From Kiritimatiellia bacterium (GTDB lineage: Bacteria; Verrucomicrobiota; Kiritimatiellia; JAAZAB01): 64,000 nucleotides of DNA. Numbering within the stretch: the first letter of the stretch is position 1; the number at the start of each line of letters is the position of its first letter. The position numbers and the translations under genes are program-made. Below, one piece after another: positions 1-64,000 of this stretch. Below the pieces are notes generated by a model that ran no database searches, was not told the origin of the DNA, and was given only the letters and a program-made list of their open reading frames with translations. The stretch is taken from positions 31,212 through 95,211 of the forward strand of contig JBMNRV010000001.1 in assembly GCA_050944835.1 (NCBI GenBank). The letters run 5' to 3'.

Positions 1-1317
1 CTCGTCTATGGCATGGGGGAACGCGCGCTGGCTGCGGTGATGCAACGTCTGGCGGCCGGGCAAGACTACCGCGGGGTGGCTGGTACAGCTGCGATTTTTA
101 ATCAAAAGCCGACTCTGCCGCCGGACGCTGCTATTGAGTTGCCGTCATTTGAGGAAATCAGCTGCGCGGATGATGCCGGGCGCCGCCGGTTTATGGAAAT
201 GGCGCGTTTGATAGAAGCCCGGCATTTGCCGCCTGCCGTCGCCGGCGCAGCCTGTATCGGTGCGGCCGATGTCCAAGCGGAGAGTCCGGGCTGCCCGCAT
301 TCGCATGCGCCTGTACTCTTGCAAGCCTGCGGTACGCGTTGGCTGGCGGTGTACCCACCGGCGGCGCCGTTGACAACGGCGGAAATGGATCAACTCTATT
401 CCCTGCCGTTCACCCGCCGGCCACATCCACATTATCACGGGCAGCGTATCCCGGCGTTTGACATGATCAAAAACTCCGTGACGATCCATCGCGGATGCTA
501 TGGCGCCTGCCGTTTTTGCGCATTGCGCGTGCATCAGGGCGCGAATATCAGCTCGCGTTCGATTTCCAGCATTTCATCGGAAATACAACGGATGGCCGCC
601 AGTCCGGGATTTGATGGCGTTATTACAGATATGGGCGGGCCGTCTGTAAACATGTTCGGTTCCACCTGTGCCTTAGGCGCCCCTTGCCGAAAGCCGGCTG
701 GTTCCTGTGTGTATCCAACTATATGCCGCAACCTACGGGTCAATCATCCGGCGTTGATAAAGTTATTGCGCATCGCACGGGCTGTTCCCGGAGTCAGGCA
801 CGTATTTATTGCCGGTGGTGTCCGGTGTGATTTGGCGTTGTTGCCGGGCGGAAAGGAATGGTTGCGCGAGTTGGTGGAGCACGGGCATGTGGGAGGGCGT
901 CTGAAAATTGCGCCGGAACATATAGTGGATAGCGTTTTGGATTGTATGGGTAAACCGCCGCTGGAGGTTTACCAGCGTTTTGTCGCTTTATTCAAGGAAC
1001 AAGCGCGTGCAGTTGGTGCACGCGTCGGTCTGACCGAGTATTTCATCAGTGGCCACCCCGGTTGTACAGTTGATGACATGCGGAAGTTGGTCGCATATCT
1101 TAAGGCAGCCGGGCTGCGGCCTGAGCAAGTGCAGGATTATTATCCCGCGCCGATGACTATGAGCGCCGCCATGTTTTATACCGGCTTGGACCCGGCAACG
1201 ATGCAGCCTATACACATACCACGTTCCGACCGTGAAAAGGCGCAACAGCGCGCATTGCTGTTGGGACGGTTTACGCAAGGGCAAGGACGCCGGAAACGCT
1301 CCGCATTGCCGCCTTGA
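1..1317 (+). CDS. YgiQ-family radical SAM protein; the 5' end runs off the window
   Basis: ORF 13..1317 has no in-frame stop upstream back to base 1. It has a CX3CX2C cluster in HRGCYGACRFCAL and overall resembles UPF0313/YgiQ radical SAM proteins. Confidence 0.75.
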   Translation, partial: LVYGMGERALAAVMQRLAAGQDYRGVAGTAAIFNQKPTLPPDAAIELPSFEEISCADDAGRRRFMEMARLIEARHLPPAVAGAACIGAADVQAESPGCPHSHAPVLLQACGTRWLAVYPPAAPLTTAEMDQLYSLPFTRRPHPHYHGQRIPAFDMIKNSVTIHRGCYGACRFCALRVHQGANISSRSISSISSEIQRMAASPGFDGVITDMGGPSVNMFGSTCALGAPCRKPAGSCVYPTICRNLRVNHPALIKLLRIARAVPGVRHVFIAGGVRCDLALLPGGKEWLRELVEHGHVGGRLKIAPEHIVDSVLDCMGKPPLEVYQRFVALFKEQARAVGARVGLTEYFISGHPGCTVDDMRKLVAYLKAAGLRPEQVQDYYPAPMTMSAAMFYTGLDPATMQPIHIPRSDREKAQQRALLLGRFTQGQGRRKRSALPP

Positions 1318-1343
1318 TGATTAGCAGAGTCTGGATGCAGGAT

Positions 1344-2336
1344 TCAAGGTGATTGGGTGGCGTCTATCGGGAACGCTACTGCTCCGTATCCCACCACCCA
1401 TTGTCCACGGCTTTCAGGATGATCGTCGCCGCTGTTACGGTAATGCAGTATCATCCCACGCTTGCATCCCTGTTGCGCGGCAAATTCCATTGCTACAGCC
1501 ACAGCGGCAATACCGCAGAAGACTTGGTGCGACGGTTGCCAGGTCTTTAGTACTGTTGAGGTTTGCATGGCTGCCACCTTTTCCAACGTGCTGCGGTCAG
1601 TGCGGGTCACTTTGTCGTAATCCGCGTCATGCAACATGTCGGAGCTTGCCAAGACGGTGATAGTTTTGTCTTTGGCCAGACGCGTCAAGGCGCTGATCAA
1701 CGCGTTACGCGTTTCAGGATCGTGGTCGCCTATGATGATCGGCAGCAGTTTGGCGTCGGGCAGTGTGGCTTGGACGAATGGGATCAGGTTTTCCGCCGAG
1801 TGCTCGCCTTGGTGTGGGCGGCTATCGAAGAAAATCCGTTGTTTATCTCTGGACTCGGCTAGAGTTTGTGCGGCTGCACGATCCAGTGCGGTGACGCCCA
1901 GCGGTGTGGTAATGGCGTCGCCATCCATTATGGCCGCGCCCCGGAATGCCTGCCTGTGGCTGAATCCAAGGATGACGACCGTTTCAGGGGCCGAGCCGGC
2001 GCGTGCCTGATCGCGCAGTGCGCGGAAAACGTGAGCGGCGACCGGACCGGAATATATGTAACCCGCATGTGGGGCTATAGCGGCGATGATACGTCCTGTG
2101 ACTGCCGGTGGCGATGCGCTTTCGATGTCTTTTTCCAGCATAGTCCGCAGAGCGCGTGGGTCGGCAGGAAACCATCGGCCGGCGCCATAGGCCTGGTTGA
2201 CATTCTTAAATACCTTGTTTGTCATGGCGGCTGCTCCCTTAGTCGGCGGGCAGGCGCCGAGCGCCATTATTATGGCCGCCGCAATTGTTAATAAACAGTG
2301 AGCTCTATCATGCATGGTGTGATCGCGAAGCATCAA
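1344..2336 (-). CDS. MEMO1 / AmmeMemoRadiSam system protein B family protein
   Basis: AIAPHAGYIYSG and HSAEN motifs are typical of Memo-like proteins. The longest ORF has a signal/lipobox-like N-terminus (ALGAC), but an internal start at 2225 (MTNKVF) is equally possible. Confidence 0.7.
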   Translation of the reverse strand: MMLRDHTMHDRAHCLLTIAAAIIMALGACPPTKGAAAMTNKVFKNVNQAYGAGRWFPADPRALRTMLEKDIESASPPAVTGRIIAAIAPHAGYIYSGPVAAHVFRALRDQARAGSAPETVVILGFSHRQAFRGAAIMDGDAITTPLGVTALDRAAAQTLAESRDKQRIFFDSRPHQGEHSAENLIPFVQATLPDAKLLPIIIGDHDPETRNALISALTRLAKDKTITVLASSDMLHDADYDKVTRTDRSTLEKVAAMQTSTVLKTWQPSHQVFCGIAAVAVAMEFAAQQGCKRGMILHYRNSGDDHPESRGQWVVGYGAVAFPIDATQSP

Positions 2337-3189
2337 TCATAATGGTCAATGACATTTCTGCACGATTGCCGACTGGTTTCCACGGATCAGTGGAGGAGAG
2401 CGGTTCGATACAGACCCACCCATCCGGGCCTGGATGAAACACTATGCAGGATTTTACGCCTGATTCAGGTGTAATCTTGAGCGTGTGAGTGAGCGTCTCC
2501 AACTCGATCGGTCCGGGCTGCAATGGGAAGATATGATCCAGATTGCGATCCAGCGATAGATTCAGATGTTGACCGGCATTGTCCATCCATTCCGGCGGAA
2601 TCGGTGAGGTTTGTCCGGCGGCCTGCATGACACCGGTTACCGGCGCCCGCACGCGGCCTTGATCGTTCGGCAGGGCGTAGTAATAATGCAATCCAATCAC
2701 CGGCGGAAAATCAGCTTCGGCGGTGTAATGCAGATGGAAGGCATTACCGGCAAGCCGCATTTCCAGGTTTAACTCGAAATTGCAGCCCTGGGCTGCGCTT
2801 AACGGCATACCGAACATTTCAGTGTCACTGCTAAGTTTGGCGCGGATGTTGTTGGAAGAAGCTGTATATTTCCATGGCGCGTAGCGGGCTATGCCATGTT
2901 GCAAGGGATCACGTACGCCCATTTTAGCCAACACATCCGTTTGGGGCCAGCGTGACATATTGGCTAATATTGCTTCCGACAATTGCTTGCGTTGGTTGAA
3001 ATGTGGGCCGATCAGCGGCCCATATCCTTTGCGGCAGGCGGCAAACTGTGCCGCACGGCTTTGACAGATACTTTCAACATTTCTCATGCGCAGGCTGCGC
3101 AAAGTCATGCCGGCCTCGGGCAGCGCTTCGGCGCGCAGCATTCCGCCGGCGTCAGCCAATACCACAGCGTTATGCGAAGTTTGATTCAT
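2308..3189 (-). CDS. aldose 1-epimerase family protein
   Basis: GPHFN, HGIARYAPW, LHYYY and CIEP motifs resemble the mutarotase fold family. I chose the ATG at 3189 because the upstream 43 codons of the 336-aa ORF lie in a duplicated non-coding promoter region (also at 42924-42958). Confidence 0.6.
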   Translation of the reverse strand: MNQTSHNAVVLADAGGMLRAEALPEAGMTLRSLRMRNVESICQSRAAQFAACRKGYGPLIGPHFNQRKQLSEAILANMSRWPQTDVLAKMGVRDPLQHGIARYAPWKYTASSNNIRAKLSSDTEMFGMPLSAAQGCNFELNLEMRLAGNAFHLHYTAEADFPPVIGLHYYYALPNDQGRVRAPVTGVMQAAGQTSPIPPEWMDNAGQHLNLSLDRNLDHIFPLQPGPIELETLTHTLKITPESGVKSCIVFHPGPDGWVCIEPLSSTDPWKPVGNRAEMSLTIMIDASRSHHA

Positions 3190-3385
3190 ACCGATATGTA
3201 TATCAAAAATACAAGCTGCGGGCAATAGAACAAGTTGTTTTTGTCGTGACTCTTTAATAATGCTCACTTGGAGGACTTTGCTGTATTGACTTAAACGACT
3301 TTTTGCGCTAGTACTCAATGTCGTTTTTGGGGTTAATGCCTTACATCCCGATCACATGCGTTCACATATAATAAGGGAGCTCAAT

Positions 3386-4030
3386 ATGCCGACGAAAATC
3401 AAATCGAAACAAACTGTTCTGTTCGCAGGCGATAGTATTACCGATAGCGGGCGACGTAATAGTAATAACTTCCCGTTAGGCAATGGCTATGTCCGGATTT
3501 TCCGCGATTTAATGGCAATCCGTGAACCGGAAAAACAGGTGACAATCCTAAACAAAGGCATCGGCGGCAATACTGTAGTGAGTTTGTCCGAGCGCTGGAC
3601 AGACGATGTCTTGCGCATGCGCCCCGACTGGTTATCCATTATGATCGGCATTAACGATTTGTACAGCTACATGCTTAAACACGAAACGGCCGTTACTCCT
3701 GAAATCTACGAGCAGAAGTACCGCGAGATACTGGATCGCACCCGTAAAACCCTGCCGAAATGTCAAATTATACTGATTGAGCCTTTTTACATCAGCTTGG
3801 AGACTTTGCCCAATAGCCTCCGGCACGACGCGCTGCAATTACTGCCGGCATATCTGGCGGTGGTGCATAAACTAAGTCGGCAGTACAAGACCCGCCTGGT
3901 GCGGGTGCACCAGATGTTTCAGAAAATTATTCGGACACAACCGGCAGACATGTTCTGCCCGGAACCGGTCCACCCCAACCCCACCGGGCACCTGGCGCTG
4001 GCGGAGGCGGTTTATGCCGGTTTTTGTTGA
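3386..4030 (+). CDS. SGNH/GDSL hydrolase (paralog A)
   Basis: FAGDSIT, GIGGNT, GINDL and VHPNPTGH blocks are present. AAGGGAG lies upstream of the ATG at 3386. The protein is about 85 percent identical by eye to the ORF at 42223..42864. Confidence 0.8.
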   Translation: MPTKIKSKQTVLFAGDSITDSGRRNSNNFPLGNGYVRIFRDLMAIREPEKQVTILNKGIGGNTVVSLSERWTDDVLRMRPDWLSIMIGINDLYSYMLKHETAVTPEIYEQKYREILDRTRKTLPKCQIILIEPFYISLETLPNSLRHDALQLLPAYLAVVHKLSRQYKTRLVRVHQMFQKIIRTQPADMFCPEPVHPNPTGHLALAEAVYAGFC

Positions 4031-4187
4031 TGTGTCATAGGACGCCTGGATTGTTGATAAGTTGCAAAATGCTGTTTTTACTATGGATGGGAGTCAACAT
4101 TGCAACCAGTCTGCGTTTCCTGACCAAGCACATGCATGACATACCTGTGTCCGGGCGGCACGGTTTTTATGTGCGCTAGTCTATTGA

Positions 4188-5378
4188 TCATACGGTATCG
4201 CCACAAAAAACACCGAGGAGGCGCGCAGTTGTGATCCAGGGATGGTCTTCCGGCACGGTACGGACGTGCCCGGCTACATCCTTGAGTGGCACAGCGATGC
4301 AATCTTCACCACGCACTGCGACCATGACATCGTACTGGCGGGCGGCTATTAATTCGCCGGCCTTCGCACCTAGTCGAGAGCAAAGCAGCCGGTCGGCTGG
4401 GGTAGGGGTTCCGCCACGCTGGACGTGGCCGAGCTGGGTCATGCGCGCTTCTATACCGGTAAGCTGCTGGAGCTCGCGGACGATGCGGCTGACCTTGGGT
4501 TCGCGTATCATCAGGGTCTTCTGTGGAAACTTCGTGGGATCGTCGGAAGCTTCGTTGCCGGACTTATTGTTGCCGTTCTGCTTGCCGTTTTTCTTCTGCG
4601 GTTTAGCATCGTCATCATCATCCTCTGGCTTCTCACCGACGGCAAGGGCGCCTTCGGCTATGGCGATAATGGAAAAACGCTTGCCGCGATGGCGGCGGGC
4701 GTTAAGGTAATCGGCTATATCGTGAACATCATACTTGATTTCCGGGATCAGTATTACGTCAGCGCCGCCCGCGATGCCGGCGCCAAGCGCTAGCCATCCG
4801 GTGGAGTGCCCCATGATTTCGACGGCGATGAGGCGATGATGGCTGCTGGCTGTCGTGTGGAGACGGTCAATCGCCTCGGTTGCAATGCATTTTGCGGTGT
4901 CGTAGCCGAAACAGGTGTCGGTCAGAACAACGTCGTTATCAATCGTCTTTGGCAGTGTAATGACGTTGAGGCCCTTTTGCGAGAGGCGGTAGGCATTTTT
5001 CTGCGTGCCGTTGCCTCCGAGGCATACGACGCAGTCGAGGTTAAGCCTTTGAGCGTTGGCGACGGCGACGTCAGTCATATCCATGGTGGCGCCGCCCATG
5101 TTCATCTTATGCGGCTTATCGCGGTTCGATCCGAGAATTGTGCCGCCTAATGTGATGATGCCGCTCACGGTGCGGTCATCGAGGTGGATATAGCGGTTTT
5201 CCACGAGGCCGCGGAAGCCGTCGAGGAAGCCGATAACTTGGATACCGTAGTGCATGGCCGATTTGGCCACTGCGCGTATGGCGGCGTTAAGGCCTGGGCA
5301 GTCGCCGCCGGCGGTCAATATGCCGATGCTGCGCGGCGCCGTTTTCCCGTTTTTTCTTTTGTTATTAATGTTGCTCAA
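4188..5378 (-). CDS. pfkA: 6-phosphofructokinase (PfkA family) with a charged low-complexity insertion
   Basis: IGILTAGGDCPGLNAAIRAV and CLGGNGT motifs are present. The TTG start overlaps the ppk1 stop (TTGA). The insertion reads EDDDDDAKPQKKNGKQNGNNKSGNEASDD. Confidence 0.85.
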   Translation of the reverse strand: MSNINNKRKNGKTAPRSIGILTAGGDCPGLNAAIRAVAKSAMHYGIQVIGFLDGFRGLVENRYIHLDDRTVSGIITLGGTILGSNRDKPHKMNMGGATMDMTDVAVANAQRLNLDCVVCLGGNGTQKNAYRLSQKGLNVITLPKTIDNDVVLTDTCFGYDTAKCIATEAIDRLHTTASSHHRLIAVEIMGHSTGWLALGAGIAGGADVILIPEIKYDVHDIADYLNARRHRGKRFSIIAIAEGALAVGEKPEDDDDDAKPQKKNGKQNGNNKSGNEASDDPTKFPQKTLMIREPKVSRIVRELQQLTGIEARMTQLGHVQRGGTPTPADRLLCSRLGAKAGELIAARQYDVMVAVRGEDCIAVPLKDVAGHVRTVPEDHPWITTARLLGVFCGDTV

Positions 5379-7525
5379 GGTTTTGTGTCCGTTTGTTGGT
5401 TGTGTTTCCGCTGGTATGGTTCAAGCATTGTTGGTTTCGTCTGTTCCAGAAGGCGCGCGGCGGCTTTAGCCCGCTTGTAAAGCTCCTCCTGAGCCCTGAC
5501 AGGCTGCTCCTTGCCGTGGGCAACGACGAGGCGGTATTCCCCGTTCGGACCAAGTGTACGCGCTTTCACGCGATCAGTAAAGTAAACATCAAGGGTGGCG
5601 AGAAGTTTTTTACGTGGTCCGGGCGCTAGCACGGGGATCATGAGTTCGACGCGTCTGTCAAGGTTCCGCTTCATCATATCGGCGCTTGAGATGTAAAGGT
5701 CGTCCAGCCCGCCGTTGCGGAAGTGGAAGATACGGGCGTGCTCAAGGTAATAATCTACTATGCTCACGACGGTGATGTTTTCGCTCATGCCGGGAACGCC
5801 TGGCTTGAGGCAACAGATGCCGCGCACATTTAGCCTGATTTTCACGCCGGCCCTGGAGGCGTCATAAAGGGCGGCGATAATGCCTTCATCACTGAGGGAG
5901 TTCATCTTCATTGTGATTTCGGCCTTTTCACTGTTGCGCGCGCGCTCGGTCTCGTTGGTTATGAGTTTGAGTATGGCGGAGCGGATGGTGAAGGGCGACA
6001 TCTCAAGACGACGCAGCGATTGCGGATGAGAATAGCCGGTGATGGCGTTGAAGACGTCGGAGGCGTCGGCTCCAAAGTCGTTGCGACAAGTAAAGAAGCC
6101 GACGTCGCTGTATAGCGCGGCTGTCTTTTCGTTGTAATTGCCGGTGCCGAAATGTACGTAGCGCACAATGCCCTGCCGCTCGCGTCGGACAACGAGGCAG
6201 ATCTTCGCGTGCGTCTTGAGTGAACGCACGCCATAAACGACGTGCACACCAGCGAGTTCGAGCCTGCGGGCCTGCGAAATATTGCGCGCCTCGTCGAAGC
6301 GCGCCTTCAGTTCAATGAGAACGGTGACGTATTTGCCGACCTGTGCAGCGCGTATGAGCGCCTCGACGATTGCGCTCTGTGAGGCCGTGCGGTACAGCAC
6401 CTGCTTGATGGCCAGCACTTGTGGGTCGTCGGCGGCGTCGTTGATGAACTTCACAACGGGGTCAAATGATTCGTAGGGATGCACAAGCAATATATCGTCT
6501 CGCGCTATCTGTGTGAATATACACTCCTTTATATCAACATCGGGAGAAGGGAGCGGCGTCCATTGTTCGGGGCGCAGACATTCAAAACCGTCGGTTTGGA
6601 CGATTGCCATCAGGCTACGCAGCTCCAATGGGCCATCCACAAAATAGACGTCCGCCTGATCGAGATTGAGTTGGCGTGTCATCGCGCTCATCAGCGCGCG
6701 TGAGGCGCAGCGGTGTATTTCCAGGCGTATGCATTCCGTCTCAAGGCGGTCGTCAAGCAGGGCCTGCATCCCAACGAGCAAATCGGAAGACAAATCCTCC
6801 CGCAGTTCAATATCGGCGTTGCGCGTGACCCGGAACGGCACACATTCGCGAACGGACTGGCCTTCCAGGATTGTGCCGATTTGCCATGCCACAATTTGTT
6901 CAATCGGCATAAAGACGGCCCGGCCCACAGTGTCTGGAATTCTGATGAAGCGCGGAAGTTTCGGCCCCAGCGGGATAAATACCAGGCGTGGGTCTTCGCC
7001 TGGCGCAGCGGGGTCGAGCAAAGCCGCGCAGTGCAGCAGCAGCCCAGCCGGGCGGAAGGGGCGATCATCGTCTACCCCGACAGGAGAGATGAGCGGAAAA
7101 ATGTTGTCAATGAACTCACGCTCAAGCCATTTGCGCTGTTCGTCGGAGAGGGCATCAACACTTTCCAGCAGGACGAATCCGTGCTCGGAGAGCTCCTTCG
7201 AGAGGGATGCAAGCAGGTCGTACTGGTCTGTTACCATCTTGCGCATGCGGCTTGTGACAGCGATGAGCTGTTGACGCGGCGTCATGCCGGAGGGGTCGGT
7301 TCGGCGGATTTTGGCCGCGACCAGCATTTTGAGTCCGCCGACGCGTACCATGCAGAATTCGTCCAGATTCGAGGCGGTGATGGATAGAAACTTCAGGCGT
7401 TCGAGGAGCGGCACCTCCGGATTGGATGCTTCGAGGAGCACGCGCTGGTTGAACTCAAGCCAGCTAAGCTCCCTGTTCAGAAATTCATTGGCGGCGTGTG
7501 TGGATGTGTTTTTTTTCTTTTTCAT
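5375..7525 (-). CDS. ppk1: polyphosphate kinase 1
   Basis: 716 aa with full-length resemblance to PPK1, including the phosphohistidine region LKTHAKICLVVRRE. Confidence 0.9.
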   Translation of the reverse strand: MKKKKNTSTHAANEFLNRELSWLEFNQRVLLEASNPEVPLLERLKFLSITASNLDEFCMVRVGGLKMLVAAKIRRTDPSGMTPRQQLIAVTSRMRKMVTDQYDLLASLSKELSEHGFVLLESVDALSDEQRKWLEREFIDNIFPLISPVGVDDDRPFRPAGLLLHCAALLDPAAPGEDPRLVFIPLGPKLPRFIRIPDTVGRAVFMPIEQIVAWQIGTILEGQSVRECVPFRVTRNADIELREDLSSDLLVGMQALLDDRLETECIRLEIHRCASRALMSAMTRQLNLDQADVYFVDGPLELRSLMAIVQTDGFECLRPEQWTPLPSPDVDIKECIFTQIARDDILLVHPYESFDPVVKFINDAADDPQVLAIKQVLYRTASQSAIVEALIRAAQVGKYVTVLIELKARFDEARNISQARRLELAGVHVVYGVRSLKTHAKICLVVRRERQGIVRYVHFGTGNYNEKTAALYSDVGFFTCRNDFGADASDVFNAITGYSHPQSLRRLEMSPFTIRSAILKLITNETERARNSEKAEITMKMNSLSDEGIIAALYDASRAGVKIRLNVRGICCLKPGVPGMSENITVVSIVDYYLEHARIFHFRNGGLDDLYISSADMMKRNLDRRVELMIPVLAPGPRKKLLATLDVYFTDRVKARTLGPNGEYRLVVAHGKEQPVRAQEELYKRAKAAARLLEQTKPTMLEPYQRKHNQQTDTKP

Positions 7526-7597
7526 TCTCCGTTACAATTCCTTCCTGAATTGCAAATGCCGTTTTCAAGGTTTCATCATCAAATGGCGTTGTTGTGG

Positions 7598-9220
7598 CTA
7601 TTCGGGGTCGTAGATCTGACAATGACGTCCGTACATCAACTCAAAGAGATCCCCTTTCTCTGCCAGGGCCACCTGTTCTGCGCTGATAGCTACACGGCGT
7701 GCCGGTATGCAGATGAGCGACGTCTCATTGAGTTCTAACCTGATTTTACCGAGGCTCCGATCGTACACCCGGGCGAGGGTGTCGGCGACGCGCAGGATGG
7801 CGGCGAGTTTGCTGACGACGAGCCGGTCCGCATGTGAGAGCGCGGTGTATTCCGGATGGCGGGTCTTCGGTATGGTTTTGCGATGGTACCGCGCGATCAC
7901 TGCGATGAGTTCTATTTCCTCTGAGGAGAGGCCGGCGAACTCGGTGTTACGGATAAGATACATCGAGTGGATGTTATGGGAATGTGCGCTTACGAATGCC
8001 CCTATGTCGTGCAGGAGCGCGGCTACCTCAAGGAACAAGCGATGGCGTTGTGTGCAGCCGTGTTCCTCCTGTAGCAGGTCGAAAAGCTGAAGCGAGAGTT
8101 TCGCCACCTGTTCGGCGTGGGCGTCGTCGTGCTGATATTTCCGCCCCGTGGCTCTGGCGATACGCAGCACGTGTTTGCGCATCGTGTCGGTCCATAGTGT
8201 GCCGTCCACGGCCTCCTCAAGCACCCCGTGGCAGAAGGAGAGGCTGCTGATACACACCGATTTGAGCGGCACAGCGCGCGCCACGGATATAGCGATGCTC
8301 AATGCCGGCGCAATCAGCTCAGCGTCTGAGTATGACACGCGCCAGTTGCGTACGATTTCTTCTGTGGACGCCGTCTCAATTTGCTTGAGCAGCCCTTCAA
8401 GCTCGTCCACAGGGACGGTAATCATGCCGGTCGCTGGGTCGAGTTCGGTGGATCTGTTCCTGTCTGGCCGCAGGCGCGCGCCAGCAAAGCGCATTTCACG
8501 GCCCATAAGGAATAGTTTGACGGCTTTTACGTCATCCACATTCTTGCACAGTTGCTCGGAGATTTTGTTCGTGCGTCCGTTTGCGAGCGCGATAAGCTGT
8601 CGCGGCCGGAAGTCGCCCTTTTCCATCTGCTGGCGCATCTGCAGCGAGCCCACACTGTATGTCTGCACGAAGCGGATTTCGCCGTCTTTGCGGCACAACA
8701 TGCTGCATGTCAGTCCGCCAACCTCAAGCACCACGACCTCTCCCTTTTCGTGGCTGCCTCCGCCACTGTAAAGTGAGCGGAACGCAAGGTGGTAGTAGTA
8801 GCAAATCTGGCCCTGATCGAGCAGACGGAAGGCAATGCGCGAGATATTCGCCAGCCTGTCGAGAAAAACCGCGCTGTTGTCGGCCAAGCGTAGCGTCGCC
8901 GTAGCCACGGCGATTACTGACTCTGGCGGGATGCCATACTCGCCGAGAAGCTTGTGGAAGGATTTGAGGATTTGCACACATTGCTCCACAGTCGTTTTCA
9001 ATATCATGTTCGATGTGACAATGTCGCGCCCGATGGGCACCGACTGCACAGCCTTCTCAAGGATATACGTTTCGTTGGCGCCGCGTTTTTCAGCAATCAA
9101 CATCCGAATAAACGTTGCGCCGATATCAATGACAGCGATCATGGTTGCAGATGTCTGTCCTTCCGTTGTGCTGCTGCTTTTTTTCATTGTATTAGCCAAT
9201 TGACGACGGATGATAAACAA
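7598..9220 (-). CDS. ppx: Ppx/GppA-family exopolyphosphatase with C-terminal HD domain
   Basis: Has an actin-like N-terminus (VIDIGATFIRMLIAE) and an HD region (LLHDIGAFVS). The start is uncertain; MKK at codon 12 or MIAV at codon 27 are also possible. Confidence 0.8.
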   Translation of the reverse strand: MFIIRRQLANTMKKSSSTTEGQTSATMIAVIDIGATFIRMLIAEKRGANETYILEKAVQSVPIGRDIVTSNMILKTTVEQCVQILKSFHKLLGEYGIPPESVIAVATATLRLADNSAVFLDRLANISRIAFRLLDQGQICYYYHLAFRSLYSGGGSHEKGEVVVLEVGGLTCSMLCRKDGEIRFVQTYSVGSLQMRQQMEKGDFRPRQLIALANGRTNKISEQLCKNVDDVKAVKLFLMGREMRFAGARLRPDRNRSTELDPATGMITVPVDELEGLLKQIETASTEEIVRNWRVSYSDAELIAPALSIAISVARAVPLKSVCISSLSFCHGVLEEAVDGTLWTDTMRKHVLRIARATGRKYQHDDAHAEQVAKLSLQLFDLLQEEHGCTQRHRLFLEVAALLHDIGAFVSAHSHNIHSMYLIRNTEFAGLSSEEIELIAVIARYHRKTIPKTRHPEYTALSHADRLVVSKLAAILRVADTLARVYDRSLGKIRLELNETSLICIPARRVAISAEQVALAEKGDLFELMYGRHCQIYDPE

Positions 9221-9440
9221 TTATCACTCTGTTTTGGGGGTAAAATATTATTCGATCGTCAGGATAAAGTTAGGAAATGATAAGATTCTTGTGTCGGTGT
9301 TCAGCCGAACGCTTTCCATTTGCCATATCGAATGTCTTTGTGTAGTCTTGGAAACCATATATGGCGGTGTTGGTTCCATGTGCGCCATATCGGATTATGG
9401 ATTGAACGACTAAAAGCCGGATTAGAGTGGGGGGAGTATA

Positions 9441-11051
9441 ATGTATTTGCGCCTGTTTTTCTTATTGGCTTGGATGGTGGCGTCGGTTGTCGTCGCCGAT
9501 GACCCTTTTGCCGTCACCGTCCGGTTGCGTCCATCGGGCGTGCATTACGCTCTGCTGACAGTGTCGGCCCATGTGCCGTCAGGGTATCGTTTATACGCCG
9601 ATGATTTTGCGGTCGAGACTGTGGCGCCGGCGGCATTGACGGTCGTTTCCCTGCCCGTGCCGGTCATGGCTCAGGATGCATTGACCGGCGCCGCGAAGCC
9701 GGTCTATACCTCAGATTTTACCGCTGTTTACGGGCTGACGGAGTTACCGGATGCCTCAGAGTTGCATGTTCGTGTGCATTATATGGGGTGCGATGCCGCC
9801 ATCTGTTTTCTTCCGCAGACCCGCGAGTTTAACCTTACGTTAGCTGAAGCCGGTAATTTTACTGATGTCGCGCCAGGCATGATGCCCGAAGCGCCGGAGC
9901 GCGATCCGGGCGAAAATGTTGCCGATAATTGGGGCAAACGTTTGGAGCGTTTTGAGAAGCGGGGATTGCGCGCCGGTTACATGCCGGCGGCAGAATTTCT
10001 GAAGTTTCTCGATACTGCCGCCACCGGTTCGAATGACACTGAACAGGGCTCTGCGCCATCGAAAAATTACTGGTGGTTTATCGTATTAATTCTGTTAGGC
10101 GGGCTTGCTTTGAATTTAACGCCCTGTGTGTTGCCGATGATTCCGATCAACTTGGCCATTATCGGCGCCGGCGCTGTGAAGGATGCGCCCAGCGGTGGCG
10201 GGCGTCGGCGCGGGTTCATTCTGGGCTCTTTGTATGGATTGGGGATTACGGCGGCATATGGGGTATTGGGTTCTGCCGTGGTGCTGACCGGCTCGGTCTT
10301 TGGTTCTGTCAATGCTTCACCCTGGTTTAACTTTGCTGTGGCGGTTTTGTTTTTAGGAATGGCGCTGGCGATGTTTGACGTCTGGACAGTGGACTTCAGC
10401 CGTTGGCAATCGCGCACAACCTTTGCTGGCGGCGGCAGCTTGGCGGTAGTGTTGATGGGGGCTGTTTCCGCTGTCCTGGCGGGCGCTTGCGTGGCGCCGG
10501 TGGTGTTGACGGTGCTGACCCAGTCATTGATGTTATATGCCGGCGGGAATCGCGCGGCTGGGCTGGCATTGCCTTTTGTGCTGGGATTGGGCATGGCTTT
10601 GCCTTGGCCATTAGCCGGCGCCGGTTTGGCGGCTTTGCCGCGGCCGGGGCGCTGGATGAACAATGTTAAACGATTGTTTGGCGTCATTATCCTGATATTA
10701 TCCGGATACTATGCCTGGGTGGGGTGGGGATTGTTACCGGCGCGCACTGCCGACATGCCGGAAGCAGCGCCGGCGGAAAGCCAATTAAAGGATTTAACGG
10801 CTGCATTGGACTTGGCAGAGCGGGAAGGTCGGCCGCTTTTAGTGGATTTTTGGGCATCGTGGTGCAAAAACTGCATTGCAATGGAAGCCACCACCCTGAA
10901 AGATTCAGAAGTGGTGGAGCGGTTGCAGCATTTTGTGTTCTTGAAATACCAAGCTGAACACCCCGATCTGACGCCAACGAAGGATGTCTTGTCGGCCTTT
11001 AATGTCATGGGATTGCCCACCTATGTGATACTGATGCCGACTGGCCGCTGA
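9441..11051 (+). CDS. DsbD-like thiol:disulfide interchange protein (transmembrane core plus C-terminal thioredoxin)
   Basis: LNLTPCVLPMIPI membrane motif, multiple TM segments, and a C-terminal FWASWCKNC CxxC thioredoxin motif. Confidence 0.75.
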   Translation: MYLRLFFLLAWMVASVVVADDPFAVTVRLRPSGVHYALLTVSAHVPSGYRLYADDFAVETVAPAALTVVSLPVPVMAQDALTGAAKPVYTSDFTAVYGLTELPDASELHVRVHYMGCDAAICFLPQTREFNLTLAEAGNFTDVAPGMMPEAPERDPGENVADNWGKRLERFEKRGLRAGYMPAAEFLKFLDTAATGSNDTEQGSAPSKNYWWFIVLILLGGLALNLTPCVLPMIPINLAIIGAGAVKDAPSGGGRRRGFILGSLYGLGITAAYGVLGSAVVLTGSVFGSVNASPWFNFAVAVLFLGMALAMFDVWTVDFSRWQSRTTFAGGGSLAVVLMGAVSAVLAGACVAPVVLTVLTQSLMLYAGGNRAAGLALPFVLGLGMALPWPLAGAGLAALPRPGRWMNNVKRLFGVIILILSGYYAWVGWGLLPARTADMPEAAPAESQLKDLTAALDLAEREGRPLLVDFWASWCKNCIAMEATTLKDSEVVERLQHFVFLKYQAEHPDLTPTKDVLSAFNVMGLPTYVILMPTGR

Positions 11052-11089
11052 TCATTTTGTTGAACAATCACCACCGGAACATCCGGCAT

Positions 11090-11393
11090 CCTAAAACTGC
11101 GGCAGTTGAAATTCAGGAAACGAGCCCTGAAGGGGCGATATATACCTAGCCCAGGGCGTTGCCCTGGGATTAACGGAAAAATATGAAAACAGCCCTGAAA
11201 GGGCGTGACATAGAAATTCAGGGCAACATCTTGGAATATCGGGGATTGAACACAACTATGTCACGCCCTTTAAGGGCTAATATTGATGGTGTATTGTTTA
11301 CCTAGGGCGTTGCCCTCGGCTGGGTATGTAACGCCCCGTTGGGGCTAATGTCGTACATCTACGACAGACTTGCCAACTGCCGCAGTTTAAGGG
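11090..11393. mobile_element. mosaic intergenic element (hairpin-rich variant) bounded by inverted A-type ends
   Basis: Left end CCTAAAACTGCGGCAGTTG; right end CTTGCCAACTGCCGCAGTTTAAGGG. The interior is made of GCCCTGAAAGGGC and CCAGGGCGTTGCCCTGG hairpins and is repeated in inverted orientation at 32380-32545. Confidence 0.7.
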
Positions 11394-11503
11394 ACACGCT
11401 TTTCCATTGCAAATACTGTGGTGAACTATATTATGCTTCCCGGTAAACGCTGCGTCAGGACGTGCCACGGCGTTTTTGATCAAAGAGCAAGGAAGGGTAA
11501 AAT

Positions 11504-12160
11504 ATGGCAAATGATGTGCGGGCGGAATTGGTGGAGTATGGCGTTAAAATCGCGCGTGCCGGTCTGGTAGCCGGCGCCGGCGGCAATATCAGCGCGCGTT
11601 CCGGCGACACAATCTGGATGAAACCCAGCGGCGTGGCGATGGATGATATGACGCCCGATGACTTGTGTGGGCTGGCGTTGGCTGACGGACGTCAGACACA
11701 CGGCGCGAACAAGCCGACTTCCGAATACAATATGCACCTTGCCGTTTATCGCGCGCGGCCGGAAGTAAACGCGGTGTTTCATACCCATTCCCCTTGGGCA
11801 TCCGGGGTAATCAGCTCCGGCGCCGAGTTGAAACCAATGTTTGCCGAATTTGTCTGCGATCTTGGGCGCGTTGGCCGAATCCCCTACATCACTCCCACCA
11901 CCGTTGCGTTAGCGCAGGCCGTGGGCGAGATGGCGGCTGACCATGACACTATCTTCATGGTTAATCACGGCATTCTGGCGTTAGGCGTCAATATGAAGCA
12001 GGCTTATTACCGGTGCCTGGTGGTTGAAGATGCAGCCAAGTCCATGGTGGCGGCGGCGGCGGTAGGTCGCCCGGTTTTCCTGAATGCGCAACAAATTGAG
12101 GAACTGCAACGTTCGGATGCCGTCAGTTATCGCGTGAAGACTATGGAAGCGCGCCAGTAA
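11504..12160 (+). CDS. class II aldolase/adducin-domain protein (fuculose-phosphate aldolase / MTRu-1-P dehydratase-like)
   Basis: GAGGNISAR, SEYNMHLAVY and VFHTHSPW motifs. Confidence 0.75.
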   Translation: MANDVRAELVEYGVKIARAGLVAGAGGNISARSGDTIWMKPSGVAMDDMTPDDLCGLALADGRQTHGANKPTSEYNMHLAVYRARPEVNAVFHTHSPWASGVISSGAELKPMFAEFVCDLGRVGRIPYITPTTVALAQAVGEMAADHDTIFMVNHGILALGVNMKQAYYRCLVVEDAAKSMVAAAAVGRPVFLNAQQIEELQRSDAVSYRVKTMEARQ

Positions 12161-12167
12161 GCAGTGA

Positions 12168-12830
12168 TCAGGCACTGTGGCTCAGCGACAGGAAATACTC
12201 GGTCAGCGATGAAAAATCGTTGAAAGCAATCTCTGGCGCTTCCGGCTCGGCTTTGCCAATGCCGTAAGTGACGAAAACACCGTGTGCGCCGGCTCGACGC
12301 GCACAGGCCAAGTCGTTGGCGCTGTCGCCGATCATCCAGGTGTCCGTCGGCGTAAATCGCAAGCCCCGCATGGTGTGCAACAGCGCTTCCGGATGCGGTT
12401 TCAGATTGCTCACACTGTCGCCGCCCATTATGCTTGTGAAAATGTTGTCCAACGCGAAGTGGCGTAGCAATTTCAGGCAGGAGACAAAAGGTTTGTTACT
12501 GACCAGTACCAGCGCTGCGCCGGCGCGGGACAAGCGTGACAAGCCTTCCGCGACGCCGGGATAGAGCGTCGTGGTGTCGTGTATGTGGGCGCGGTAACAT
12601 GCCGAGTTGATTTGCACCGCCTCGTCTAAGTCAATGCCTGTGGCATCGTATAGTGAGCACTGCACCAGTTTGCGGATACCGTCACCGATAAATTGCGTTA
12701 TCGTGGTTTCCGGTAACGGCGGCAAGTTGTAATGTTCGCGCATGAGATTGATGCCCGTGCAGAGATCGCTCCGGGAATCAATCAACGTGCCGTCCAAGTC
12801 GAATGCCAGCAGCTTATTCATTTGATGCAA
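12168..12830 (-). CDS. HAD-family phosphatase (phosphoglycolate phosphatase-like)
   Basis: Motif I LAFDLDGTL, LVSNK, and GDSANDLACARRAG. Confidence 0.75.
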   Translation of the reverse strand: MHQMNKLLAFDLDGTLIDSRSDLCTGINLMREHYNLPPLPETTITQFIGDGIRKLVQCSLYDATGIDLDEAVQINSACYRAHIHDTTTLYPGVAEGLSRLSRAGAALVLVSNKPFVSCLKLLRHFALDNIFTSIMGGDSVSNLKPHPEALLHTMRGLRFTPTDTWMIGDSANDLACARRAGAHGVFVTYGIGKAEPEAPEIAFNDFSSLTEYFLSLSHSA

Positions 12831-14728
12831 CTGGGCGTGACACTGCGCGCGTATTGTATCGTAATATATTCGCCAACCTGCAACCAGATCGGTTCGAGCT
12901 TTTCAGTTAACTCGGGTATGGTGGTTATGCGTCGGGCGAGATAGTCATCCAGGCGTTCCCCCAAACCATCCAAGCGCGCAAGCAACCCGCCGTAACGTCG
13001 TTCTATTGTTTCCCATCCATGCGGCTTGCAGTTCTTCATCCAGTAATCGCGATGTGTGCGCCATAGCTGTCTGACTATTCGCCGTAATTTCGGCAAGTCG
13101 GTATCGGCGATTTTTTTTAATGCGGTGCGGTTACCACTCCGATAAGCTGCGGCAAGATTGCGGCGCAGTGTTACTTTGATTGATAAAGCCTGGGCCAACA
13201 GGACGGGATGGCGCAGATGTGAATTTTGACCGCCAGTGCGAGCGACGCGCGCAAGCTTCGTCGCTAATTCGCTGTAGTGTCGGGCCAGACGTTTCGGGTC
13301 GGTTATTTGCGGGTCAATGATTGACAACAGCGGGTCTTGCCAGAGCAAGGGTTTGCTGAGATTTGTTGCGTTAAGCAGCTTCTGCTGTTGGCGCTGCTTG
13401 CTCAAGTATCCCGGCGCATCCAACTCGGAGGCCAAAACGAAAGTGTCGAAGTCAGCTTGGCAAATAGCGCGGAAGTCAGTCCGCATCCGACGCATGTCAG
13501 GCTGGTCGGCGTATACGTATTCGGCAAAGAATTGTACCCCTGGCAATGCGGAAAAAAGATTATGTTCGGCGCCATCGTCGCCCCACATAGTCATGAATAC
13601 CTCGCGCAGACGGGTTTTCCGGCAAGCCTGCATACAGGCGCTGGTAGCGTTGAATGTCCAGGGAAGGTTCGTCCAGAAGCGGTTCCATGTGTAGATGCCG
13701 CCGGCCATTATAGGTTCCGTCCCCATGTCGCGGTGGCGGGTTATCCATTTTTCGTAAAAGGCAGTGTCCAGGTGGTAGTAATCCCAGTAAACCAGTTGCA
13801 CATCACGCGGGATAGCTTTGACGACTTCGCGGGGGATGACGGATTCCTCATCGTAATAACTGTTGGTTTTAGAGCCGATACGGAAGTACATATCGCTCCA
13901 AATCATCGGGTGCAGACCTTGTTTCCGGCATATATTACGCACACAGCGCAGATGAGCGTTCAGTATGTCAAAAGGACGTTTTTCGCCGAACAGCCTGCGA
14001 AACTGGCCGCTGCCGATGCCATGGGCTTCGTCCATGCCTACATGAATACGTTTTGATTTAAACGGTGCGGTGGCGGCGGCGATCATTTGTTCCAGTAATG
14101 TATATGTTTCGGGCGTCTGTGCCAGCAACACTGTTGCGGTGTCGCGTAAATTGGCGTAGGCCGGCCACTGCAAAATCTGTTCCAAGTGTCCAAGGGCTTG
14201 AATACAGGGAATCATTTCAACTCCCAAGGCATCGGCGTATTGATCCAGATCCTGCAATTCTTTTTGGGTGTAACGTCCGCGCAGGTACCCGAAAAATGGC
14301 TGCCCCGGCACCTCGTAAGTATCCTCGGTATAGAGCATCAACATGTTTACTCCCATCAGAGCGGAGTTAAGGATAAACTGTTTCAGCGTATCCGGCAGGT
14401 AAACGCCGTTACGCGAGACATCCAGCATCAGGCCCATCGTGTCAAAAGCGGCTGTCTCAGAAAAATTAACGGATGCAGGATTCTGTGGATCGGCGCCCAG
14501 CAACCTGCCCAACGCGCGAAAGACATCAGTGCGAGTATGGTAATTGACGGTAATTCCTGACGATTCAGCGGCGACTTTCAAGCCTGGCGTTTTTTGTGGA
14601 ATGAATTTTACTGTGCGGGCCTTGGCGGCGCTGGTGAAACGATGCGGATAAGCCTGTGCAACGGTTTGCAAGCCGGTTTGTAATTCGCGCGGGGCGGAAT
14701 TGATATTGAGTTTGAAAACATTTGACAT
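12818..14728 (-). CDS. glycoside hydrolase family 20-like protein (beta-N-acetylhexosaminidase-like)
   Basis: MLDVSRNG and HVGMDEA motifs of a (beta/alpha)8 hexosaminidase-type domain; long C-terminal helical region. Confidence 0.55.
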   Translation of the reverse strand: MSNVFKLNINSAPRELQTGLQTVAQAYPHRFTSAAKARTVKFIPQKTPGLKVAAESSGITVNYHTRTDVFRALGRLLGADPQNPASVNFSETAAFDTMGLMLDVSRNGVYLPDTLKQFILNSALMGVNMLMLYTEDTYEVPGQPFFGYLRGRYTQKELQDLDQYADALGVEMIPCIQALGHLEQILQWPAYANLRDTATVLLAQTPETYTLLEQMIAAATAPFKSKRIHVGMDEAHGIGSGQFRRLFGEKRPFDILNAHLRCVRNICRKQGLHPMIWSDMYFRIGSKTNSYYDEESVIPREVVKAIPRDVQLVYWDYYHLDTAFYEKWITRHRDMGTEPIMAGGIYTWNRFWTNLPWTFNATSACMQACRKTRLREVFMTMWGDDGAEHNLFSALPGVQFFAEYVYADQPDMRRMRTDFRAICQADFDTFVLASELDAPGYLSKQRQQQKLLNATNLSKPLLWQDPLLSIIDPQITDPKRLARHYSELATKLARVARTGGQNSHLRHPVLLAQALSIKVTLRRNLAAAYRSGNRTALKKIADTDLPKLRRIVRQLWRTHRDYWMKNCKPHGWETIERRYGGLLARLDGLGERLDDYLARRITTIPELTEKLEPIWLQVGEYITIQYARSVTPSCIK

Positions 14729-14794
14729 TGGCGCTCCTTGTTTGAGGTTGATAGGGATACAAAATTGCTTCAGGCGGCTACCGCTTTTAACGGT

Positions 14795-16315
14795 TTAATA
14801 TTCAAAATTACTTGCGCCTATGTATTCACGCAGGATTGAAGTCGCCGGCACATCGGTTGCCGGCGCTGGAAGGAAGTTATCCAAGAATCCCTGTAGCCGA
14901 CGGGCTTCCGCATATTCTGGCGAGGTAGGCTTAATTGTCATCAGCAACGGCTCGACCATTGGTTTAAGAACGGCCAATTCATAATCAAGCGCTGAGTTGA
15001 AGGCGGCGTCAGCTTGCGCTTGAAAAGGGAAAATCCATGTTCGTTCCCCATTGCGTACGGATGGCCACATGCTCAACGTTCTGGCCGGAGTGTTGCCGCG
15101 GAAACGGTAGTCACGCACCATACGGCGCATCAGCCGGTTATCGGTGGTGGAGATGCGGTTGTTGGCGTCAATGTTCAGCTGGGTCAATGCGCTTATGTAA
15201 ATCTTGAATTTAGCGTCTGCGGGAATGCGACGCGATAAACGCGGGTTGAGGCCATGGATGCCTTCGACAATCAACATTTCTTCCGGCGCCAATTGCCGTT
15301 GCACACCACGGAACTCGCGTTGTTTGGTTTCAAAGTTAAAAAACGGCAATTCGACTTTACGCCCGCGAATCAGGTCCAGCAAGTGACGGTTGAACAGAGG
15401 AACATCAATAGCGTCAATATGCTCATAGTCGGGGCGTCCGTCAGCATCAAGCGGAGTATCGGCGTCATCCACGTAGTAATCATCCAGGGAGATGGTGGAT
15501 GTGTTGATGCCGTTGACATGTAGTTGAACGGCCAGACGCTTGGCAAGGGTCGTTTTGCCGGCAGCGGATGGTCCGGAAACAAAAATGACTTTCAACGTTT
15601 GTCGCCGCTCTGCGATCTTATCCGCCAAGCGCGCAATTTTCTTTTCGTGAAAGGCTTCCGCCATGCGAATGAATTCCGGCATTCGGCCGCGGTATATTAA
15701 TTCATTCAGATTGCCGACGTTGCGAACGCCGATCGTCCGTCCCCATTTTTTGTGGTCGTTGAAAATCTTGAACAAATGCGGCTGGTCGCGGAAGCGGGCG
15801 ATACGGGCTGGGTGTTCCTGACCGGGGAATTGAAGCAAGAGCCCCGGATGGTAACGGGCTAGTTTGAAATCCGGCAGTGTTCCTGTGGAAGGCGCCAGTG
15901 GGCTATGCGCCAGATCAATAAAGCGGCCGCAGGTATGGACAACGACCGTCGGCGGGTTGCGAAACCGGAGTAAATCGGCCTTGTCTTTCTGTGCGAATTG
16001 ATCGAAGAGCTCCACGGCTTCTTCAAACGACAGGAGTTGGCGGCAAATCGGCAGATTGTGGTGGACGGCGCTGCGCATGGTCTGATCCAGTATGCGCGTT
16101 TGGGCTGCCGTCAGCGGCGAGCCGGATTTGCCCTCAAAACTACAATAGAATCCCGTTTCGAAAGAATGTTCGACCGTCAGACGGCATTCCGGTAACGCCG
16201 TTAGCGCCGCCTTCGCCAGCAGGAAGACCAACGAATTGCGATACACCAACATACCGCCAGGATCCTGCCGCGTAATGAAACGGACGCGGCAATTAACCAT
16301 CAGAGGAAAATTCAA
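14795..16315 (-). CDS. uridine-kinase-like P-loop nucleoside kinase with an N-terminal extension domain
   Basis: Walker A VSGPSAAGKTTLAKRL; resembles the Udk/PRK family in the C-terminal half. Confidence 0.6.
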   Translation of the reverse strand: MNFPLMVNCRVRFITRQDPGGMLVYRNSLVFLLAKAALTALPECRLTVEHSFETGFYCSFEGKSGSPLTAAQTRILDQTMRSAVHHNLPICRQLLSFEEAVELFDQFAQKDKADLLRFRNPPTVVVHTCGRFIDLAHSPLAPSTGTLPDFKLARYHPGLLLQFPGQEHPARIARFRDQPHLFKIFNDHKKWGRTIGVRNVGNLNELIYRGRMPEFIRMAEAFHEKKIARLADKIAERRQTLKVIFVSGPSAAGKTTLAKRLAVQLHVNGINTSTISLDDYYVDDADTPLDADGRPDYEHIDAIDVPLFNRHLLDLIRGRKVELPFFNFETKQREFRGVQRQLAPEEMLIVEGIHGLNPRLSRRIPADAKFKIYISALTQLNIDANNRISTTDNRLMRRMVRDYRFRGNTPARTLSMWPSVRNGERTWIFPFQAQADAAFNSALDYELAVLKPMVEPLLMTIKPTSPEYAEARRLQGFLDNFLPAPATDVPATSILREYIGASNFEY

Positions 16316-16409
16316 CGAACAGACTTCGTTGTTAACTATCGCGGCAATTGGGGGTGGCGCGCCACGATGATGGTCTATAAACTGCAGGCAATCGCCGGGA
16401 GTAATTCCC

Positions 16410-16435
16410 GGCGACCGGCTTAAACGCCGGTCGCC
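16410..16435 (-). terminator. perfect 10-bp GC-rich hairpin just downstream of ilvC (possible terminator, no clear U-tract)
   Basis: GGCGACCGGC-TTAAAC-GCCGGTCGCC. A second 8-bp hairpin, CGCCGGGA-GTAAT-TCCCGGCG, is adjacent. Confidence 0.25.
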
Positions 16436-16458
16436 GTCAAGAATAATCGTTATTTTTT

Positions 16459-17556
16459 TTATCCTGAACGTCCTTTAATACCCTTAGTGTTTTTATCCAA
16501 CGCACGGGCCTTTTCACGAGGGCGCAACTTGCGCACGGCCAACCCAGCTTGCCACATCTCGGAGTTGCGGAGAGCGGCCAGTTCCTTCGCCACTTTTTCG
16601 GGATAATTGGCTTTCCCGCAGACGGACAGCACACGGCGGGATTCCTTGCCGGATTTCACCGCTTGGTAGAGCTCCTTAAAGACCGGCAGTGTGGCCTTCT
16701 TGAATTTGGGCTTCCAATCCAGCGCGCCGCGTTGAGCAGTGGCGGAGCAATTGGAAAACATCCAGTCCATCCCATTTTCATCCACCAGACGGATCAAGCT
16801 TTGAGTAAGCTCCTCAACCGTCTCGTTGAAAGCTTCACTGGGAGAGTGGCCGTTGGCGCGCAGAGTGTCGTATTGCGCTTCCATTACGCCGGCCAATGCG
16901 CCCATCAGCATGCCACGTTCGCCGACTAAGTCACTGTAAACTTCGCGCTCGAAGGTCGTGGGGAAGAGGTATCCCGAGCCGATACCGATACCGATAGCCA
17001 AGCAACGTTCTTCCGCACGACCGGTAGCGTCTTGGAAGACGGCGTAACTGGAATTGATGCCGGCGCCCGTCAGGAAATTACGGCGCACGGATGTGCCGGA
17101 GCCTTTGGGTGCGACCATGATTACATCCACATCGGCTGGCGGAATGACCTTCGTTTGCTTGCCATATACAATTGAGAAACCATGGGAGAAATAAAGCGCC
17201 ATGCCGGGCTTCAGATTTTTCTTCACCACCGGCCAGATTTGTTTCTGCGCGGCATCGGAAACCAGCATCTGAATGATGGTTCCTTTTTGCACGGCTTCTT
17301 CAATGTCAAACAACGTTTTGCCGGGAACCCAGCCGTCGGAGCGTGCGCGGTTCCAATCGGCTTTGAACTTGGGTGACTGCCCGACAATCACGCGCATGCC
17401 ATTGTCTTTAAGGTTGAGCGCCTGCGCCGGACCTTGCACACCGTATCCAAGCACGGCAATGGTTTCCTTAGCCAACACTTTGCGCGCGCGCGCCAATGTG
17501 AATTCCTTGCGTGTAACAACTTTTTCCTTTTCGCCGCCAAAATTAATCACAGCCAT
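16459..17556 (-). CDS. ilvC: ketol-acid reductoisomerase
   Basis: MAVINFGG start and GYGVQGPAQALNLKDNG NADPH motif. GAGGAGTGA lies upstream of the ATG at 17556. The 499-aa ORF extension runs into a repeat element. Confidence 0.9.
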   Translation of the reverse strand: MAVINFGGEKEKVVTRKEFTLARARKVLAKETIAVLGYGVQGPAQALNLKDNGMRVIVGQSPKFKADWNRARSDGWVPGKTLFDIEEAVQKGTIIQMLVSDAAQKQIWPVVKKNLKPGMALYFSHGFSIVYGKQTKVIPPADVDVIMVAPKGSGTSVRRNFLTGAGINSSYAVFQDATGRAEERCLAIGIGIGSGYLFPTTFEREVYSDLVGERGMLMGALAGVMEAQYDTLRANGHSPSEAFNETVEELTQSLIRLVDENGMDWMFSNCSATAQRGALDWKPKFKKATLPVFKELYQAVKSGKESRRVLSVCGKANYPEKVAKELAALRNSEMWQAGLAVRKLRPREKARALDKNTKGIKGRSG

Positions 17557-17685
17557 TTGATCACTCCTCTGTAAGATTGTTGGCATTAGCGCGATACTTG
17601 TATCGCGTGTGAATAAATTCAATACTATGCTTTTCACACAACAGGTCAAGCCATTAATTGGTTTACACACCGCTTTTCTGTCTGT

Positions 17686-18246
17686 CCTAAAACTGTAGCA
17701 GTTGGCAAGTTTGTCGCAGACGGAGGGGAGAACCACGGATGAACACTGATGGACACGGATGGAGGAGGGGGCGAGATAAACCGCCAAGACGCCAAGGTGG
17801 GGAAGAGGAGAATTAACCGCAGATTGCCGCAGATTAACGCAGGTTTTATCGGAGATATAAGATGACTCGAATGGCAGGCCGCGCTGTCCGCTATGCGGAC
17901 ATGGATTGGCGGACACCCAAGATACACGAATGGATTCGCGTATCAGGGTGTCAACCAATCCGCCGGACCGGCAGATGCCGGTCAGCGCGGCGCTTGAGGA
18001 TAATCCTTTCCCTAATCCATGTCTATCAGGTTAATCCGTGGTTCTTCTGCCAGTGCGGCTCGCACCTCCGTGTGAACCTCTCCTCCTCTACGTCTATCGG
18101 CGTCATCTGCGGTTACATTCTTTGTCTGTTTCTTTCCTGGTTTTCTTGGCGTCTTGGCGGTTCAATCCTATCCGTATCCATCCAGTGGTTCCTCTGGTTT
18201 TCAACACTTTATCTCGTTTCCTGAATTTCAAATACCGCTTTTAGGG
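17686..18246. mobile_element. mosaic palindromic intergenic element, full-length copy R-b (A end, D core +, B end)
   Basis: The A end CCTAAAACTGTAGCAGTTGGCAAG is on the left. The B end CAACACTTTATCTCGTTTCCTGAATTTCAAATACCGCTTTTAGGG is on the right. The arms are built of inverted word repeats. Confidence 0.8.
17883..17990 (+). repeat. D module copy 1 (conserved three-hairpin core of the mosaic element)
   Basis: GTCCGC-TAT-GCGGAC; long stem GGATTGG..GACACCC / GGGTGTC..CCAATCC around the palindrome GATACACGAATGGATTCGCGTATC; GACCGGC-AGAT-GCCGGTC. Confidence 0.8.
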
Positions 18247-18399
18247 ATGACCCTGTTCTGGACATGCCATGTGGATTTTGATATGGTGTGGCAAATTCCA
18301 TGTTGATGTCATGTGCTGGAGTCGCCGGGTTATCCATAATTATTTCGTCTACTCCAGTCTCTGCAACCCTCTATAACGAATGTCTGCATCTTGCTGTAA

Positions 18400-19749
18400 A
18401 TGAAGCGAAATATAACTGCCCGCCGTTTCCATGTGCCGTCGGCGTTAATCGTCGGCGGCCTGATTGTGTTGATCGCGCTGCTGGCGGCTGGTAGCCTGCG
18501 GATGCTGTTTCTATTATACGAGCGTTATGTGCGTTCGGAGGCGAATTCTGCAGCGCTGCAATATGGCACACTGCTCGTGCAACGTCTGGCGCGGGAGGAA
18601 TATCTTGCCTTAGCGCCGGTGTCGCCGGAGCGCTTGGAGGAATTCCGGCGGTTGGCGGCGTCACTACACGAGCTGGATCCCCGCTTAGAGTACGTTACGG
18701 TACAGGAGGATGATCTGGTGCTTTATCACTGGCAAGCGCCGTTGGACACGGCGTTGCCGGATGCCGTAGCGTCGTCTGGGGATGGAAAAATTCTGGTCAG
18801 TCCGCGCCGTCTGCATCTCGGTGGGCGGGTGGAAGACGTGCTGGATTTTTCACAGTCTTTGGGCGTTGAGGGCATGGGGTCTCGGCGGCTGCGCCTGGGA
18901 TTGCAAAAGGAGATTCTGGAGCGGGAGCAACAGGAGTCGTTGGCGGCCATGGCGGCTATGTTCCGTTTTGCCATGATCATGGTAAGTGTGGCCTTTGGCG
19001 CCTGTCTGTTAGCGGTGTTGGTATTGGGCTGGCGTGAGATGCGCCGGATCAGACGTCGCGAGGTCGAGGGACACCTGGCTTTTGCCGGCGCGGTGGCCGG
19101 CGCGGTGATTCACGATTTCCGTAATCCGATGTCCGCCATGCGGCTGGATGCGCAATTGCTTGAGCAGGAAGCCGCTCGGGGCGTCAACGCTCGCGCTGAG
19201 AAACTGGGCGAGCTTGCAGGCCGCATTACCCGGACGTTGGCGCGCATGGATGAAATATTGCGCGAGTTTCTGGCGCTTTCATCTCCGGACCGTACAGGGG
19301 ATAATCTGTTCGATTTGAATGACATTGCAGCGGATTGCGCCGACTTATTGAAGCTGCGCTTTGAGCGTGCCGGTATTCGACTGGAAACTTCATACGCGCC
19401 GGAAAAAATGACGGTACGGGGTAATACTACGCAGTTTAAGCGGGCTTTGTTGAATATATTGAATAATGCTGTTCAATTCTCGCCGGCAGACAGCCGGGTT
19501 TTGTTGCAGACGGCGTGGTATGGCCGTTATCTGGAAGTGTCCGTTTCCGACGAGGGGCCTGGTATTCCGCCGTCAGAACGCAAGAGAGTCTTTGAGATGT
19601 ATTATGGGCGGCGGCCTGGCGGCACAGGTCTCGGTTTGGCGCTGGCCCGCGCCGCTGTCGCGAATTGCGGCGGGCGTATCATTCTGACTGATCCCCCCGG
19701 CGGCCATGGTTGCCTGGTAGTTATCCGGTTGCCGCCGGCGGATGCCTGA
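18400..19749 (+). CDS. membrane sensor histidine kinase
   Basis: N-terminal TM segment, H-box HDFRNPMSAM, N-box LNILNNAVQF, G-boxes DEGPGI and GTGLGLA. No response regulator is adjacent. Confidence 0.85.
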   Translation: MKRNITARRFHVPSALIVGGLIVLIALLAAGSLRMLFLLYERYVRSEANSAALQYGTLLVQRLAREEYLALAPVSPERLEEFRRLAASLHELDPRLEYVTVQEDDLVLYHWQAPLDTALPDAVASSGDGKILVSPRRLHLGGRVEDVLDFSQSLGVEGMGSRRLRLGLQKEILEREQQESLAAMAAMFRFAMIMVSVAFGACLLAVLVLGWREMRRIRRREVEGHLAFAGAVAGAVIHDFRNPMSAMRLDAQLLEQEAARGVNARAEKLGELAGRITRTLARMDEILREFLALSSPDRTGDNLFDLNDIAADCADLLKLRFERAGIRLETSYAPEKMTVRGNTTQFKRALLNILNNAVQFSPADSRVLLQTAWYGRYLEVSVSDEGPGIPPSERKRVFEMYYGRRPGGTGLGLALARAAVANCGGRIILTDPPGGHGCLVVIRLPPADA

Positions 19750-19757
19750 TATGGTTG

Positions 19758-20873
19758 CTACAGCAATTCCACTGCCACGTAGTCGGCAAGTTCACGACCG
19801 CGTTTGGTAAGATGCCACCGCCCGTGGCGTTGGCGCACCAAACCGTCCTGCGCCAAGCGTTGCAAGACTGCTCTTTGTCCGGCGTCGGCCAGACGGACGC
19901 TGACTCCTTCCGCCATGCGTAAACCAAAAATCAAGCGATCGGTGCGGGCAAGCGCCGGGGTGATGTGTTCGGATTCATGCGGCGGCTGGCGGCCGCGCTC
20001 CAAGTCGGTCAGGTAGGCGTTCAGATCAGGCAGGTTTTGCCTGCGGATGCGATTGATATATGCTGCGGCCGCCGGCCCGAAGCCGAGATATTGTTTTCCG
20101 CGCCAGCAATCCAGATTGTGTCGGCAAGCGCGGCCGGGGCGGGCGTAGTTGGAAATTTCATAGCGCGTGTAACCAGCCCGGCGCAGGATGTTTTCGGCAG
20201 TGTCCAGCGCCGCCAGATATGTTTCGACATCCGGAATGCGAAGCTTGCGTTTGAGGGATGGATGCGCCAGACGTGTGCCTTCCTCAATCGTTAAGGCATA
20301 GACGGACAGGTGTGACGGTTGCAAATCCAAAGCGGCATACAGACTCTTGCGCCAATCGCGCGGGGTAGCGCCGGGAATTCCTGCCAACAAATCGAGATTG
20401 AAGTTGGTAATGCCGGCGGCGCGGATTGCCTCCACAGCGCGCGCGATGTCGGATACGCTATGCCGCCGCCCCAGCAGTTGCAATTCATGGTCATGAAAAG
20501 ATTGCGCGCCCAAGCTGATGCGGTTGACGCCGGCTGCGGCCATGCGGCAGAGTCCCGCGGCTGTGACTGAACCGGGGTTGATTTCTACGCTCCATTCCGC
20601 GCCGGCGTGTATTTTGAAAGTCGTAAGCAGCAAATCGGCCAGATCGTCCCATTGTGTGGGTGTGAGGAGGGATGGCGTGCCGCCGCCGATATAAACAGTC
20701 CGCAGTCGTGAGCCACGCCATGGTTGCATTTCACGCGCCAAGGCACGCAGCCAGCGTGCCGCAGTTTCAGTGGTGTATGGCACGGAATAAAAAGCGCAGT
20801 AGTGGCATTTCCCGTCGCAAAACGGAACATGCACATAGACACCGCAGGCGGTTTCAGGCGCTGCGGATGGCAT
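19758..20873 (-). CDS. hemW: radical SAM heme chaperone HemW (coproporphyrinogen III oxidase-like)
   Basis: VPFCDGKCHYCAF CX3CX2C motif and HemN_C-like C-terminus. Confidence 0.8.
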   Translation of the reverse strand: MPSAAPETACGVYVHVPFCDGKCHYCAFYSVPYTTETAARWLRALAREMQPWRGSRLRTVYIGGGTPSLLTPTQWDDLADLLLTTFKIHAGAEWSVEINPGSVTAAGLCRMAAAGVNRISLGAQSFHDHELQLLGRRHSVSDIARAVEAIRAAGITNFNLDLLAGIPGATPRDWRKSLYAALDLQPSHLSVYALTIEEGTRLAHPSLKRKLRIPDVETYLAALDTAENILRRAGYTRYEISNYARPGRACRHNLDCWRGKQYLGFGPAAAAYINRIRRQNLPDLNAYLTDLERGRQPPHESEHITPALARTDRLIFGLRMAEGVSVRLADAGQRAVLQRLAQDGLVRQRHGRWHLTKRGRELADYVAVELL

Positions 20874-21693
20874 CTAATTGCTCCAAGACGGTTTCCGGAA
20901 TTTTGGTATCGCCGAATCCAGTGCCGAGTTTGATGTCTGGCATCGGGGCGCCATGAAAATCTGTTCCGCCAGTCATCACCAGACTGAATGTTTTTGCCAT
21001 TGCCTGGTATTGTTTCATTTGGCGGTCGTTTTGCTGGGGATAAAAAACCTCGATGCCTTGCAGCCCGTAGTCAACAAGTTCGGCGACTTGCTTGGTGAGG
21101 GCCTGTTTGCCGAGATCGAGGGTGAATGGATGCGCCAGAACCGGGACGCCCCCGGCCCGGCGGATTAATTCTATGCAATCACGGGGTGACATACGGATGC
21201 GCTCGGCATAGCCTTTGCGCCCTTTGCCAAGGTAGCGGTCAAAGGCCTCCTGACGGGTGGCAACGTAGCCGCGAGCTGTCAGCGCCTGTGCAAAATGCAG
21301 ACGCCCGATATTATCACCTCCGGCGTAGGAGGCGACTTCTTCCATAGTGAGCGCCAGTCCCATATCGTTGATATGTTTGAGAATTTCCGCATTGCGCGCT
21401 ACCCGCCCAGACTGAATTTCCTGCAGGCGTACCGTAAGCTCCGGGTGCTGCAAATCAATAAAATAGCCGAGGATATGCATCGAGCCATTCGGGATGTCCG
21501 CGCTTAATTCCACGCCCGGCACCCCGCGGATCTGCGCGGCGCGGCAGGCATCAAGAAAGCGCGGCACACCGCCAATAGTGTCATGATCGGTGAGGGCAAT
21601 GGCGGAAAGGCCGATGAAGGCTGCCTCCTGTACCAGTTGCTCGGGTGTTAAACTGCCATCGGAAAAGGTGGAATGTGTGTGGAGATCAATCAT
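20854..21693 (-). CDS. PHP-domain phosphoesterase (TrpH/YciV-like)
   Basis: MIDLHTHSTFSDG and ALTDHD motifs. Confidence 0.8.
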   Translation of the reverse strand: MIDLHTHSTFSDGSLTPEQLVQEAAFIGLSAIALTDHDTIGGVPRFLDACRAAQIRGVPGVELSADIPNGSMHILGYFIDLQHPELTVRLQEIQSGRVARNAEILKHINDMGLALTMEEVASYAGGDNIGRLHFAQALTARGYVATRQEAFDRYLGKGRKGYAERIRMSPRDCIELIRRAGGVPVLAHPFTLDLGKQALTKQVAELVDYGLQGIEVFYPQQNDRQMKQYQAMAKTFSLVMTGGTDFHGAPMPDIKLGTGFGDTKIPETVLEQLDAIRSA

Positions 21694-21823
21694 GACTTGT
21701 CGAAGTTATGGCTGCGTGAATTTATTTGCCGCACAAAGCGTGCGATTCGATTAAATCGTCATTATGCCGGAAACCACAGGGAAAACAAGCAAAATTCACT
21801 GTAGGCATGCTGCCTCGACAATC

Positions 21824-21850
21824 CCGCCCAATGAAAACCGCCCAATGAAA
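21824..21850 (+). promoter_or_regulatory. 13-nt direct repeat x2 (candidate operator) upstream of the GntR/LacI-type regulator
   Basis: CCGCCCAATGAAA-A-CCGCCCAATGAAA, about 80 nt upstream of the ATG at 21931. Confidence 0.25.
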
Positions 21851-21930
21851 TCTGCTTGAGTTTATGGAAATTAATATTAGCATTATAGGATTGCATCCGA
21901 GCCATCGGTGTTTGAATTTAGCCAATAAAG

Positions 21931-23010
21931 ATGAAAAACCGTAAAACAATTCCTGCACACCTCTCTATCCGTACAACCCTGAAGAAGGAAATTCTGGACG
22001 GAAAACATGCTGAGCTTTCGGAAAGCCGTGTAATACAACGCTTCAAAGTGTCAAGCGCGACAGCCCGGCGGGTGTTGAATGATCTGGCTTTGGAAGGACT
22101 GGTATCGCGTCAGGTCGGTCGCGGCAGTATTGTGCGGCAGCCGCATGATCGGGCGTTTCGAGAATATGGGGCTGTTTTTTTTGATATCTTCGATCTGCGT
22201 GATTTCTTCATTGCTGAGATTGTCCGTGGGATTGAAGAACGGGCCAGCTCGAAAGAACATCAGTTGCATCTGTTCACCACCCGCGGCAAACAATTGGATG
22301 ATACGGGAGCATCTTCCATATCCTATCTCGTTAAAAGCCGTAAGATTCATGGTTTGTTTGTCTTATCGCCGTTAGATGCTGGCGCCATCCAGTTTTTCAT
22401 GGAAGAACGGCTGCCTTGCGTTGCGGTTGGAAATAATTATCCCGGTTTGCAGGTGCCGACAGTTATGGCCGACAACCGCCGGGCGATGCTGGATGTCTGT
22501 CACCGTCTTATGCGGGAAGGATTGCAACGCATCGCAGTTGTTGTGCGGCATAACCCACAGCGGGATGTTGAGCGTGGCTGTGATTTTATCGCGCGTGCAT
22601 ATCATGAATATTATGCCGAGTGCAAACTCCACCCGGAACCGGCCTGGTGGCAAGCCGTAGAAGACGAACGTGAAGCGGCAGTTAGCGCGATGAATGCGAT
22701 GAGCGCATTGCCGGCGGCCCAGCGCCCGCAGGCCGTGGTGGTACATGGGAAAAATTTGTCCACCGGAGTGAACGATTTTTTAACCCGCAGCCGCGATTGG
22801 CAACCAGTTCTGGTGCATTTTACGGATCGGCAGGAACGCGCACTCCGCACAATCACCGCGCCATATCGTAAGGTCGGGCGGATGGCCTTTGATTTGATGG
22901 AAGACATGTTTGCCAACCCAACCCGGCGCACCGCGAACGCGCCAGTGTTATTGCCAATGGATATTCATTGGCCACTAAAAACGGCATTTGAAATTCAGGA
23001 AACGAGATAA
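21931..23010 (+). CDS. transcriptional regulator, GntR-type winged HTH fused to a LacI/periplasmic-binding-like sugar-sensor domain
   Basis: N-terminal VSSATARRVLNDLALEGLVSRQVGRGSIV, followed by a PBP-like domain. The last 12 codons and the stop lie inside repeat R-c. Confidence 0.7.
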   Translation: MKNRKTIPAHLSIRTTLKKEILDGKHAELSESRVIQRFKVSSATARRVLNDLALEGLVSRQVGRGSIVRQPHDRAFREYGAVFFDIFDLRDFFIAEIVRGIEERASSKEHQLHLFTTRGKQLDDTGASSISYLVKSRKIHGLFVLSPLDAGAIQFFMEERLPCVAVGNNYPGLQVPTVMADNRRAMLDVCHRLMREGLQRIAVVVRHNPQRDVERGCDFIARAYHEYYAECKLHPEPAWWQAVEDEREAAVSAMNAMSALPAAQRPQAVVVHGKNLSTGVNDFLTRSRDWQPVLVHFTDRQERALRTITAPYRKVGRMAFDLMEDMFANPTRRTANAPVLLPMDIHWPLKTAFEIQETR

Positions 23011-23290
23011 AGTGTTGAGAACCGCAGATTACGCAGATTGGCGCAGATTGGGCGAGGGATACTCGTAGAAGAAGAACCACGGATGAACACTGATGGACAC
23101 TGATCACTGATGAAGGAGTGGAAGGGGTGCCCTGAAAGGGCATGACATACCCAGCTTGTGCGGCTCGCACCGCCAGTGCGGCTCGCACCGCCAGTGCGGC
23201 TCGCACTTACTGCCGTCCCTTCCGTCCCTGCTGTCCCTTCCGCCCCCTTCGCCAGTCCCCGATCAAACCCGCTTGGACTGGCCTTTCAGG
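22975..23290. repeat. mosaic element fragment R-c (B end plus arm words, no D core)
   Basis: CTAAAAACGGCATTTGAAATTCAGGAAACGAGATAAAGTGTTG, CCGCAGATTACGCAGATTGGCGCAGATTG, GAACCACGGATGAACACTGATGGACACTGAT. Confidence 0.8.
23158..23206. repeat. 18-bp tandem repeat (2.7 units), each unit containing a hairpin
   Basis: GTGCGGCTCGCACCGCCA x2 plus GTGCGGCTCGCAC. Single copies of GTGCGGCTCGCAC, or its complement, occur at about 18054 and 47089. Confidence 0.9.
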
Positions 23291-23292
23291 GA

Positions 23293-23397
23293 TACTTTGA
23301 CGTAGCTACCATTAGCCGATACGATTATGTCAATGATGCGACAGGAGGGCGGATTGCCATGAAATACAGCAGGTGCAAGAAGTACTGGTACACATAG
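23293..23397 (+). pseudogene. YD/RHS-repeat gene remnant (no start codon)
   Basis: Translates to ..NPLGLAFQGYFDVATISRYDYVNDATGGRIAMKYSRCKKYWYT*. It is fused to the right end of island repeat E1. Confidence 0.6.
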
Positions 23398-23420
23398 GGC
23401 GCATGAATACAGCCAGCAAT

Positions 23421-23501
23421 CAAAAACTCTGTGTTACGAGAGATAAAGCGCTTGAAATCGCAAAAAAACTTGACTGACCCCAAATACTGCTGACCCCAAA
23501 T
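23421..23501 (+). repeat. island repeat E1 (right end only)
   Basis: ..ACGAGAGATAAAGCGCTTGAAATCGCAAAAAAACTTGACTGACCCCAAATAC TGC TGACCCCAAATA. It ends at the ATG of the next ORF. Confidence 0.85.
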
Positions 23502-23942
23502 ATGCACAAATATGTGCCTGGCCACATGAAGAAGCCCTTTAAACTCTTACTGGTTCTTCTTGTTGTGGCCGTCATTGTGTCACAATTGACTGTAGTTGCA
23601 TGGCAAAGCATCGAACGGCGAGCACTGGCGGACTGCACCCTTCCATCGGGGGAACGATTCCAAGTCTACTACAGATATCATCCAAACCTTCTCATGGCCC
23701 TCACCGGAGTTGGTGGGTTGGAATGCGAATTTTGGAGTGCAACAGGCGATAAGAAGGTGTTTCCGCTTACGGCAAGGACAGACTTCGATATTATTGACGA
23801 TGTCGCTCTCCAGTCTCAGCTTGTAGATGAGCATTCCGTTTGTGTGAGTTGCTCCAGAGGCAAATGGATACTTACGAATACCGGTGAAGCAATTTCGGTA
23901 AACGATACCAATACCGTCTTTGCCCCCTCGCTACGCCGGTGA
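23502..23942 (+). CDS. hypothetical membrane-anchored/secreted protein
   Basis: N-terminal MKKPFKLLLVLLVVAVIVSQL signal anchor (an ATG at 23526 is also possible). I recognise no family. Confidence 0.5.
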   Translation: MHKYVPGHMKKPFKLLLVLLVVAVIVSQLTVVAWQSIERRALADCTLPSGERFQVYYRYHPNLLMALTGVGGLECEFWSATGDKKVFPLTARTDFDIIDDVALQSQLVDEHSVCVSCSRGKWILTNTGEAISVNDTNTVFAPSLRR

Positions 23943-24245
23943 CACGGTGTCTGCTTACGCACACGCCGCGCCACCTTCTCCGCTCGCCCGACGGCACGAG
24001 TTTCAACCAATCCGGAAAACAGGATTGACGCAGAGAGCGTCCGCCTATATGATTACGTTAATAATGGAGCTGGAGGGCGGACTATGGTGAAATATAAAGA
24101 GATGGCCATGCAAACGCTTTCAGGCCTCCCGGCTAATATGCCATTTGTCCGTGTTGAGTTTGATTACGACTATATGAGCAGGCGAGTTGGAAAGACGGTA
24201 TATGAATGGGGCAGTAACGGTTGGAAGGAAGTTTCCTTTAAATAA
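23943..24245 (+). pseudogene. YD/RHS-repeat gene fragment, 100 codons, no start
   Basis: ..RLYDYVNNGAGGRTMVKY..VRVEFDYDYMSRRVGKTVYEWGSNGWKEVSFK*. It is in the same frame as the preceding ORF, separated by one TGA. Confidence 0.6.
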
Positions 24246-24257
24246 TGCCATTGTTTT

Positions 24258-24797
24258 TTGAATGTGAAAAATTCTAACAAGATAAATATTGCCATGGTAC
24301 ATCGGTTAAAAAAAGTTTTAAAACAGATGATCCTAAGCGGAATGTTTGTTGTTATCTTACATTGTAATGGATGTGCCACAACAAGAGAATCTACCAGTTA
24401 CGAGATCAATATTCAGTTACATCCTCAACCTATTAGCGGACAATATCTATTCACTGCTGATATTCATGAGAACACACTAACTGATTACAAAAGACCTGGT
24501 TCTTTCGGAAGCACAGCCAATAACAGGCGTTTGCCATCGCCTAAAATGACGCTTAATGTTGGCGAAGAAAAAAATGTTTTGTTTGAAGAAGATGAAAACC
24601 AACCAGCTGTTGATGCTACAGCCGGTATTCTAAAAGAGCAAGGAGGGGTTTCATTAAAATATCGTGTAAACGTGCGAAAAGGAAACAATAATTTTGTTGC
24701 ATCGGGGGTGGTTTCTCTTGGAAATGACATTAGGACATATGTTAGTCCAGGCGATTCGGCGCCGGAGGAGAAATCAGCAACCCCCGTGGTGAAATAA
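24258..24797 (+). CDS. hypothetical lipoprotein-like protein (AT-rich cassette gene)
   Basis: Probable start is the ATG at 24294 (MVHRLKKVLKQMILSGMFVVILHCNGC). Composition is AT-rich. Confidence 0.55.
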   Translation: MNVKNSNKINIAMVHRLKKVLKQMILSGMFVVILHCNGCATTRESTSYEINIQLHPQPISGQYLFTADIHENTLTDYKRPGSFGSTANNRRLPSPKMTLNVGEEKNVLFEEDENQPAVDATAGILKEQGGVSLKYRVNVRKGNNNFVASGVVSLGNDIRTYVSPGDSAPEEKSATPVVK

Positions 24798-24978
24798 GTG
24801 GGAAAATTGGGGTCAGTCAAGTTTTTTTGTGATTTCATTTGACATAGTGTCCTGGATACGGGGTTAAGGGTGCCATGGCAAGGCGTTGCCCTCTTTGATC
24901 AAAGCAATCAGATGGGAAGACTGTAAGAATGCAAGACGATCTGTCTGTACGAATTTCTCGTCATAACGGTATTAGCAC

Positions 24979-25227
24979 ATGAAATTGTCTGTTTTCTGGT
25001 CACGTTTGGGAATGATTTTGGGCATTTGTCTAAAGGCGCTGTTTGTAGTCCTCCTGGTTTGCTGGTTGTTGGTTTTAGCGATTGGCGCACGTCATGTTAT
25101 CGCAGGCACGACTCCCTTGAGGATTGGTCATGTTGTTGGCGCGTTGATTCCGCCATTTGTCTTTGCACTTGCGTTGGTGGCTTTCTTGCATGGGCGAGCG
25201 AAACACCGTAATCAAGGGACTCTATAA
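24979..25227 (+). CDS. small hydrophobic membrane protein (82 aa) inside E2
   Basis: Has 2-3 predicted TM stretches (ILGICLKALFVVLLVCWLLVLAIG; ALIPPFVFALALVAFL). Confidence 0.4.
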   Translation: MKLSVFWSRLGMILGICLKALFVVLLVCWLLVLAIGARHVIAGTTPLRIGHVVGALIPPFVFALALVAFLHGRAKHRNQGTL

Positions 25228-25230
25228 GAA

Positions 25231-25374
25231 ATGCTGCAAGATAAACTGATGTATGGACTCGGCTGTTGCCGGGCCCCGCTGTTCGCGGCCCTGCTTCTGT
25301 CCTTGGTGACGGTGATCGGGTGCAACGATACCGATTCGTACTTCCGGCGCTTCGTTTCAAGAGATTATATATAA
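25231..25374 (+). CDS. 47-aa putative lipoprotein inside E2 (not in the supplied ORF track)
   Basis: The ATG lies 4 nt after the previous stop. The protein MLQDKLMYGLGCCRAPLFAALLLSLVTVIGCNDT.. has a VIGC lipobox. Confidence 0.35.
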   Translation: MLQDKLMYGLGCCRAPLFAALLLSLVTVIGCNDTDSYFRRFVSRDYI

Positions 25375-25410
25375 CTGCTTCCAATTTTTTAGGGGAAGTC
25401 CAGTTGGTAA

Positions 25411-25602
25411 AATAGGTTTGACGCTGCGACCATTAGCCGGTACGATTATGCCAATGATGCGACAGGAGGGCGGATTGCCATGAAATACAGCAGGTGCAAA
25501 AAGTACTGGTACAGCTCCATAGGGCGCATGAACGCAGCCAGCAATCCAAAACTCTGCGCTACGAGAGATAAAGCGCTTGAAATCGCAAAAAAACTTGACT
25601 GA
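25411..25602 (+). pseudogene. YD/RHS-repeat remnant fused to the E2 right end
   Basis: Stop-bounded frame NRFDAATISRYDYANDATGGRIAMKYSRCKKYWYSS..DKALEIAKKLD*. The frame beyond KYWY is not conserved in the other copies (4-nt indel). Confidence 0.55.
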
Positions 25603-25718
25603 CCCCAAATACCCCTTGACTGACCCCAAATACGTAGATGACCCACGCGGCGAATTCTGGGCTCCGGATATAGAAGAATATTTATAATCTGCGCACAATA
25701 CAGCTAGGAACGATTACG

Positions 25719-26468
25719 ATGGGAAAAATTGCCTTTTTGCCGATTAAAAGATTTGCTTTTTTATTCCTATGTGCTTTATCGGCCTGTAATACTCCAATAA
25801 ATAATGATTCAGAGAAATTATGTATTGTTTATGCTCCTGGTGTTGTTGATGATGGTATACGGAGGGAGCCATGCTGTATGGTTACGCAACGAATATACGA
25901 TGTTTGTAATTCACAATTAATCGTGTATTACGGAGACGGAAATGCACATACACAAAATATAGATTTATCCGATAATGACATAAACGATATATATGCAGCA
26001 TTTAAGAAATATAAAATATTGGAAATAGACAAGGGAAATTGGTTTAGCGGAGCAATAGTAATGGGCACAAACGTGTATATTGATAATATATATATTAACG
26101 TTGTATCGACAAATTATACTCGTGTGCCACCCCATGAAACAAGAACACATATTTATTATAATCAGGGTAAAGAATCGGTTCACCTTGTAGTTTTGAATTA
26201 TCCGTTTTTGAAAAAAAAGCATGATGAATTATCGACAAAAGCAATAAAAATATTGGATTTGATAGATTCAAAACTAAATAATTGCGGAATAGATTATTTT
26301 TTCGGCCTTGGAAGGCGGTACCCTCCATTTTTCCCGCAGACAAGGATGGCTGTGACAGTCCACCAAGATTCATCGGTGTTAAACACGACGAAAAATCAGG
26401 CAGAAACGGGACTTGATGAGCGAAAAAGAAGCAATGTCGAGGGGGCCGAGGGCAAGAATGATCCGTAA
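25719..26468 (+). CDS. hypothetical lipoprotein (249 aa, strongly AT-rich)
   Basis: Signal peptide with lipobox FLCALSAC. I recognise no family. Confidence 0.6.
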   Translation: MGKIAFLPIKRFAFLFLCALSACNTPINNDSEKLCIVYAPGVVDDGIRREPCCMVTQRIYDVCNSQLIVYYGDGNAHTQNIDLSDNDINDIYAAFKKYKILEIDKGNWFSGAIVMGTNVYIDNIYINVVSTNYTRVPPHETRTHIYYNQGKESVHLVVLNYPFLKKKHDELSTKAIKILDLIDSKLNNCGIDYFFGLGRRYPPFFPQTRMAVTVHQDSSVLNTTKNQAETGLDERKRSNVEGAEGKNDP

Positions 26469-26501
26469 TAAATTATGCTCTAGTCAGGAAATTTGGAGAA
26501 A

Positions 26502-26767
26502 TTTTGGGGTCAGTCAAGTTTTTTTTTATGATTCTACCTGACATAGTGTTCTGAAAATTGGATTAAGTGTCCCAAGGTGGGCACCGTGCGTGCGCAATAT
26601 TGGCCGCGTGGTTGAAATTTGGGGTTGACGCGGACTGGGTGTCGTCGCCGTATAATGACTCTCGCAAACTGTTATAGGCGGAGTTAATCTAAAACTCCGC
26701 GCTAAGAGACAAAGCGCTTGAAATCGCAAAGAAACTTGACTGACCCCAAAATACTGACCCCAAAATA
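26502..26767 (+). repeat. island repeat E3 (266 bp, IR-bounded, short form)
   Basis: Left TTTTGGGGTCAGTCAAGTTTTTTTTTATGATTC. Right TGAAATCGCAAAGAAACTTGACTGACCCCAAAATAC TGACCCCAAAATAC. The core is shared with E4 and contains TTGACG (26625-26630) and TATAAT (26651-26656). Confidence 0.9.
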
Positions 26768-26963
26768 CAAAATACAAAAATACTCGTGGAGGAAACACTC
26801 TGAGCAAAAAAACATGTTTTTAAATTGACATGTTTTTTCGTATTTTGCACACTGCCAACCATGCAAACACTTGTTCATATTGATGCCGGTGGCTGTGTGT
26901 GCCTGCATTGGCAGAAAAGCAATTTCTTACCAGTTCAATCAATAAGGAATTAATTGAAAAGTG

Positions 26964-27500
26964 ATGAAAAAAATTGTAGCATTCGCCGGAAGTAATAGTT
27001 ACGTATCAATCAATAAGGAATTAATAAAATATACAGCAGCGAGCTTGGGGCAATTTGATGTCAATTTTTTAGATTTAAATGACTTTGAAATGCCTGTTTA
27101 TTCGCTGTACCGCGAAAAAAATGAAGGAGTACCCGAGCAGGCACACCGTTTCAGAAAATTGATGCACGAGGCTGATGGTATTGTACTGTCGGTTGCGGAA
27201 CACAATTGGAGTATAGCGGCTACATTAAAAAATTTACTGGATTGGTGTAGCAGGGTAGATATGAACATATTCAATCACAAGCCCATGCTGCTGATGAGTG
27301 CATCGATAAGCAAAGCCGGTGGTGTGCAGGCTTTGAATTATATGCTCTATGTGAAAGATAAATTTAGTATGAATGTGGTTGAAACTTTTTCGCTCCCATC
27401 GTTCAATCACAGCTTTGCTGATGGCAGAATTACGGATGAATATTTGAAAACCGAGCATAATACTAAGGTAACCACATTTGCAGAGCGTGTAGGCAGGTAG
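26964..27500 (+). CDS. NADPH-dependent FMN reductase family protein
   Basis: MKKIVAFAGSNS, ADGIVLSVAEHNWS and LKNLLDW match the FMN_red family pattern. Confidence 0.75.
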   Translation: MKKIVAFAGSNSYVSINKELIKYTAASLGQFDVNFLDLNDFEMPVYSLYREKNEGVPEQAHRFRKLMHEADGIVLSVAEHNWSIAATLKNLLDWCSRVDMNIFNHKPMLLMSASISKAGGVQALNYMLYVKDKFSMNVVETFSLPSFNHSFADGRITDEYLKTEHNTKVTTFAERVGR

Positions 27501-27566
27501 AGCGGGAGTTCTCCAAAAATAAGCGGGTAGGAGAGGGGTTAAAATCGTGGAATAATTATTCTGAGT

Positions 27567-27635
27567 GGACTTTCCCCAAAAATTCTGTCATTCCATAAAG
27601 ATCAGTCCGAGCGGGTTAAATTCGGGGTCTGGCGG
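27567..27635. repeat. short repeat module also present in the mosaic-element blocks outside the island
   Basis: GGACTTTCCCCAAAAATTCTGTCATTCCATAAAGATCAGTCCGAGCGGGTTAAATTCGGGGTCTGGCGG. Related copies occur in the opposite orientation at 32550-32610 and 47571-47639; partial copies are at 32140-32190 and 57447-57495. Confidence 0.8.
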
Positions 27636-27749
27636 CTTGTACTGGTTCCATTTTCCATGGCGCGTAAAAGAGTCTCCCGATACCGTCGGCAATAGCGTAG
27701 TAGATAAACTCAACAACACCGTAAATGCGCTTGGCAGCATTAGGGAAAT

Positions 27750-28166
27750 TTTTGGGGTCAGCCAAGTTTTTTTGTGATTCTACCTGATATAGTGTTCTGA
27801 AAATTGGATTAAGTGTCCCAAGGTGGGCATCGTGCGTGCGCAATATTGGCCGCGTGGTTGAAATTTTGGGGTTGACGCGGACTGGGTGTCGTCGCCGTAT
27901 AATGACTCTCGCAAACTGTTATTGGCGGAGTTGATCTGAACTGAACCGGCAATGTGCTTGGACTGGATACGCATGGAATTGGGCATGGGTGATCGCTCGT
28001 GTTGCAATCATTTGATAGGATTCCTGAAAAATCTTTGAAAAACTCCGCGTTACGAGAGATAAAGCGCTTGAAATCGCAAATAAACTGCGCGCCTACACAA
28101 ATACACACGAGAGATAAAGCGCTTGAAATCGCAAAAAAACCTGACTGACCCCAAATACAAATACAT
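27750..28166 (+). repeat. island repeat E4 (417 bp, IR-bounded, E3-like core plus insertion and duplicated right end)
   Basis: Left TTTTGGGGTCAGCCAAGTTTTTTTGTGATTC. The right end ACGAGAGATAAAGCGCTTGAAATCGCAAA is present twice (28061-28089, 28107-28135) and is followed by CCTGACTGACCCCAAATAC. Confidence 0.9.
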
Positions 28167-28250
28167 ACCGTAATCGGTAGGAGAAAGCTTGCTATTGTGC
28201 ATGCTCGTAAACCAGCTCGCATTATACTTGTGTCAACAAGGAAAAACTGA

Positions 28251-29108
28251 ATGGCCAAGTCTCGTTATATACCGCTACTTGTTGCAGTGTGCTGTTGTGC
28301 TTTTGGAATCTCGGAGGAGACGGAACGATCAAAAGGCTTAGAAGATAGTGCTCTTATCAAGCTTTCGCCAAAAGAAGCGATTGAGTTTGTCTGGATATCT
28401 GAATTAGATGTCTGGGTGGGCAAATACGAGGTGACGCTCGGTCAATTTATTCATATGTCCAGACGTGCAGCCAAGTACCCTCATGAGTTTGCTGGTCGAT
28501 TTGTTGAGAATGGTGATGAAATGAACGCTCCGGCCGTGATGGTGGGGTGGAAAGAAGCTAATGACGCATGCAGGTTTCTCAATCGTCAATACGGTCATTT
28601 GTTGCGAGATGGTTATATATTTCGGCTCCCAACAGAAAGCGAATGGGACGAAATTGCGAGATGCGGAGATGATCGGATATATCCATGGGGCAATGACTGG
28701 CCACCGGTACCAATGGCTGACGGTATTTTGCCAAATCTTCAAGGTGTAGAAGTCATTTCTATTAGTGGACGGACGCCACCAGCGATTCGTTCCATTCCTG
28801 GCTATAGTGACGGATGGCCGTCGGTTGCGCCAGTTAAGCATAGCGGTGCCAATGACTGGGGTGTCTTCGGTCTTGCTGGCAACGTTCAAGAATGGTGTGA
28901 AGGTTGGTATGACCGAGGTCGAGGTTTAAGATTGCTAAAGGGTAGTTCTGCTGGCTCATTTCAGCCAGTCGACTGCAAAATTACTGCCCGCCATGCAGTA
29001 GAAGGCCAATCTACTTTCAGGGGGTTGTTTCTTTGGGGGGAAGTGCGAAATCAAGGGCGATCGTACACAGGTTTTCGGATAGTCGTAGGGCAGCCTATCA
29101 TCAGATAG
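28251..29108 (+). CDS. secreted formylglycine-generating-enzyme (FGE/SUMF1) domain protein
   Basis: Signal peptide, WVGKYEVTLGQF, PAVMVGWKEANDACRFLN, RLPTESEWDEIAR, YPWGNDWP, GLAGNVQEWCEGWYD, GFRIVVG. Confidence 0.8.
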   Translation: MAKSRYIPLLVAVCCCAFGISEETERSKGLEDSALIKLSPKEAIEFVWISELDVWVGKYEVTLGQFIHMSRRAAKYPHEFAGRFVENGDEMNAPAVMVGWKEANDACRFLNRQYGHLLRDGYIFRLPTESEWDEIARCGDDRIYPWGNDWPPVPMADGILPNLQGVEVISISGRTPPAIRSIPGYSDGWPSVAPVKHSGANDWGVFGLAGNVQEWCEGWYDRGRGLRLLKGSSAGSFQPVDCKITARHAVEGQSTFRGLFLWGEVRNQGRSYTGFRIVVGQPIIR

Positions 29109-29124
29109 CGGATAACGGAGACTA

Positions 29125-29200
29125 ATGGAACCAGACAGAGCCATAGAGATTATACATAGTCTTGCCGACGTGGTTGACCATATAGCGGCGAGCGATTCCC
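29125..29200 (+). repeat. cassette-junction repeat, copy 1
   Basis: ATGGAACCAGACAGAGCCATAGAGATTATACATAGTCTTGCCGACGTGGTTGACC.. (MEPDRAIEIIHSLADVVD..) recurs at 30578-30653. Both copies begin 13-16 nt after the stop codon of the preceding ORF. Confidence 0.85.
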
Positions 29201-29464
29201 GTCCGACTCTCCCTACCAGCACGCCGACACGGTCTGTGCGTTGCACCTGGCGCTTGAGGGACTGACCCATCTTCTACCGTTTAAAAAATTGAAGTGTTGA
29301 TAATCAACGACTTACAAAAGCGACAGATGCCTGTGCCAAGCAAGCGTCCAAGCCCCGAGGTTTCTTGTGCTAGACCTGCTGCATGAAAACCAAACAACAT
29401 GCAGGTATGGCGGAGCTGTGCGCGGCGAACAGCAGTGCAACGCTAGGAACTGGTTCAAGGATGA

Positions 29465-29737
29465 CAGCAGGCTTTAACCGGCGGTAGAAATAGGTTTGAC
29501 GTAGCGACCGTCACCCGATACGATTATGCCAATGACGCGGCTGGCGCAGTAGTGGCACACTTGCTTTGGTGTCTAGTACCCATTGGTTTACTAGAACCTG
29601 TCCGAACCGCAAGTATGGTCGTTGGTGCACTAAGTGTGAATGAGCGGGAAGGCTATGACCAATCCAAGATCATTACTTATTGTCTTCATCATTGCTCATC
29701 TTCTTGTGCAAGTCTCGGCTTTTCTCGTCTCGCTTGA
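29465..29737 (+). pseudogene. YD/RHS-repeat fragment continuing into a unique tail of about 65 codons (orphan C-terminal-module-like)
   Basis: Stop-bounded frame QQALTGGRNRFDVATVTRYDYANDAAG|AVVAHLLWCLVPIG... It has no ATG (GTG at 29552). Homology to the E5-linked copy (30838-30964) ends at GCGGCTGG. Confidence 0.45.
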
Positions 29738-29987
29738 TGATCGTGTTGTGCCAACTCATCCGGGCTATTCGCGGTCATTGGAGCGACGTGTCGCCGTAGC
29801 CCAAGTGATTACGGCGGTCGTCGGTGTGCCGTTTTCGACCCTCTTGTGGTGCGTGCCCTTGAAGGCATCAGGTTCTTGGAGTCAGTTCGCCGCATCCGTG
29901 TACGTCCATGCTTGGCCTCTTTGGATGCTTTTCAATACTACGATTTGGGCTTTGGTTTTTCGTGGACTGTTACGTCGTTTTTCGTGA
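29640..29987 (+). CDS. hypothetical small membrane protein
   Basis: Hydrophobic stretches LLIVFIIAHLLVQVSAFLVSL and VITAVVGVPFSTLLWCVPL. It overlaps the tail of the previous frame. Confidence 0.4.
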   Translation: MSGKAMTNPRSLLIVFIIAHLLVQVSAFLVSLDDRVVPTHPGYSRSLERRVAVAQVITAVVGVPFSTLLWCVPLKASGSWSQFAASVYVHAWPLWMLFNTTIWALVFRGLLRRFS

Positions 29988-30120
29988 CCGCGCTTATGTC
30001 GGTGAAGATTCGTATCGCTCATCCCAATGGTGTGGGTAAACGTCCGGTCGAGCACTCCCTATACAGGTTTGTTATGATGTGCTAGACCTGCTGTATGAAA
30101 CCATGCAACGGAGGTGTCGT

Positions 30121-30564
30121 ATGAAGAAGGTATTTCTAGGTGTCTTTCTGGGTGCCGTTATCGCGTTTGGGTTGTTGTTGGTTGTTTTTTTTGCGATGCC
30201 TTCTGAGCGCCGTTTGTCAGACCTTCATACGACGGGATTTCGTCTCGCAGACCGAAGTAGTGTTTTGTATTTTGCGAAATATTTACCGGACACCCTTTCG
30301 CCAGAGTCCTTTGCGGGTGTTGTGATTATTGATACTAACCTAAGTGTCATTGCCTCGCGCATACTTCCGCCAGAATTGTTGCATGGTGAGGAACTCATAA
30401 TTGAAGCTGATAAAGCACGTGAGCGACTTCAGGTTCGGAATTCAACTTCCCAAGTGGCTGTTCGTTGGTCTGTTGGTAGCCAAGAGTTTGAGCTCTGTAC
30501 CAATGCCTTGGAAAACCCGCTCGAAAATGCACAGCTGATTCTGAAATCCATCAGAGCGCGGTAG
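30121..30564 (+). CDS. hypothetical membrane-anchored protein (147 aa)
   Basis: The ATG at 30121 gives MKKVFLGVFLGAVIAFGLLLVVFFAMPS. It is preceded by the junction repeat TGTGCTAGACCTGCTGTATGAAACCA. Confidence 0.45.
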   Translation: MKKVFLGVFLGAVIAFGLLLVVFFAMPSERRLSDLHTTGFRLADRSSVLYFAKYLPDTLSPESFAGVVIIDTNLSVIASRILPPELLHGEELIIEADKARERLQVRNSTSQVAVRWSVGSQEFELCTNALENPLENAQLILKSIRAR

Positions 30565-30577
30565 TGGCAGCATTCAC

Positions 30578-30653
30578 ATGGAACCGGACAGAGCCATAGA
30601 GATTATCCATAGTCTTGCCGACGTGGTTGACCCATACAGCGGCGAACGGGCCA
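30578..30653 (+). repeat. cassette-junction repeat, copy 2
   Basis: MEPDRAIEIIHSLADVVDPYSGE.. The frame runs directly into the left IR of E5. Confidence 0.85.
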
Positions 30654-30661
30654 CTGGAAAA

Positions 30662-31108
30662 TTGGGGCCAGTCAAGTTTTTTGTGATTTTATTTGACATA
30701 GTGTCTTGGATATAGGGTTAATGGCGCCATGGCAAGGCAATTACGGGGTGAATGCTTTGGCGCGCTTTATCACATCACATAATGGCACGAGAGGCGTGAG
30801 CCGATAGTATCTGGTGATGCTCTAGGTGCACGAAGTTGTGCGCGGCGGACAGCAGTGCAACGCTAGGACCTTGTTCAAGGATGACAGCAGGCTTTAATCG
30901 GCAGTAGAAATAGGTTTGACGCTGCGACCATCACCCGATACGATTATGCCAATGATGCGGCTGGACGACGGATTGCCATGAAATACAGCAGGTGCAAGAA
31001 GTACTGGTACACATGGGGCGCATGAATGCAGCCAGCAATCCAAAACTCCGTGCTACGAGAGATAAAGCGCTTGAAATCGCAAAAAAAACTTGACTGACCC
31101 CAATACTG
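30662..31108 (+). repeat. island repeat E5 (447 bp, IR-bounded, contains a YD remnant at 30886-31026)
   Basis: Left TTGGGGCCAGTCAAGTTTTTTGTGATTTTA; right TGAAATCGCAAAAAAAACTTGACTGACCCCAATAC. Confidence 0.85.
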
Positions 31109-31246
31109 ACGCCGTCATTACCTGATCTTATTGAGCCGCCAACAACAAAACCTGAGTGGCCCAGTTGGCTGGATTGGTTGGATATTATTAGAAAAGGCTG
31201 GGATTGGATTAGGGGACGCGATTGAAATATAAACTTGAGGTTTTAT

Positions 31247-31870
31247 ATGTATAAGAAAGCAAATATATTTGCTTTGTTTTTTATTGTATTGTCCATTGCA
31301 TTTGGTGATGATTTTGGCGTTAATGGTAAAGAATTACTAATAAAACTTTCTTCGGATGATTACTTTGAACGAACGTCGATATTGAAAAGTGTTGCCTTAT
31401 ATGGAGAATCACATGCATTACCACAAGAAATTACGGAACTGCTGTTATTGCAATACCACAAAGAAACAGATTGGCGTATAAAGGTGCGGATAATATTGGT
31501 GCTTAAATATTCTGATGACAAGAAAAGTGTTCTTCCTTTTTTAGTGCAATGTCTTAATGATCGTGAACCTTGTTCTGGCGGGTCAGGGCTGGTGCCTTCC
31601 ACTGCGGCAAAAGTGATTTCTGAAATAGGTGATGTCTCGACCTTTGAGCCGCTTAAAAGGTGGGTTGATTTTTTAAAAAAAGCCCCTTATGCCGAAGATG
31701 TTAATGAAGAATATAGCAATGAAATGTTGAAGCTAAATGCTGGTTATCTGAAAACGTTACAAGCGCGGATTACGGAAAAGTCTGATGGATATAATAGTCC
31801 AACCAATCCGGTGCCGGAAAAACCAACGAATTCCGGGGTGAAAAGCAAGGCGGACGGCGGGGGGAAGTGA
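31247..31870 (+). CDS. secreted HEAT/armadillo-like repeat protein (tentative)
   Basis: The ATG at 31247 gives MYKKANIFALFFIVLSIAFG. Helical-repeat-like segments are present (DWRIKVRIILVLKY..VLPFLVQCLND..TAAKVISEIGD). Composition is AT-rich. Confidence 0.5.
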   Translation: MYKKANIFALFFIVLSIAFGDDFGVNGKELLIKLSSDDYFERTSILKSVALYGESHALPQEITELLLLQYHKETDWRIKVRIILVLKYSDDKKSVLPFLVQCLNDREPCSGGSGLVPSTAAKVISEIGDVSTFEPLKRWVDFLKKAPYAEDVNEEYSNEMLKLNAGYLKTLQARITEKSDGYNSPTNPVPEKPTNSGVKSKADGGGK

Positions 31871-32205
31871 TAAAAACAGTGCGTGGAAACGGCGGACAGC
31901 CGGGATAAACCGGAAGCAGACCGATTGTGGCAGTGCGGATGTTGGCATGGGCGCTCCGTAGTATGCCACGAAAGCTGCGGAGACAGCATCCACGCCAACC
32001 GCCCGCTTGCGGTCCCGCTCCAGCAGAGAGTGTGCCGGAAGACCGTCCCCCCACTGCCTCCGTCGTTGACGGGCCGCTACGAGATGCGGCTAAAAGATGA
32101 ATTGGGCGTTGTGGCGCCGACGTACGCAGCGCCAAGCCGCGCGGACTGGCCTTTGATTAATCGCCAGATTTTTGGGGAAAGTCCACACGCAAATACCAGG
32201 ACATC

Positions 32206-32242
32206 CCCCAAAAAATTGGAAGCAGTTATATATAATCTCTTG
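32206..32242 (-). repeat. inverted copy (36/37 nt) of 25358-25395
   Basis: CCCCCAAAAAATTGGAAGCAGTTATATATAATCTCTTG compared with the reverse complement of CAAGAGATTATATATAACTGCTTCCAATTTTTTAGGGG. Confidence 0.85.
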
Positions 32243-32258
32243 TAAGCAAACGACATGA

Positions 32259-32610
32259 CCTAAAACTGCGGCAGTTGGCAAGTTTGTCGCAGATGCGCGG
32301 CGCGACAGAGGGGAGAACCACGGATGAACACGGATTAACACGGATGGTCTCACGGAGGAGGAGAACCGATAGACGTAGATGGTGAAGGGTAGCCCTTTAT
32401 AAGGGCGTAACATAGTTGTGTTCAATCCCCGATATCCCAAGACGTTGCCCTGAATTTCTATGTCACGCCCTTTCAGGGCTGTTTTCATGTTTTCCCGTTA
32501 ATCCCAGGGCGTTGCCCTAGGCTGGGTATGTCATGCCCTTTCAGGTCCCCGCCAGACCCCGAATTTAACCCGCGCGGACTGGTTTTTGATTAATGGCCGG
32601 ATTTTTTGAC
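32259..32610. repeat. mosaic element block R-d (A end, arm words, then an inverted copy of the 11.1-11.3 kb hairpin block)
   Basis: CCTAAAACTGCGGCAGTTGGCAAGTTTGTCGCAGATGCGCGG, GAACCACGGATGAACACGGATTAACACGGATGG, GCCCTTTCAGGGC hairpins. Confidence 0.8.
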
Positions 32611-32634
32611 AAAATTCTCTCGCGTAAATATCAC
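32606..32634 (+). promoter_or_regulatory. candidate sigma70-type promoter upstream of clpB
   Basis: TTGACA, 17 nt, TATCAC. A CTTGAAA element follows at 32634-32640. Confidence 0.3.
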
Positions 32635-32746
32635 TTGAAAACGTCAATGTAATTTATAAAATGTATTGCCGATGTTTCGTAACCCTGCGCCGTAACCCCA
32701 CAAGTGTTTCGTGCGCGTAATCATTTGACGGCAAGGAGGGTGTTCA

Positions 32747-35332
32747 ATGGACGTAAATCGTGCTACACAAAAAGTTCAGGAAGCCCTGCAGGCAGCCCAA
32801 GCTCTGGCATTACGCCGTGGCCATCAGGAGGTTGACGGCGAACATCTGCTGCTGGCAATGCTGGAGCAGAGCGATGGGCTGGCTGTCCGGTTGCTGGAAC
32901 GTATGGGTGTCTCAATCCCGACTCTGAAGTCCCGGCTCGAACAGGATTTGGATAGGCGGCCACGGGTCAGCGGCGGTACGGAAGCCGGCAAAATATACGT
33001 TACTCAGCGTCTGAGCCGTCTTTTACTGGCGGCTGAGGATGAAGCCCGCCGTCTGAAGGATGAGTATGTTTCGGTGGAGCACGTTCTGGCGGCGTTCATT
33101 CATGAAGACGACCGCACATTGGCTGGGCGCTTGCTGAAGGAAATGGGCGTTACCACGCCGCGCTTTCTGGAAGCCTTGACTGCTGTGCGTGGCAACCAGC
33201 GGGTGACCAGCGCCAACCCGGAAGCCGCCTATGAGGCGCTGGAAAAATACGGTATGGACCTAGTGGCGCTGGCACGGCAAGGCAAGTTGGACCCGGTAAT
33301 CGGGCGCGATCAGGAAATTCGGTCTGTCATACGTATCCTGTCACGCAAGACCAAGAATAATCCCGTGCTGATCGGTGAACCCGGAGTAGGGAAGACGGCG
33401 ATTGTTGAAGGTCTGGCTCAGCGCATCCTGCGCGGGGATGTGCCGGAAGGGCTGAAAGATCGCACAATTTTTGCGCTGGATTTGACAGCGCTGATGGCCG
33501 GCGCGAAGTACCGGGGCGAGTTTGAAGAACGCTTGAAGGCGGTCTTGAACGAGATCAAAGCGGCTGACGGACGGATTCTTCTGTTCATTGATGAATTACA
33601 TATGATTGTTGGCGCGGGCAAGACCGAAGGGTCATCCGACGCCGGCAATATGTTGAAACCGATGTTGGCGCGCGGCGAATTGTATTGCATTGGCGCCACA
33701 ACACTGGATGAATATCGCGAGCATGTCGAAAAAGACGCGGCCTTGGAACGGCGTTTTCAGCCGGTGATGGTGGAGCCGCCGGGAGTGGAAGACACCATCT
33801 CCATTCTGCGCGGTCTGCGCGAACGGTTTGAGCTGCACCATGGTGTGCGTATTCAGGATGCCGCGTTGGTGGCTGCCGCCACGCTTTCTAATCGTTATAT
33901 CAGCGACCGGTTCCTGCCCGATAAGGCTATTGACCTGGTGGATGAGGCTTGCGCTTCAATCCGCACGGAGATTGACTCCATGCCGGCGGAACTTGACGAG
34001 GTGACGCGTAAAGCGTTACGCTTGGAAATCGAGGAGACGGCGCTGAAAAAAGAAAAAGATCAGGCCAGCCGTGAACGCCTTGAAGCATTGCGTAAGGAAT
34101 TGGCGGAACTGAAAGAGAAGGTTGCTGCCATGCGCTCCCAATGGGAGGAGGAGAAGAAAGCCTTGGCCGCCAAGCAGGCGTTGCGCGAAAAACTTGAGCA
34201 AGCCCGCCAGGAATGCGAAACCGCCGAGCGCGCTTACCAATTGGAGCGTGTGGCGGAGTTGCGCCATGGCGTCATTCCGGATTTGGAACGCCAATTGCAC
34301 AAGCTGGACGGAGAAGCCGACTCTGCCATGCTGCGCGAGGAAGTCACCGAGGAGGAAATAGCCGCGGTGGTGTCGCGCTGGACGCGCATCCCGTTGACCC
34401 GGCTGGTTGAAGGCGAGCGCGAGAAATTGCTCCGCTTGGACAAGGTGCTGCATGAACGCGTGATAGGTCAGGACGAAGCCGTCCAAGCTGTGGCCGACGC
34501 CGTGCTGCGGGCGCGCGCCGGTATCAAAAATCCTCAGCGTCCGATTGGTTCGTTTCTCTTTCTTGGCCCCACTGGCGTGGGCAAAACCGAACTTGCCCGG
34601 GCGCTTGCCATAACCCTGTTTGACACAGTAGATAATCTGGTGCGCTTGGATATGAGCGAGTATATGGAGAAACATGCCGTATCGCGCATGGTTGGCTCGC
34701 CCCCGGGCTACATCGGCTACGAGGAGGGTGGGCAGTTGACCGAGGCTGTGCGGCGCAAGCCCTACTGCGTGTTGCTGCTGGATGAAATTGAAAAAGCCCA
34801 TCCGGATGTTTTCAATATTCTCTTGCAATTGCTGGATGAGGGGCGGTTGACCGATTCCCACGGGCGTACGGTGAATTTTAAAAATTGCGTGGTGATTATG
34901 ACCAGCAACATCGCTTCGCATGTGCTCCTGGAGGGCATTGAACGCGATGGGCGGATCCGCGAGGGCGTGCGCAATCAGGTAATGGAAGCGTTGCGCGAGC
35001 ATTTCCGTCCGGAATTCCTTAACCGCGTGGACGAAATTGTATTGTTCAAGCCTCTGACTCAGTCGGAACTTGAAAGCATTGTGGATTTGCAAATGGCGGA
35101 ATTGGGTGAGCGATTGGCAGAGCAGCAGATTGGTCTTTCCGTGACGCCTGCCGCGCGCCGCTTAATCGCTGAACGTGGATACGATCCGGTGTATGGCGCG
35201 CGTCCGCTAAAACGCTTTATCCAGCAAGCCGTAGAGACACCGGCTGCGCGCGCATTACTGAATAGGCAGCGCGGCGCTGCCGGAACATTAAAAATAGATG
35301 TGAAAAACGACGAGCTGACTGTGAATTTGTAA
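32747..35332 (+). CDS. clpB: ATP-dependent chaperone ClpB
   Basis: Clp N-domain, two AAA+ modules ([16 protein letters not shown]), and a long coiled-coil M-domain. Confidence 0.95.
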
Positions 35333-35345
35333 AAGGGAAACCATT

Positions 35346-36851
35346 ATGGCTGAACGCAACGCAATCGAACCCACACGCGCCCAAAATTATCCGGAATGGT
35401 ATCAGCAGGTGATACGGGCCGGCGACTTGGCTGAACTGTCGCCGGTGCGCGGGTGCATGGTCATCAAGCCTTGGGGGTATGGCATCTGGGAAAATATACA
35501 GCGGGTGTTGGATGGCATGTTCAAAGCCACCGGCCATCGCAATGCCTATTTCCCGTTGTTTATTCCGTTGAGCTTTATCCAAAAGGAAGCCGAGCACGTC
35601 GAAGGCTTCGCCAAGGAATGCGCTGTGGTCACGCACCATCGCTTGCAGGCGGGGGATGATGGGCAACTGGTGCCGGCCGGTGAGTTGGAGGAGCCATTGG
35701 TGGTACGGCCTACTTCAGAAACGATCATCGGCGCCATGTATGCCAAGTGGGTGCAATCCTATCGCGACCTGCCGCTATTGCTGAATCAATGGGCCAATAT
35801 CGTGCGCTGGGAGATGCGCACGCGGCTCTTTCTGCGCACTACGGAGTTCCTCTGGCAGGAGGGGCATACAGCACACGCCACAGAAGAAGAAGCGCGCGAG
35901 GAAACCACCCGTATGTTAAAGGTCTATACCGACTTTGCCGAGCAGTATATGGCCATGCCGGTCATTCCCGGGCGCAAAACCGACGCCGAACGCTTCCCCG
36001 GCGCCGTGGAGACTTATTCCATCGAAGCGATGATGCAGGATGGCAAGGCCTTGCAGGCCGGCACATCGCATTTTCTTGGGCAGAATTTCGCGCGGGCTTC
36101 CGGCATCAAGTTCCTGGACAAGGATGGCTTGGAAAAATATGCTTGGACAACTTCATGGGGCGTCTCTACCCGCTTGATCGGCGGTCTGATTATGACTCAC
36201 GGCGACGACAACGGCTTGATGCTTCCGCCGCGTTTGGCGCCGACGCAAATCGCAATTCTTCCGATCGTTCATAAAGACGATACCCGGGCCCAAGTGCTGG
36301 AGCACTGCGATCAATTGGCTGCGGAATTGCGTCAGGTGCGCTACGCCGATTGTCCGCTGACGGTGGAGATTGACGCCCGTGACATGCGTGGAGGAGAAAA
36401 GGCCTGGAGCTGGATTAAAAAAGGCGTGCCGCTACGCATGGAAATCGGGCCGCGTGATATTGATGCCGGCGTTGTCTCGCTCACCCGTCGCGACCGTGAT
36501 GCCCGGGAACGTCAGGCTGTGCCGCGTGCTGAAATCGTTGCCGCCGTCACGGGCATTCTGGATGAAATTCAGGCTGGTATGCTGGAACGCGCCCGCGAGT
36601 TCCGCGCTGCGCATACTTATCAAGCGAACAGCCGCGACGAGTTTTACGATTATTTCAAAGGCAACCAGGAGCAGACGACTGGATTTGTCATGGCGCATTG
36701 GGCGGACGATGCGGAGGTGGAGCAGAAACTGCGCGAAGACTTGGCGGTGACGGTGCGTTGTATTCCGTCGGATGCCCCGGAAGAGCTGGGGATATGCCCG
36801 TTTACCGGTAAACCCAGCCGCCAGAGGGCAGTGTTTGCCAGGTCGTATTAA
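35346..36851 (+). CDS. proS: proline--tRNA ligase (archaeal/eukaryote-like type)
   Basis: 501 aa, class II motifs, FAKECAVVTHHRL and WGVSTRLIGGLIMTHGDDNGL. Confidence 0.9.
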   Translation: MAERNAIEPTRAQNYPEWYQQVIRAGDLAELSPVRGCMVIKPWGYGIWENIQRVLDGMFKATGHRNAYFPLFIPLSFIQKEAEHVEGFAKECAVVTHHRLQAGDDGQLVPAGELEEPLVVRPTSETIIGAMYAKWVQSYRDLPLLLNQWANIVRWEMRTRLFLRTTEFLWQEGHTAHATEEEAREETTRMLKVYTDFAEQYMAMPVIPGRKTDAERFPGAVETYSIEAMMQDGKALQAGTSHFLGQNFARASGIKFLDKDGLEKYAWTTSWGVSTRLIGGLIMTHGDDNGLMLPPRLAPTQIAILPIVHKDDTRAQVLEHCDQLAAELRQVRYADCPLTVEIDARDMRGGEKAWSWIKKGVPLRMEIGPRDIDAGVVSLTRRDRDARERQAVPRAEIVAAVTGILDEIQAGMLERAREFRAAHTYQANSRDEFYDYFKGNQEQTTGFVMAHWADDAEVEQKLREDLAVTVRCIPSDAPEELGICPFTGKPSRQRAVFARSY

Positions 36852-36924
36852 TTTCCGGTGTTTGCGTGGGGTTGAGCTGGCGCCGACGCTACCGCGATCG
36901 GGCCGGGAATATTTTTTCAAGGAG

Positions 36925-38796
36925 ATGTCCGGCATGCAGGCATTTTTAGATGCAATTAAGGATGGGCGGTTGTACGCCCTTCCCGCCGGCAGCAAGCAGG
37001 ACGCTTTGACGCTGTTGGCGCAATCGGTCGCAGACGCGGCGGATATGAGCGGGAGTGCGCCGTTGGCCCAACTGGTATTGCAGCGTGAAAGCCAATCCGA
37101 TACATACCTTGGCGACGGTATTGCCTGCCCGCATGCCCGTCTTGAAGGTGACGGCGAATTGATCTGTGCCATCGGGTGGATTCCCGAAGGTGTAAAATAT
37201 ACAGCCGACAGCGAAGATAAAGCGCACCTGTTGTTGCTTTACTGCGTACCAAACAATCAAAGCAATGCCTATCTGCACGAAATTTCGGGCCTGTCGCGCT
37301 TGATTAAGGAGAATCCACGCCTCGCGGATTTAACCAACATCACGGGCTTGGATACCCTGCGGCTGCGGTTACTGGAATGGGCCGGGACGGCGGTTGAAAG
37401 CTCCGAACAAGATACGCCAGTCTCCGAAGCCGATCGTTTAGATCGTCTTATCCGGCTGTTGTTGCCGGAAATTGCGGCCATGTTGGATGACGGTCATTGG
37501 AGCGATGTCCGTGATTTCCTTGCCGGCCAACCACCACCGGAAATCGCGGAATTACTCGCCCAGGCCCATGATAAATACCGCGTCCTGCTTTTCAGGCTGC
37601 TGCCGCGCCGTTTGGCCGATGAAGTATTTGCCTTGCTGGAACTTACCGACCAGAATCAATTATTGGACAACATGGCCCATGAGGAAATACGGCAGATTAT
37701 AACATCACTGTCGCCGGATGACCGGACGGCATTGTTTGAAGAGCTCCCTGCCAATGTCACCAAACGCTTACTGGACATGCTCAGCGACCACGAACGCAAG
37801 CATGCTTTGACGCTTTTGAGTTATCCGGAAAACAGTGTCGGGCGCTTGATGACCAACCGCTATGTGAGTGTGCGCGCCGAATGGACGGTAGCCGAAGCCA
37901 TGGCGCATATTCGGAAGACTGGCACTGACTCAGAGACAATGGTGGTTGTCTATGTCACAGATGAACAAGGGGTTTTACAAGACGATCTGTTGGTGCGTAA
38001 GCTGATACTGGCTGATCCTCAAAGTAAAATTTCAGATTTGCTCGATGGGCATTTCCCGGCGCTGCGTTCCCTTCAGGATCGGGAAGACGCTGTGCATGTT
38101 TTTAAAAAATATGACCTTTACGCTTTGCCGGTAATAGATGCCAATGGCATTATGCTGGGGATTGTCACTTCCGACGATATTCTGGATGTGGCTGAAGAGG
38201 AAGCCACGGAAGACTTCCACAAAGGTATGGCCGTTACCCCGATTGACATGAGCTACATTGATGCTCCATTGTCACTGATCTACCGCCGCCGGATATCCTG
38301 GTTGATTGTTCTGGTGTTTGTCAATATTTTCTCAGGTGCTGGGATTGCATTTTTTAAAAACCTGATTTCTTCCACTGTTGCGCTGGTTTTTTTCCTGCCG
38401 TTGCTGATCGGCAGCGGCGGCAACGCCGGCGCCCAGGCTGCTACGCTTGTCATTCGCAGTATGGCGCTGGGAGAAATCACTATGGCGGATTATTTCAAAA
38501 CTGCTTGGCGTGAATTGCTGATTGCAATAGGGTTAGGGGTGTCCATGGCGGCCGCCGTTTTCCTTTTGGCGTGGTGGCGGGCAGGCGCGCAAATCGGAAT
38601 GGTAGTGGCTATTTCCATGATAGCTATCGTATTGTTCAGCAGCATCATTGGTATGTCGTTGCCGTTTATCTTCAGAAAACTCGGCCGTGACCCGGCAGCC
38701 GCCAGCGCGCCGTTGCTGACTTCGCTGGCAGATATTCTTGGTATTTTGATCTATTTCAGTATTGCTTCCGTTTGGTTCAGCGCAATTGCAAACTGA
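36925..38796 (+). CDS. mgtE: magnesium transporter MgtE with an N-terminal PTS EIIA(type 2/Ntr)-like domain
   Basis: AAGGAG lies before the ATG at 36925. The EIIA-like region is YLGDGIACPHARLEG, followed by the MgtE N domain, a CBS pair, and TM region LLIGSGGNAGAQAA. Confidence 0.85.
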   Translation: MSGMQAFLDAIKDGRLYALPAGSKQDALTLLAQSVADAADMSGSAPLAQLVLQRESQSDTYLGDGIACPHARLEGDGELICAIGWIPEGVKYTADSEDKAHLLLLYCVPNNQSNAYLHEISGLSRLIKENPRLADLTNITGLDTLRLRLLEWAGTAVESSEQDTPVSEADRLDRLIRLLLPEIAAMLDDGHWSDVRDFLAGQPPPEIAELLAQAHDKYRVLLFRLLPRRLADEVFALLELTDQNQLLDNMAHEEIRQIITSLSPDDRTALFEELPANVTKRLLDMLSDHERKHALTLLSYPENSVGRLMTNRYVSVRAEWTVAEAMAHIRKTGTDSETMVVVYVTDEQGVLQDDLLVRKLILADPQSKISDLLDGHFPALRSLQDREDAVHVFKKYDLYALPVIDANGIMLGIVTSDDILDVAEEEATEDFHKGMAVTPIDMSYIDAPLSLIYRRRISWLIVLVFVNIFSGAGIAFFKNLISSTVALVFFLPLLIGSGGNAGAQAATLVIRSMALGEITMADYFKTAWRELLIAIGLGVSMAAAVFLLAWWRAGAQIGMVVAISMIAIVLFSSIIGMSLPFIFRKLGRDPAAASAPLLTSLADILGILIYFSIASVWFSAIAN

Positions 38797-38817
38797 TTAT
38801 GGATTAATGGAGAGCGG

Positions 38818-39069
38818 ATGCCTATTCGTGAATATATGGCGGCTGATGCAGATCAGGCTTGCGAGTATTGCCGCGCCGGATTTGAGCGGCTGGAAAATAT
38901 TGATGCGCCGGCCTTGCAGCATTGCCCCTCTTGCGGCGCGCCGGTGGCGCGGCAGATTTCTGCGCCTAATATGGGCGGTTCACGCAGTAGTTTTGACAAT
39001 CGCGCCCGGGAAGCTGGGTTTCACAAGTTGAAAAAGCTCGGGCGGGGCGAATACGAACGGCAATATTAG
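38818..39069 (+). CDS. FmdB-family zinc-ribbon protein
   Basis: MPIREY..CEYC..CPSCG pattern. Confidence 0.7.
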   Translation: MPIREYMAADADQACEYCRAGFERLENIDAPALQHCPSCGAPVARQISAPNMGGSRSSFDNRAREAGFHKLKKLGRGEYERQY

Positions 39070-40091
39070 GCGCCGATTCGCAAGTTTGGCTCGGCGTCCA
39101 GATTCCAAATGGACGGTACTGGAAGACCACGTCCGGCGGCGGCCAGACCTGCTACCATTGCTGCATTATCTCCGCAATACTTAGCCGGCGCCAACAGTAG
39201 CCGTAATGATTGTGCCGCCGCCGCCTCTCGCAGGCGGGCACGTAAGCGGGTGTTGATGGAAACACCTCCTGCGACAGCCAGGGTAGGTGTTTTCGCACGG
39301 TTGGCCGCGCGCACAGCCTGAATGGTCAATGCATCTACGATGGCTTCTTGATAGCTGGCTGCGATATTTGCCAGATGCTCTGGCGCGATTGGGCGCGGAA
39401 CCTTTTCCAAGTAATAACGCAAAGCTGTCTTTAAGCCGCTGAAGCTGTAATTCAGGTTGTGCTTCTGCCGGGCGATACCGCGTGGAAATTTGATCGCATT
39501 TGGGTCTCCGGTTGCGGCGGCTTGCTCAATTGCCGGCCCGCCGGGATAGCCCAATCCCAACAACTGTGCGCCCTTGTCAAACGCTTCACCGGCGGCATCA
39601 TCCAGAGTGGCGCCAAGCACTTGATATTCTCCGGGAGCAGTAACGCGCAACAGGCAGGTGTGCCCGCCAGAGACCAACAGGGCGGTCATGGGCAGCGCCT
39701 CCTGCCACTCCGGCGCATCCGGCGCCAGAAAGATAGAGTAGAGATGCGCCTCGATGTGGTTTATTCCGATCAGTGGTACACGCAAACGCAACGCCAATCC
39801 CTTAGCGGCGGCGATGCCGGCCAATAGCGATGTCGCCAACCCAGGGCCATAGGTTACTGCAATCGCTTGCAAGTCATTCCAATCGGCGCCGGCTTGCTCC
39901 ATAGTTTGCGAGATTACACATGGCAGTTGTTCCAGATGTTGACGCGCGGCGATTTCCGGGACCACGCCGCCATAGGGTGCGTGCAGTGCCACTTGGGAGG
40001 CCACGACGCCGGCGCGGATACAGCGCCCGTCAGCGGCCAGAGCCGCAGCGGTTTCATCACATGAAGTCTCAATCCCCAGAACGTTCTTCAT
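39066..40091 (-). CDS. tsaD: tRNA N6-adenosine threonylcarbamoyltransferase
   Basis: MKNVLGIETSCDETAAAL start (ATG at 40091) and Kae1/TsaD fold motifs. Confidence 0.9.
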   Translation of the reverse strand: MKNVLGIETSCDETAAALAADGRCIRAGVVASQVALHAPYGGVVPEIAARQHLEQLPCVISQTMEQAGADWNDLQAIAVTYGPGLATSLLAGIAAAKGLALRLRVPLIGINHIEAHLYSIFLAPDAPEWQEALPMTALLVSGGHTCLLRVTAPGEYQVLGATLDDAAGEAFDKGAQLLGLGYPGGPAIEQAAATGDPNAIKFPRGIARQKHNLNYSFSGLKTALRYYLEKVPRPIAPEHLANIAASYQEAIVDALTIQAVRAANRAKTPTLAVAGGVSINTRLRARLREAAAAQSLRLLLAPAKYCGDNAAMVAGLAAAGRGLPVPSIWNLDAEPNLRIGA

Positions 40092-40145
40092 AACTGAGCG
40101 ACAAAAACAGCCTGATAGCAACGCATCAGCCGTTGGGCCGCGCGT

Positions 40146-41465
40146 TCAAGGCTTAGCGGAATTATTGGCGGAATTGAAAAGCAAGATGCCCTTGAGGACG
40201 TCCACGGCGCGTTCCAATTGCGCGTCTGTTACTTTTTCCTGTTCAGGCTTCAAAATATTCAGCGCCGGATCGTTAGTCGGCGCAGCCTTCCCGTATTCCT
40301 CATTTGAACGTTGGACGAGAATCTTGTGCCAATCTTCGCCCGACATAGGGACGATGATGTCAGGATCAATCCCTTTTTCGTGAATCATACGCTCGTTTGG
40401 AGTGTAATACTTGGCAGTCGTCAAACGGATGGCGGAGCCGTCTGGCATTGGCACCACGCTTTGCACCGACCCTTTGCCGAAAGTGCGTTCACCCACCAAG
40501 ACGGCGCGGCGGGCATCCTGCAGCGCTCCCGCCACGATTTCCGAGGCGCTGGCGCTTCCACCGTTGACCAGGAGTACCATAGGGAAATCCAGGTAATGAT
40601 GCCGCCCGCGCGCGGCGTATTGCGTTTGAGTCAGCTCCGGTTGCCGTCCGCGGGTAGTGACGATCTTAGCGCCGCTTGTAAGAAATTTCTGGCTGACTTC
40701 CACGGCGGCGCTCAAAAGTCCGCCGGGGTTGTTTCTTAAGTCCAGTATCAGCGCCCGCATGCCTTGCGCCAGCAGCGCTTCAATGGCGTGTTGTAGGGTG
40801 TCGGCCGTGGGTTCGTTGAACTGGATGATGCGGATATAGCCGATGCCGTCGTCCAACATGCGTTCGTCTTTAACACTTTCCACCTTAATCACCGCCCGGA
40901 CGATTTCGAATTCTTTGATCTCCTGTGGGTTTAATCGCAGGATTTTCAATTTCACTTTGGTACCCGGTTCGCCGCGCATGCGCTTGACGGCATCTTGCAG
41001 CGAAAGTGTTTCGGTGGATTCGCCGTCAATATCAACGATCTTGTCGCCGTGCAGGATACCCGCGCGGAAAGCCGGCGTATCTTCCATGGGGGCGATGACC
41101 GTCAATACGCCGTCGCGGTGACCGATGACGATGCCTACACCGCCGAATTCTCCGGCGGTGTCGCTCTTCATGTCATTGAACATGTCCGGGTCCATGAACT
41201 GGCTGTGGGCGTCAAGTGATTGCAACATGCCGCGCAATGCGCCGTACATCAAATCTTTGTAACCGGTTTGTTCCTCATCTACGTAGTTCCGGCGGATTTG
41301 CAGCATCACCTCGGCCAGCAATTGCATTTTCTCGAAGGCCACATTGGTGGTGTCATCGGTTTTCTCCGCCTTGGCGGCGATTTTGGCGCCAACGGCCAAA
41401 TTCCACCCCAGCAGCGCTATCGCTACCAGCCAGAGCCAGCTTTTACCTATTTTACGCAAAGACAT
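40146..41465 (-). CDS. ctpA: carboxy-terminal processing peptidase (S41 family)
   Basis: N-terminal TM segment, PDZ region, LVNGGSASASEIVAGALQD catalytic serine motif. Confidence 0.85.
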   Translation of the reverse strand: MSLRKIGKSWLWLVAIALLGWNLAVGAKIAAKAEKTDDTTNVAFEKMQLLAEVMLQIRRNYVDEEQTGYKDLMYGALRGMLQSLDAHSQFMDPDMFNDMKSDTAGEFGGVGIVIGHRDGVLTVIAPMEDTPAFRAGILHGDKIVDIDGESTETLSLQDAVKRMRGEPGTKVKLKILRLNPQEIKEFEIVRAVIKVESVKDERMLDDGIGYIRIIQFNEPTADTLQHAIEALLAQGMRALILDLRNNPGGLLSAAVEVSQKFLTSGAKIVTTRGRQPELTQTQYAARGRHHYLDFPMVLLVNGGSASASEIVAGALQDARRAVLVGERTFGKGSVQSVVPMPDGSAIRLTTAKYYTPNERMIHEKGIDPDIIVPMSGEDWHKILVQRSNEEYGKAAPTNDPALNILKPEQEKVTDAQLERAVDVLKGILLFNSANNSAKP

Positions 41466-41490
41466 TGATTACCTTCTTCCTGTCAGTCTG

Positions 41491-41679
41491 CTATTTGCCG
41501 CTATCTTCCTTCAAAGGCATAGGATTACACAAATTCTTAGCCGCATGCGCCACACGGCCGCAGTTGAAGCAGATAAAGCGCGGGCATTTGGCCAGCTTTT
41601 CGATTTGTTCGATTTGCTTCCCGCTTGCCAGCACGCAAAGATGCCCACTATGATCGTTGGGGTTTTTGCAATTGTCCAT
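41491..41679 (-). CDS. small cysteine-rich protein (62 aa), function unknown
   Basis: Cys pattern C..HLC..CPRFICFNCG..C suggests metal binding. I recognise no family. Confidence 0.45.
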   Translation of the reverse strand: MDNCKNPNDHSGHLCVLASGKQIEQIEKLAKCPRFICFNCGRVAHAAKNLCNPMPLKEDSGK

Positions 41680-41744
41680 GTTTTTCTCCTTTTCGGTGAC
41701 ATTAATTCCTGCGAAAATTGCAACATTGCTGATTTATTGTTTTG

Positions 41745-42206
41745 TTAGACTTTCACTTTCACGACGATCTTTTGCACCGTGACAGGTGTGCCGTCCATTA
41801 AGCCGGGCATGTGTCCATCATCCGGTGTGAAAATCGCAAAAAAGCCAGCGGGCATGCGGAAAAAGCTGCCCGATTCCGCCATGGGCCCGCCGAAGAGTTC
41901 ACAATCCTTTTCTTCATCATAGGGCTGGTGCACAGTCAGAGATGAAATAGGGGCGTATCCCATGATCTCTGAACCGCTGGCAATGTACTGAATGTCAATA
42001 TACCGGCGGTGCGCTTCCCAAATGCCGGCGCTGCGTGGCCTGGTTTGGTATTCCTGCGACAGGGCATAGACGGCATCGCCGTCAATGACATGCCGACCCA
42101 GCGCCGGTAGCTGGCGACTGTGCTTGGTTAAAAAACGCAGACCGGTCGCAATGTGGGCTTCCAGCCCATGATAAAAAGCGGCATTCTGTAATTTATCAAT
42201 AACCAT
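41745..42206 (-). CDS. YhcH/YjgK/YiaL (DUF386, EbgC-like) family protein
   Basis: ATG at 42206 (MVIDKLQNA); HRRYIDIQYIASGSEIMGY and FAIFTPDDGHMPG motifs. Confidence 0.75.
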   Translation of the reverse strand: MVIDKLQNAAFYHGLEAHIATGLRFLTKHSRQLPALGRHVIDGDAVYALSQEYQTRPRSAGIWEAHRRYIDIQYIASGSEIMGYAPISSLTVHQPYDEEKDCELFGGPMAESGSFFRMPAGFFAIFTPDDGHMPGLMDGTPVTVQKIVVKVKV

Positions 42207-42222
42207 AACGCCTTTGGATAGA

Positions 42223-42864
42223 TTAACAAAAACCGGCATAAACCGCTTCGGCCAGCGCCAGACTACCGGTGGCATTGGGGTGCACCGGTTCCGAGGATAA
42301 CATATCCGCCGGCTGTGTCAGAATAATTTTTTGAAACATCTGGTGCGTCCGCACCAGACGGGTTTTGTACTGCCGACTCAGTTTATGCACCACAGCCAAG
42401 TATGTTGGCAGTAATTGCAGCATGTCATGCCGGAAGTTGTTGGGAAAGGTCTCCGAGCTGATGTAAAAAGGCTCGATCAGGATGATTTGACATTTCGGCA
42501 GGGTTTTACGGGTGCGATCCAGAATCTCGCGGTATTTCTGCTCGTAGAGTTCAGGCGGAACGGCTATTTCGAGCTTGCGCATATAGTTGAGCAGGTCGTT
42601 AATACCGATCTGAATGGACAACCAGTCAGGACGCATCCGCAAAACGTCGTCCGTCCAGCGTCTGGACAAATCCACTACTGTATTGCCGCCGATGCCTTTG
42701 TTTAGGATTGTCACCTGTTTTTCCGGTTCGCGGATGATCATTAAATCGCGGAAAAACCGGACGTAACCATTGCCGAGTGGGAAGCTATCCGCACGCCGCC
42801 CGCCATCGGTAATGCTGTCGCCTGCAAACAGAACGGTTTGTTTCGATTTGATTTTAGTTGGCAT
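42223..42864 (-). CDS. SGNH/GDSL hydrolase (paralog B)
   Basis: MPTKIKSKQTVLFAGDSITD, with the same block structure as 3386..4030. Confidence 0.8.
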   Translation of the reverse strand: MPTKIKSKQTVLFAGDSITDGGRRADSFPLGNGYVRFFRDLMIIREPEKQVTILNKGIGGNTVVDLSRRWTDDVLRMRPDWLSIQIGINDLLNYMRKLEIAVPPELYEQKYREILDRTRKTLPKCQIILIEPFYISSETFPNNFRHDMLQLLPTYLAVVHKLSRQYKTRLVRTHQMFQKIILTQPADMLSSEPVHPNATGSLALAEAVYAGFC

Positions 42865-43031
42865 ATCAAATTCCTTTTTATGTGTAAACACACACGATCC
42901 GGACTGTAAAGCGCAAATATCCATGAGTACTAGCGCAAAAAGCCGTCTAAGTCAATAAAGCAAAGCGGCTCCAGTGGACACAATTCCATAGGGTAATGAT
43001 TTGCAGCAAAAAAACCAAGAGTTAAATTGGT

Positions 43032-43112
43032 CCTAAAACTGCGGCAGTTGGCAAGTTTGTCGCAGATGCGCGGCATTAGCCCCAACGGGGCGTGACATAC
43101 CCCGTTGGGGCT
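43032..43112. repeat. mosaic element fragment R-e (A end) ending in a perfect 13-bp hairpin
   Basis: CCTAAAACTGCGGCAGTTGGCAAGTTTGTCGCAGATGCGCGG, then AGCCCCAACGGGG-CGTGACATA-CCCCGTTGGGGCT (43078-43112). Confidence 0.85.
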
Positions 43113-43128
43113 AGTTCAATCGCACCAC

Positions 43129-43317
43129 AAACGTGTCATAAACGTATCAATCGTATCATAAACGCGCCATAAACGTATCATAAACGTGTCATAAACGTAT
43201 CAAACGTATCATAAACGTATCATAAACGCGTCATAAACGTATCAAACGTATCATAAACGTATCATAAACGCGTCATAAACGTATCAAACGTATCATAAAC
43301 GTATCATAAACGCATCA
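43129..43317. repeat. 10/11-bp tandem array (about 18 units) with a 42-bp higher-order period
   Basis: The units are variants of AAACGTATCAT / AAACGCGTCAT / AAACGTATCA. The block AAACGTATCA-AACGTATCAT-AAACGTATCAT-AAACGCGTCAT repeats about 3 times. Confidence 0.95.
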
Positions 43318-43447
43318 CGTTGAGTTCAAGACGACTGATAGGTGCCCATTTTTTTATGGACAAGTTGCAGAGTATCGCCATAATGTTGACAAAATAATGT
43401 AAGAAAATTAAAAAAAGATTTGCAACTTTATACAGGAGCAGCGCTCA

Positions 43448-43909
43448 ATGCAACTTACTGATACACAAAAAGCGACAGTCGCGCAGTGGGTGAATGATGG
43501 ATGTACGCTGGCGGAACTCCAGCGCAAAATCAACGAGGAGTTCAATCTTTCACTTACCTTTATGGACGTGCGTTTATTGGTGCTTGATCTGAACTTGGAA
43601 ATTAGGGACCAGGCAACAGTGGGTGGTACGGTGGACTTGTCAAAACCGCCACCTGTGTCTGCTTCAAACATAAGCGAAGACGGGCATCTGGCCGGCGGGG
43701 TATCAGTTTCCCTTGATCGCATCGTCAAGCCCGGCGCCGTTGTCAGTGGTCAGGTTACTTTTAGTGACGGGGTCAGCGCTGAGTGGATGTTGGATCAAAT
43801 GGGGCGGTTGGGGTTGAGCGCCACGCAGCCGGGGTATCGCCCGAGCCAGGAGGATTTGCAGTCTTTCCAAGAGGAGTTGGCGAAGCTGTTGCAGTCGCAG
43901 GGGATGTGA
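43448..43909 (+). CDS. hypothetical protein (153 aa)
   Basis: GGAG lies before the ATG and the composition looks coding. I recognise no family. Confidence 0.55.
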   Translation: MQLTDTQKATVAQWVNDGCTLAELQRKINEEFNLSLTFMDVRLLVLDLNLEIRDQATVGGTVDLSKPPPVSASNISEDGHLAGGVSVSLDRIVKPGAVVSGQVTFSDGVSAEWMLDQMGRLGLSATQPGYRPSQEDLQSFQEELAKLLQSQGM

Positions 43910-43915
43910 GGCTGA

Positions 43916-44130
43916 GGGAAGAACCACGGATAGACACGGATGGACACTGATGTGTTGGAAAAAGGAAAGGCGATAGCAAAAGAAGATGTTTATAGAGCAG
44001 GGTGTCAACCGATCCGCCAGACTGGCAGATGCTGGTTAGCGTGGCGTAAGTTATGCAATCTGAAAATCTTGCTTCTTCCTGGCTCCGTGTTTGTCCGTGT
44101 TCTGGTTCCTCTTGTTCTCAACATTTAATC
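43916..44130. repeat. mosaic element fragment R-f (arm words plus right half of the D core)
   Basis: GAACCACGGATAGACACGGATGGACACTGATG; half D core at 43999-44047 (AGGGTGTCAACCGATCCGCCAGACTGGCAGATGCTGGTTAGCG). Confidence 0.75.
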
Positions 44131-45165
44131 AGAGGTATAGAAATACAGGCTCTCTCTATATTACGCCGCTCTCCGCGGGGAGCCCATCGCGCCGAGTTTG
44201 GCTACAGTAAGGTTTTTCCGGCGACCGCCCTTTTCCCAACCGGAGCCAACCGGCTTTTTGTCGGCGATAATCTGCGCGTCATGCAAAGTCTGCCGAGCGG
44301 CTCAATTGACCTTATTTACCTTGATCCGCCGTTCTGTTCCGGGCGTAATTACAATGCCGTTGTCGGCGGCAAAAAGAAAGTCCGCTATTTCTCAGATACT
44401 TGGTGCGGCGGTATGGCGGAGTATATTGTTTGGCTCAATGTCCGGCTTTGTGAGATGAAACGGTTGCTGTCCGCTAAGGGCACGCTCTTTGCTCACCTGG
44501 ATCGTCGGGCTGTGCATTACGTGAAATGCGAACTCGATAAAATTTTTGGTTCAGATAGATTTATCAACGAGATTATTTGGCACTATACCGGAGGCGGACG
44601 TAGCAAGTCCTGCTTCTCCAATAAGCATGATACCATCCTCTGGTATTCCAAAGGGGATGTCTGGACGTTTAACATTAACGATGTTCGTGTGCCCTATAAA
44701 GACACCAGTGGATACGCCAAGCGGGGCATCGTCGGGGTTTCCGGCAAAAAATACATGCCGCATCCCAACGGAACTCCGGTTGACGATGTCTGGGATATCC
44801 CGATAATTAACCCGCTTTCGCCTGAACGCGTCGGTTACCCAACCCAGAAGCCGGAGCAGTTGCTTGAGCGCATCATTAAAGCCGCATCGTCTGAAGGTGA
44901 TGTCGTTGCTGATTTCTTCTGCGGCAGCGGAACCACGCTTGTCGTGGCGCAACGCCTGAATCGCCGTTGGGTAGGGTGTGACCGATTGCGTCTTGCAACG
45001 ACGATTACCGCCAACCGGATAACACGCGCGATAGAGGACAAACTTTGCAAGCGGTTTCCCGTGCCAGATTATACCATTGAGCCTTGTTGCGCTTGTAAAT
45101 CGCATCCGGATAAAGGCGGGCGCGGAGCTGCGGGGTACAAGGGTGGTCGGGGCGGAGGGATTTGA
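44053..45165 (+). CDS. beta-class (N6/N4) DNA methyltransferase, apparently solitary
   Basis: Motif [11 protein letters not shown] comes before motif I FFCGSGTT, and [13 protein letters not shown] is present. The start is uncertain: the ATG at 44053 lies inside repeat R-f and the next ATG is at 44281. The stop lies inside tRNA-Pro. Confidence 0.75.
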
Positions 45166-45220
45166 ACCCTCGACCTTTTGGTCCCGAACCAAACGCGCTA
45201 CCAGTCTGCGCTACGCCCCG
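45144..45220 (-). tRNA. tRNA-Pro (anticodon CGG), CCA encoded
   Basis: Hand-folded cloverleaf: CGGGGCG TA GCGC AGACTGGTA GCGC G TTTGG TTCGGGA CCAAA AGGTC GAGGG TTCAAAT CCCTC CGCCCCG A CCA. Confidence 0.9.
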
Positions 45221-45301
45221 TACATCGCACTACATGTCGAAAGTTGAATAAAATATAATAAATGCCGCCGGAGTCAAATTAAATCTGCATCGCCCGCAAA
45301 T

Positions 45302-46744
45302 TTACTTCAGTGGGATTACAATGAAGCGGGATGATTGCTGATCGCGCACGAGCACCAGCAGCATACTGGATTGCGCGGACTGTGTCAGCGCCGCGTTGAA
45401 TTCTTCTACATTGTTTACCTCGCGGTGGTTGACCGCAGTGATCAGGTGTCCGGGCTGGATACCGGCTTGGGCCGCCGGACTGTCGGGCCGGACGCGCGTT
45501 ACCAGCACACCGTTGTCGGTGTAGCCGAAACGCTGCGCCCACTGCGGCGTCAGGTCTTCCACTGCCAAACCGATTTTTTCGCTGATCGCGGTCGGCGATA
45601 GCGGCGTTCCCGCCCCGCCTTCCTGGCTGCCGACTTTCACTTTGAGTTCGATGCGCTTTTCGTCACGCCAGATGGTCAGATTAATAACAGTGCCCGGCGC
45701 CGTCATAGCAATCATATTACGGAAAGCTCCGGTGCCGTCCACGCTTTTGCCGTTTGTTTCGAGAACGATGTCACCGATACGGATACCGGCATTTTCGGCG
45801 GCGGCCCCCTTACTCACACCGGATATCAGCACCCCGCGCGACTGTGGGCACTTGAACTGTTCGGCCAGCTCAGGCGTCAAATCCTGAATGATCACACCCA
45901 GAAAGCCGCGGGTTATTGTGCCACCGGTCATCAACTGCTCTTTGATTTTCATCGCCATATTGATCGGAATGGAAAAACCGATGCCCAGCGAGCCGCCCAT
46001 CTGGCTGAAAATGGCGGTGTTGATGCCGATGACCTTGCCTTCAATGTTTAGTAACGGGCCGCCTGAATTGCCAGGGTTGATAGCAGCGTCGGTTTGGATG
46101 AAATCCTCGTAGTCGGTGATACCAATGTTGTTACGCCCCTTGGCGCTTACTACACCGACGGTCAGTGTTTCGGAGAACCCGAATGGATTTCCTATCGCGA
46201 TGACCCATTCTCCAATCTCAATTGCGTCGGAATCACCGATCGGCAACACTGGGAAATCATCGCCCGCGATTTTCACCAGCGCGACTTCCGAGCGCGGGTC
46301 ACTGCCTACAAGTTCGGCCTGAAACTCGCGCCCATCGTGCGTCCGCACGGTAATGCGGTCGGCATCGCCAACAATATGGTTGTTCGTCAGGATATAGCCG
46401 TCCTTAGTGACAATAAACCCGGTCCCCGTGCCTGTTTGGCGTAAACGCTGTTCCGGCGCCGGCATTTGTCGCTGCCGAATCCCGAAAAGCTGTTCCAGTA
46501 ATTCGTTTGGGTCTAACCCATGCGGCAGACCGGCAGGCTGGGTCACGGTCTTTTCCACACGGATAAACACTACTGCTGGCATAGCTTGGCGCGCAACGGC
46601 GGCAAAGGCTTTGGATGTCTGACGTAACGCCTGTGTTTCCTGCGAAAGCTCCTGCGTCGTCGCGACGCATTCTGGAACCGGGGTTGCCGACAATAAGATG
46701 GCTGTCATAAGGATGGCAATGGGAAGATTAATTGATGTTTTCAT
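45302..46744 (-). CDS. htrA: periplasmic serine endoprotease, DegP/HtrA (Do) family, two PDZ domains
   Basis: The ATG at 46744 gives a signal peptide, MKTSINLPIAILMTAILLSA. Also TNNHIV, DSDAIEIGEW and GNSGGPLLN catalytic motifs. Confidence 0.9.
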   Translation of the reverse strand: MKTSINLPIAILMTAILLSATPVPECVATTQELSQETQALRQTSKAFAAVARQAMPAVVFIRVEKTVTQPAGLPHGLDPNELLEQLFGIRQRQMPAPEQRLRQTGTGTGFIVTKDGYILTNNHIVGDADRITVRTHDGREFQAELVGSDPRSEVALVKIAGDDFPVLPIGDSDAIEIGEWVIAIGNPFGFSETLTVGVVSAKGRNNIGITDYEDFIQTDAAINPGNSGGPLLNIEGKVIGINTAIFSQMGGSLGIGFSIPINMAMKIKEQLMTGGTITRGFLGVIIQDLTPELAEQFKCPQSRGVLISGVSKGAAAENAGIRIGDIVLETNGKSVDGTGAFRNMIAMTAPGTVINLTIWRDEKRIELKVKVGSQEGGAGTPLSPTAISEKIGLAVEDLTPQWAQRFGYTDNGVLVTRVRPDSPAAQAGIQPGHLITAVNHREVNNVEEFNAALTQSAQSSMLLVLVRDQQSSRFIVIPLK

Positions 46745-46883
46745 AATATCTCCGAATGTTTGTTGAATGCAAAATGCAGCAAATATCGCCAGAATCGCCA
46801 GATAGGCGTTGTGACGGCATCTCTGGAAGAGACAAAAAGCAATTTTAATCAAAAAGCCGTTTTGTGCAACACAAAACAGTGGG

Positions 46884-47496
46884 TCTAAAACTGCGACAGT
46901 TGGCAAGTTTGTAGCAGATGCGCGGCACGACGGAGGGGAGAACCACGGATGAACACTGATTAACACTGATGGTCGCACGGAGGAGGAGAACCGGTTGACG
47001 CAGATGGTGAAAGGGAGCCCTTGTAAGGGCGTGACAGAGGCAGTGAGGAACACGGATTAGTACACGAAGGGGCGGAGAACACGGAGGTGCGAGCCGCACT
47101 GGCAAGGACGGAAAGAAATTAGCCACAAAAATGCACACAATGCACACAAAGAAAAAGCTACAGAAAAAGAGAAAGTTTGTTGGGCTGGAGTGGCAGGCTG
47201 CGCTGTCCGCTATGCGGACATGGATCAGTGGACACCCGGATACACGAATTAATTCGCGTATAAGGGTGTCAGCCGATCCGCCAGACCGGCAAATGCCGGT
47301 CAGCGCAGCATGCGTTCGTGTTCTGAAAAAACTTGTGAATCTTGGTGCTAATTATCCGGGATCTGCGTCAATCTGCGGTTTCTTTCTTGGCGTCCTTGGC
47401 GGTTCAATCTTATCAGTGTCCATCCATGTTCATCCGTGGTTCCTCTGGGCCTCAACATTTTATCTCGTTTCCTGAATTTCAAATGCCGTTTTTAGG
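46884..47496. mobile_element. mosaic palindromic element, full-length copy R-g (A end, D core +, B end)
   Basis: TCTAAAACTGCGACAGTTGGCAAG ... CAACATTTTATCTCGTTTCCTGAATTTCAAATGCCGTTTTTAGG. Confidence 0.8.
47202..47315 (+). repeat. D module copy 2
   Basis: GCTGTCCGCTATGCGGACATGGATCAGTGGACACCCGGATACACGAATTAATTCGCGTATAAGGGTGTCAGCCGATCCGCCAGACCGGCAAATGCCGGTCAGCGCAGCATGCGT. Confidence 0.85.
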
Positions 47497-47570
47497 TGAG
47501 CCTTTTACGGGTATGCCTGAAAGTGGAAAAGTGGTTTTCTGAATTAGCCCACAACGCCCTTTCAGGGCAA

Positions 47571-47639
47571 CGCCAGACCCGAATTTAATCCGCTCGGTCT
47601 GATTTTTATGGAATGACAGAATTTTTTAGAAAAGTCCGC
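47571..47639. repeat. short repeat module (same family as 27567-27635, opposite orientation)
   Basis: CGCCAGACCCGAATTTAATCCGCTCGGTCTGATTTTTATGGAATGACAGAATTTTTTAGAAAAGTCCGC. Confidence 0.8.
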
Positions 47640-47918
47640 ACTCTAAAAACGCTTGTGATTTCACTGATAAAATATTATCCTGACAAGAATTATGTAAATA
47701 TTCATCCTATGAGATGACACTAATTTTACGGCAAGGTGGATATGGGCGGCCATGAAACCATATCCCGCGACACAATATTTAGCTTGCGCTGATTGGAAAA
47801 TTTATGCGTATGGCAATGGGTCAGCATTACATAATGTTTCAGGTTTGAGTTGTTCGTAAAAGGGATAATAACCAAGCGCCGGCGCGAAAAGCGCTGCGCT
47901 TAAATAACAGGTCAATCC

Positions 47919-48770
47919 ATGCAAATATCGGAATTGCGCCAAAAACTGCGGCCACCATGTCCGGTGATTGATTTCCATGTCCACCCGTGGAGCGGCGTGG
48001 GGGTAATTATGGCCGAAACGCCGGAGGCGAATGCGCGGCTGTTTTTGCAGGCGGCGGATGCCGCCGGCATCACCCAAATGGTGGTGCATGACGTTGGCAT
48101 TGACCATCAGGCAAATCCCGCCCCCAAGGATTTGACGCAGATCAATGATTTATTACTGCGCGTGTGTTCGGTCAACCCCGACCGGTTTATTCCGTTTGCC
48201 TACCTCAATCCGGGCTATCCGGAAGAATCGTTGCGCGAGCTGGATCGTTGCGTTGCGCACGGTATGCGTGGCATAAAATTATGGATTGGCCGCCGTATCA
48301 ATTATGCCGGCGCTATCTTGATTGCGCGCCGCGCGGCGGAATTGCGTCTGCCGATAGTTCAGCATTGCTCTGACCGGCCCGGTGGTAATCTGCCTGGCGA
48401 GACATCTCCGGCGGATGCAGCGGAATTAGCCGGACTATGCCCGGAGGTGACCATTGTTCTGGCACATCTGAACAATATCGGCTTGCGCGGCATAGAGGTG
48501 ATTCGACCGTACTCCAACATATTGGTGGACACATCCGGGGGCGACCCGCTGGCGGGATTCGTCCGCACTGCCATTGATCGGCTGGGTGTCTCACGCGTGG
48601 TGTTCGGTTCTGACATGCCGTGCCGGTGTTTTGGTGGGCAGTTAGGCAAAGCGCTAAATGGGGATTTGAGCTTGGATGAAATGGCTGACGTCTTGCATCG
48701 CAATGCAGAGAGGCTGCTAAAGCGGAGAGAGGGAAGAACCACAGTGGGGAGGGACCACTCGACACACTGA
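47919..48770 (+). CDS. metal-dependent TIM-barrel amidohydrolase (Amidohydro_2-like)
   Basis: VIDFHVHPW, GIKLW, LPIVQHC, VVFGSDMP motifs. Confidence 0.65.
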   Translation: MQISELRQKLRPPCPVIDFHVHPWSGVGVIMAETPEANARLFLQAADAAGITQMVVHDVGIDHQANPAPKDLTQINDLLLRVCSVNPDRFIPFAYLNPGYPEESLRELDRCVAHGMRGIKLWIGRRINYAGAILIARRAAELRLPIVQHCSDRPGGNLPGETSPADAAELAGLCPEVTIVLAHLNNIGLRGIEVIRPYSNILVDTSGGDPLAGFVRTAIDRLGVSRVVFGSDMPCRCFGGQLGKALNGDLSLDEMADVLHRNAERLLKRREGRTTVGRDHSTH

Positions 48771-48789
48771 TGGACACGGATGACACTGC

Positions 48790-49545
48790 ATGAAAATAAT
48801 TGATATTAGCTGTTTTTATGGACCTTGGGCGGCCTATCCGGTCAAGGGGGATATAGCGGAAGTTGCCGCCGAATTGCGGCGCTTTGGCATAACCTGTGGT
48901 TTAATCAGTCCATTGGCGACGGTGTGGTGCCGTAATCCGCAGGCATATAACCGTGAGTTACTCGAAGTAACTCGTCCGCATAGCGGTTTAATGCCCGTGC
49001 CGGCGCTTGATCCCAGTATTCCGACTTGGCGGGAAGAAGTTGAAACCATGCGTCGCGATACGCGTGTAGTGGCTTTCCGGGTGTTTTTGAATTATACGCG
49101 GTTTGACTTGGGGCGCCGTGATACGTTGGATGACTTCTTTGGATATTTCAATCAAATCGGTGTGCCGCTGATCATTCAGCGCCGGATGGAAGATCCGCGG
49201 TACAACCATCACAAGGCGGTAGTCGCGGACGCGGATGTCAATTACCTGCAGGAGACCGCCATGCGGTTCCCGGAGTTGAAATTGATTCTGGGAGGTATGT
49301 CGGCCGGGGTTAACGCCGCACGGGCGCTGGCGCATGCCGGAATATATTTGGACACGGCGCAAATGGACAGTATGGCCTGTATCCGCCGCCAAATTGATGC
49401 CGGGTTGCTTCCGCGTCTGTTATTCGGTACGCATGTGCCATTATTTGAAACCTATGCCGCTTTCGGGCGCGTGTTGCATGATGTGTCCGATTCAGAGGCG
49501 GAGCAGATTCTTTACGGCAATGCCGCACGCTTGTTCGGTCTTTGA
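48790..49545 (+). CDS. amidohydrolase-related protein (lacks the N-terminal HxH)
   Basis: MKIIDISCFYGPW and LLFGTHVPLF. It forms an adjacent pair with the previous gene. Confidence 0.55.
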   Translation: MKIIDISCFYGPWAAYPVKGDIAEVAAELRRFGITCGLISPLATVWCRNPQAYNRELLEVTRPHSGLMPVPALDPSIPTWREEVETMRRDTRVVAFRVFLNYTRFDLGRRDTLDDFFGYFNQIGVPLIIQRRMEDPRYNHHKAVVADADVNYLQETAMRFPELKLILGGMSAGVNAARALAHAGIYLDTAQMDSMACIRRQIDAGLLPRLLFGTHVPLFETYAAFGRVLHDVSDSEAEQILYGNAARLFGL

Positions 49546-49588
49546 AGGGTAGGGGGTGTCAGCCGCTATTTACAGGGCGAGCTAAGGC

Positions 49589-49665
49589 TGGTCGGAGCGG
49601 CGGGATTTGAACCCGCGACCTTTTGCACCCCAAGCAAACGCGCTACCAGTCTGCGCTACGCCCCG
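49589..49665 (-). tRNA. tRNA-Pro (anticodon GGG), CCA encoded
   Basis: CGGGGCG TA GCGC AGACTGGTA GCGC G TTTGC TTGGGGT GCAAA AGGTC GCGGG TTCAAAT CCCGC CGCTCCG A CCA. Confidence 0.9.
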
Positions 49666-49721
49666 ACATCCAGAAGGCATATCCTATCACTACATGGTAA
49701 TCCGGTCAACGGCGAAAACGC

Positions 49722-50311
49722 CCTAAAACGGCATTTGAAATTCAGGAAACGAGATAAAGTGTTGGAACCGCAGATTTACGCAGATTGGCGCAGATTGTGA
49801 GAGGGATACGCGGAGAAGAGGAACTACGGATGTACACGGATGTAGGAAATGAAACCGCAGATGAACGCAGATTGACGCAGATGAGGATGGAAAGAACCAC
49901 GGATTCACACGGATGGACACGGATTAGGGAAAAGATCATCTATAAATGCCACGCTGTCCGCTATGCGGGCTTGGATCGGTGGACACCCGGATACACGAAT
50001 GAATTCGCGTATCAGGGTGTCAGCCGATCCGTCAGACCGGCAGATGCCGGTCTGCGCAGCATGCGTGGTTAATCCATTTCCTAATACGTATCTACTATCC
50101 ATCCAGTTCTTTCCTCCGTGTTCTCTGCGTCTCCGTGTGAGCTTCTCCGCCTCTGCGTCCATCTGCGTAATCTGCGGTTTTATTCTTCGTCTGTTTTTTG
50201 GCATTCTTGGGCAGTTTAAACCAAATCCGTGTTAATCCGTGTTCATCCGTGGTTCTCCCCTCCGTCGCGCCGCGCATCTGCGACAAACTTGCCAACTGCC
50301 GCAGTTTTAGG
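49722..50311. mobile_element. mosaic palindromic element, full-length copy R-h (B end left, D core +, A end right)
   Basis: CCTAAAACGGCATTTGAAATTCAGGAAACGAGATAAAGTGTTGG ... GCGCATCTGCGACAAACTTGCCAACTGCCGCAGTTTTAGG. Confidence 0.8.
49953..50066 (+). repeat. D module copy 3
   Basis: Has the same three hairpins; the third stem is extended to 9 bp (CAGACCGGC-AGAT-GCCGGTCTG). Confidence 0.85.
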
Positions 50312-50393
50312 CGCTTCAGCTTAAAAAGATCCCTAAAAAACAATTGCAAAATCGCTATGTTGCGCTATTCTTTGCGGAAAACATTTAATTCGG

Positions 50394-51401
50394 ATGGGTA
50401 TGAAAACCAAATTGAAACTCAAAGGGCGCAGCTTGCTGAAACTGGCTGACCTCTCAACTGATGAGATGCTTGGCTTGTTGGATTTGGCGGATCAATTGAA
50501 GCGCATGAAGTCTTTGGGCATACGCGGCGACCGCCTGAGCCGCATGAGTATTGCCTTGGTTTTCGAAAAGGCATCTACCCGCACCAGATCGGCTTTTACC
50601 GTCGCTGCGGCGGATGAGGGTGGTAGCGCGGCGTACCTCAGCTCCCGTGATATTCATTTCGGCAGCAAGGAGTCTATTAAGGATAGCGCGCGGGTGCTGG
50701 GGCGGATGTATGATGGCATCCAGTTCCGTGGGTTTAAGCAGGAAACGGTGGAAATTCTGGCACGCTATGCAGGTGTGCCGGTGTGGAACGGTTTGACGGA
50801 CGAATTCCATCCGACCCAGGCGCTGGCGGATTTGATGACCATTCGCGAATACTTCCGTGTGCTGAAGGGTATCAAGGTGGTTTTTATCGGTGATGGGCGC
50901 AATAACGTATGCACTTCGTTGATGACAGGTTGTGCCATGGCTGGGGCGCATTTCGTGGATTGTACCCCAAAAGAGCTTGTGCCAGGTGAAGGCATCCTTG
51001 CGGAAGCGCGCCGGTTGGCCGGCGCCAATGATGCGACGGTGACGATATCCCATGACCCGTCAGAAGCTGTACGTGGAGCAAATGTAATCTATACCGACGT
51101 CTGGGTTTCCATGGGCGAGGAGGGACAGTTTCAGGAGCGTTGCCGGCTGTTAATGCCTTATCAGGTTAATATGCCGCTGATGCGCCAAACCGGTAATTTG
51201 GAGAATAACAGCGTGATTTTCCTGCATTGCCTACCGGCTTTGCATAATCACGAGACGGAGTTAACTCGCGAGACTGGCGCTTTGGAGGTGACGGAGGATG
51301 TGTTTGAGGCGCCTTTTTCGAGGGTATTTGACCAGTCGGAGAACCGCTTGCATACCATTAAAGCGGTGATGGTGGCAACATTGACGGACCTGGAGGAATA
51401 A
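50394..51401 (+). CDS. argF: ornithine carbamoyltransferase
   Basis: EKASTRTRSAF, HPTQALADL and FLHCLPA motifs. Confidence 0.9.
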   Translation: MGMKTKLKLKGRSLLKLADLSTDEMLGLLDLADQLKRMKSLGIRGDRLSRMSIALVFEKASTRTRSAFTVAAADEGGSAAYLSSRDIHFGSKESIKDSARVLGRMYDGIQFRGFKQETVEILARYAGVPVWNGLTDEFHPTQALADLMTIREYFRVLKGIKVVFIGDGRNNVCTSLMTGCAMAGAHFVDCTPKELVPGEGILAEARRLAGANDATVTISHDPSEAVRGANVIYTDVWVSMGEEGQFQERCRLLMPYQVNMPLMRQTGNLENNSVIFLHCLPALHNHETELTRETGALEVTEDVFEAPFSRVFDQSENRLHTIKAVMVATLTDLEE

Positions 51402-52484
51402 ATGAGCCGAGGCGGCAATGATACTAAGAATCTCACCTGGGAACAATTGGAGCAAATGCATCTTTGCGATAAGGCACGTCTGTTTGACCGCGATGGACGG
51501 CTGTTTCATTTGTTACTGGCGCAGCAATTCACACGCCCCATACTGGAAGAATTATGCGCGTTGGCAACGCGTATCAGATATATTGCCAAAACCAAAACCG
51601 GCATGGACTTCCTGCGCGCGCAGCTTTCTCATAAGACCGCTATGTTGTATTTCACCCAGCCGAGTTCGCGCACATTTCTTTCTTTCCACTCCGCTTGTCA
51701 GATGCTGGGGATGAAGACTGTAGAAGTGCGCGATAAAGCCACCTCCAGTGAGCTAAAGGGCGAAACCCAGGAGGATTCCATACGCACGTTCAGCTCTTTT
51801 GCGGATGTCATCATCATGCGCTCGGCTGTGGGCGGGCTGGCCGAAAAAATGGCTTGGGCGTTTTCACACTCGGATCGTCCGGTGCCGATCATCAATGCCG
51901 GCTCTGGCAAGGACCAGCATCCCACCCAGGCGCTGCTGGATATTTACACCCTCCAGCGTAGCTTCGAAAGGCGCGGCGGCATTGACGGTAAGACTGTGGT
52001 GTTCGTCGGCGATCTGGCGCGCGGTCGGACCGTGCGTTCGTTGGCTTATTTACTGACGAATTATAAAGGAGTGCGCCAGTATTTCATTGCGCCATCGCAA
52101 TTGCAAATTGGGCAGGATATTCTGGATTTATTGGATGATGTGGGGGTGGAATATGCCTGCGGCGATGATTTTAAAAAGGTTTTGCCGCAAGCCGATGCTG
52201 TGTATATGACGCGCATTCAGGATGAATGGGACCGCACTGCCGGTGAAAGCAGTCGCATAGACCTGACTCAGTTCTATTTCACTTCCGAACACCTGAAAAT
52301 TCTTCCGCCGCATGCGGTGATTATGCATCCGTTGCCGCGCCGTCAGGAAATTGCCGTAGAGGTTGACCGTGATCCGCGGGCTATGTATTGGCGCCAAGTG
52401 CGCAATGGCATGTGGGCGCGCACGGCGCTGTTGGCGGTTATCTTTAATTGCGCCGGCCCGATACATGAGTATCACGGCGCCTGA
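51402..52484 (+). CDS. pyrB: aspartate carbamoyltransferase catalytic subunit (long N-terminus)
   Basis: QPSSRTFLSF, HPTQALLDIYT and MHPLPR motifs. The ATG directly follows the argF stop. Confidence 0.85.
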   Translation: MSRGGNDTKNLTWEQLEQMHLCDKARLFDRDGRLFHLLLAQQFTRPILEELCALATRIRYIAKTKTGMDFLRAQLSHKTAMLYFTQPSSRTFLSFHSACQMLGMKTVEVRDKATSSELKGETQEDSIRTFSSFADVIIMRSAVGGLAEKMAWAFSHSDRPVPIINAGSGKDQHPTQALLDIYTLQRSFERRGGIDGKTVVFVGDLARGRTVRSLAYLLTNYKGVRQYFIAPSQLQIGQDILDLLDDVGVEYACGDDFKKVLPQADAVYMTRIQDEWDRTAGESSRIDLTQFYFTSEHLKILPPHAVIMHPLPRRQEIAVEVDRDPRAMYWRQVRNGMWARTALLAVIFNCAGPIHEYHGA

Positions 52485-52583
52485 GCCGCTGATCAAGCGT
52501 TGTTTTGCCCAAAGTCCAGTTTTGGGTGAGCCCGTCTGCCGCACGCTGACGGGCGTCCCTGCGGTCAACCTGTATTCGGCAGT

Positions 52584-53822
52584 CTAAATTTCTCCGGTGA
52601 TCTGTCCCGCATGTGCCAGGCTGCGGGCTTCAACAGCTTGAATCTCAATAAATCCCTGTGAGCTGACTGGGTTCAGGCCTTCGCTCTTTTCCATTGAGGA
52701 GTCGGCGGGATTGTATAACGAAGCCGGGCAATTGGTCAGTGCGCGGAAGTGGATGTTGCCCTTGTAAAGTTCAACTTCCACATCGCCGTTGGCATGTTGA
52801 GCCAGCACATCAATCGCGGCTTGTGCCGCTTGTGTTGATGGGTCGAAATAGCGTCCGTCATATATCTGATCCGCCACCAGTGCGGATAGCTGGCGAAATA
52901 GCGCGGCGGCGCGGCGATCCATCACCGCTTGGTAAACAAATGCCAGGCAACGCCCGAGCAATTCCATGCCGGGCGCCTCATATACGCCCCGGCTCTTGGT
53001 TCCGATGACCCGGTTTTCCAAGGCGTTTTTCATGCCTATGCCATGTTTTCCCCCGATGCGGTTTGCAGTTTGCATGATGGAGACGGGATTTGCTTTTTTA
53101 CCATTGATGGCCTCAGCTCGGCCTTTAACAAAGCGCACACGGAATTTTTCCGCCCGGTTAGGCGCCTCTGTCGGCCAGACCCCCATGGTTGGTTTCACGA
53201 TGGTGCAAGGCGTTTGCAGACTTTCCAAGTCTTCCGCCTCGTGCGATAACCCGGCTAAATTGGCGTCGGTTGAGTATTTTTTCCGGCCACCGACAAAAGC
53301 CGGAATGCCGTGCCGGTTAAGGTAGTCGGCCATTTCCGTGCGGCCTGGAAATTCGCGCAGCATTTCAGGGTCGCGCCATGGGGCATACACACGCATTTGC
53401 GGGGCCAATACATTGGTATAACGCTCAAACCGCACTTGGTCGTTGCCGCGTCCGGTGGCGCCGTGGGCCAGCACCGTGCAGCCGTTGCGTTGCATGGCTG
53501 GTATCAACCCGCGGACTGTTACTGCCCGGGCGATCCCGGTGCTGTTCCAGTAGCCGCCATCGTACATGGCTTGAGCTTTAAGTGTTTGGAAACAAGCTTC
53601 CGCCATCTCCTTTTTCAGGTCAACAATGATGGTGCGCACCCCGCAAGGCGCCATTTTTTTTGCCACATTGCGGATGTCGGTTTCGTCCGGCTGCCCGAGG
53701 TCGGCTGTAAAACACAAAACCTTGACGCCAGATTCCCGGAGTTTGTGGGCGATAGTACGACTGTCCAATCCGCCTGAAACGCATATACCGACTTTGGCCT
53801 TGGCGAGTTCGTGAATATTCAT
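52584..53822 (-). CDS. argG: argininosuccinate synthase
   Basis: VGICVSGGLDS N-type ATP-PPase motif; full-length resemblance at 412 aa. Confidence 0.9.
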   Translation of the reverse strand: MNIHELAKAKVGICVSGGLDSRTIAHKLRESGVKVLCFTADLGQPDETDIRNVAKKMAPCGVRTIIVDLKKEMAEACFQTLKAQAMYDGGYWNSTGIARAVTVRGLIPAMQRNGCTVLAHGATGRGNDQVRFERYTNVLAPQMRVYAPWRDPEMLREFPGRTEMADYLNRHGIPAFVGGRKKYSTDANLAGLSHEAEDLESLQTPCTIVKPTMGVWPTEAPNRAEKFRVRFVKGRAEAINGKKANPVSIMQTANRIGGKHGIGMKNALENRVIGTKSRGVYEAPGMELLGRCLAFVYQAVMDRRAAALFRQLSALVADQIYDGRYFDPSTQAAQAAIDVLAQHANGDVEVELYKGNIHFRALTNCPASLYNPADSSMEKSEGLNPVSSQGFIEIQAVEARSLAHAGQITGEI

Positions 53823-53825
53823 AAT

Positions 53826-54794
53826 TTATGTCTCCATTTTAAAGACCTGGCGGATATTGCCGCCGGTCACTTTGTTGATGGTTATATTGTCTAACCCCCA
53901 AGCGGGCAACAGTTCTTCAACCAGTTGGCGGTAAAGGCATAGAGATGGAAAGCCTGATGCATACGGTGCGTAAAGTTTTTCAACCAGCGCATGGGGCGCA
54001 TGATCGCTCTCAATCCAGTTGATTTCACCGTTTTTTAGAGCATTGCGCAGAGCTGCGACATCCGCTGCCGTCCGCAATGGCGGGTTGACTTTATACAACA
54101 GGCCCGCAGGTCCCAGCATCTGTTCCGCAGACCACAACAAGTGATGCGGAGTGACGCCGCAAGTGATAGTCAAGGGTGTGGCGTCAGCTGCTTGGCGGGC
54201 ATGACGGATGGCGTCCAGCGCCGCGGCGGATGAGACATGGCAAATGTGCAAAGTCCCGGAAAATCCCGCCTCGCATGCGCAGTTAACTTGATCGGTAATG
54301 GAAGCTGCTTCCGCTTCCGGTGGGCGGGCGTCGCCATGAGAGGCAGGCTGTGCCGGGTCAAAAACGTTACGCAATAGCGAAGGTTTTTCACAGTGTACCG
54401 CCAGAACTCCAGCAAATCCGTTCTCCGCCAATGTGTGATAAATCAGGGCTTGCTCCGCTATATCGCCGACGGTCAAAGGGCCGACGGATGGGCCGGCATA
54501 GAGTTTCAGTCCGGCGACATAGGATGGATGCGCAGTTGCCAGGGCGGCTGCCAGACGCAGTTGCGCCGGATCGGCGGTGACGCCGATGAAGGTTTTGTAA
54601 CGCCCACGCGCAGAGCTGGGGACCAAAGCCAGCCGCCGCTCCAAATCCGCCTCGGTCAGCAGTGGCGGGGTGGTATTTGGCATATCGAAAATCATATCCA
54701 CGCCCTGTTGATCGCACAGGGTGAAAACATGGGCGATGGTCTCTTTATAGGATTCGCAGCCGTCGCGGCAATGCACATGCGGATCTATTTTCAA
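53826..54794 (-). CDS. pyrC: dihydroorotase (short, E. coli-like type); start uncertain
   Basis: KIDPHVHCRDG metal-binding motif right at the N-terminus. I chose the TTG at 54794 because it overlaps the upstream stop as TTGA. The longest ORF (to 54929) would overlap the upstream gene by 139 nt. Confidence 0.7.
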   Translation of the reverse strand: MKIDPHVHCRDGCESYKETIAHVFTLCDQQGVDMIFDMPNTTPPLLTEADLERRLALVPSSARGRYKTFIGVTADPAQLRLAAALATAHPSYVAGLKLYAGPSVGPLTVGDIAEQALIYHTLAENGFAGVLAVHCEKPSLLRNVFDPAQPASHGDARPPEAEAASITDQVNCACEAGFSGTLHICHVSSAAALDAIRHARQAADATPLTITCGVTPHHLLWSAEQMLGPAGLLYKVNPPLRTAADVAALRNALKNGEINWIESDHAPHALVEKLYAPYASGFPSLCLYRQLVEELLPAWGLDNITINKVTGGNIRQVFKMET

Positions 54795-55558
54795 TTGGCC
54801 TGCCGCTCCAGTTCGGGTTGGTATTGTTTGTAAAACGCGATGATTTTTAACGCTCTGCTCCGGGTTTGAGCGCCTTGCAACATCCGATGCAACGGTTCTG
54901 GATAGCGTTTCAGGCGATCCAGCGCCCAAGCTAATGGGTCTTGCCGGCGAGCCAATAGGGCGGCATGTGTCTCCTTGGAAACGTACCCGTCTTCCAAGGC
55001 GATTTGCCAGGCGGCTTGATCCAGCGGTACGACGGATGCTAATGGCAACTTTAATTCGCGCATGACATTCAAACCTTCTTCCATGCGGTCAACGAATGAT
55101 GCCACGCCGACTATCTTGCCGCCACGGCGTGCTACCAGTGGCTGCCAATAATCGCGGACGGATGAACCCTCGTTGTTTAAATCCACCACATGCAGCACCC
55201 GTTGGCCGTTGAGGTCGGCGCCCAGTATTCGCCCGTCCTTGTAAATTTTAATATGCGGTTTGCGCATGGCGACGGCGCATGGATTGGAAAAATCCCAGTC
55301 GCGGGTTTCGCCGCCGGCGATCACATCAAATTCAATTCCCCAATCCCGGATTAATTTGACCAGCGATTCAATTGCTGTGGCATAGGCTTCGCCGTCTTTT
55401 TCAATGTTTACGCTTTGAACATAATAAGGGCCGATTTGCCCGGATGTGTAAGGGAACCAAGGGGTGTGCTCATCAATGAAACGGAATCCGTCAGCCTGCA
55501 GCAACCGCCGGAGATTGACGGCCTGCAGTTCCCGATTAATGTAAATTTGATCTGACAT
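54791..55558 (-). CDS. phosphoribosyltransferase, orotate PRTase-like (atypically long, 255 aa)
   Basis: The ATG at 55558 gives MSDQIYINREL. PRPP loop VLHVVDLNNEGSS. The 441-aa ORF extension lies in repeat R-i. Confidence 0.65.
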   Translation of the reverse strand: MSDQIYINRELQAVNLRRLLQADGFRFIDEHTPWFPYTSGQIGPYYVQSVNIEKDGEAYATAIESLVKLIRDWGIEFDVIAGGETRDWDFSNPCAVAMRKPHIKIYKDGRILGADLNGQRVLHVVDLNNEGSSVRDYWQPLVARRGGKIVGVASFVDRMEEGLNVMRELKLPLASVVPLDQAAWQIALEDGYVSKETHAALLARRQDPLAWALDRLKRYPEPLHRMLQGAQTRSRALKIIAFYKQYQPELERQAN

Positions 55559-55640
55559 AGTTGTGCGCACAATCAAAGGCATCAATATATACCAGGGTGG
55601 TACAATACACCAAGCGCTGGCGGAAATCAATTCAGCAGTT

Positions 55641-56208
55641 TGTGTTTGGCGCAGATTCACGGCATCATACTGGGGGGAGAACCACGGATGGACACGGATG
55701 AACACTGATAACGGAGAGAGGAACCGCCAAGACGCCAAAAACGCCAAGGGGGGAGGAAAACGAAACAGAGATCTCACGCAGAGGCGCGGAGACGCAGAGA
55801 AGAGGTGCCGCAGATGGTCGCAGATTAACGCAGATTTTACCAGAGATACTGGCTGACTAAAATGGCATGTCGCGCTGTCCGCTATGCGGACATGGATCGG
55901 CGGATACCCGGATACACGAATTAATTCGCGTATCAGGGTATCAACCGATCCGCCAGACCGGCAGATGCCGGTCAGCACAGCATGCGTTAATCTGAAAATC
56001 TTGTGGCTACCCTCTTTCCAGTCTTCCCCTCTTGTGCTAATTCTGTTCCCTAAATTTCCTCCTCCGTGATCTCCGTGTCTCCGTGTGAGACTCTCTGGTT
56101 CATCATCAGTGTCCATCAGTGTTCATCCGTGGTTCCTTTCCTGTATTTGTGGTTTCATTTTATCTCGTTTCCATTTTTAGGGTAAACTTGCCAATTGCCG
56201 AATATAGG
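55641..56208. mobile_element. mosaic palindromic element R-i (degenerate left end, D core +, B end, extra inverted A-end fragment)
   Basis: GAACCACGGATGGACACGGATGAACACTGAT, CCGCCAAGACGCCAAAAACGCCAAGG ... CATTTTATCTCGTTTCCATTTTTAGGG TAAACTTGCCAATTGCCGAATATAGG. Confidence 0.75.
55874..55987 (+). repeat. D module copy 4
   Basis: The stem pair GATACCC / GGGTATC replaces GACACCC / GGGTGTC (a double, pairing-preserving change). Confidence 0.85.
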
Positions 56209-56223
56209 TTAAAATATCGCTCA

Positions 56224-57426
56224 ATGCATACACGCACTATATTGCATGTGGATATGGATGCTTTTTATGCCTCCATTGAGCAGCGGGACCATCCGGAATG
56301 GCGTGGCCTTCCGGTAGTGGTGGGCGCGCCACCCGACCGGCGCGGGGTAGTCTCGGCCGCATCTTACGAGGCGCGCCGTTTCGGTGTGCATTCGGCTATG
56401 CCCTCGCGCACGGCGGGGCGCTTATGTCCGCAGGCGATTTTTTGTCCAGTGGATATGCCGCGCTATGAGGCGGTCTCGCGTCAGGTGTTTGGCATTTTCG
56501 ATCGGTTCACGCCGTTGGTTGAACCGTTGTCACTGGATGAGGCGTTTTTGGATGTTACCGGCGCCCGTAGTTTGTTCGGTGACGGTCCGGAAATCGCCCG
56601 GCGTATTCGCGCGGCTATTCTTGCCGAAACCCAACTGACGGCTTCCGTGGGTGTCGCGCCGAATAAATTTCTGGCTAAACTTGCTGGCGATTTGCACAAG
56701 CCGGACGGTTTGACTGTGACACCGACGGAGCCCGCGGCCATCGCCGCTTTTTTGCGTCCATTGCCAGTGGCGCGGATTTTTGGGGTAGGGCGGGCGACTC
56801 AGGCCATACTGACACGTCTGGGTATCCGTTCTATCGGCGACCTGCAGGATCATCCGCTGGAAAGTTTGACGCGGGCATTGGGGCGTAGCGCGGCACAGGA
56901 AATTATGGCGTTGGCGTTCGGACATGATGAACGAGAGGTGGAGCCGGCATCCATCCGCAAAAGCATCGGGCGTGAATATACCTTTGACGAAGATTGCAGC
57001 TCGCCGGCGGAAGTAAGGCGGATGTTGCTGATGTTAGTGGAGGATGTCGGTGCGCAATTGCGCGCTAAGAATATGACCGCTGCCGGAGTGCGCTTGAAGT
57101 TGCGTTGGAAAAATTTTACCACTATTACACGCCAACAAGCCTTATCACAATCTTTCAGCGACGATATGACTTTGCGAAGCGCGGCTTTGAGCTTGTTTGA
57201 CGCCATACCGTGGGCTGGCCCGGTGCGGTTGATAGGTGTTGCCCTTTACAATTTGAATGCCGGAAATAGTGGGCAATTGGCGCTGCCACTGGACGACTCC
57301 GTAAACCGGGCCCGTTGGGAAAAATTGAGCCGTAGCATTGACGATGTCCGCCGCCGCTATGGGGCAGACAGTCTGATTTCCGGTAGTCGTCTGGACGGAG
57401 ATGCCGCCTCGCCGCCATCGCCATAA
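56224..57426 (+). CDS. dinB: DNA polymerase IV
   Basis: The ATG at 56224 gives MHTRTILHVDMDAFYASIEQ. Also SLDEAFLDVT and Y-family little-finger region. Confidence 0.9.
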   Translation: MHTRTILHVDMDAFYASIEQRDHPEWRGLPVVVGAPPDRRGVVSAASYEARRFGVHSAMPSRTAGRLCPQAIFCPVDMPRYEAVSRQVFGIFDRFTPLVEPLSLDEAFLDVTGARSLFGDGPEIARRIRAAILAETQLTASVGVAPNKFLAKLAGDLHKPDGLTVTPTEPAAIAAFLRPLPVARIFGVGRATQAILTRLGIRSIGDLQDHPLESLTRALGRSAAQEIMALAFGHDEREVEPASIRKSIGREYTFDEDCSSPAEVRRMLLMLVEDVGAQLRAKNMTAAGVRLKLRWKNFTTITRQQALSQSFSDDMTLRSAALSLFDAIPWAGPVRLIGVALYNLNAGNSGQLALPLDDSVNRARWEKLSRSIDDVRRRYGADSLISGSRLDGDAASPPSP

Positions 57427-57500
57427 TGCATAATGCCGGTATAGGATAAAGTCCACACCTAAAATCCAGTGGATTTTTTTGGGAAAGTCCACTAAATAGT

Positions 57501-57529
57501 TTGGCTTAACAAACGGTTTGCTGTATAAT
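57501..57529 (+). promoter_or_regulatory. candidate sigma70-type promoter for purB
   Basis: TTGGCT, 17 nt, TATAAT, about 80 nt upstream of the purB ATG. Confidence 0.4.
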
Positions 57530-57609
57530 TTCGCCGTTTCTTTGTGGCACGGCGCAAAATTGCGCGGCGATGGATATCGGTTTGTCAGTGAGCTTACACG
57601 AGCGCCTTT

Positions 57610-58989
57610 ATGAGCATACATCCCATAGAGTTTCGTTATTATTCTGATGAAATGCGCGCCTTGTTCACCGAGGAAGCGCGCTTAAATAATTGGTTGAAAG
57701 TCGAGGCGGCATTAGCCCGGGCACATGCCCGTTTAGGCCACATCCCCAAGTCCGCAGCCGCTGAAATCACCCGTAAAGCCGACACGCGCCACGTTAAGTT
57801 GGCGCGGGTCAAAGCCATCGAAAATGAAATCCACCATGACCTCATGGCAATGGTGCGGGCATTGACGGAGGTCTGTGCCGGTACAGCCGGACGCTTTGTA
57901 CACTTGGGAGCGACTTCTTACGATATCGAAGATACAGCGCTGGCCTTGCAACTGTCTGCTGCGTTGAAGGTTATCCGCCGGCTGACTTTGGAAACCCGCG
58001 ATTTACTGCTCGATTGGGCCGAGCGGACTCAGCGCTTGGTGTGCGTCGGGCGTACCCATGGACAGCATGCCGTGCCGACAACTTATGGTTTGAAGTTTGC
58101 TATATGGGCTTGCGAGTTTCAACGGACGTTGGAGCGAATTGATCAAGCAATGCCGCGTCTGCGAGTCGGGCAGATGACCGGAGCGGTTGGCACACAAGCC
58201 AGTTTTGGACCGGATGCCGCTGAATTGCAGCGGCTGGTGATGGCGGACTTGGAGCTGGAGCCGGTGTCGGTTTCTAATCAGGTGATTCAACGCGACCGGC
58301 ATGCCGAGGTGGTTTTTCTGTTGGCGTTGCTGGCATCCGCCGGGGAGAAAATCGCTTTGGAAATCCGCAATTTGCAGCGCACGGAAATCGGCGAAATTTA
58401 CGAGCCGTTCAGCGCGAGCCAGGTTGGTTCTTCCACTATGCCTCAGAAACGCAATCCGCACAAATGCGAGCGGATTTGCTCTGTGTCCCGTATTATTCGC
58501 GCGCAAGTGGCGCCGGCGATGGAAAATATACCGTTGGAACATGAGCGGGATTTGACAAATTCAGCCGCTGAACGTGTAATCTTTCCGGAAAGTTTTGTTT
58601 TGACGGATTACCTGCTGCGTCAACTTCAGGCCGTGTTACGCGGCTTGACCATGGATGAACGGCGCATCCGGCGTAATCTTGAATTGACCGGTGGTCTGAT
58701 TATGAGTGAACGCGTTATGTTGGGGTTGACGGCACACGGTCTGGGGCGTCAGGAGGCACATGAGATTTTGCGTCAGGCCGCCGGTGCGGCTTTTGTTTCC
58801 GGACGGACTTTATATGAAGTATTGCTGGAGAACAAACAGGTGACGGCGGTATTGTCGTCGCGGGAATTGGAAAAATTGTTGGATCCGGCCGAATATATTG
58901 GCACGGCTGTTGCACAAGTTAAAAATGTTTTAAAAAAATACCGTCGGGTGTCTAAGCGCAGGTCAGCCACTCGCCGGAAAACCGGATGA
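57610..58989 (+). CDS. purB: adenylosuccinate lyase
   Basis: Fumarate-lyase signature region SSTMPQKRNP; 459 aa. Confidence 0.9.
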   Translation: MSIHPIEFRYYSDEMRALFTEEARLNNWLKVEAALARAHARLGHIPKSAAAEITRKADTRHVKLARVKAIENEIHHDLMAMVRALTEVCAGTAGRFVHLGATSYDIEDTALALQLSAALKVIRRLTLETRDLLLDWAERTQRLVCVGRTHGQHAVPTTYGLKFAIWACEFQRTLERIDQAMPRLRVGQMTGAVGTQASFGPDAAELQRLVMADLELEPVSVSNQVIQRDRHAEVVFLLALLASAGEKIALEIRNLQRTEIGEIYEPFSASQVGSSTMPQKRNPHKCERICSVSRIIRAQVAPAMENIPLEHERDLTNSAAERVIFPESFVLTDYLLRQLQAVLRGLTMDERRIRRNLELTGGLIMSERVMLGLTAHGLGRQEAHEILRQAAGAAFVSGRTLYEVLLENKQVTAVLSSRELEKLLDPAEYIGTAVAQVKNVLKKYRRVSKRRSATRRKTG

Positions 58990-59046
58990 TGCCTGGTTGC
59001 GGCCGGCATAAATGATGCGCCGCGGGAACCGTCAAAGGAGTTCAAT

Positions 59047-60333
59047 ATGTCGTCAGTTGTGATTATAGGCGCCCAATGGGGTGATGAAGGCAAAGGCAAG
59101 ATTGTGGATGCATTGGCTGACAAGGCCGATGTGGTAGTGCGGTTTCAAGGTGGCGACAATGCCGGGCACACGGTGTATTTTGACGGCAAGAAGCACGTTT
59201 TTCATATTTTGCCAAGCGGAATTTTGCGTTCTGGAGTTTTGAACATCATCGGCGGCGGCGTGGCCATGAATCCTGTCCGCCTGGCGGAAGAATTGAAGCA
59301 AATTGGTGTGCCTGAGTCCGAATTGAAGCAACGCTTGCGCATCAGCGGGGAAACCCACTTGATTCTTCCATGCCATCCGGCGCTGGACCGGGTGTCGGAA
59401 CAGAGTATGGGTAGCGATAAAATCGGCACAACGTTGCGCGGTATCGGGCCGTCTTATGCCGACCGGGCGGCGCGTATCGGTGTGCGGGTGGCGGACGTGT
59501 TGGATGAGGATTATTTCCGTACGCGTGTGCGGGCTTGTCTGGCTGCCAAGCGCAACTTGTTGCCGGCAGATCAAGCCGATGTATTGGATGAGGATCGCAC
59601 AGTGCGCGAAACTCTGAATTTGATGCGTCCCTGGCGCGACCTGATTGCTGACACCGCCGTTCTGTTGCACCGGGCGCGTGCCGCAGGTAAAAATATTCTA
59701 TATGAGGGTGCGCAGGGCACCATGTTGGATGTCAATGCCGGTTCTTATCCATACGTTACTTCTTCGCATACCATCGCCGGTGGAGTCTGTGTCGGCGCCT
59801 GTATCGGACCTGGGGCGATGGACAAGGTGTTTGGTGTGGCCAAGGCCTATGCCACGCGTGTAGGCGAGGGACCATTCCCCAGCGAATTGAATGATGCCGT
59901 TGGCGAGCGGTTGCGTGATTTGGGCGGTGAATATGGCGCCACTACCAACCGCCCCCGGCGTTGCGGCTGGCTGGACTTGGTTCAATTGCGCCGCGCGGCG
60001 ATGGTGAACGGCTTGAATGGACTGGTAATTACCAAGATGGATGTGCTGGATACGTTTGATAGTATCGGCGTCTGTGTGGCTTATGACGTCGGTGGCCGAC
60101 GTGTTGAGGAAATGCCAATCAATCCCATTGAGCTGCGTGATGCTAAACCGATATACGAATTTTGGCCCGGTTGGCGCGCGCCCACCGGAACAGCGCGCAC
60201 TTATAGCGCCTTGCCGGTTAATGCGCGGCGATATATCGCTCAAATTGAAAAACGCGTCGGTGTGCCGGTGGTAATCGTCTCTGCCGGGCCCGACCGCACT
60301 CAGATGATTATGCGCCGAAAAATATTTTCCTGA
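59047..60333 (+). CDS. purA: adenylosuccinate synthetase
   Basis: GAQWGDEGKGK P-loop and GTTLRGIGP motif. Confidence 0.95.
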   Translation: MSSVVIIGAQWGDEGKGKIVDALADKADVVVRFQGGDNAGHTVYFDGKKHVFHILPSGILRSGVLNIIGGGVAMNPVRLAEELKQIGVPESELKQRLRISGETHLILPCHPALDRVSEQSMGSDKIGTTLRGIGPSYADRAARIGVRVADVLDEDYFRTRVRACLAAKRNLLPADQADVLDEDRTVRETLNLMRPWRDLIADTAVLLHRARAAGKNILYEGAQGTMLDVNAGSYPYVTSSHTIAGGVCVGACIGPGAMDKVFGVAKAYATRVGEGPFPSELNDAVGERLRDLGGEYGATTNRPRRCGWLDLVQLRRAAMVNGLNGLVITKMDVLDTFDSIGVCVAYDVGGRRVEEMPINPIELRDAKPIYEFWPGWRAPTGTARTYSALPVNARRYIAQIEKRVGVPVVIVSAGPDRTQMIMRRKIFS

Positions 60334-60480
60334 AGCCCTGCTGTGATATGCCCGGTGTTGTCAGCTGTTTAAGGCTTGTGGATAATTGTTGTGGTGTCGT
60401 GGTAGGCGCAATCTCGTGCTTGTATCCATTCGGCGAATCCGGAGAGTTCCCTGAATTTCAAATGTCGGATATAAGGTTAA

Positions 60481-61548
60481 ATGTCTTTCCCACAAATTAA
60501 AGGTTATGAAATGCTCCGCCAGCTGGGTGAAGGCGGCATGGGTACGGTTTATCTGGCGCGCCAGATTTCGCTGAACCGCATGGTAGCGGTGAAAGTCCTA
60601 CCGGAAGCATTGACGGATGACCCGGTTTATGTAATGCGGTTCCGCCAGGAAGCTAAAGCGGCGGCACAGCTTAACCATAACAATCTGGTGCAGATTTATG
60701 ATGCCGGCATTGAGGATGGCGTCTTTTATTTCGTCATGGAATATGTTGACGGCGAGAGCGCCGGACGCCGTGTGCATCGCAAAGGACGACTGGAAGAGGA
60801 AACCACTTTATTGATCGGTGAGTCGGTGGCGGCGGCGCTGGAGTATGCTTGGAATAATGCCCGTCTGGTTCATCGTGACATCAAGCCGGATAATATCCTG
60901 ATAGACGGCGACGGCACGGTAAAAATTGCCGATCTGGGGTTGGCGAAAATAGTCGGCGCCGGCGCGGGCGGAATCACCATAACGAAAATGATGATCGGCA
61001 CTCCTTATTATTGCTCGCCTGAACAGGCGCGCGGGGAGTCGCATATTGACTACCATGCCGATATTTACGCGTTGGGCGCAACCATGTATCACATGGTTAC
61101 CGGTTATGTTCCCTTTAACGAAGATTCTGGCGTCGCGGCCATAATGCGCAATGTTACGGACTTCCTGCCTGACCCAAGAGAGCGCAATCCCGGTCTTTCG
61201 GAAAATCTGGGCTGGCTCTTGGAAATTATGATGGCCAAGCAACCGTCGGACAGACAGGCGGATTGGGCCGGAGTGCTGGCCGATATTGACCGTGTGTTGC
61301 ACGGCGCCCGGCCGTTGACTCCGCCGCCACCGGAAGGTCGTAGCACGGTGGCGCGTGGCGCGCGCCGCTTAGCGCCCAAACCACGTCCGGCGCCGATGCC
61401 GGCACGGCCCGCCAAGCGCTTATTGCGGGTTTTTTTAGTTGTAGCATCGGTTTGTGCGGTTGTCTTGTTAGCCGTCTGGCTGAAAATGGAATTAATGCAT
61501 GACGCCCAGCCGTCAACGCCGCCGGATGCTGATTTGCTTTTACCTTAA
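60481..61548 (+). CDS. Hanks-type serine/threonine protein kinase with C-terminal membrane anchor
   Basis: GEGGMGTVY, VAVK, HRDIKPDNIL, DLGLA and SPEQ motifs, followed by TM segment VFLVVASVCAVVLLAVWL. Confidence 0.9.
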   Translation: MSFPQIKGYEMLRQLGEGGMGTVYLARQISLNRMVAVKVLPEALTDDPVYVMRFRQEAKAAAQLNHNNLVQIYDAGIEDGVFYFVMEYVDGESAGRRVHRKGRLEEETTLLIGESVAAALEYAWNNARLVHRDIKPDNILIDGDGTVKIADLGLAKIVGAGAGGITITKMMIGTPYYCSPEQARGESHIDYHADIYALGATMYHMVTGYVPFNEDSGVAAIMRNVTDFLPDPRERNPGLSENLGWLLEIMMAKQPSDRQADWAGVLADIDRVLHGARPLTPPPPEGRSTVARGARRLAPKPRPAPMPARPAKRLLRVFLVVASVCAVVLLAVWLKMELMHDAQPSTPPDADLLLP

Positions 61549-61578
61549 AACCGGCATTTGCAAAGCGGATAATGCTGT

Positions 61579-62158
61579 CCTAAAACTGCGGCAGTTGGCA
61601 AAACAGAGGTTTAGCCACAAAAAGGCAAGAAGCACAAGGAGGAAGGACGGAGGAATTGAACCGCCAAGAACGCCAAGAAAGAAACAGACAAGAATGAAAC
61701 CGCAGATAGGCGCAGATTGACGCAGAGGCGGGGAAGCTCACACGGAGACGCAGAGAACACGGAGGAAAGAACCGGATGGAAAGTAGATACGTATTAGGAA
61801 ATGGATTAACCACGCCTGCCGCGCTGACCGGCATCTGCCGGTCTGACGGATCGGCTGACACCCTGATACGCGAATTCATTCGTGTATCCGGGTGTCCACC
61901 GATCCATGTCCGCATAGCGGACAGCGTGGCATTTATAGATGATCTTTTCCCTAATTCGTGTCTATCCTCTCCATGATCTCTGTGTTGTCATCCTATTCCG
62001 TCCACCCTTAGCGTTCTTGGCGCCTTGGCGGTTCAATCCTATTAGTGTCCATCCGGTTCCTCTTCTCCGAGTATCCCTCTCCCAATCTGTGCCAATCTGC
62101 GTAAATCTGTGGTTCCACCGTTTTATCTCGTTTCCTGAATTTCAAATGCCGTTTTAAG
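61579..62158. mobile_element. mosaic palindromic element, full-length copy R-j (A end, D core -, B end)
   Basis: CCTAAAACTGCGGCAGTTGGCAAAAC ... CCACCGTTTTATCTCGTTTCCTGAATTTCAAATGCCGTTTTAAG. Confidence 0.8.
61812..61925 (-). repeat. D module copy 5 (reverse orientation)
   Basis: The reverse complement matches copy 3 almost exactly, including the flanks TTAGGGAAAAGATCATCTATAAATGCCAC and GGTTAATCCATTTCCTAATACGTATCTAC. Confidence 0.85.
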
Positions 62159-62162
62159 ACCG

Positions 62163-63926
62163 TTAAAACAATCCCTGAACCTGGCCGGTGGCGGTGTTCA
62201 CGTCCACACGCATGAATGCCGGCCGTGATGCAGTGCCGGGCATAAGACTGATTTCGCCGGTTACAGGAACTATCAAGCCGGCGCCGTGGTAGGCCAGCAC
62301 ATCCCGCACTGGTAGTCGCCAGCCCCGCGGTCTGCCTTTGGCCTGTGGATCATGTGACAGGCTTAAATGCGTTTTGGCCATGCAGATGCCCCATTTCCCG
62401 GTGATTGGGTCGGCTTGCAATTCCGCCAGTTTGGCGTCGGCGATAGGCGTATAATCTACACCGTCAGCGCCGTAAACTTCACCGGCGATGGCGGCAATCT
62501 TCTCCTTTAACGGCTGTTCCATCTGATACAGAAAACGGAATTGTGACGGCTGATCGGCAGCGGCGGCTACAACTTCGGCAAATTCCGCTGCGCCTGCTCC
62601 GCCACTTTCCCAGTGTCGTGAAACCACCGCTTGAGCGCCGGCTTGTTCGGCGAGTTTTATGACAAGGCGTGTTTCATCGGGAGTGTCAGACGGGAAGTGG
62701 TTGATGCAGACTACTGGAGTAATCCCGCTTTTACGGACAATTTCAATGTGCGCCGCCAGATTGGCGCAGCCGGCTTCAACCAGTTCCGGGGCTGGTTGCG
62801 TGTAAACCGGCGGCAATGGTGCGCCGGGTTTTACGGCCGGGCCACCGCCATGCATCTTCAGCGCCCGGATAGTGGCGACAATCACTACCGCATCTGGGCG
62901 CAACCCGGCCAGGCGGCATTTCAGATTCCAGAATTTTTCATAACCGATGTCAGCGCCGAAGCCGCTTTCGGTAATGTGGTAATCCCACAAACGCAGACCG
63001 ACTCGATCGGCAATGATCGAACTTTGGCCCAGGGCGATATTAGCAAACGGGCCGGCATGTACCAGCATCGGCTGCCCTTCCATAGTTTGCAGCAAGTTGG
63101 GGTTGATGGCTTCGATCAGCCAGGCAGTCATCGCGCCATCTACTTGCAGGTCAGCAGTTGTGATAGGCGTACCATGGCGGCTGTGGGCGACAACCATACG
63201 TCCGATGCGCTCCCGTAAATCCGCCAGATCGTTGGCCATAGCCAGGATGGCCATAACTTCGCTGGAAACGGAGATTTGGAAGCCGGAGGGCATTTCAACT
63301 CCGTCTAGTTTGCCGCCCTGTCCGATGATGATGTTCCGCAGCGCCTGTGCGCAAAAATCAATCGCCCAGCGCAATTCGACGCGTTGAGGGTCTATATCCA
63401 GCCGCTGCAAACCTAGTGTTTGCAGGCGGGCATCGTCATAATTGCGTTCATGTTGCATGCGGGCGGTTAATGCGACCATTGCCAGATTATGGGCATTGGT
63501 CACGGCGTCAATGTCGCCGGTCAGCCGGATGGAAAAAGGCGTCAGAGGAATGCACTGGGCGCGTCCGCCACCGGCGGCGGATCCCTTGATGTTCCATGTC
63601 GGCCCGCCGCTAGGTTGGCGAATGGCGCCGCCGGCAATTTTCCCGATATGCCCGAGCCCTTGAATCAGGCCGATGGCGGCGGTGGTTTTGCCTTCACCTA
63701 ATGGAGTAGGGGTGATGGCGGTGATATTAATGAATTTGCCACGCGGTTTGTCAGGCAGTCGCCGCATAACGGCTGCGGCATCCACTTTAGCTATGGCGCG
63801 ACCCATGGGAATCAATTCCGATTCCAAAATACCGTTGGCAGCGGCCAGTTGCGTCGGCGACAGCATCTGTGATTCGGCGTCAGCGGCCAGTTGCCAGTCT
63901 GAGAGTGTTTCACAGGGGTTCGTCAT
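62163..63926 (-). CDS. fhs: formate--tetrahydrofolate ligase
   Basis: TPTPLGEGKTT P-loop; 587 aa with full-length resemblance. Confidence 0.95.
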   Translation of the reverse strand: MTNPCETLSDWQLAADAESQMLSPTQLAAANGILESELIPMGRAIAKVDAAAVMRRLPDKPRGKFINITAITPTPLGEGKTTAAIGLIQGLGHIGKIAGGAIRQPSGGPTWNIKGSAAGGGRAQCIPLTPFSIRLTGDIDAVTNAHNLAMVALTARMQHERNYDDARLQTLGLQRLDIDPQRVELRWAIDFCAQALRNIIIGQGGKLDGVEMPSGFQISVSSEVMAILAMANDLADLRERIGRMVVAHSRHGTPITTADLQVDGAMTAWLIEAINPNLLQTMEGQPMLVHAGPFANIALGQSSIIADRVGLRLWDYHITESGFGADIGYEKFWNLKCRLAGLRPDAVVIVATIRALKMHGGGPAVKPGAPLPPVYTQPAPELVEAGCANLAAHIEIVRKSGITPVVCINHFPSDTPDETRLVIKLAEQAGAQAVVSRHWESGGAGAAEFAEVVAAAADQPSQFRFLYQMEQPLKEKIAAIAGEVYGADGVDYTPIADAKLAELQADPITGKWGICMAKTHLSLSHDPQAKGRPRGWRLPVRDVLAYHGAGLIVPVTGEISLMPGTASRPAFMRVDVNTATGQVQGLF

Positions 63927-63956
63927 ATCAGTCCCTCTATTGATTCAGTGTGTTGT

Positions 63957-64000
63957 CTTAAAAAAACGGCAGTTGGTAAGTTTGTCGTGGATACGGCGGG
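63957..64000. repeat. start of another mosaic element (A-type end), truncated by the window edge
   Basis: CTTAAAAAAACGGCAGTTGGTAAGTTTGTCGTGGATACGGCGGG resembles CCTAAAACTGCGGCAGTTGGCAAGTTTGTCGCAGATGCGCGG. Confidence 0.6.

Follow-up and report, generated by a model that had tools for sequence, protein, structure and literature searches.

The intergenic repeat blocks of this Kiritimatiellia genome are best read, with a probability of about three in four, as non-coding MITEs bounded by an A end and a B end, which act as the left and right ends do in IS1380-family insertion sequences (ISs). The blocks are heavily amplified and recombined here and are unusual in their abundance and in the hairpin core that they share. 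Two oddities remain, namely arms made of word arrays with a strict purine/pyrimidine polarity, and a centre common to MITEs with different ends. The window, by which we mean the whole stretch of 64,000 nucleotides that was analysed, belongs to an assembly (G000) of 2.62 Mb in 94 contigs with 53.8% G+C.

Extent, ends and insertion footprints of the family

A sequence-only reading of the window had described a very dense, intergenic, mosaic and non-coding family, its blocks built from one shared vocabulary and its two ends related yet distinct, and our census bears this description out. Self-BLAST of the element at 17686-18246 matched every listed block, piecewise and in both orientations. The merged matches in the window (11090-11393, 17686-18246, 22975-23290, 32259-32617, 43032-43113, 43912-44130, 46884-47639, 49721-50311, 55641-56208, 61579-62158 and 63959 onwards) amounted to 4487 bp or 7.0%, in agreement with the earlier tally of 4.3 kb and about 7%, and two small extra repeat matches were found at 27567-27635 and 32134-32173. 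Divergent, convergent and tandem gaps had all been said to be occupied, and at least 100 nt of repeat was indeed present in 18%, 11% and 13% of them, respectively. Genome-wide, merged BLAST matches reported about 501 loci spanning about 88 kb, or 3.4% of the assembly. By a crude ORF-based gene map the family makes up about 27% of the assembly's intergenic DNA, and about 90% of the repeat bases lie outside long ORFs. No transposase had been noticed, and none was found in the 64-kb window; ORFs inside the elements matched no Pfam family. Rfam searches at gathering and permissive thresholds (E up to 10) returned nothing relevant in the window, the element or the 235-nt form described below, the only matches in the window being two tRNA-Pro genes. 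A promoter and terminator scan gave nothing above shuffles within the element at 17686-18246, and the likely promoters of both genes flanking it sit outside the element.

Table 1. Parts of the reference element (17686-18246) and the other repeat copies in the window.
Feature	Position	Strand	Remarks
Full-length element, A end to B end, 561 bp	17686-18246	+	Centre in + orientation; flanks TCTGT / GATGA, without intact duplication
A end (CCTAAAACTGTAGCAGTTGGCAAGTTTGTCGCAG...), terminal inverted repeat	17686-17727	+	Conservation begins exactly at CC
Purine-rich 5′ arm of word arrays	17728-17877	+	Every array opens with AACC
Word 1, decamer RRACACGGAT, three times	17729-17762	+	In 5′ arm
Word 2, CGCCAAGR, twice	17779-17797	+	In 5′ arm
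Word 3, CGCAGATTNN, three times	17814-17843	+	In 5′ arm
Centre, ~114-nt palindromic module	17878-17991		Four helices: P1 closing stem, P2, long P3, P4; two conserved mismatch positions
Pyrimidine-rich 3′ arm	17992-18203	+	Reverse complements of words 1, 3, 2, 1, plus GTGCGGCTCGCAC hairpin
B end, reverse complement of CCCTAAAAGCGGTATTTGAAATTCAGGAAACGAGATAAAGTGTTG	18204-18246	-	
303-bp element, hybrid B-like end and A end	11090-11393		Encloses different vocabulary (GCCCTGAAAGGGC-type palindromes)
Solo B end, word 3 and word 1 arrays	22975-23290		Followed by 18-nt tandem GTGCGGCTCGCACCGCCA array and terminator-like repeat
Solo A end with word 1	32259-32617		Followed by other palindromic repeats and terminator-like repeat
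Solo A end	43032-43113		Followed by GCCCCAACGGGGC hairpin repeat
Fragment: word 1, 3′ half of centre, pyrimidine arm	43912-44130		
Full element, A to B, 613 bp	46884-47496	+	Centre in + orientation
Terminator-like repeat module, CCAGACC...GGTCTG then T run	47571-47639		Separate module; also at ~32545-32590 and 23250-23290
Full element, B to A on + strand, 590 bp	49722-50311	-	
Centre-bearing element, degenerate ends	55641-56208		A-like end (AACCTATATTCGGCAATTGGCAAG) nested at right side
Full element, A to B, 580 bp	61579-62158	+	Centre in opposite (-) orientation
Start of further element, A-like end	63957-64000		Continues ~310 bp past the window

Relative to the reference element, the centre is inverted in the copy at 61579-62158 together with about 160 nt of arm, which may reflect a flip via recombination between the inverted arms. 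The terminator-like module (CCAGACC, loop, GGTCTG, T run) often adjoins mosaic blocks. Directly after the solo A end and hairpin at 43032-43113 lies an array of about 18 tandem units of AAACGTATCAT (43129-43317), with a 10/11-nt period and a 42-nt higher-order unit.

The quoted ends and the three words proved strongly over-represented genome-wide, with 225 A/B ends, 78 occurrences of GCCAAGACGCCAAG and 115 of CACGGATGAAC. The A end reads CCTAAAACTGCGGCAGTTGGCAAG... and the B end CCTAAAACGGCATTTGAAATTCAGG...; both start with CCTAAAAC, and the core common to them is CCTAAAAC..GGCA.TTG. When A ends (n=85) and B ends (n=130) were aligned with their flanks, base conservation rose from about 0.33 to 0.78-0.85 exactly at the CC of CCTAAAAC. 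Adjacent inward-facing ends paired A with B in 55 of 69 cases, and the paired-end elements measured about 110-635 bp, with peaks at 100-300 bp and 400-600 bp.

The impression that target-site duplications (TSDs) were absent holds for the five full copies in the window, which happen to lack an intact duplication, but not for the family genome-wide. An exact 5-bp TSD flanked 12 of 45 pairs, compared with 0.26 expected from shuffled partners, and the 5-bp flanks agreed at four or more of the five positions in 19 of the 45 (1.6 expected). No comparable excess was obtained at other lengths, where exact duplications numbered 2, 1, 1, 0, 0 and 0 for k = 3, 4, 6, 7, 8 and 9. With a 1-nt shift allowed at either terminus, exact TSDs rose to 19/45 (1.0 expected), and six of the 20 elements of at least 380 bp carried one. 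A recognisable TSD is kept in only 27-42% of the copies.

Nested insertions provided paralogous empty sites. Three insertions in the P4 loop of the centre have flanks that join gap-free to 33-42 other centres, and the empty sites are restored only when the element is removed together with exactly 5 bp (GATGC). Other nested loci were mixed: C46:2882 fits 5 or 6 bp, C44:15719 3 or 5, and C7:39468 3-4. Logan contigs from eight DNA runs broke inside every element and gave no clean empty-site skip or presence/absence polymorphism. The same 235/252-nt MITE occupies the identical P4-loop position three times (C6:76768-77019, C6:84867-85101 and C19:14305-14541; TSD GATGC), so that either this position is a hotspot for insertion or a composite, once nested, has spread.

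The proposal that these elements go beyond a typical MITE was not upheld, as the census gave sharp terminal inverted repeats, 5-bp TSDs, paralogous empty sites and a terminus identical to that of an IS1380-family clade. The elements are short (<~0.7 kb) and non-coding, with defined terminal inverted repeats, a TSD of fixed length and many dispersed copies; an autonomous IS with the same ends was not found. Of what the sequence-only reading had named as pointing to ordinary MITEs of a known IS family, the duplications and the signature of a known family are thus present, but no transposase gene with A/B ends was found.

The short forms, at about 155 and 235 bp, consist of little beyond the two ends with inner inverted copies. 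Two foldbacks make up the 235-nt form: in one the A end is followed by its own inner inverted copy, and in the other an inner inverted B copy is followed by the B end. The copies of this form in G002-G004 and in one MAG with the label 'Lentisphaerae' are conserved at about 85-90% identity, and their tips read CCTATATCC... (L054:3122-3355 and L038-L045; in G000, for example, C25:13630-13864). The inner hairpin of the 235-nt form shows a compensatory change from GCGAAGGAT/ATCCTTCGC to GCAAGGGT/ACCCTTGC, and G-U and A-C cells on the A-to-B strand stand at 47:10, with no Rfam match.

Gene-bearing stretches between two B ends, a restriction-modification pair and others, were considered as composite transposons and rejected, as they lack TSDs. 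At C9:60065-62861, what we take to be a cytosine-methyltransferase gene and a neighbouring ORF, presumably a restriction enzyme, lie between two inward-facing B ends without a TSD, so this stretch is probably two separate MITE remnants and not a composite transposon.

Probable link to IS1380-family insertion sequences

To get at the family of the elements, we compared their ends with those of ISs in related genomes and metagenomes. G000, whose assembly is 93% complete and fragmented, gave no match to PF13701 (DDE_Tnp_1_4); its transposase profile matches were two to PF01609 and a weak one to Y1_Tnp. The PF01609 IS on contig C91 (the other PF01609 match is on C70) was rejected as a partner, since it is without A/B ends. 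PF13701 is present in G002 and in three other genomes of the taxonomic family. G002, the best-assembled congener, carries three copies of a 1842-bp IS encoding a 503-aa PF13701 protein (99.7 bits), with ends CCTGATCC... and ...TTATTTTAGG and flanking 6-bp direct repeats. Among 80 metagenomic relatives of this transposase the inferred right ends mostly read CCTAAAACAAGCG..., and in about 30 of the 80 a minus-strand CCTAAAAC follows the ORF at a distance of about 240 nt, as the right-end terminus, compared with a chance expectation for an octamer of about 0.08 per locus.

Identity between the MITE ends and the IS1380 ends is confined to the terminal 8 nt and falls short of the >20 nt by which we would recognise a derivative of the family. 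A/B motifs occurred in none of the 80 metagenomic IS1380 loci nor in the congener loci, CCTAAAAC in none of the IS1380 loci at family level (33 family genomes), and an exact B-end scan of genome contigs returned ten loci, all 235-nt MITEs and no IS. ISEcp1, the member of the IS1380 family that has been studied best, has the left inverted repeat CCTAGATTCTACGT and 5-bp direct repeats (PMC6061673). Of the marks of an IS1380 derivative, the elements thus have the terminus CCTAAAAC and a duplication within 4-5 bp (5 bp, as in ISEcp1), and lack a PF13701 match in G000 and extended end identity. The tip and the footprint length together fit the IS1380 family; as no IS with A/B-type ends beyond the octamer was found, we regard this assignment as probable and not proven.

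The likeness extends to further details. ISEcp1, whose left inverted repeat opens CCTAGATT..., begins with CC and makes 5-bp repeats, as do our elements; CCTAAAAC is the right-end terminus of many members of the G002 IS clade; and beyond the tip the left end no longer resembles the right one, either in the IS1380 elements (ISEcp1 and the G002 IS clade) or here. Unlike those ISs, however, the elements here have no transposase gene, and their end similarity stops after 8 nt. They also differ from the sampled clade in their footprint, as the clade inserts at CTAG-like sites, with 6-bp repeats in G002, whereas we found 5 bp and no such target. In the clade loci (L059-L138; L029, L033, L034) the IS is flanked by CTAGN on its left and NCTAG on its right, and the 6-bp repeats of the G002 copies are ATTAGT, CCTAAT and TATAGT, from which the clade would seem to target CTAG-like sites and to leave a footprint of 6 bp.

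In the mechanism that we propose, a DDE transposase acting in trans, and not found in G000, would recognise the CCTAAAAC... termini and move the whole A...B unit, making a 5-bp staggered cut in the target that leaves the footprint observed. The 0.43-0.63-kb forms are chimeras, with the same ends around a foldback core of purine arm, ~115-nt centre and pyrimidine arm. Mosaicism arises by nested insertion, as seen at the loci above, and would arise also by recombination and slippage between copies, which may swap cores between MITE families and flip the core. The elements build up in intergenic DNA, where they are tolerated.

Arms, centre and competing explanations

The long copies (0.55-0.63 kb) are chimeric, with A/B ends enclosing the purine arm, the centre of about 115 nt and the pyrimidine arm. 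In the arms, word arrays open with AACC and continue in tandem units of 8-11 nt. On either strand the purine fraction is 0.63 in the arm 5′ of the centre and 0.37 in the 3′ arm, and in all of about 460 matches the purine versions of the words preceded the centre and their complements followed it. The claim of whole-element palindromy held in part. The element at 17686-18246 folds far better than its shuffles (z = -8.5 on the + strand and -10.0 on the - strand), and the words do run forward in one arm and reverse-complemented in the other, but the palindromy is not kept element by element. Pairing between the two arms of an element scored 29.9 on average, compared with 41.5 between arms of different elements, and arms are far more similar to the arms of other elements (scores of 63-146). 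A hairpin maintained in each element was therefore rejected; as own arms are not extra complementary, the palindromy is an inherited vocabulary, produced by common words that face forward in the 5′ arm and appear as reverse complements in the 3′ arm, and not compensatory upkeep.

Several observations concern the words themselves. Word 1 fits CANGGANG, yet a role as a CsrA sponge was discarded, as the genome is without CsrA. Word 1 (GAGAACCACGGATGRACRCGGATGGACACGGATGG) is also found as a solitary dispersed intergenic motif, at 90-94% identity, in high-GC genomes of other Kiritimatiellia families (L007, L028 of G021 and L008 of G026). A group II intron family in G000, outside the window (C4, C11:1-430, C31, C35, C47, C53:13.0-14.2 kb, C78 and C90), has the domain V GAGCCGGATGCGGGAAATCTGCATGTCCGGTTC and the maturase motif GWGNYF. 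We could read eight three-prime and nine five-prime junctions, most of them inside word-1 arrays; the sequence is ...CATCCG^intron at seven of the nine five-prime junctions and intron^TG.. at the readable three-prime ones, on the pyrimidine strand. Six copies of the intron end contigs, and one copy of about 0.7 kb has no ORF.

G000 has 88 loci with the centre, which is near-complete in 75. The four-helix fold of the centre pairs 93.4% of cells, compared with 23-38% when the partners are slid, and two-sided changes affect seven pairs and 12 cells, counts reached by 7/500 and 0/500 shuffles, respectively; two positions in the palindrome are conserved mismatches. The fold and its two-sided changes might suggest that the centre or the whole element is a multicopy structured non-coding RNA gene, as might the + strand preferred by RNAalifold (-35 vs -9 kcal/mol) and the short unstranded contigs, with 1-2 mismatches, that two metatranscriptomes provided over 17884-18029. 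We hold this very unlikely. G-U and A-C cells in the centre are equal (143 vs 141) and favour neither strand, so that the pairing belongs to the duplex or to both strands and not to one RNA. Rfam gave no match even with E allowed up to 10, the distribution is restricted to the genus, the centre lies in both orientations relative to ends and genes, copies are broken by MITE insertions, and the depth of the contigs is about that of the flanking genes and not above it, despite about 100 copies. Neither strand-specific pairing nor conservation beyond the mobile family was found, and the RNA of the centre is at most read-through or low-level transcription.

The distribution of the centre raises another alternative, in which the foldback core itself is the primary unit, a hairpin or cruciform cassette that spreads by its own route, with the MITE ends of different families as no more than its carriers; this route could be recombination, an enzyme specific for hairpins, or capture favoured by its help in bringing transposon ends together. 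Among 251 class genomes the centre was found in five, confined to the window's genus, with about 50-115 first-look candidates per genome, and one neighbouring genus. In congeners, centres 85-91% identical lie in elements with different ends (..CATCCCATAGA) and CACAAAG words, flanked by 9-11-bp duplications that we read by eye in three of four loci. The loci of this second family (L010, L013, L015 and L016, in G002-G004) have ends CA(G/C)T(A/G)(G/T)CATCCCATAGA and the duplications CATGAAAAC, GGAACGGTTT and GAAACACGGAT; by its footprint the family is IS4-like. Ends of the CATCCCATAGA kind are present in G000 too, and cores are therefore common to MITE families with unrelated ends. Further in favour of a core cassette, 35 of the 75 centres are more than 450 nt from any canonical A/B end (several of these have degenerate A/B-like or CATCCCATAG-type ends instead), the orientation of the centre relative to A-to-B is 9:7, the polarity of the words around it is invariant, and the two mismatch positions in its palindrome are conserved. 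However, no termini or duplications belonging to the core itself were found around it, whole A...B units including the core carry 5-bp TSDs, the arms are not co-adapted within an element, and the narrow range among the class genomes also speaks against it; we think this explanation unlikely. Mosaics of the REP/BIME kind mobilised by a RAYT are intergenic, palindromic and modular too, and one weak Y1_Tnp-like gene exists at C22:34.6 kb. But REPs are units of 20-40 nt without TSDs, whereas terminal inverted repeats and 5-bp duplications, neither of which HUH/Y1 transposition yields, mark the elements here, and the search for a RAYT gene gave no credible cognate: the match scored 21.7 bits, below the Pfam cut-off of 23, and is single-copy and not flanked by the repeats. 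We consider a RAYT origin most improbable. Tn3-family inverted repeats are about 38 bp long and read GGGG..., and it is scarcely credible that the blocks are miniature elements derived from this family (TIMEs), as their termini start with CCTAAAAC, are common to both ends over about 16 nt only, and match IS1380 right ends in the octamer. Only the 5-bp TSD agrees; mosaic TIMEs are, on the other hand, documented (PMC4133298).

The ORF behind the weak Y1 match (C22 ~34.0-35.2 kb; L048:970-2088, minus strand) encodes 372 aa; its N-terminal half is IS200/RAYT-like (HUH motif NHVHGLI; 21.7 bits), and its C-terminal half we presume, by eye, to be DprA-like. A short duplicated repeat lies within the ORF as an in-frame interruption, and a degenerate A-like end lies just upstream.

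Comparison with known repeats and meaning of the family

Foldback (FB) transposons of Drosophila have long inverted arms, with short tandem repeats of variable number, and a central loop. The elements here resemble them, by analogy only, in having repeat-built inverted arms around a centre, but FB elements are eukaryotic and unrelated in sequence, and their arms themselves form the termini, a role that here falls to the defined A/B ends on either side of the arms. With the hairpin MITEs of bacteria (Correia/NEMIS, ERIC, RUP, Nezha and the Microcystis MaeMITEs) they share short length, non-coding content, intergenic position, multiple copies, terminal inverted repeats, TSDs and the ability to fold back; they differ in reaching 0.63 kb and in their word-array arms, strict polarity and a centre common to MITE families. 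In Microcystis, MITEs at 1.8% of the genome were called 'extremely high' (PMC2779907), compared with 3.4% here. The TIME mosaics and the minisatellite MITE of P. gingivalis are likewise chimeric or contain internal tandem repeats (PMC4133298, PMC4596501), but they belong to other IS families with other ends, and their abstracts describe no shared palindromic centre. IS1380 goes unmentioned in a 2024 review of prokaryotic MITEs, and the family reported here, with its IS1380-type ends, appears not to have been described before.

It is conceivable, though we hold it doubtful, that the core is a structured cassette that moves between unrelated MITE families (the IS1380-type with 5-bp TSDs and the CA..CATCCCATAGA type with 9-11-bp ones) and is kept because its hairpin or cruciform aids transposition, the word arrays serving also as a homing site for the group II intron. 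If this is true, the core would be cargo that parasitises or boosts MITEs, by bringing the two ends together or serving as a recognition platform.

On the reading of the blocks as MITEs with IS1380-type ends, about a quarter of the intergenic DNA is accounted for in an abundant, uncultured Kiritimatiellia lineage of digesters and wastewater, and the abundance of the elements explains the fragmentation of the lineage's assemblies. In annotation, the blocks should be masked and taken neither for regulatory RNAs nor for ORFs. The family also offers clean natural examples of modules swapped between MITE families and of parasitism in layers, with MITE inserted in MITE and a group II intron in MITE word arrays.

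Follow-up and report, generated by a model that had tools for sequence, protein, structure and literature searches.

A probable decayed array of orphan Rhs toxin/immunity modules in an AT-rich island of small exported-protein genes

Bacteroidales rAID-1 clusters, in which co-oriented, short, low-GC immunity genes are accompanied by repetitive intergenic sequences, are the closest described analogue of the island analysed here, which matches three of the four features that define them. [quoted passage not shown] The island lies in a window of 64 kb, the whole stretch of DNA that we analysed. A first-pass annotation could name no described system with this architecture and pointed to a formal resemblance to integron cassette arrays or CALINs. 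We conclude instead that the island probably began as a tandem array of orphan Rhs C-terminal toxin/immunity modules, which has since decayed and been reshuffled through recombination at its repeats. The locus is interesting, yet essentially of a known kind, and we reject a new integron-like system.

The GC content was 0.45 in the island (23296–31870) and 0.543 in the remaining window, and calculation (0.45 inside versus 0.54 outside) thus bore out an AT-richness that had been estimated by eye. The lowest single-gene values, about 0.36–0.40, were those of p249, p179, p207, and the FMN-reductase gene. All of the small genes run in the + direction, and their translations confirmed the signal anchors and lipoboxes ascribed to them earlier. 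Pfam matches among the island proteins were restricted to FMN_red (5.8e-30), in agreement with the earlier call of an FMN-reductase-like gene, FGE-sulfatase (4.5e-20), and a weak HEAT_2 match in p207 (1e-3, below the gathering score).

Table 1. Features of the island and its right border, in window coordinates.
Feature	Position	Strand	Description
E1	23296–23489	+	right module only: Rhs 5' block D3 (23297–23366), 120-nt tail, IR-R 23453–23483
p146	23502–23942	+	small protein, N-terminal signal anchor; candidate orphan immunity gene
Truncated orphan Rhs C-terminal module	24021–24245	+	74 codons, stops after ...GWKEVSFK; core and toxin deleted
p179	24258–24797	+	putative lipoprotein; starts 12 nt after truncated Rhs ORF
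E2	24801–25632	+	composite: 84-nt left module, 520 nt unique DNA, 200-nt right module
p249	25719–26468	+	lipoprotein, lipobox LSAC, GC 0.36; candidate orphan immunity gene
E3	26491–26774	+	compact form, ~266 nt; IR-L from 26503, IR-R 26719–26749
FMN-reductase-like gene	26961–27500	+	NADPH-dependent; GC 0.40; no signal peptide
E4	27739–28158	+	E3 type; IR-L 27752–27782, IR-R 28124–28154
FGE-sulfatase-fold protein	28251–29108	+	secreted
Inter-module region as in intact Rhs arrays	29125–29565	+	decayed ORF X 29125–29194, conserved block 29265–29339, D17 29366–29388, D5 29411–29544, Rhs 5' block D3 29496–29565
p115	29640–29987	+	small multi-pass membrane protein; candidate immunity gene
Module 5' region remnant (D17) upstream of p147	30034–30100		88% match to L023 1923–1989
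p147	30121–30564	+	signal-anchored protein
E5	30656–31108	+	IR-L 30662–30692, left module, D5 30831–30964, D3 30916–30985, tail, IR-R 31072–31103
p207	31247–31870	+	secreted, GC 0.39, last island gene; candidate immunity gene
Right border	31871–32746	.	intergenic repeat families, then clpB

Rhs remnants are present among these genes. The 5' block of orphan Rhs (YD-repeat) C-terminal toxin modules, overlooked in the first-pass annotation, occurs five times, with D3 starting at 23297, 24025, 25418, 29496, and 30916. The segment 24021–24242 had 44 homologues at E<=1e-3, and its match to the best of them (P0026–P0031, 82–86% identity) covers the N-termini of intact Rhs-core-plus-toxin proteins of 328–386 residues. 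These proteins continue into the Rhs core (...FLYDAWNLIAEQ...GGxGGL...YxYDxNGNV...YEYSPFGE...NPFRFSxKYTDDET...YYGYRYYSPxLGRWLSRDP), after which their tails are unrelated; more distant homologues carry Pfam RHS_repeat (up to 5e-38). At the DNA level, the 24021 fragment is 83–87% identical to modules in the metagenomic contigs L021–L023, and the D3, D5, D17, and X segments of the island match the inter-module DNA of L022 and L023 at 79–96%. Within the region downstream of the FGE-fold gene, identity to that inter-module DNA is 93–96% over 29265–29339 and 85–89% over 29366–29544, and the internal repeats D5, D13, and D17 were identified. All Rhs cores and toxins have been lost within the window, and the downstream small genes alone remain.

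Intact relatives of the island modules exist. In the same digester metagenomes, Rhs-core-plus-toxin proteins are located in tandem toxin/small-gene arrays, and L022 and L023 contain repeated units, each an Rhs-CT toxin with a small gene behind it for a lipoprotein or a multi-TM protein. The JGI samples that yielded L022 and L025 also yielded contigs of the strain to which the window belongs. Decay intermediates were recovered as well. L021 has copies of window positions 23923–23995 (96%) and 24014–24236 (87%), with the window order kept, upstream of an intact Rhs-CT gene, and P0032 is an Rhs fragment fused to a lipoprotein signal.

Based upon these comparisons, an intact module would comprise a conserved upstream region (D17, D5, D3), a frame of ~330–390 codons encoding the last YD repeats, the Rhs core, and a variable toxin tail, and then one or two small genes for lipoproteins or membrane proteins, which presumably confer immunity. 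In an uncultured host of anaerobic digesters and wastewater, every Rhs core and toxin of the array would have been deleted or displaced, leaving the 5' block five times, and the remaining one-directional genes for small exported proteins would be orphan immunity genes. Such genes, if this is true, can still protect against Rhs toxins from kin or competitors. Gain, loss, and exchange of gene blocks would be due to homologous recombination at the many repeated segments, namely the Rhs 5' blocks and the E ends; we infer this mechanism, as we do the immunity function of the small genes.

Several candidate immunity genes fit this proposal by position or fold. First, p179, directly downstream of the truncated Rhs module, is by its position the strongest candidate for what was once a cognate immunity gene. 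It is an ORFan for which only variants at least 95% identical were recovered, and its AF2 model (all-beta, pLDDT 67) matched no PDB fold. Second, small multi-TM proteins like p115 also follow Rhs toxins in L022 and L023. Third, FGE-like proteins are a published T6SS immunity family (10.1101/2021.05.21.445229), and the FGE-fold protein, which we compare with the Tsi3 immunity family, is a candidate immunity protein. Its best PDB sequence matches are non-enzymatic PorK/GldK-type lipoproteins, and its alignment with FGE enzymes ends at residue 221, before the catalytic Cys region is reached. Other results count against the array reading. Apart from the FGE fold, no island protein matched a known immunity family, and none was homologous to the small genes of L022 and L023; p146 and p249 matched no family in Pfam, NCBIfam, or PADLOC, and the AF2 model of p249 was unusable (pLDDT 35). 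Neither a main full-length rhs gene nor a secretion-system gene is present within the window. The codon changes give no support for purifying selection on the small genes: p179 differs from its variant-strain counterpart by eight nonsynonymous and four synonymous codon changes, and frameshifted alleles exist, one of them of p249 in another sample. p146 is kept in the variant strain with one codon change. The FMN reductase, cytoplasmic and enzyme-like, does not fit an immunity role.

Interleaved with the array are five co-oriented copies of a repeat, E, bounded by inverted-repeat (IR) arms and lying between the small + strand genes. With up to three mismatches, TTGGGGTCAGTCAAGTTTTTTT matched nine times in the 64 kb, always between 23462 and 31103 and in alternating orientation (- + - + - + - + -), against none expected in shuffles; the claim of a single IR family restricted to the island thus stands, with nine arms inside and none elsewhere in the window. 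The arms are about 22–38 nt long and 89–97% complementary, and the conserved sequence (~85 nt on the left, about 50–75 nt on the right) is inside the IR pair, whereas the gene blocks are unique. Copies range from 266 to 830 bp and form two subfamilies, E1/E2/E5 and E3/E4, the latter pair being 93% identical over 204 nt. E1 is 91% identical to 25417–25632 of E2 and 30915–31108 of E5. Earlier boundaries were correct to ~10 nt, but E1 proved longer than had been proposed and E2 is not one repeat unit: between its left module (IR-L 24807–24837) and right module (D3 25418–25487; IR-R 25578–25608 plus a 24-nt partial duplicate) are an 82-aa membrane ORF (24979–25227) and a 49-codon lipoprotein fragment (25231–25380). 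Likewise, the statement that no copy interrupts an ORF held for intact ORFs, but part of an Rhs gene, in truncated form, is present in each right module of E1, E2, and E5. E3 folds with a 25-bp terminal stem (z -6.0), and E3-type copies 92–100% identical to one another occur with other flanks in L007, L018, L024, and L025; E4 has an additional truncated right-end copy at 28039–28086. When translated, E5 positions 30729–30818, which contain a stop, weakly resemble the N-terminal part of a Y1/IS200-like transposase (E 0.05), but neither Pfam nor PDB searches supported this.

Because E has no attC motifs, no target-site duplications, and conserved sequence (about 50–60 nt at each end) inside its IRs, it looks like a non-autonomous, MITE-like transposable element rather than a cassette recombination site. 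Neither an empty site nor an autonomous partner was found, which counts against the mobile-element part, and copies occupy identical positions in all comparable strains, leaving recent mobility without support. One could then propose an ordinary burst of MITEs in an AT-rich islet gained by horizontal transfer, with the small genes as unrelated accessories and the Rhs pieces as incidental debris. Copies with target-site duplications scattered over the genome, which the first-pass annotation named as the mark of an ordinary MITE, were not seen in the public DNA collections scanned, none of which contains this genome. Terminal IRs, small size, the lack of coding capacity, the two subfamilies, the general abundance of intergenic repeat families in the genome, and the ORFan cassette proteins without immunity-family matches are all compatible with such a burst. 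We nevertheless consider it unlikely, given the missing target-site duplications and the common orientation of 5/5 copies. Moreover, E1, E2, and E5 are identical where the Rhs block meets the E tail, which indicates that the composite was duplicated rather than inserted independently; Rhs arrays (L023, L024/L025) account for most of the other contexts in which E was recovered; and the presence of five Rhs 5' blocks within 8.5 kb is, in our judgement, not incidental.

E may also supply transcription to the next gene, as promoter-like hexamers face it: TTGACG-17-TACGAT in E1, E2, and E5, and a perfect TATAAT inside E3 and E4. The number of promoter-like sites (19, compared with 16.7 expected in shuffles) was not above expectation, however, and counts against this role. 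The right end of E is 18–210 nt upstream of the next start codon in 5/5 window copies and also in L024. This placement, the IR sequence common to all copies, and 31-nt IRs around 200–770 bp with hexamers directed at the next gene would suit invertons, in which a trans-acting invertase flips each E between its IRs to switch a downstream immunity-like gene on or off. We regard this idea as improbable. The window has no invertase, E2 contains 520 nt of unrelated DNA with ORFs, and the motif in E1, E2, and E5 is an inherited Rhs 5' block that is found without IRs in intact arrays. No flipped copy was present in nine contig-level observations of complete copies from at least six samples, although assemblies give the majority orientation only and this evidence is weak.

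Strain comparison at repeat boundaries, as proposed in the first-pass annotation, revealed structural variation. In a 98–99% identical strain, window positions 24880–29421 (4.5 kb, three gene blocks) are replaced by a different 1.07-kb cassette. This cassette carries a further repeat, a piece of Rhs, and a new gene for a lipoprotein, and independent assemblies of three samples (L012, L013, L020) contain the junction. The breakpoints, 24879 at the inner edge of the E2 left module and 29422 at the start of D5, fall within repeats. The locus is modular and cassette-like, as had been suggested. In line with this, the outer IR ends are sharp homology boundaries to other flanks (L018, L023, L024/L025, L007), and these contexts include intact Rhs modules. 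In L024 and L025, from two samples, ...CCCCAAATAC is joined directly to an intact Rhs-CT gene; in L023, an E left module is located after the last array gene; and in L018 a different left flank begins exactly at the outer end of IR-L, although L007, L017, and L018 are variant contigs of only 0.6–1.4x coverage in which a chimera at the repeat is possible.

These boundaries bear on whether the IRs are sites for a tyrosine or serine recombinase whose gene lies beyond the window, with gene blocks captured and excised in an integron- or rAID-like manner. Exact homology breaks at outer IR ends (L018, L023, L024/L025), stuttered copies of the terminal ...CCCCAAATAC at E right ends, and the co-oriented short low-GC genes with repetitive intergenic sequences that provide the three rAID-1 features are in its favour. 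Four observations make such a system very doubtful. First, the best-supported breakpoints are at a repeat-module inner edge and an Rhs block, not at IRs. Second, neighbouring sites are inverted relative to one another, and recombination between them would therefore produce inversions, not excisions. Third, no integrase, invertase, or transposase Pfam family was found among the 33 ORFs of 150 aa or more that were scanned in the window outside the island (three of which had no Pfam match), corroborating the earlier remark that such genes are absent. Finally, the intact L022 and L023 arrays have at least four modules without an interposed E. Integron or CALIN membership is not supported either, because there is no integrase or attC structure and the conserved sequence lies between the paired IRs instead of surrounding the gene blocks; GTTRRRY (five occurrences in the island) and RYYYAAC (three) are never at an E boundary, as the reported lack of attC core motifs implied. 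At the right border, 32016–32110 is similar to the terminal part of the intact L023 array (76% match to 7635–7730), and the repeat families there are genome-wide intergenic ones, common to 11.1, 43.0, 46.9, 50.2, and 55.6 kb of the window.

The DNA from 23296 to 31870 differed in composition from its surroundings. GC content fell from 0.53–0.60 in the flanking housekeeping genes to 0.38–0.50 at about 23.5–32 kb, with a mean of 0.45 for 23296–31870 versus 0.543 over the remaining window, and the AT-rich island estimated by eye in the first-pass annotation is thus real by computation. The island contains nine genes of 82–285 codons (GC 0.36–0.51 versus 0.54 outside), all on the + strand, and their translations carry signal anchors, lipoboxes, or several transmembrane helices, in agreement with the earlier description of one-directional small exported-protein genes. 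Pfam searches of the island proteins returned an FMN reductase, an FGE-sulfatase fold, a weak HEAT match, and nothing more, and an Rfam search of the island gave nothing credible. The earlier statement that the window encodes no integrase, invertase, or transposase also held, as recombinase and transposase families matched 0 of 33 ORFs (at least 150 amino acids, outside the island).

Multiple observations indicate that conserved blocks between these genes very likely originated from Rhs genes. First, a family of YD-repeat-like blocks (D3), overlooked in the first-pass annotation, is present in five copies, at 23297, 24025, 25418, 29496, and 30916, with the translation ...(R)YDYxNDAxGGR.... Pfam scores for these short window fragments were below significance, leaving the YD repeat unconfirmed, and we therefore searched the longest piece, the 74 codons at 24021–24242, as a protein query against 1.8 billion representative proteins. 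Among the 44 relatives found, the best (P0026–P0031; 328–386 amino acids) were 82–86% identical over a matched part that forms their N-termini, and they continue past it into an Rhs core with FLYDAWNLIAEQ, GGxGGL, YxYDxNGNV, YEYSPFGE, NPFRFSxKYTDDET, and YYGYRYYSPxLGRWLSRDP, followed by tails that are mutually unrelated. P0026–P0031 are orphan Rhs C-terminal toxin modules. Remoter relatives of the same piece matched Pfam RHS_repeat at up to 5e-38. Second, the truncated Rhs frame in the window ends at ...GWKEVSFK*, and p179, one of the small island genes named by protein length, begins 12 nt downstream and encodes a putative lipoprotein; in three other window copies the Rhs frame is broken after ...AMKY, at the onset of the tail of the repeat element E described below. 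The end of the Rhs core (...RYYxPxxGRWxSRDP) and a variable toxin were absent from all window ORFs and were found only in P0026–P0031 and in the metagenome contigs L022 and L023. Because no window ORF extends past ...GWKEVSFK*, we refer to a decayed array. Neither a full-length rhs gene nor a secretion system or live toxin was found within the 64 kb. Third, two decay intermediates were recovered: P0032, in which an Rhs fragment is fused to a lipoprotein signal peptide, and contig L021, in which copies of window 23923–23995 (96%) and 24014–24236 (87%) precede an intact Rhs-CT gene (Rhs core with a C-terminal toxin tail) in window order. Finally, L022 (JGI sample 3300049647, which also gave contigs of the window's own strain) and L023 carry tandem Rhs-CT toxin genes, and behind each of these stand one or two small genes for lipoproteins or multi-pass membrane proteins; each module is preceded by the window's upstream blocks, namely D17, D5, D3, and the block at 29265–29339, at 79–96% identity.

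In L022 (1–5266) and L023 (1–7868) the orphan Rhs-CT toxins are intact, with unrelated tails that are cysteine-rich or of no assigned type, and the small genes that follow them belong to no Pfam family; these contigs supply new toxin/immunity pairs of digester metagenomes. A decayed small ORF (X) lies between modules of the window at 29125–29270 and 30578–30660 (MEPDRAIEIIHSLADVVD...). Its counterpart in L022, at 2290–2570, is longer (...LQSLADGGDP...DSPYQQADTVRALHLALEGL...PWNEDEEQELLREFDAKFDVEEIEAK...), and X is a conserved part of the inter-module DNA in these Rhs arrays.

What do the small genes do? They hold the position of immunity genes in the intact arrays, where the counterparts, including those in the slot of p179, are likewise small lipoproteins or multi-pass membrane proteins. 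The FGE-fold protein gave its best alignments with non-enzymatic PorK/GldK-type lipoproteins and its alignment with true FGEs ended at residue 221, short of the catalytic cysteines. Tsi3 is an established T6SS immunity family of FGE-like proteins without catalytic cysteines (10.1101/2021.05.21.445229). Apart from this fold, no sequence or fold link was found between island proteins and a proven immunity protein. PADLOC and NCBIfam searches of the cassette proteins gave only generic FGE-fold and FMN-reductase matches, and the remaining island genes are ORFans with no Pfam, NCBIfam, or PADLOC family; a homologue search with p179 returned none. A single-sequence AlphaFold model of p179 was all-beta (pLDDT 67), with no Foldseek match below an E value of 0.02, and that of p249 was unusable (pLDDT 35). 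The FMN reductase fits an immunity role poorly. From position and context, we lean slightly toward candidate immunity functions for the small genes.

We think that the island is probably what remains, after decay, of an array of orphan Rhs toxin/immunity modules with E interleaved. Toxins would have been lost and immunity-like genes kept, the outcome described for Vibrio cholerae T6SS clusters, in which sequential displacement of effectors gave arrays of orphan immunity genes (PMC5361080). Modules would have been exchanged by recombination, consistent with the recombining tips of orphan Rhs genes such as rhs-orphan of Salmonella LT2 (PMC3967940), and a MITE-like, inverted-repeat-bounded E would be interleaved with the result. 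As in the orphan Rhs tip/immunity arrays of Enterobacteria and other Proteobacteria, which consist of tandem modules with a conserved Rhs core piece, a variable toxin tail, and a small immunity gene, the window modules open with a conserved Rhs core fragment, homology blocks permit recombination, and an IS-like repeat lies in the Rhs locus. The precedent for the last feature is H-rpt, the classical IS-like repeat within Rhs elements of E. coli that have C-terminal tips (PMC3032704). By contrast, no window module retains a core or toxin or adjoins a full-length rhs gene, the repeat is short, inverted-repeat-bounded, and non-coding where H-rpt is 1.3 kb, and the host, an uncultured bacterium of digesters, is not a proteobacterium so far as can be judged. 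The Vibrio arrays resemble the island in that old effectors are replaced or deleted as immunity genes are kept, yielding a co-oriented mosaic string for which homologous recombination is the proposed driver; they differ in that they follow a live effector where a T6SS cluster ends on its 3' side, whereas the 64-kb window has neither a secretion system nor a live toxin, and in having no inverted-repeat-bounded repeat between genes.

The first-pass annotation could name no described architecture of this kind. Orphan Rhs/immunity arrays are a known kind, and on our comparison the rAID-1 clusters of Bacteroidales, which have co-oriented short low-GC genes separated by repetitive sequences that recall integrons (10.1101/471110; PMC12247911), are the closest described match to its impression. 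Both have co-oriented genes of about 100–300 codons with GC clearly under that of the host, predicted orphan immunity content, and repetitive sequence between genes, the window equivalents being the E modules and Rhs 5' blocks. At least two co-oriented short low-GC genes were present, as in rAID-1, although the published absolute cut-off of 41% is Bacteroidales-specific and only four genes fell within it; the repetitive intergenic motifs corresponded in kind. However, the 5' XerD-like tyrosine recombinase that defines rAID-1 is not in the window, where the gene upstream of the island encodes a GntR/LacI-type regulator; the window repeats are long inverted-repeat-bounded elements and partly Rhs debris; and rAID-1 is known from Bacteroidales, whereas the host here is an uncultured digester bacterium. 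Island genes showed no homology to immunity genes of Bacteroidales.

The gene blocks alternate with co-oriented copies of element E (see table). Allowing at most three mismatches, the 22-mer TTGGGGTCAGTCAAGTTTTTTT from the inverted repeats (IRs) matched nine times, always within 23462–31103 and in strictly alternating orientation; none were expected by chance and none occurred in the rest of the 64 kb, so the IRs are confined to the island within the window, as had been noted. The arms, of 29–38 nt and 89–97% complementary, bound four complete copies and one partial copy. The copies lie close to where they were first placed, except that E1 starts about 125 nt earlier and E2 is not a single repeat: it comprises a left module, 520 nt of unique DNA with two small ORFs, and a right module.

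Coordinates of E copies and of intergenic repeat families in the window
Feature	Position
E1	23296-23489
E2	24801-25632
E3	26491-26774
E4	27739-28158
E5	30656-31108
Intergenic repeat families	11092-11392, 17683-18268, 22975-23155, 32256-32620, 43030-43102, 46885-47637, 49720-50311, 55644-56137, 61655-62158

Sequence inside E is conserved over about 85 nt at the left end and 52–75 nt at the right, and the gene blocks outside are unique, so the repeated unit runs from left IR to right IR (IR-L...IR-R), in the manner of a transposable element, and not as IR-R...genes...IR-L. A mobile unit made up of the gene blocks was rejected, since the conserved subterminal sequence would fall outside it. There are two subfamilies, a compact form (E3 and E4; E3 is 266 nt with a perfect TATAAT) and one that has absorbed an Rhs upstream block (E1, E2, and E5). 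In that block TTGACG-17-TACGAT fits the sigma-70 consensus, although such matches in the region are no commoner than by chance or in shuffles. E1, E2, and E5 pass from the Rhs block into the E tail at exactly the same junction and therefore arose by duplication of one composite rather than by three separate insertions.

Such an element recalls both integron attachment sites and MITEs. The integron- or CALIN-like reading of the first-pass annotation stands in part as a description, since small one-directional genes with imperfectly palindromic repeats between them and no integrase nearby are seen in both; a CALIN is by definition without the IntI integrase. As a classification it is not supported. 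The sites are 266–830 bp compared with 57–141 bp for attC, with arms hundreds of bases apart, no R''/L''/L'/R' organization, and their own promoter-like motifs and gene debris; in an island scan the GTTRRRY/RYYYAAC core motifs never occurred at E ends, so excess length and missing cores, both remarked on before, were borne out. No Phage_integrase-type match was found in the window, hence it lacks the IntI of an integron. On a MITE-like identity for E we are evenly divided. Terminal IRs of about 31 nt, conserved subterminal sequence inward of them, a non-coding interior, the 266-nt compact form, and subfamilies are all MITE-like, but E has no target-site duplication and no identified autonomous parent, all its copies are co-oriented, and it has so far been seen mostly beside Rhs/immunity modules. 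In the flanks read for E2–E5 and in contigs L007, L018, L023, and L024, no target-site duplications were present, and the flanks shared only an A/T-rich IR extension and, on the right, a conserved ...AAATAC. All right ends close with ...CCCCAA(A)TAC, are often trailed by stuttered partial copies, and always lie 18–210 nt upstream of a co-oriented start codon. Folding gave the terminal stem as the sole notable fold. Just inside the left end of E5, at 30729–30818, the translation MARQLRGECFGALYHIT*WHERREPIV follows a conserved TTGACA...GGTTAA motif; by sequence it may be the pseudogenized N-terminus of an IS200/RAYT-like Y1 (HUH) transposase, a weak resemblance that reached only E 0.05 against a single comparison sequence, and it had no Pfam or PDB match at E values of 10 or less. 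The outermost 10 nt of E, GGGGTCAGTC, can be set against GGGGTCTGAC of the Tn3 family. A Tn3-family identity was rejected, as E has neither the 5-bp duplication nor the inner TAAG motif.

Comparisons between strains located the sites of exchange. In three samples, contigs belonging to the window's own strain were colinear with the window. The organism occurs in JGI samples 3300049647, 3300058954, and 3300062814 and in ENA ERZ925054/SRR3184675. A variant strain, 98–99% identical and assembled independently in three ENA samples (L012, L013, and L020), retains E1, p146, the Rhs fragment, p179, and the left module of E2, and has window 24880–29421 swapped for 1.07 kb. Lost with this stretch are the E2 interior, p249, E3, the genes for the FMN reductase and the FGE-fold protein, and E4; in their place stand a genome-wide repeat, an Rhs fragment of 76 codons, and a new lipoprotein gene. 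Homology to the window returns at the start of D5, and L019 shows E5 to be kept. The first-pass annotation had proposed comparing strains for cassette gain or loss exactly at the IRs. The strains do differ in cassette content, but the breakpoints lie in repeated modules, as homologous recombination would predict, and not at the IRs themselves.

In other contigs, homology nonetheless stops sharply at the outer IR ends. An unrelated left flank meets E3 exactly at its IR-L in L018, and L007 has yet another left flank at E, at coverages for L007, L017, and L018 of only 0.6–1.4x that make chimeras at the repeat possible. In L024 and L025, from two samples, ...CCCCAAATAC directly abuts an intact Rhs-CT gene, with the junction 20 nt upstream of the start codon, and in L023 a four-module array terminates in the E left module. 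The IRs might be functional sites for a recombinase encoded elsewhere, which would invert promoter segments or capture and shuffle immunity cassettes. The architecture would fit an inverton, with the IRs on either side of a possible promoter upstream of a gene, but this promoter is only a consensus match, and such matches are not enriched over shuffles. An inverted E copy was seen in none of nine contig-level observations (assemblies). E has other contexts in L007, L018, L023, and L024/L025, but no empty E site was found. We regard functional IR sites as quite unlikely. If they existed, promoter inversion would give phase-variable expression of single orphan immunity genes, cassette shuffling would be a non-Bacteroidales counterpart of rAID made from Rhs-array remnants, and E, as a site of recombination or inversion, would be relevant to the acquisition and regulation of immunity repertoires. 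Exact-pattern IR scans of genome, metagenome, and viral contig collections gave chance matches and L007; these collections return neither the window nor L023, hence the scans are uninformative on genome-wide spread. A census of E through spurious called ORFs that cross it returned known copies only.

In contig L009 (10001–10752; JGI 3300049647), p249 (window 25719–26468) is split by a single indel into ORFs of 157 and 91 amino acids, which reflects either a pseudogene allele in the population or a mistake of assembly.

Coexistence in dense microbial communities is believed to be shaped by orphan immunity islands, which have been described mostly in Proteobacteria and gut Bacteroidales. A decayed Rhs array here would extend this pattern to an uncultured bacterium of anaerobic digesters, with toxins lost, immunity-like genes kept, and modules swapped between strains. 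It would add lineage-specific lipoprotein and membrane immunity candidates, for which the same metagenomes contain matching intact Rhs toxins, and a new IR-bounded repeat that travels with Rhs arrays. As it stands, the result is a good annotation that extends known biology modestly.

The genome is unusually repeat-rich. Further intergenic repeat families, of 30–500 nt and 78–100% identical, lie between housekeeping genes across the window and flank the island on both sides, some with GC-rich hairpins of the type GCCCTGAAAGGGC. Two tRNA-Pro genes on the − strand, 45139–45226 (CGG) and 49584–49670 (GGG), are 90% identical over 88 nt, and each adjoins copies of these families. A solitary N6/N4 DNA methyltransferase gene (44053–45165; Pfam N6_N4_Mtase, 1.7e-51) lies between repeats and a tRNA-Pro gene. 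Two GDSL-lipase genes, 3276–4132 and 42119–42965, stand in inverted orientation 38 kb apart and are 81% identical over 860 nt, and 50394–52484 holds a tandem pair of adjacent carbamoyltransferase paralogues of the OTCase/ATCase family.

What the first reader, a model, noticed from the sequence alone, without database searches (positions are those of the whole stretch)
26502..28166. E3 and E4: short IR-flanked units with a shared promoter-like core directly upstream of cassette genes (candidate invertons or hairpin recombination sites)
E3 (266 bp) and E4 (417 bp) share a nearly identical core of about 200 nt (..GACATAGTGTTCTGAAAATTGGATTAAGTGTCCCAAGGTGGGCA..GGTTGACGCGGACTGGGTGTCGTCGCCGTATAATGACTCTCGCAAACTG..). 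The core is enclosed by the island IRs. Each unit sits 85-195 nt upstream of a + strand gene: the FMN-reductase-like gene at 26964 and the FGE-domain gene at 28251. TTGACG and TATAAT hexamers (26625-26630/26651-26656 and 27872-27877/27898-27903) point toward those genes, although the spacing is a non-canonical 20 nt. A few-hundred-bp segment with a promoter-like core flanked by IRs of about 30 nt, just upstream of surface or secreted protein genes, is the geometry of invertible promoters known from Bacteroides and other gut bacteria. The same geometry would also let one strand fold into a long hairpin, as attC sites do.
Basis: partly seen in the sequence, partly recalled or inferred. Interest (0 to 1): 0.7.

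Follow-up and report, generated by a model that had tools for sequence, protein, structure and literature searches.

The report
Repeat junctions between swappable gene cassettes
E3 and E4 are two copies of a short DNA repeat with inverted ends that separates the genes of a strain-variable island, built partly on leftovers of Rhs toxin genes, in an uncultured digester/wastewater bacterium. They look like the joints at which genes are exchanged, not like on/off switches.

Summary
E3 (26502-26767) and E4 (27750-28166) share 204 nt at 93% identity. Each is bounded by a 25-29 nt inverted repeat, and each carries TTGACG-N20-TATAAT pointing at the next gene.

They belong to a family of five elements (E1-E5) found only in a low-GC island (23.0-32.3 kb). 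All five have the same orientation, and one sits in front of each group of small co-oriented genes.

Public contigs from other samples show the same genes with different partners:
- An E3 variant has a different upstream cassette.
- An E4-like element sits in front of the HEAT gene, where the window has E5.

No copy is flipped in any of about 20 independent contigs. No recombinase or transposase domain is found in the 64 kb.

The sister subtype (E1, E2, E5) contains an 80-nt stub of an Rhs toxin gene, so the island derives at least in part from an Rhs orphan toxin/immunity array.

Best reading (about 0.45): these are cassette junction elements, analogous to integron attC sites or the rAID-1 intergenic repeats, that may also supply a promoter. 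The inverton reading is unsupported. A MITE reading remains possible. The mechanism is inferred.

The parts
26502..26767 (+). E3, a subtype-A junction element: L-end, A core, small hairpin, R-end
26495..26582 (+). E3 L-end (family-wide conserved left end); its outer part 26501-26525 is the left arm of the inverted repeat
   Evidence: nhmmer profile hit at 81 bits; inverted-repeat alignment
26625..26656 (+). E3 promoter-like box TTGACG-N20-TATAAT, pointing at the gene at 26964
   Evidence: Both hexamers are invariant in 5 subtype-A copies. The sigma-70 scan did not call it because of the spacer.
26678..26700 (+). E3 8-bp hairpin GCGGAGTT / AACTCCGC with a 7-nt loop
   Evidence: In E4 and L038 a 113-nt insertion sits in this loop.
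26686..26754 (+). E3 R-end (family-wide conserved right end); 26728-26752 is the right arm of the inverted repeat
   Evidence: nhmmer hit at 67 bits
26755..26768 (+). Partial tandem copy of the repeat's outer tip (TGACCCCAAAATAC), just outside the R-end. It travels with the downstream FMN_red cassette.
   Evidence: It is identical in L033 although that contig's element differs by 8%.
27750..28166 (+). E4, a subtype-A junction element with a 113-nt insertion and a duplicated, truncated R-end
27745..27828 (+). E4 L-end; left repeat arm at 27751-27779
27872..27903 (+). E4 promoter-like box TTGACG-N20-TATAAT, pointing at the gene at 28251
27938..28040 (+). Approximate extent of the insertion in the E4 hairpin loop, flanked by ATCTGAA / ATCTTTGAA
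   Evidence: alignment with E3; the same insertion is in L038
28034..28086 (+). First R-end copy of E4, truncated inside the inverted repeat after AAACTG
   Evidence: (D6)
28088..28158 (+). Second, complete R-end of E4; right repeat arm at 28127-28155
23296..23487 (+). E1: right half only (rhs stub plus R-end), at the left edge of the array
24807..25612 (+). E2, subtype B: L-end, 82-aa membrane-protein ORF, rhs stub, R-end
30661..31106 (+). E5, subtype B: L-end, pre-B module, rhs stub, R-end
23991..24242 (+). 84-codon remnant of an Rhs C-terminal module (C24). It is intact (364 aa) in the related contig L058.
29411..29557 (+). Free-standing pre-B module plus rhs stub, without L-end or R-end, upstream of the 110-aa gene
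26964..27500 (+). Cassette gene between E3 and E4: NADPH-dependent FMN reductase family, GC 0.40
28251..29108 (+). Cassette gene after E4: FGE-sulfatase-domain protein with an N-terminal signal-like segment, GC 0.49
23000..32300 (+). The whole island: nine small co-oriented genes, GC 0.36-0.51 against 0.52-0.57 in the flanks, between a GntR/LacI-type regulator and ClpB

Best explanation
E3 and E4 are two copies (subtype A) of a modular junction element that separates gene cassettes in a strain-variable accessory island. The island itself descends, at least partly, from an Rhs orphan toxin/immunity array.

**Structure.** Each element has a conserved left end of about 75 nt and a conserved right end of about 65 nt. 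The outer 25-31 nt of the two ends are inverted copies of each other. Between them lies an exchangeable middle: the A core in E3 and E4, or an rhs gene stub with other material in E1, E2 and E5.

**Proposed role.** The elements are direct repeats along the array. I propose they are the places where cassettes are joined, lost and re-paired, either by site-specific recombination on the folded or paired ends (as at integron attC sites) or by homologous exchange between copies. The middle probably supplies transcription signals for the gene on its right. They are not switches that flip.

**Shown:**
- the family, its restriction to the island, and its uniform orientation;
- different left or right partners in other strains;
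- breaks of homology at or inside the right inverted repeat;
- absence of flipped copies;
- the Rhs origin of the sister subtype.

**Inferred:** the recombination mechanism and enzyme, promoter activity, and an immunity function for the cassette genes.
For: **A confined, co-oriented array.**
- All 4 L-ends and all 5 complete R-ends, plus one truncated R-end, lie in 23.4-31.1 kb. All have the same orientation, alternate L,R,L,R, and are co-directional with all nine cassette genes.
- Profile searches find none in the other roughly 55 kb.
- Cassette genes differ in GC (0.36-0.51) and all are below the flanks.

**Partner exchange between strains.**
- L033 carries [unrelated upstream sequence] - E-A variant - FMN_red - E4 - FGE. 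Its E-A variant differs from E3 by 8%, yet the sequence to the right of the R-end repeat is identical. The switch therefore falls in or at the right inverted repeat.
- L017 has nearly the same E-A variant behind a third, different gene.
- L038 has an E4-like subtype-A element in front of the HEAT gene, where the window has subtype-B E5. L036 and L039, from other samples, share that junction.

**Junction detail.**
- Homology breaks at the same point inside the right repeat (after AAACT) in L017 and in E4's truncated first R-end.
- Partial tandem copies of the repeat's outer tip lie outside the elements and travel with the neighbouring cassette.

**No target-site duplication.** Conserved but non-complementary bases (GGRAAA on the left, ATAC on the right) continue just beyond the repeat.

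**Rhs origin of the island.**
- The subtype-B core encodes RFDAATISRYDYANDATGGRIAMKY, 67% identical to residues 11-37 of P0009.
- P0009, P0011, P0012 and P0014 carry the Rhs core end plus variable C-termini.
- The L059 protein matches TIGR03696 Rhs_assc_core at 62 bits against a cutoff of 32.5.
- L058 has an intact 364-aa rhs C-terminal module where the window has an 84-codon stub.

**Known analogue.** rAID-1 clusters are co-oriented short low-GC orphan immunity genes with conserved intergenic repeats 'reminiscent of integrons' (10.1101/471110; PMC12247911).

**Promoter-like box.** TTGACG and TATAAT are invariant in all five subtype-A copies, while 3 spacer positions vary.
Against: - No tyrosine or serine recombinase, or transposase, domain is found in any ORF of at least 120 aa in the 64 kb. 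Three of those ORFs have no Pfam hit at all.
- Only three or four natural variants are available, and two are weak. L017 has coverage 1.4 and a probably chimeric right side. L033 has coverage 0.6 and many single-base indels.
- Not all strain differences lie at the element ends. L052 and L057 leave the window's order elsewhere. The two HEAT junctions differ by 17 against about 70 nt between the R-end and the shared sequence. This fits untargeted homologous or illegitimate recombination as well as a site-specific system.
- A classic Rhs orphan array from the same sample (L059) has no L-ends or R-ends.
- Mismatches in the repeat arms are not compensated, and there is no covariation anywhere in the element.
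- The promoter has a 20-nt spacer, and promoter-like sites are not enriched in the island (19 found against 16.1 expected).
- None of the cassette proteins matches a known immunity family.
Confidence: 0.45

Rival explanations
1. [quoted passage not shown] They would be non-autonomous elements moved in trans by a transposase encoded elsewhere, landing in intergenic DNA and bringing a promoter and a hairpin-forming repeat, as Correia elements do in Neisseria.
For: - Terminal inverted repeats of 25-31 nt, conserved subterminal regions and a variable middle.
- Subfamilies (A and B), a nested insertion, truncated and solo ends.
- The nearly identical E-A variant has different flanks on both sides in L017 and L033, so the element behaves as an independent unit.
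- Correia elements can create promoters and are RNase III substrates (PMC2649163).
Against: - No target-site duplication at any of four complete copies. The bases outside the repeat are conserved between copies rather than duplicated.
- All copies in the window are confined to 8 kb, in one orientation. None is found in the other roughly 55 kb, which is full of intergenic repeats of other families.
- No empty site was seen. Instead, two different subtypes occupy the same position in front of the HEAT gene.
- Copies differ by 6-8%, so there has been no recent burst.
- No hit in 185,579 species-representative genomes with the 20-mer, and only one in the metagenome contig collection.
Confidence: 0.2
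2. E3 and E4 are invertible promoters (invertons). A recombinase encoded elsewhere would flip the segment between the inverted repeats and so switch the FMN reductase-like and FGE-domain genes on and off.
For: - The geometry fits: an intergenic segment of 266 or 417 bp between inverted repeats of 25-29 nt, with a promoter-like box facing the gene.
- Over 75% of PhaseFinder invertons are shorter than 300 bases (PMC11602134).
- A global invertase acting on many loci that share one repeat is known in Bacteroides fragilis (Mpi; cited in PMC11602134).
Against: - No flipped copy in any independent assembly: E3 in 4, E4 in 4-5, E2 in about 10, E5 in 3.
- All five elements face the same way.
- No invertase in 64 kb.
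- E2 has the same ends but encloses an 82-aa gene and an rhs stub, not just a promoter.
- Strain variation replaces flanks, not orientation.
- The promoter spacer is 20 nt.
- Consensus assemblies hide minority orientations, so this is not excluded.
Confidence: 0.08
3. The elements do nothing as DNA sites. They would be inherited debris (untranslated regions and gene stubs) of successive toxin/immunity modules. These modules would have entered by ordinary homologous recombination and displaced one another, as proposed for Vibrio cholerae T6SS immunity arrays. Any effect would be at the RNA level: read-through transcripts would fold the two ends into a long duplex and be cut by RNase III.
For: - Rhs stubs stand in front of most cassettes.
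- The island is a mosaic of several other short repeats.
- Some strain breakpoints lie away from the element ends.
[quoted passage not shown] Rhs orphans recombine by homology (PMC3967940).
Against: - Debris does not explain why a 25-31 nt near-perfect inverted repeat is the best-kept part of every copy, together with sharp outer boundaries.
- It does not explain why the ends are absent from the classic Rhs array of the same sample.
- It does not explain two homology breaks at the same position inside the right repeat.
- The A core of E3/E4 shows no significant similarity to rhs.
Confidence: 0.22

Closest known systems
rAID-1 (recombinase-associated acquired interbacterial defence) clusters of Bacteroidales (Ross et al., 10.1101/471110; PMC12247911)
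   Same: [quoted passage not shown]
- GC below that of the host.
- Conserved repetitive intergenic sequences.
- A link to polymorphic-toxin systems (here Rhs gene stubs).
- Strain-to-strain variation in content.
   Different: - No XerD-like recombinase at the 5' end; the 5' neighbour is a GntR/LacI-type regulator.
- No cassette protein matches a known immunity family.
- The host is an uncultured digester/wastewater bacterium with about 55% GC, whereas rAID recombinase homologues are reported only in Bacteroidales.
- The intergenic element is 266-806 bp with 25-31 nt inverted ends. The rAID motifs are only published as figures and could not be compared.
Integron attC sites and CALIN arrays (clusters of attC sites lacking an integrase) (PMC4889954)
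   Same: - Direct repeats along a co-oriented cassette array.
- Each repeat has internally inverted ends able to fold into a hairpin, and a variable middle.
- Ends are more alike within the array than anything found elsewhere.
- No integrase nearby, as in CALIN.
   Different: - No AAC/GTT conserved triplets in the required positions, no unpaired central spacer and no extrahelical bases.
- The stem is 25-31 bp and near perfect.
- The middle is 200-750 nt, against a variable terminal structure of 20-100 nt.
- The element carries promoter-like boxes, whereas integron cassettes are typically promoterless.
Correia repeat enclosed elements (CREE/NEMIS) of Neisseria (PMC2649163)
   Same: A short intergenic element with terminal inverted repeats and a conserved core. 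It can provide a promoter to the adjacent gene. Its repeats would form a long duplex in read-through RNA.
   Different: Correia elements are dispersed in hundreds of copies with target duplication. E elements show no duplication and are clustered in a single array in one orientation.
Invertible promoters (invertons) (PMC11602134)
   Same: An intergenic segment of a few hundred bp containing a promoter-like box, between inverted repeats, upstream of a gene.
   Different: No second orientation was seen and no invertase is nearby. The same ends also enclose a gene (E2). The elements form a tandem array.
Rhs orphan toxin/immunity arrays and T6SS orphan immunity arrays (PMC3967940; PMC5361080)
   Same: Repeated stubs of the conserved Rhs region stand in front of successive modules. 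Small signal-peptide or lipoprotein genes follow. Related contigs L058 and L059 show the intact form.
   Different: In the window the toxin parts are gone. E3 and E4 themselves contain no recognisable rhs sequence. The ends bounded by inverted repeats are not a feature of described Rhs arrays.

Membership tests
Inverton (invertible promoter) | Short intergenic segment flanked by inverted repeats | tested here: met
   E3 is 266 bp with 24 of 25 nt repeat arms. E4 is 417 bp with 26 of 29 nt arms.
Inverton (invertible promoter) | Functional promoter inside the segment | tested here: inconclusive
   TTGACG-N20-TATAAT is invariant in 5 copies. The spacer is non-canonical, the consensus scan did not call it, and there are no transcript data.
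Inverton (invertible promoter) | Both orientations present in populations or strains | tested here: not met
   All copies in all fetched contigs have the window's orientation. Tested at assembly level only; reads could not be mapped.
Inverton (invertible promoter) | Site-specific invertase (local or global) | tested here: not met
   No recombinase domain in any ORF of at least 120 aa in the 64-kb window. The rest of the genome is not available.
Integron attC site | R''/R' boxes with conserved AAC ... GTT triplets | tested here: not met
   Read inward, the arms are TTGGGGTCAGTCAAGTTTTTTTG. They contain no RYYYAAC / GTTRRRY. Criteria from PMC4889954; the box consensus is from my own knowledge.
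Integron attC site | Imperfect stem with unpaired central spacer and extrahelical bases; variable terminal structure of 20-100 nt | tested here: not met
   The stem is a near-perfect 25-31 bp. The middle is about 200 nt in E3, about 350 nt in E4 and about 750 nt in E2.
Integron attC site | Integron integrase (IntI) adjacent to the array | tested here: not met
   None in the window. This alone would still allow a CALIN.
Integron attC site | Clustered sites on one strand between co-oriented cassettes | tested here: met
   Five elements within 8 kb, less than 2.6 kb apart, same strand.
rAID-1 cluster | XerD-like tyrosine recombinase gene at the 5' end | tested here: not met
   The 5' neighbour is a GntR/Peripla_BP regulator. 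No recombinase in the window.
rAID-1 cluster | Two or more co-oriented short genes with GC below the host | tested here: met
   Nine genes of 82-285 codons, GC 0.36-0.51 against 0.52-0.57 in the flanks. The published absolute cut-off (41% or less) is specific to Bacteroidales.
rAID-1 cluster | Conserved intergenic sequence motifs | tested here: met
   L-ends and R-ends. Identity with the rAID motifs was not testable because they are published only as figures.
rAID-1 cluster | Genes encode orphan immunity proteins | tested here: inconclusive
   No Pfam or NCBIfam immunity family matched. No similarity to the putative immunity genes of L059. The Rhs stubs and signal-peptide or lipobox N-termini are only suggestive.
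MITE | Terminal inverted repeats, small size, no transposase | tested here: met
MITE | Target-site duplication | tested here: not met
   Flanks of E2-E5, L017 and L033 show no direct duplication. The outer bases are conserved between copies.
MITE | Dispersed multicopy distribution; filled and empty sites | tested here: not met
   Found only inside the island within this 64 kb. No empty site among the fetched contigs. The genome-wide count is not testable here.
Rhs orphan module | Fragment of the conserved Rhs region at the module start | tested here: not met
   Met for E1, E2, E5, 29411-29557 and 23991-24242. Not met for E3/E4: the A core has no significant similarity.
Rhs orphan module | Rhs-associated core end plus C-terminal toxin followed by an immunity gene | tested here: not met
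   Absent in the window. Present in related contigs L058 and L059 (TIGR03696 at 62 bits).
Known RNA family (Rfam 15) | Match to a curated covariance model | tested here: not met
   Only two tRNAs in the window at gathering score. In the island at E <= 1 there is only a chance-level Thr_leader hit outside the elements. No covarying pairs.

The most novel reading that the evidence does not exclude
The island is the cargo array of an undescribed cassette-capture system, a functional analogue of integrons and rAID-1 outside Bacteroidales. A recombinase encoded elsewhere in the genome would recognise long junction elements, folded through their 25-31 nt inverted ends. It would insert, excise and reorder cassettes, each of which arrives next to its own promoter-bearing element. 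The system would have colonised, or grown out of, an Rhs orphan toxin/immunity locus.
Probability: 0.15. Interest if true: 0.75.

Novelty: new variant of a known kind. Interest (0 to 1): 0.48.

Why it matters
How bacteria assemble arrays of orphan immunity and other accessory genes is an open question. The rAID authors themselves call the mechanism of array formation an area of active research (PMC12247911).

Here is a second, unrelated lineage in which small low-GC genes are strung together with a conserved repeat at each joint. Toxin-gene stubs are still visible, and different strains in public metagenomes already show different partners at the same joints. That makes the junctions directly testable with read mapping and with a complete genome.

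If the ends prove to be recombination substrates, this would be a new kind of cassette site. If not, the case documents how a promoter-bearing repeat spreads inside a single island.

For annotation, the practical lesson is that geometry resembling an inverton (inverted repeats plus a promoter upstream of a gene) is not enough to call phase variation.

Tried and rejected
**Known RNA.** Rfam at gathering score and at E <= 1 gave nothing relevant. RNAalifold on three subtype-A copies found 0 compensatory pairs.

**Canonical attC.** The sequence and structural criteria are not met.

**Tn3-type ends.** From memory, Tn3 ends begin with GGGG and give a 5-bp duplication. The E arms begin TTGGGGTC, but there is no duplication and no inner TAAG, so I dropped this.

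**Hin/hix-like half sites.** From memory, the T-run plus GTGAT resembles a hix half site. However, a single arm has no internal dyad, so this is not a complete site. It remains an untested lead.

**MerR-type promoter.** Such promoters have 19-20 nt spacers, but the spacer here has no dyad, so I dropped this.

**A core as a decayed rhs stub.** BLASTP against P0009 gave E about 1. Local DNA alignments scored no better than shuffles for the E5 and E2 B cores and only marginally better for C24 and 29411-29557 (28 and 40 of 500 shuffles).

**Pfam RHS_repeat on the short stubs.** No hit. The whole-library phmmer search settled the Rhs origin instead.

**Finding more copies.**
- The 20-mer scan of 185,579 genomes gave only chance hits; L001 is a coding match.
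- The repeat pattern in metagenome contigs gave one true hit, L017.
- Viral contigs, plasmids and phages gave none.
- A chimeric protein query made from spurious ORFs of the B elements returned nothing.

**Orthologous empty site.** GntR regulator homologues at 65-74% identity lie in a different gene order without an island, so this was uninformative.

**Immunity function.** The putative immunity genes of L059 have no similarity to the window's cassette proteins.
Full report
**1.

E3 (26502-26767, 266 bp) and E4 (27750-28166, 417 bp) share 26491-26693 / 27739-27940, which is 204 nt at 93.1% identity. The best ungapped block is 96% identical. Each is bounded by an inverted repeat: 24 of 25 nt in E3 and 26 of 29 nt in E4. 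TTGACG and TATAAT lie exactly where stated, 20 nt apart. The units end 196 and 84 nt before the FMN_red gene (26964) and the FGE-sulfatase-domain gene (28251).

Chance is excluded. The 21-mer of the repeat occurs 9 times with at most 1 mismatch, against 0 in shuffles. An inner 20-mer occurs 6 times exactly, against 0.02 expected. As single-stranded DNA, E3 folds far better than shuffles (z -5.3), while E4 does so only marginally (z -2.0).

**2. Anatomy of the family**

The window holds five such elements:
- E1, 23296-23487 (right half only);
- E2, 24807-25612;
- E3;
- E4;
- E5, 30661-31106.

All share two conserved ends:
- a left end of about 75 nt: GGRAAA-TTGGGGTCAGTCAAGTTTTTTTGTGATT..TGACATAGTGT..;
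- a right end of about 65 nt: AAAACTCCGCG..AAAGCGCTTGAAATCGCAAAAAAACTTGACTGACCCCAAATAC.

Only the outer 25-31 nt of the two ends are complementary. The middles fall into two types.

Type A (E3, E4) has the core with TTGACG-N20-TATAAT, followed by an 8-bp hairpin GCGGAGTT/AACTCCGC. E4 equals E3 plus a 113-nt insertion in that hairpin's loop and a duplicated R-end that is truncated inside the inverted repeat.

Type B (E1, E2, E5) has a different core. E2 additionally encloses an 82-codon membrane-protein ORF.

Profile searches find 4 L-ends and 5 complete R-ends plus one truncated R-end. All lie in 23.4-31.1 kb on the same strand, and none lies in the remaining roughly 55 kb. There is no target-site duplication. 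Instead, non-complementary bases just outside the repeat are conserved between copies.

**3. Context**

The elements punctuate an island (23.0-32.3 kb) of nine small genes, all on the + strand. Gene GC is 0.36-0.51, against 0.52-0.57 for the flanking GntR/LacI-type regulator and ClpB. The rest of the window is ordinary chromosome: polyphosphate kinase, phosphofructokinase, ketol-acid reductoisomerase, prolyl-tRNA synthetase, arginine and purine biosynthesis genes, and formate-tetrahydrofolate ligase.

No ORF of at least 120 aa has a recombinase, integrase or transposase domain. Three such ORFs have no Pfam hit at all.

Contig names place the organism in biogas-fermenter and wastewater metagenomes. 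It is not among the species-representative genomes reachable with the pattern scan.

**4. Type B reveals the island's origin**

The type-B core keeps an open frame, NRFDAATISRYDYANDA.GRRIAMKY, in all copies. A longer version at 23991-24242 runs for 84 codons.

A search of 1.84 billion representative proteins with that peptide found 43 proteins at E <= 0.001. These include the N-termini of 314-386 aa proteins and internal parts of RHS_repeat proteins of 1,000-1,860 aa.

The closest hits carry the canonical end of the Rhs core (..NPFRFSSKYTDDET.LVYYGYRYYSPS.GRWLSRDP..) followed by unrelated C-termini. One of them matches TIGR03696 Rhs_assc_core at 62 bits against a cutoff of 32.5. The B-core peptide is 67% identical to residues 11-37 of P0009.

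Two related contigs show the intact form:
- **L058** (wastewater) has the end of the 146-aa gene followed by an intact 364-aa Rhs C-terminal module, where the window has the 84-codon stub.
- **L059**, from the same JGI sample as the window's strain, is a classic Rhs orphan array. Each module starts with the same stub, and it has no L-ends or R-ends.

The TTGACG-N17-TACGAT boxes that the promoter scan finds in every B core are therefore the codons F-D ... Y-D-Y of an rhs gene. Whether they also act as promoters is open.

The A core of E3/E4 shows no significant similarity to this stub. Its origin is unknown.

**5. Strain comparison is the most informative evidence**

Contigs of the same strain from several samples are colinear with the window at 99.98-100% identity. 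More distant samples differ precisely around the elements:
- **L033** reads [unrelated sequence] - E-A variant - FMN_red - E4 - FGE. Its first element differs from E3 at 8% of positions up to CGCAAA[A/G]AAAC in the right end. Everything to the right, including the partial tandem copies TGACCCCAAAATAC-AAAATAC-AAAAATAC, matches apart from single-base indels.
- **L017** has almost the same variant behind a third, unrelated gene.
- **L038** has an E4-like type-A element, with the 113-nt insertion and a single R-end, directly before the HEAT gene, where the window has type-B E5. Two further samples (L036, L039) share that junction.

So the element keeps its place while the partner on either side, or the element type itself, is exchanged.

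Two independent breaks of homology fall at the same spot inside the right repeat, after AAACT. One is in L017 and the other in E4's truncated R-end.

Against a purely site-specific picture:
- L052 and L057 leave the window's order at places that are not element ends.
- The two HEAT junctions differ in the length of sequence between the R-end and the shared part.

**6. The inverton reading**

The geometry fits, but nothing else does.
- In about 20 independent contigs no copy is flipped.
- All five elements face the same way.
- No invertase is within 64 kb.
- The same ends enclose a gene in E2.
- Natural variation replaces flanks rather than orientation.

Consensus assemblies cannot exclude minority orientations, so I keep this reading at about 0.08.

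**7. The attC reading**

The analogy is good. The elements are direct repeats along a co-oriented cassette array, each with internal inverted ends and a variable middle. The ends are highly similar within the array, and no integrase is nearby, as in CALIN arrays (PMC4889954).

Membership fails, however:
- no AAC/GTT triplets;
- no unpaired spacer or extrahelical bases;
- a near-perfect 25-31 bp stem;
- a middle of 200-750 nt;
- promoter-like boxes.

The closest described system in overall architecture is rAID-1 of Bacteroidales. It has co-oriented short low-GC orphan immunity genes, conserved intergenic repeats 'reminiscent of integrons', and a 5' XerD-like recombinase (10.1101/471110; PMC12247911). 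Here the recombinase is missing from the window and an immunity function is unproven.

**8. The MITE reading**

This fits the terminal repeats, the subfamilies, the nested insertion and the element's independence from both flanks. It also has a precedent for promoter delivery and RNase III processing in the Correia elements (PMC2649163).

It does not fit the absence of target duplications, the confinement to one array in one orientation, the absence of empty sites, or two subtypes at the same position.

**9. Verdict**

E3 and E4 are real, non-random and unannotated. They are best described as cassette junction elements of a strain-variable island that grew on an Rhs orphan toxin/immunity locus (confidence 0.45). 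They are probably also the source of transcription signals for the downstream genes.

The recombination mechanism (folded-hairpin site-specific, or homologous between copies) and the enzyme are inferred, not shown.

The element family has no match in Rfam, plasmids, phages or viral contigs. The 20-mer scan of the species-representative genomes found only chance matches.

I rate it a new variant of a known kind, with moderate interest. The decisive tests are read mapping for flip, deletion and circle junctions, and a genome-wide census with a recombinase search. Both are feasible with public data.

Noticed in passing
window 43118-43349: About 21 tandem copies of an 11-nt unit (AAACGTATCAT). They lie just upstream of a 153-aa ORF with no Pfam hit (43448-43909) and an N6/N4 DNA methylase gene (44053-45165) that abuts a tRNA gene (45147-45220, minus strand). 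This could be an iteron-like array or a remnant of an integrated element.
   Followed up: no
window 17719-17783, 23063-23127, 32304-32368, 43910-43974, 46929-46993, 49883-49947, 55668-55732 and others: Several other intergenic repeat families are spread over the whole window and are unrelated to E. Examples are GAACCACGGATGAACACnGATGGACACGGATG (7 copies), CCTAAAACTGCGGCAGTTGGCAAGTTTGTCGCAGA (6 copies) and CGCGGACTGGCCTTTGATTAAT. This genome is unusually rich in short dispersed repeats.
   Followed up: no
window 23296-23400, 23991-24242, 25410-25515, 29484-29557, 30908-31020: Five stubs of an Rhs-family gene (frame RFDA..RYDYANDA.GRRIAMKY). The longest is an 84-codon remnant whose intact 364-aa counterpart is in wastewater contig L058.
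   Followed up: yes
L059 1-5266 (JGI 3300049647, contig Ga0499526_021402): A classic Rhs orphan array from the same sample. It has three Rhs C-terminal modules with different toxin ends (one has CCKEHDAC, a phospholipase-A2-like motif by eye). Each is followed by a small signal-peptide protein. It has no L-ends or R-ends.
   Followed up: partly
window 29125-29194 and 30578-30648: A 70-nt module (reads MEPDRAIEIIHSLADVVD..) is repeated at 93% identity, starting 14-17 nt after the stop codons of the FGE-domain gene and of the 147-aa gene. In E5 it directly precedes the L-end.
   Followed up: no
window 25719-26468: The 249-aa lipoprotein-like cassette gene is split into 157 + 91 aa by a one-base difference in JGI contig Ga0499526_001564. 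Either it is a pseudogene in part of the population, or one of the two assemblies has a homopolymer error.
   Followed up: no
window 25348-25401 and 32199-32252: An inverted pair of 54-nt repeats (89% identity): one inside E2, the other at the right edge of the island. Contig L057 departs from the window's gene order exactly after the first copy. The pair could mediate inversion or deletion of the 7 kb between them.
   Followed up: partly
L017 689-1239: After AAAAAAACT inside the right repeat, the contig continues into an internal fragment that reads like an aspartyl-tRNA synthetase gene (by eye). At coverage 1.4 this is probably an assembly chimera. However, the break is at the same position as the truncation of E4's first R-end.
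   Followed up: partly
window 45147-45220 and 49592-49665: Two tRNA genes on the minus strand, 4.4 kb apart, share 90% identity over 82 nt including flanking bases.
   Followed up: no
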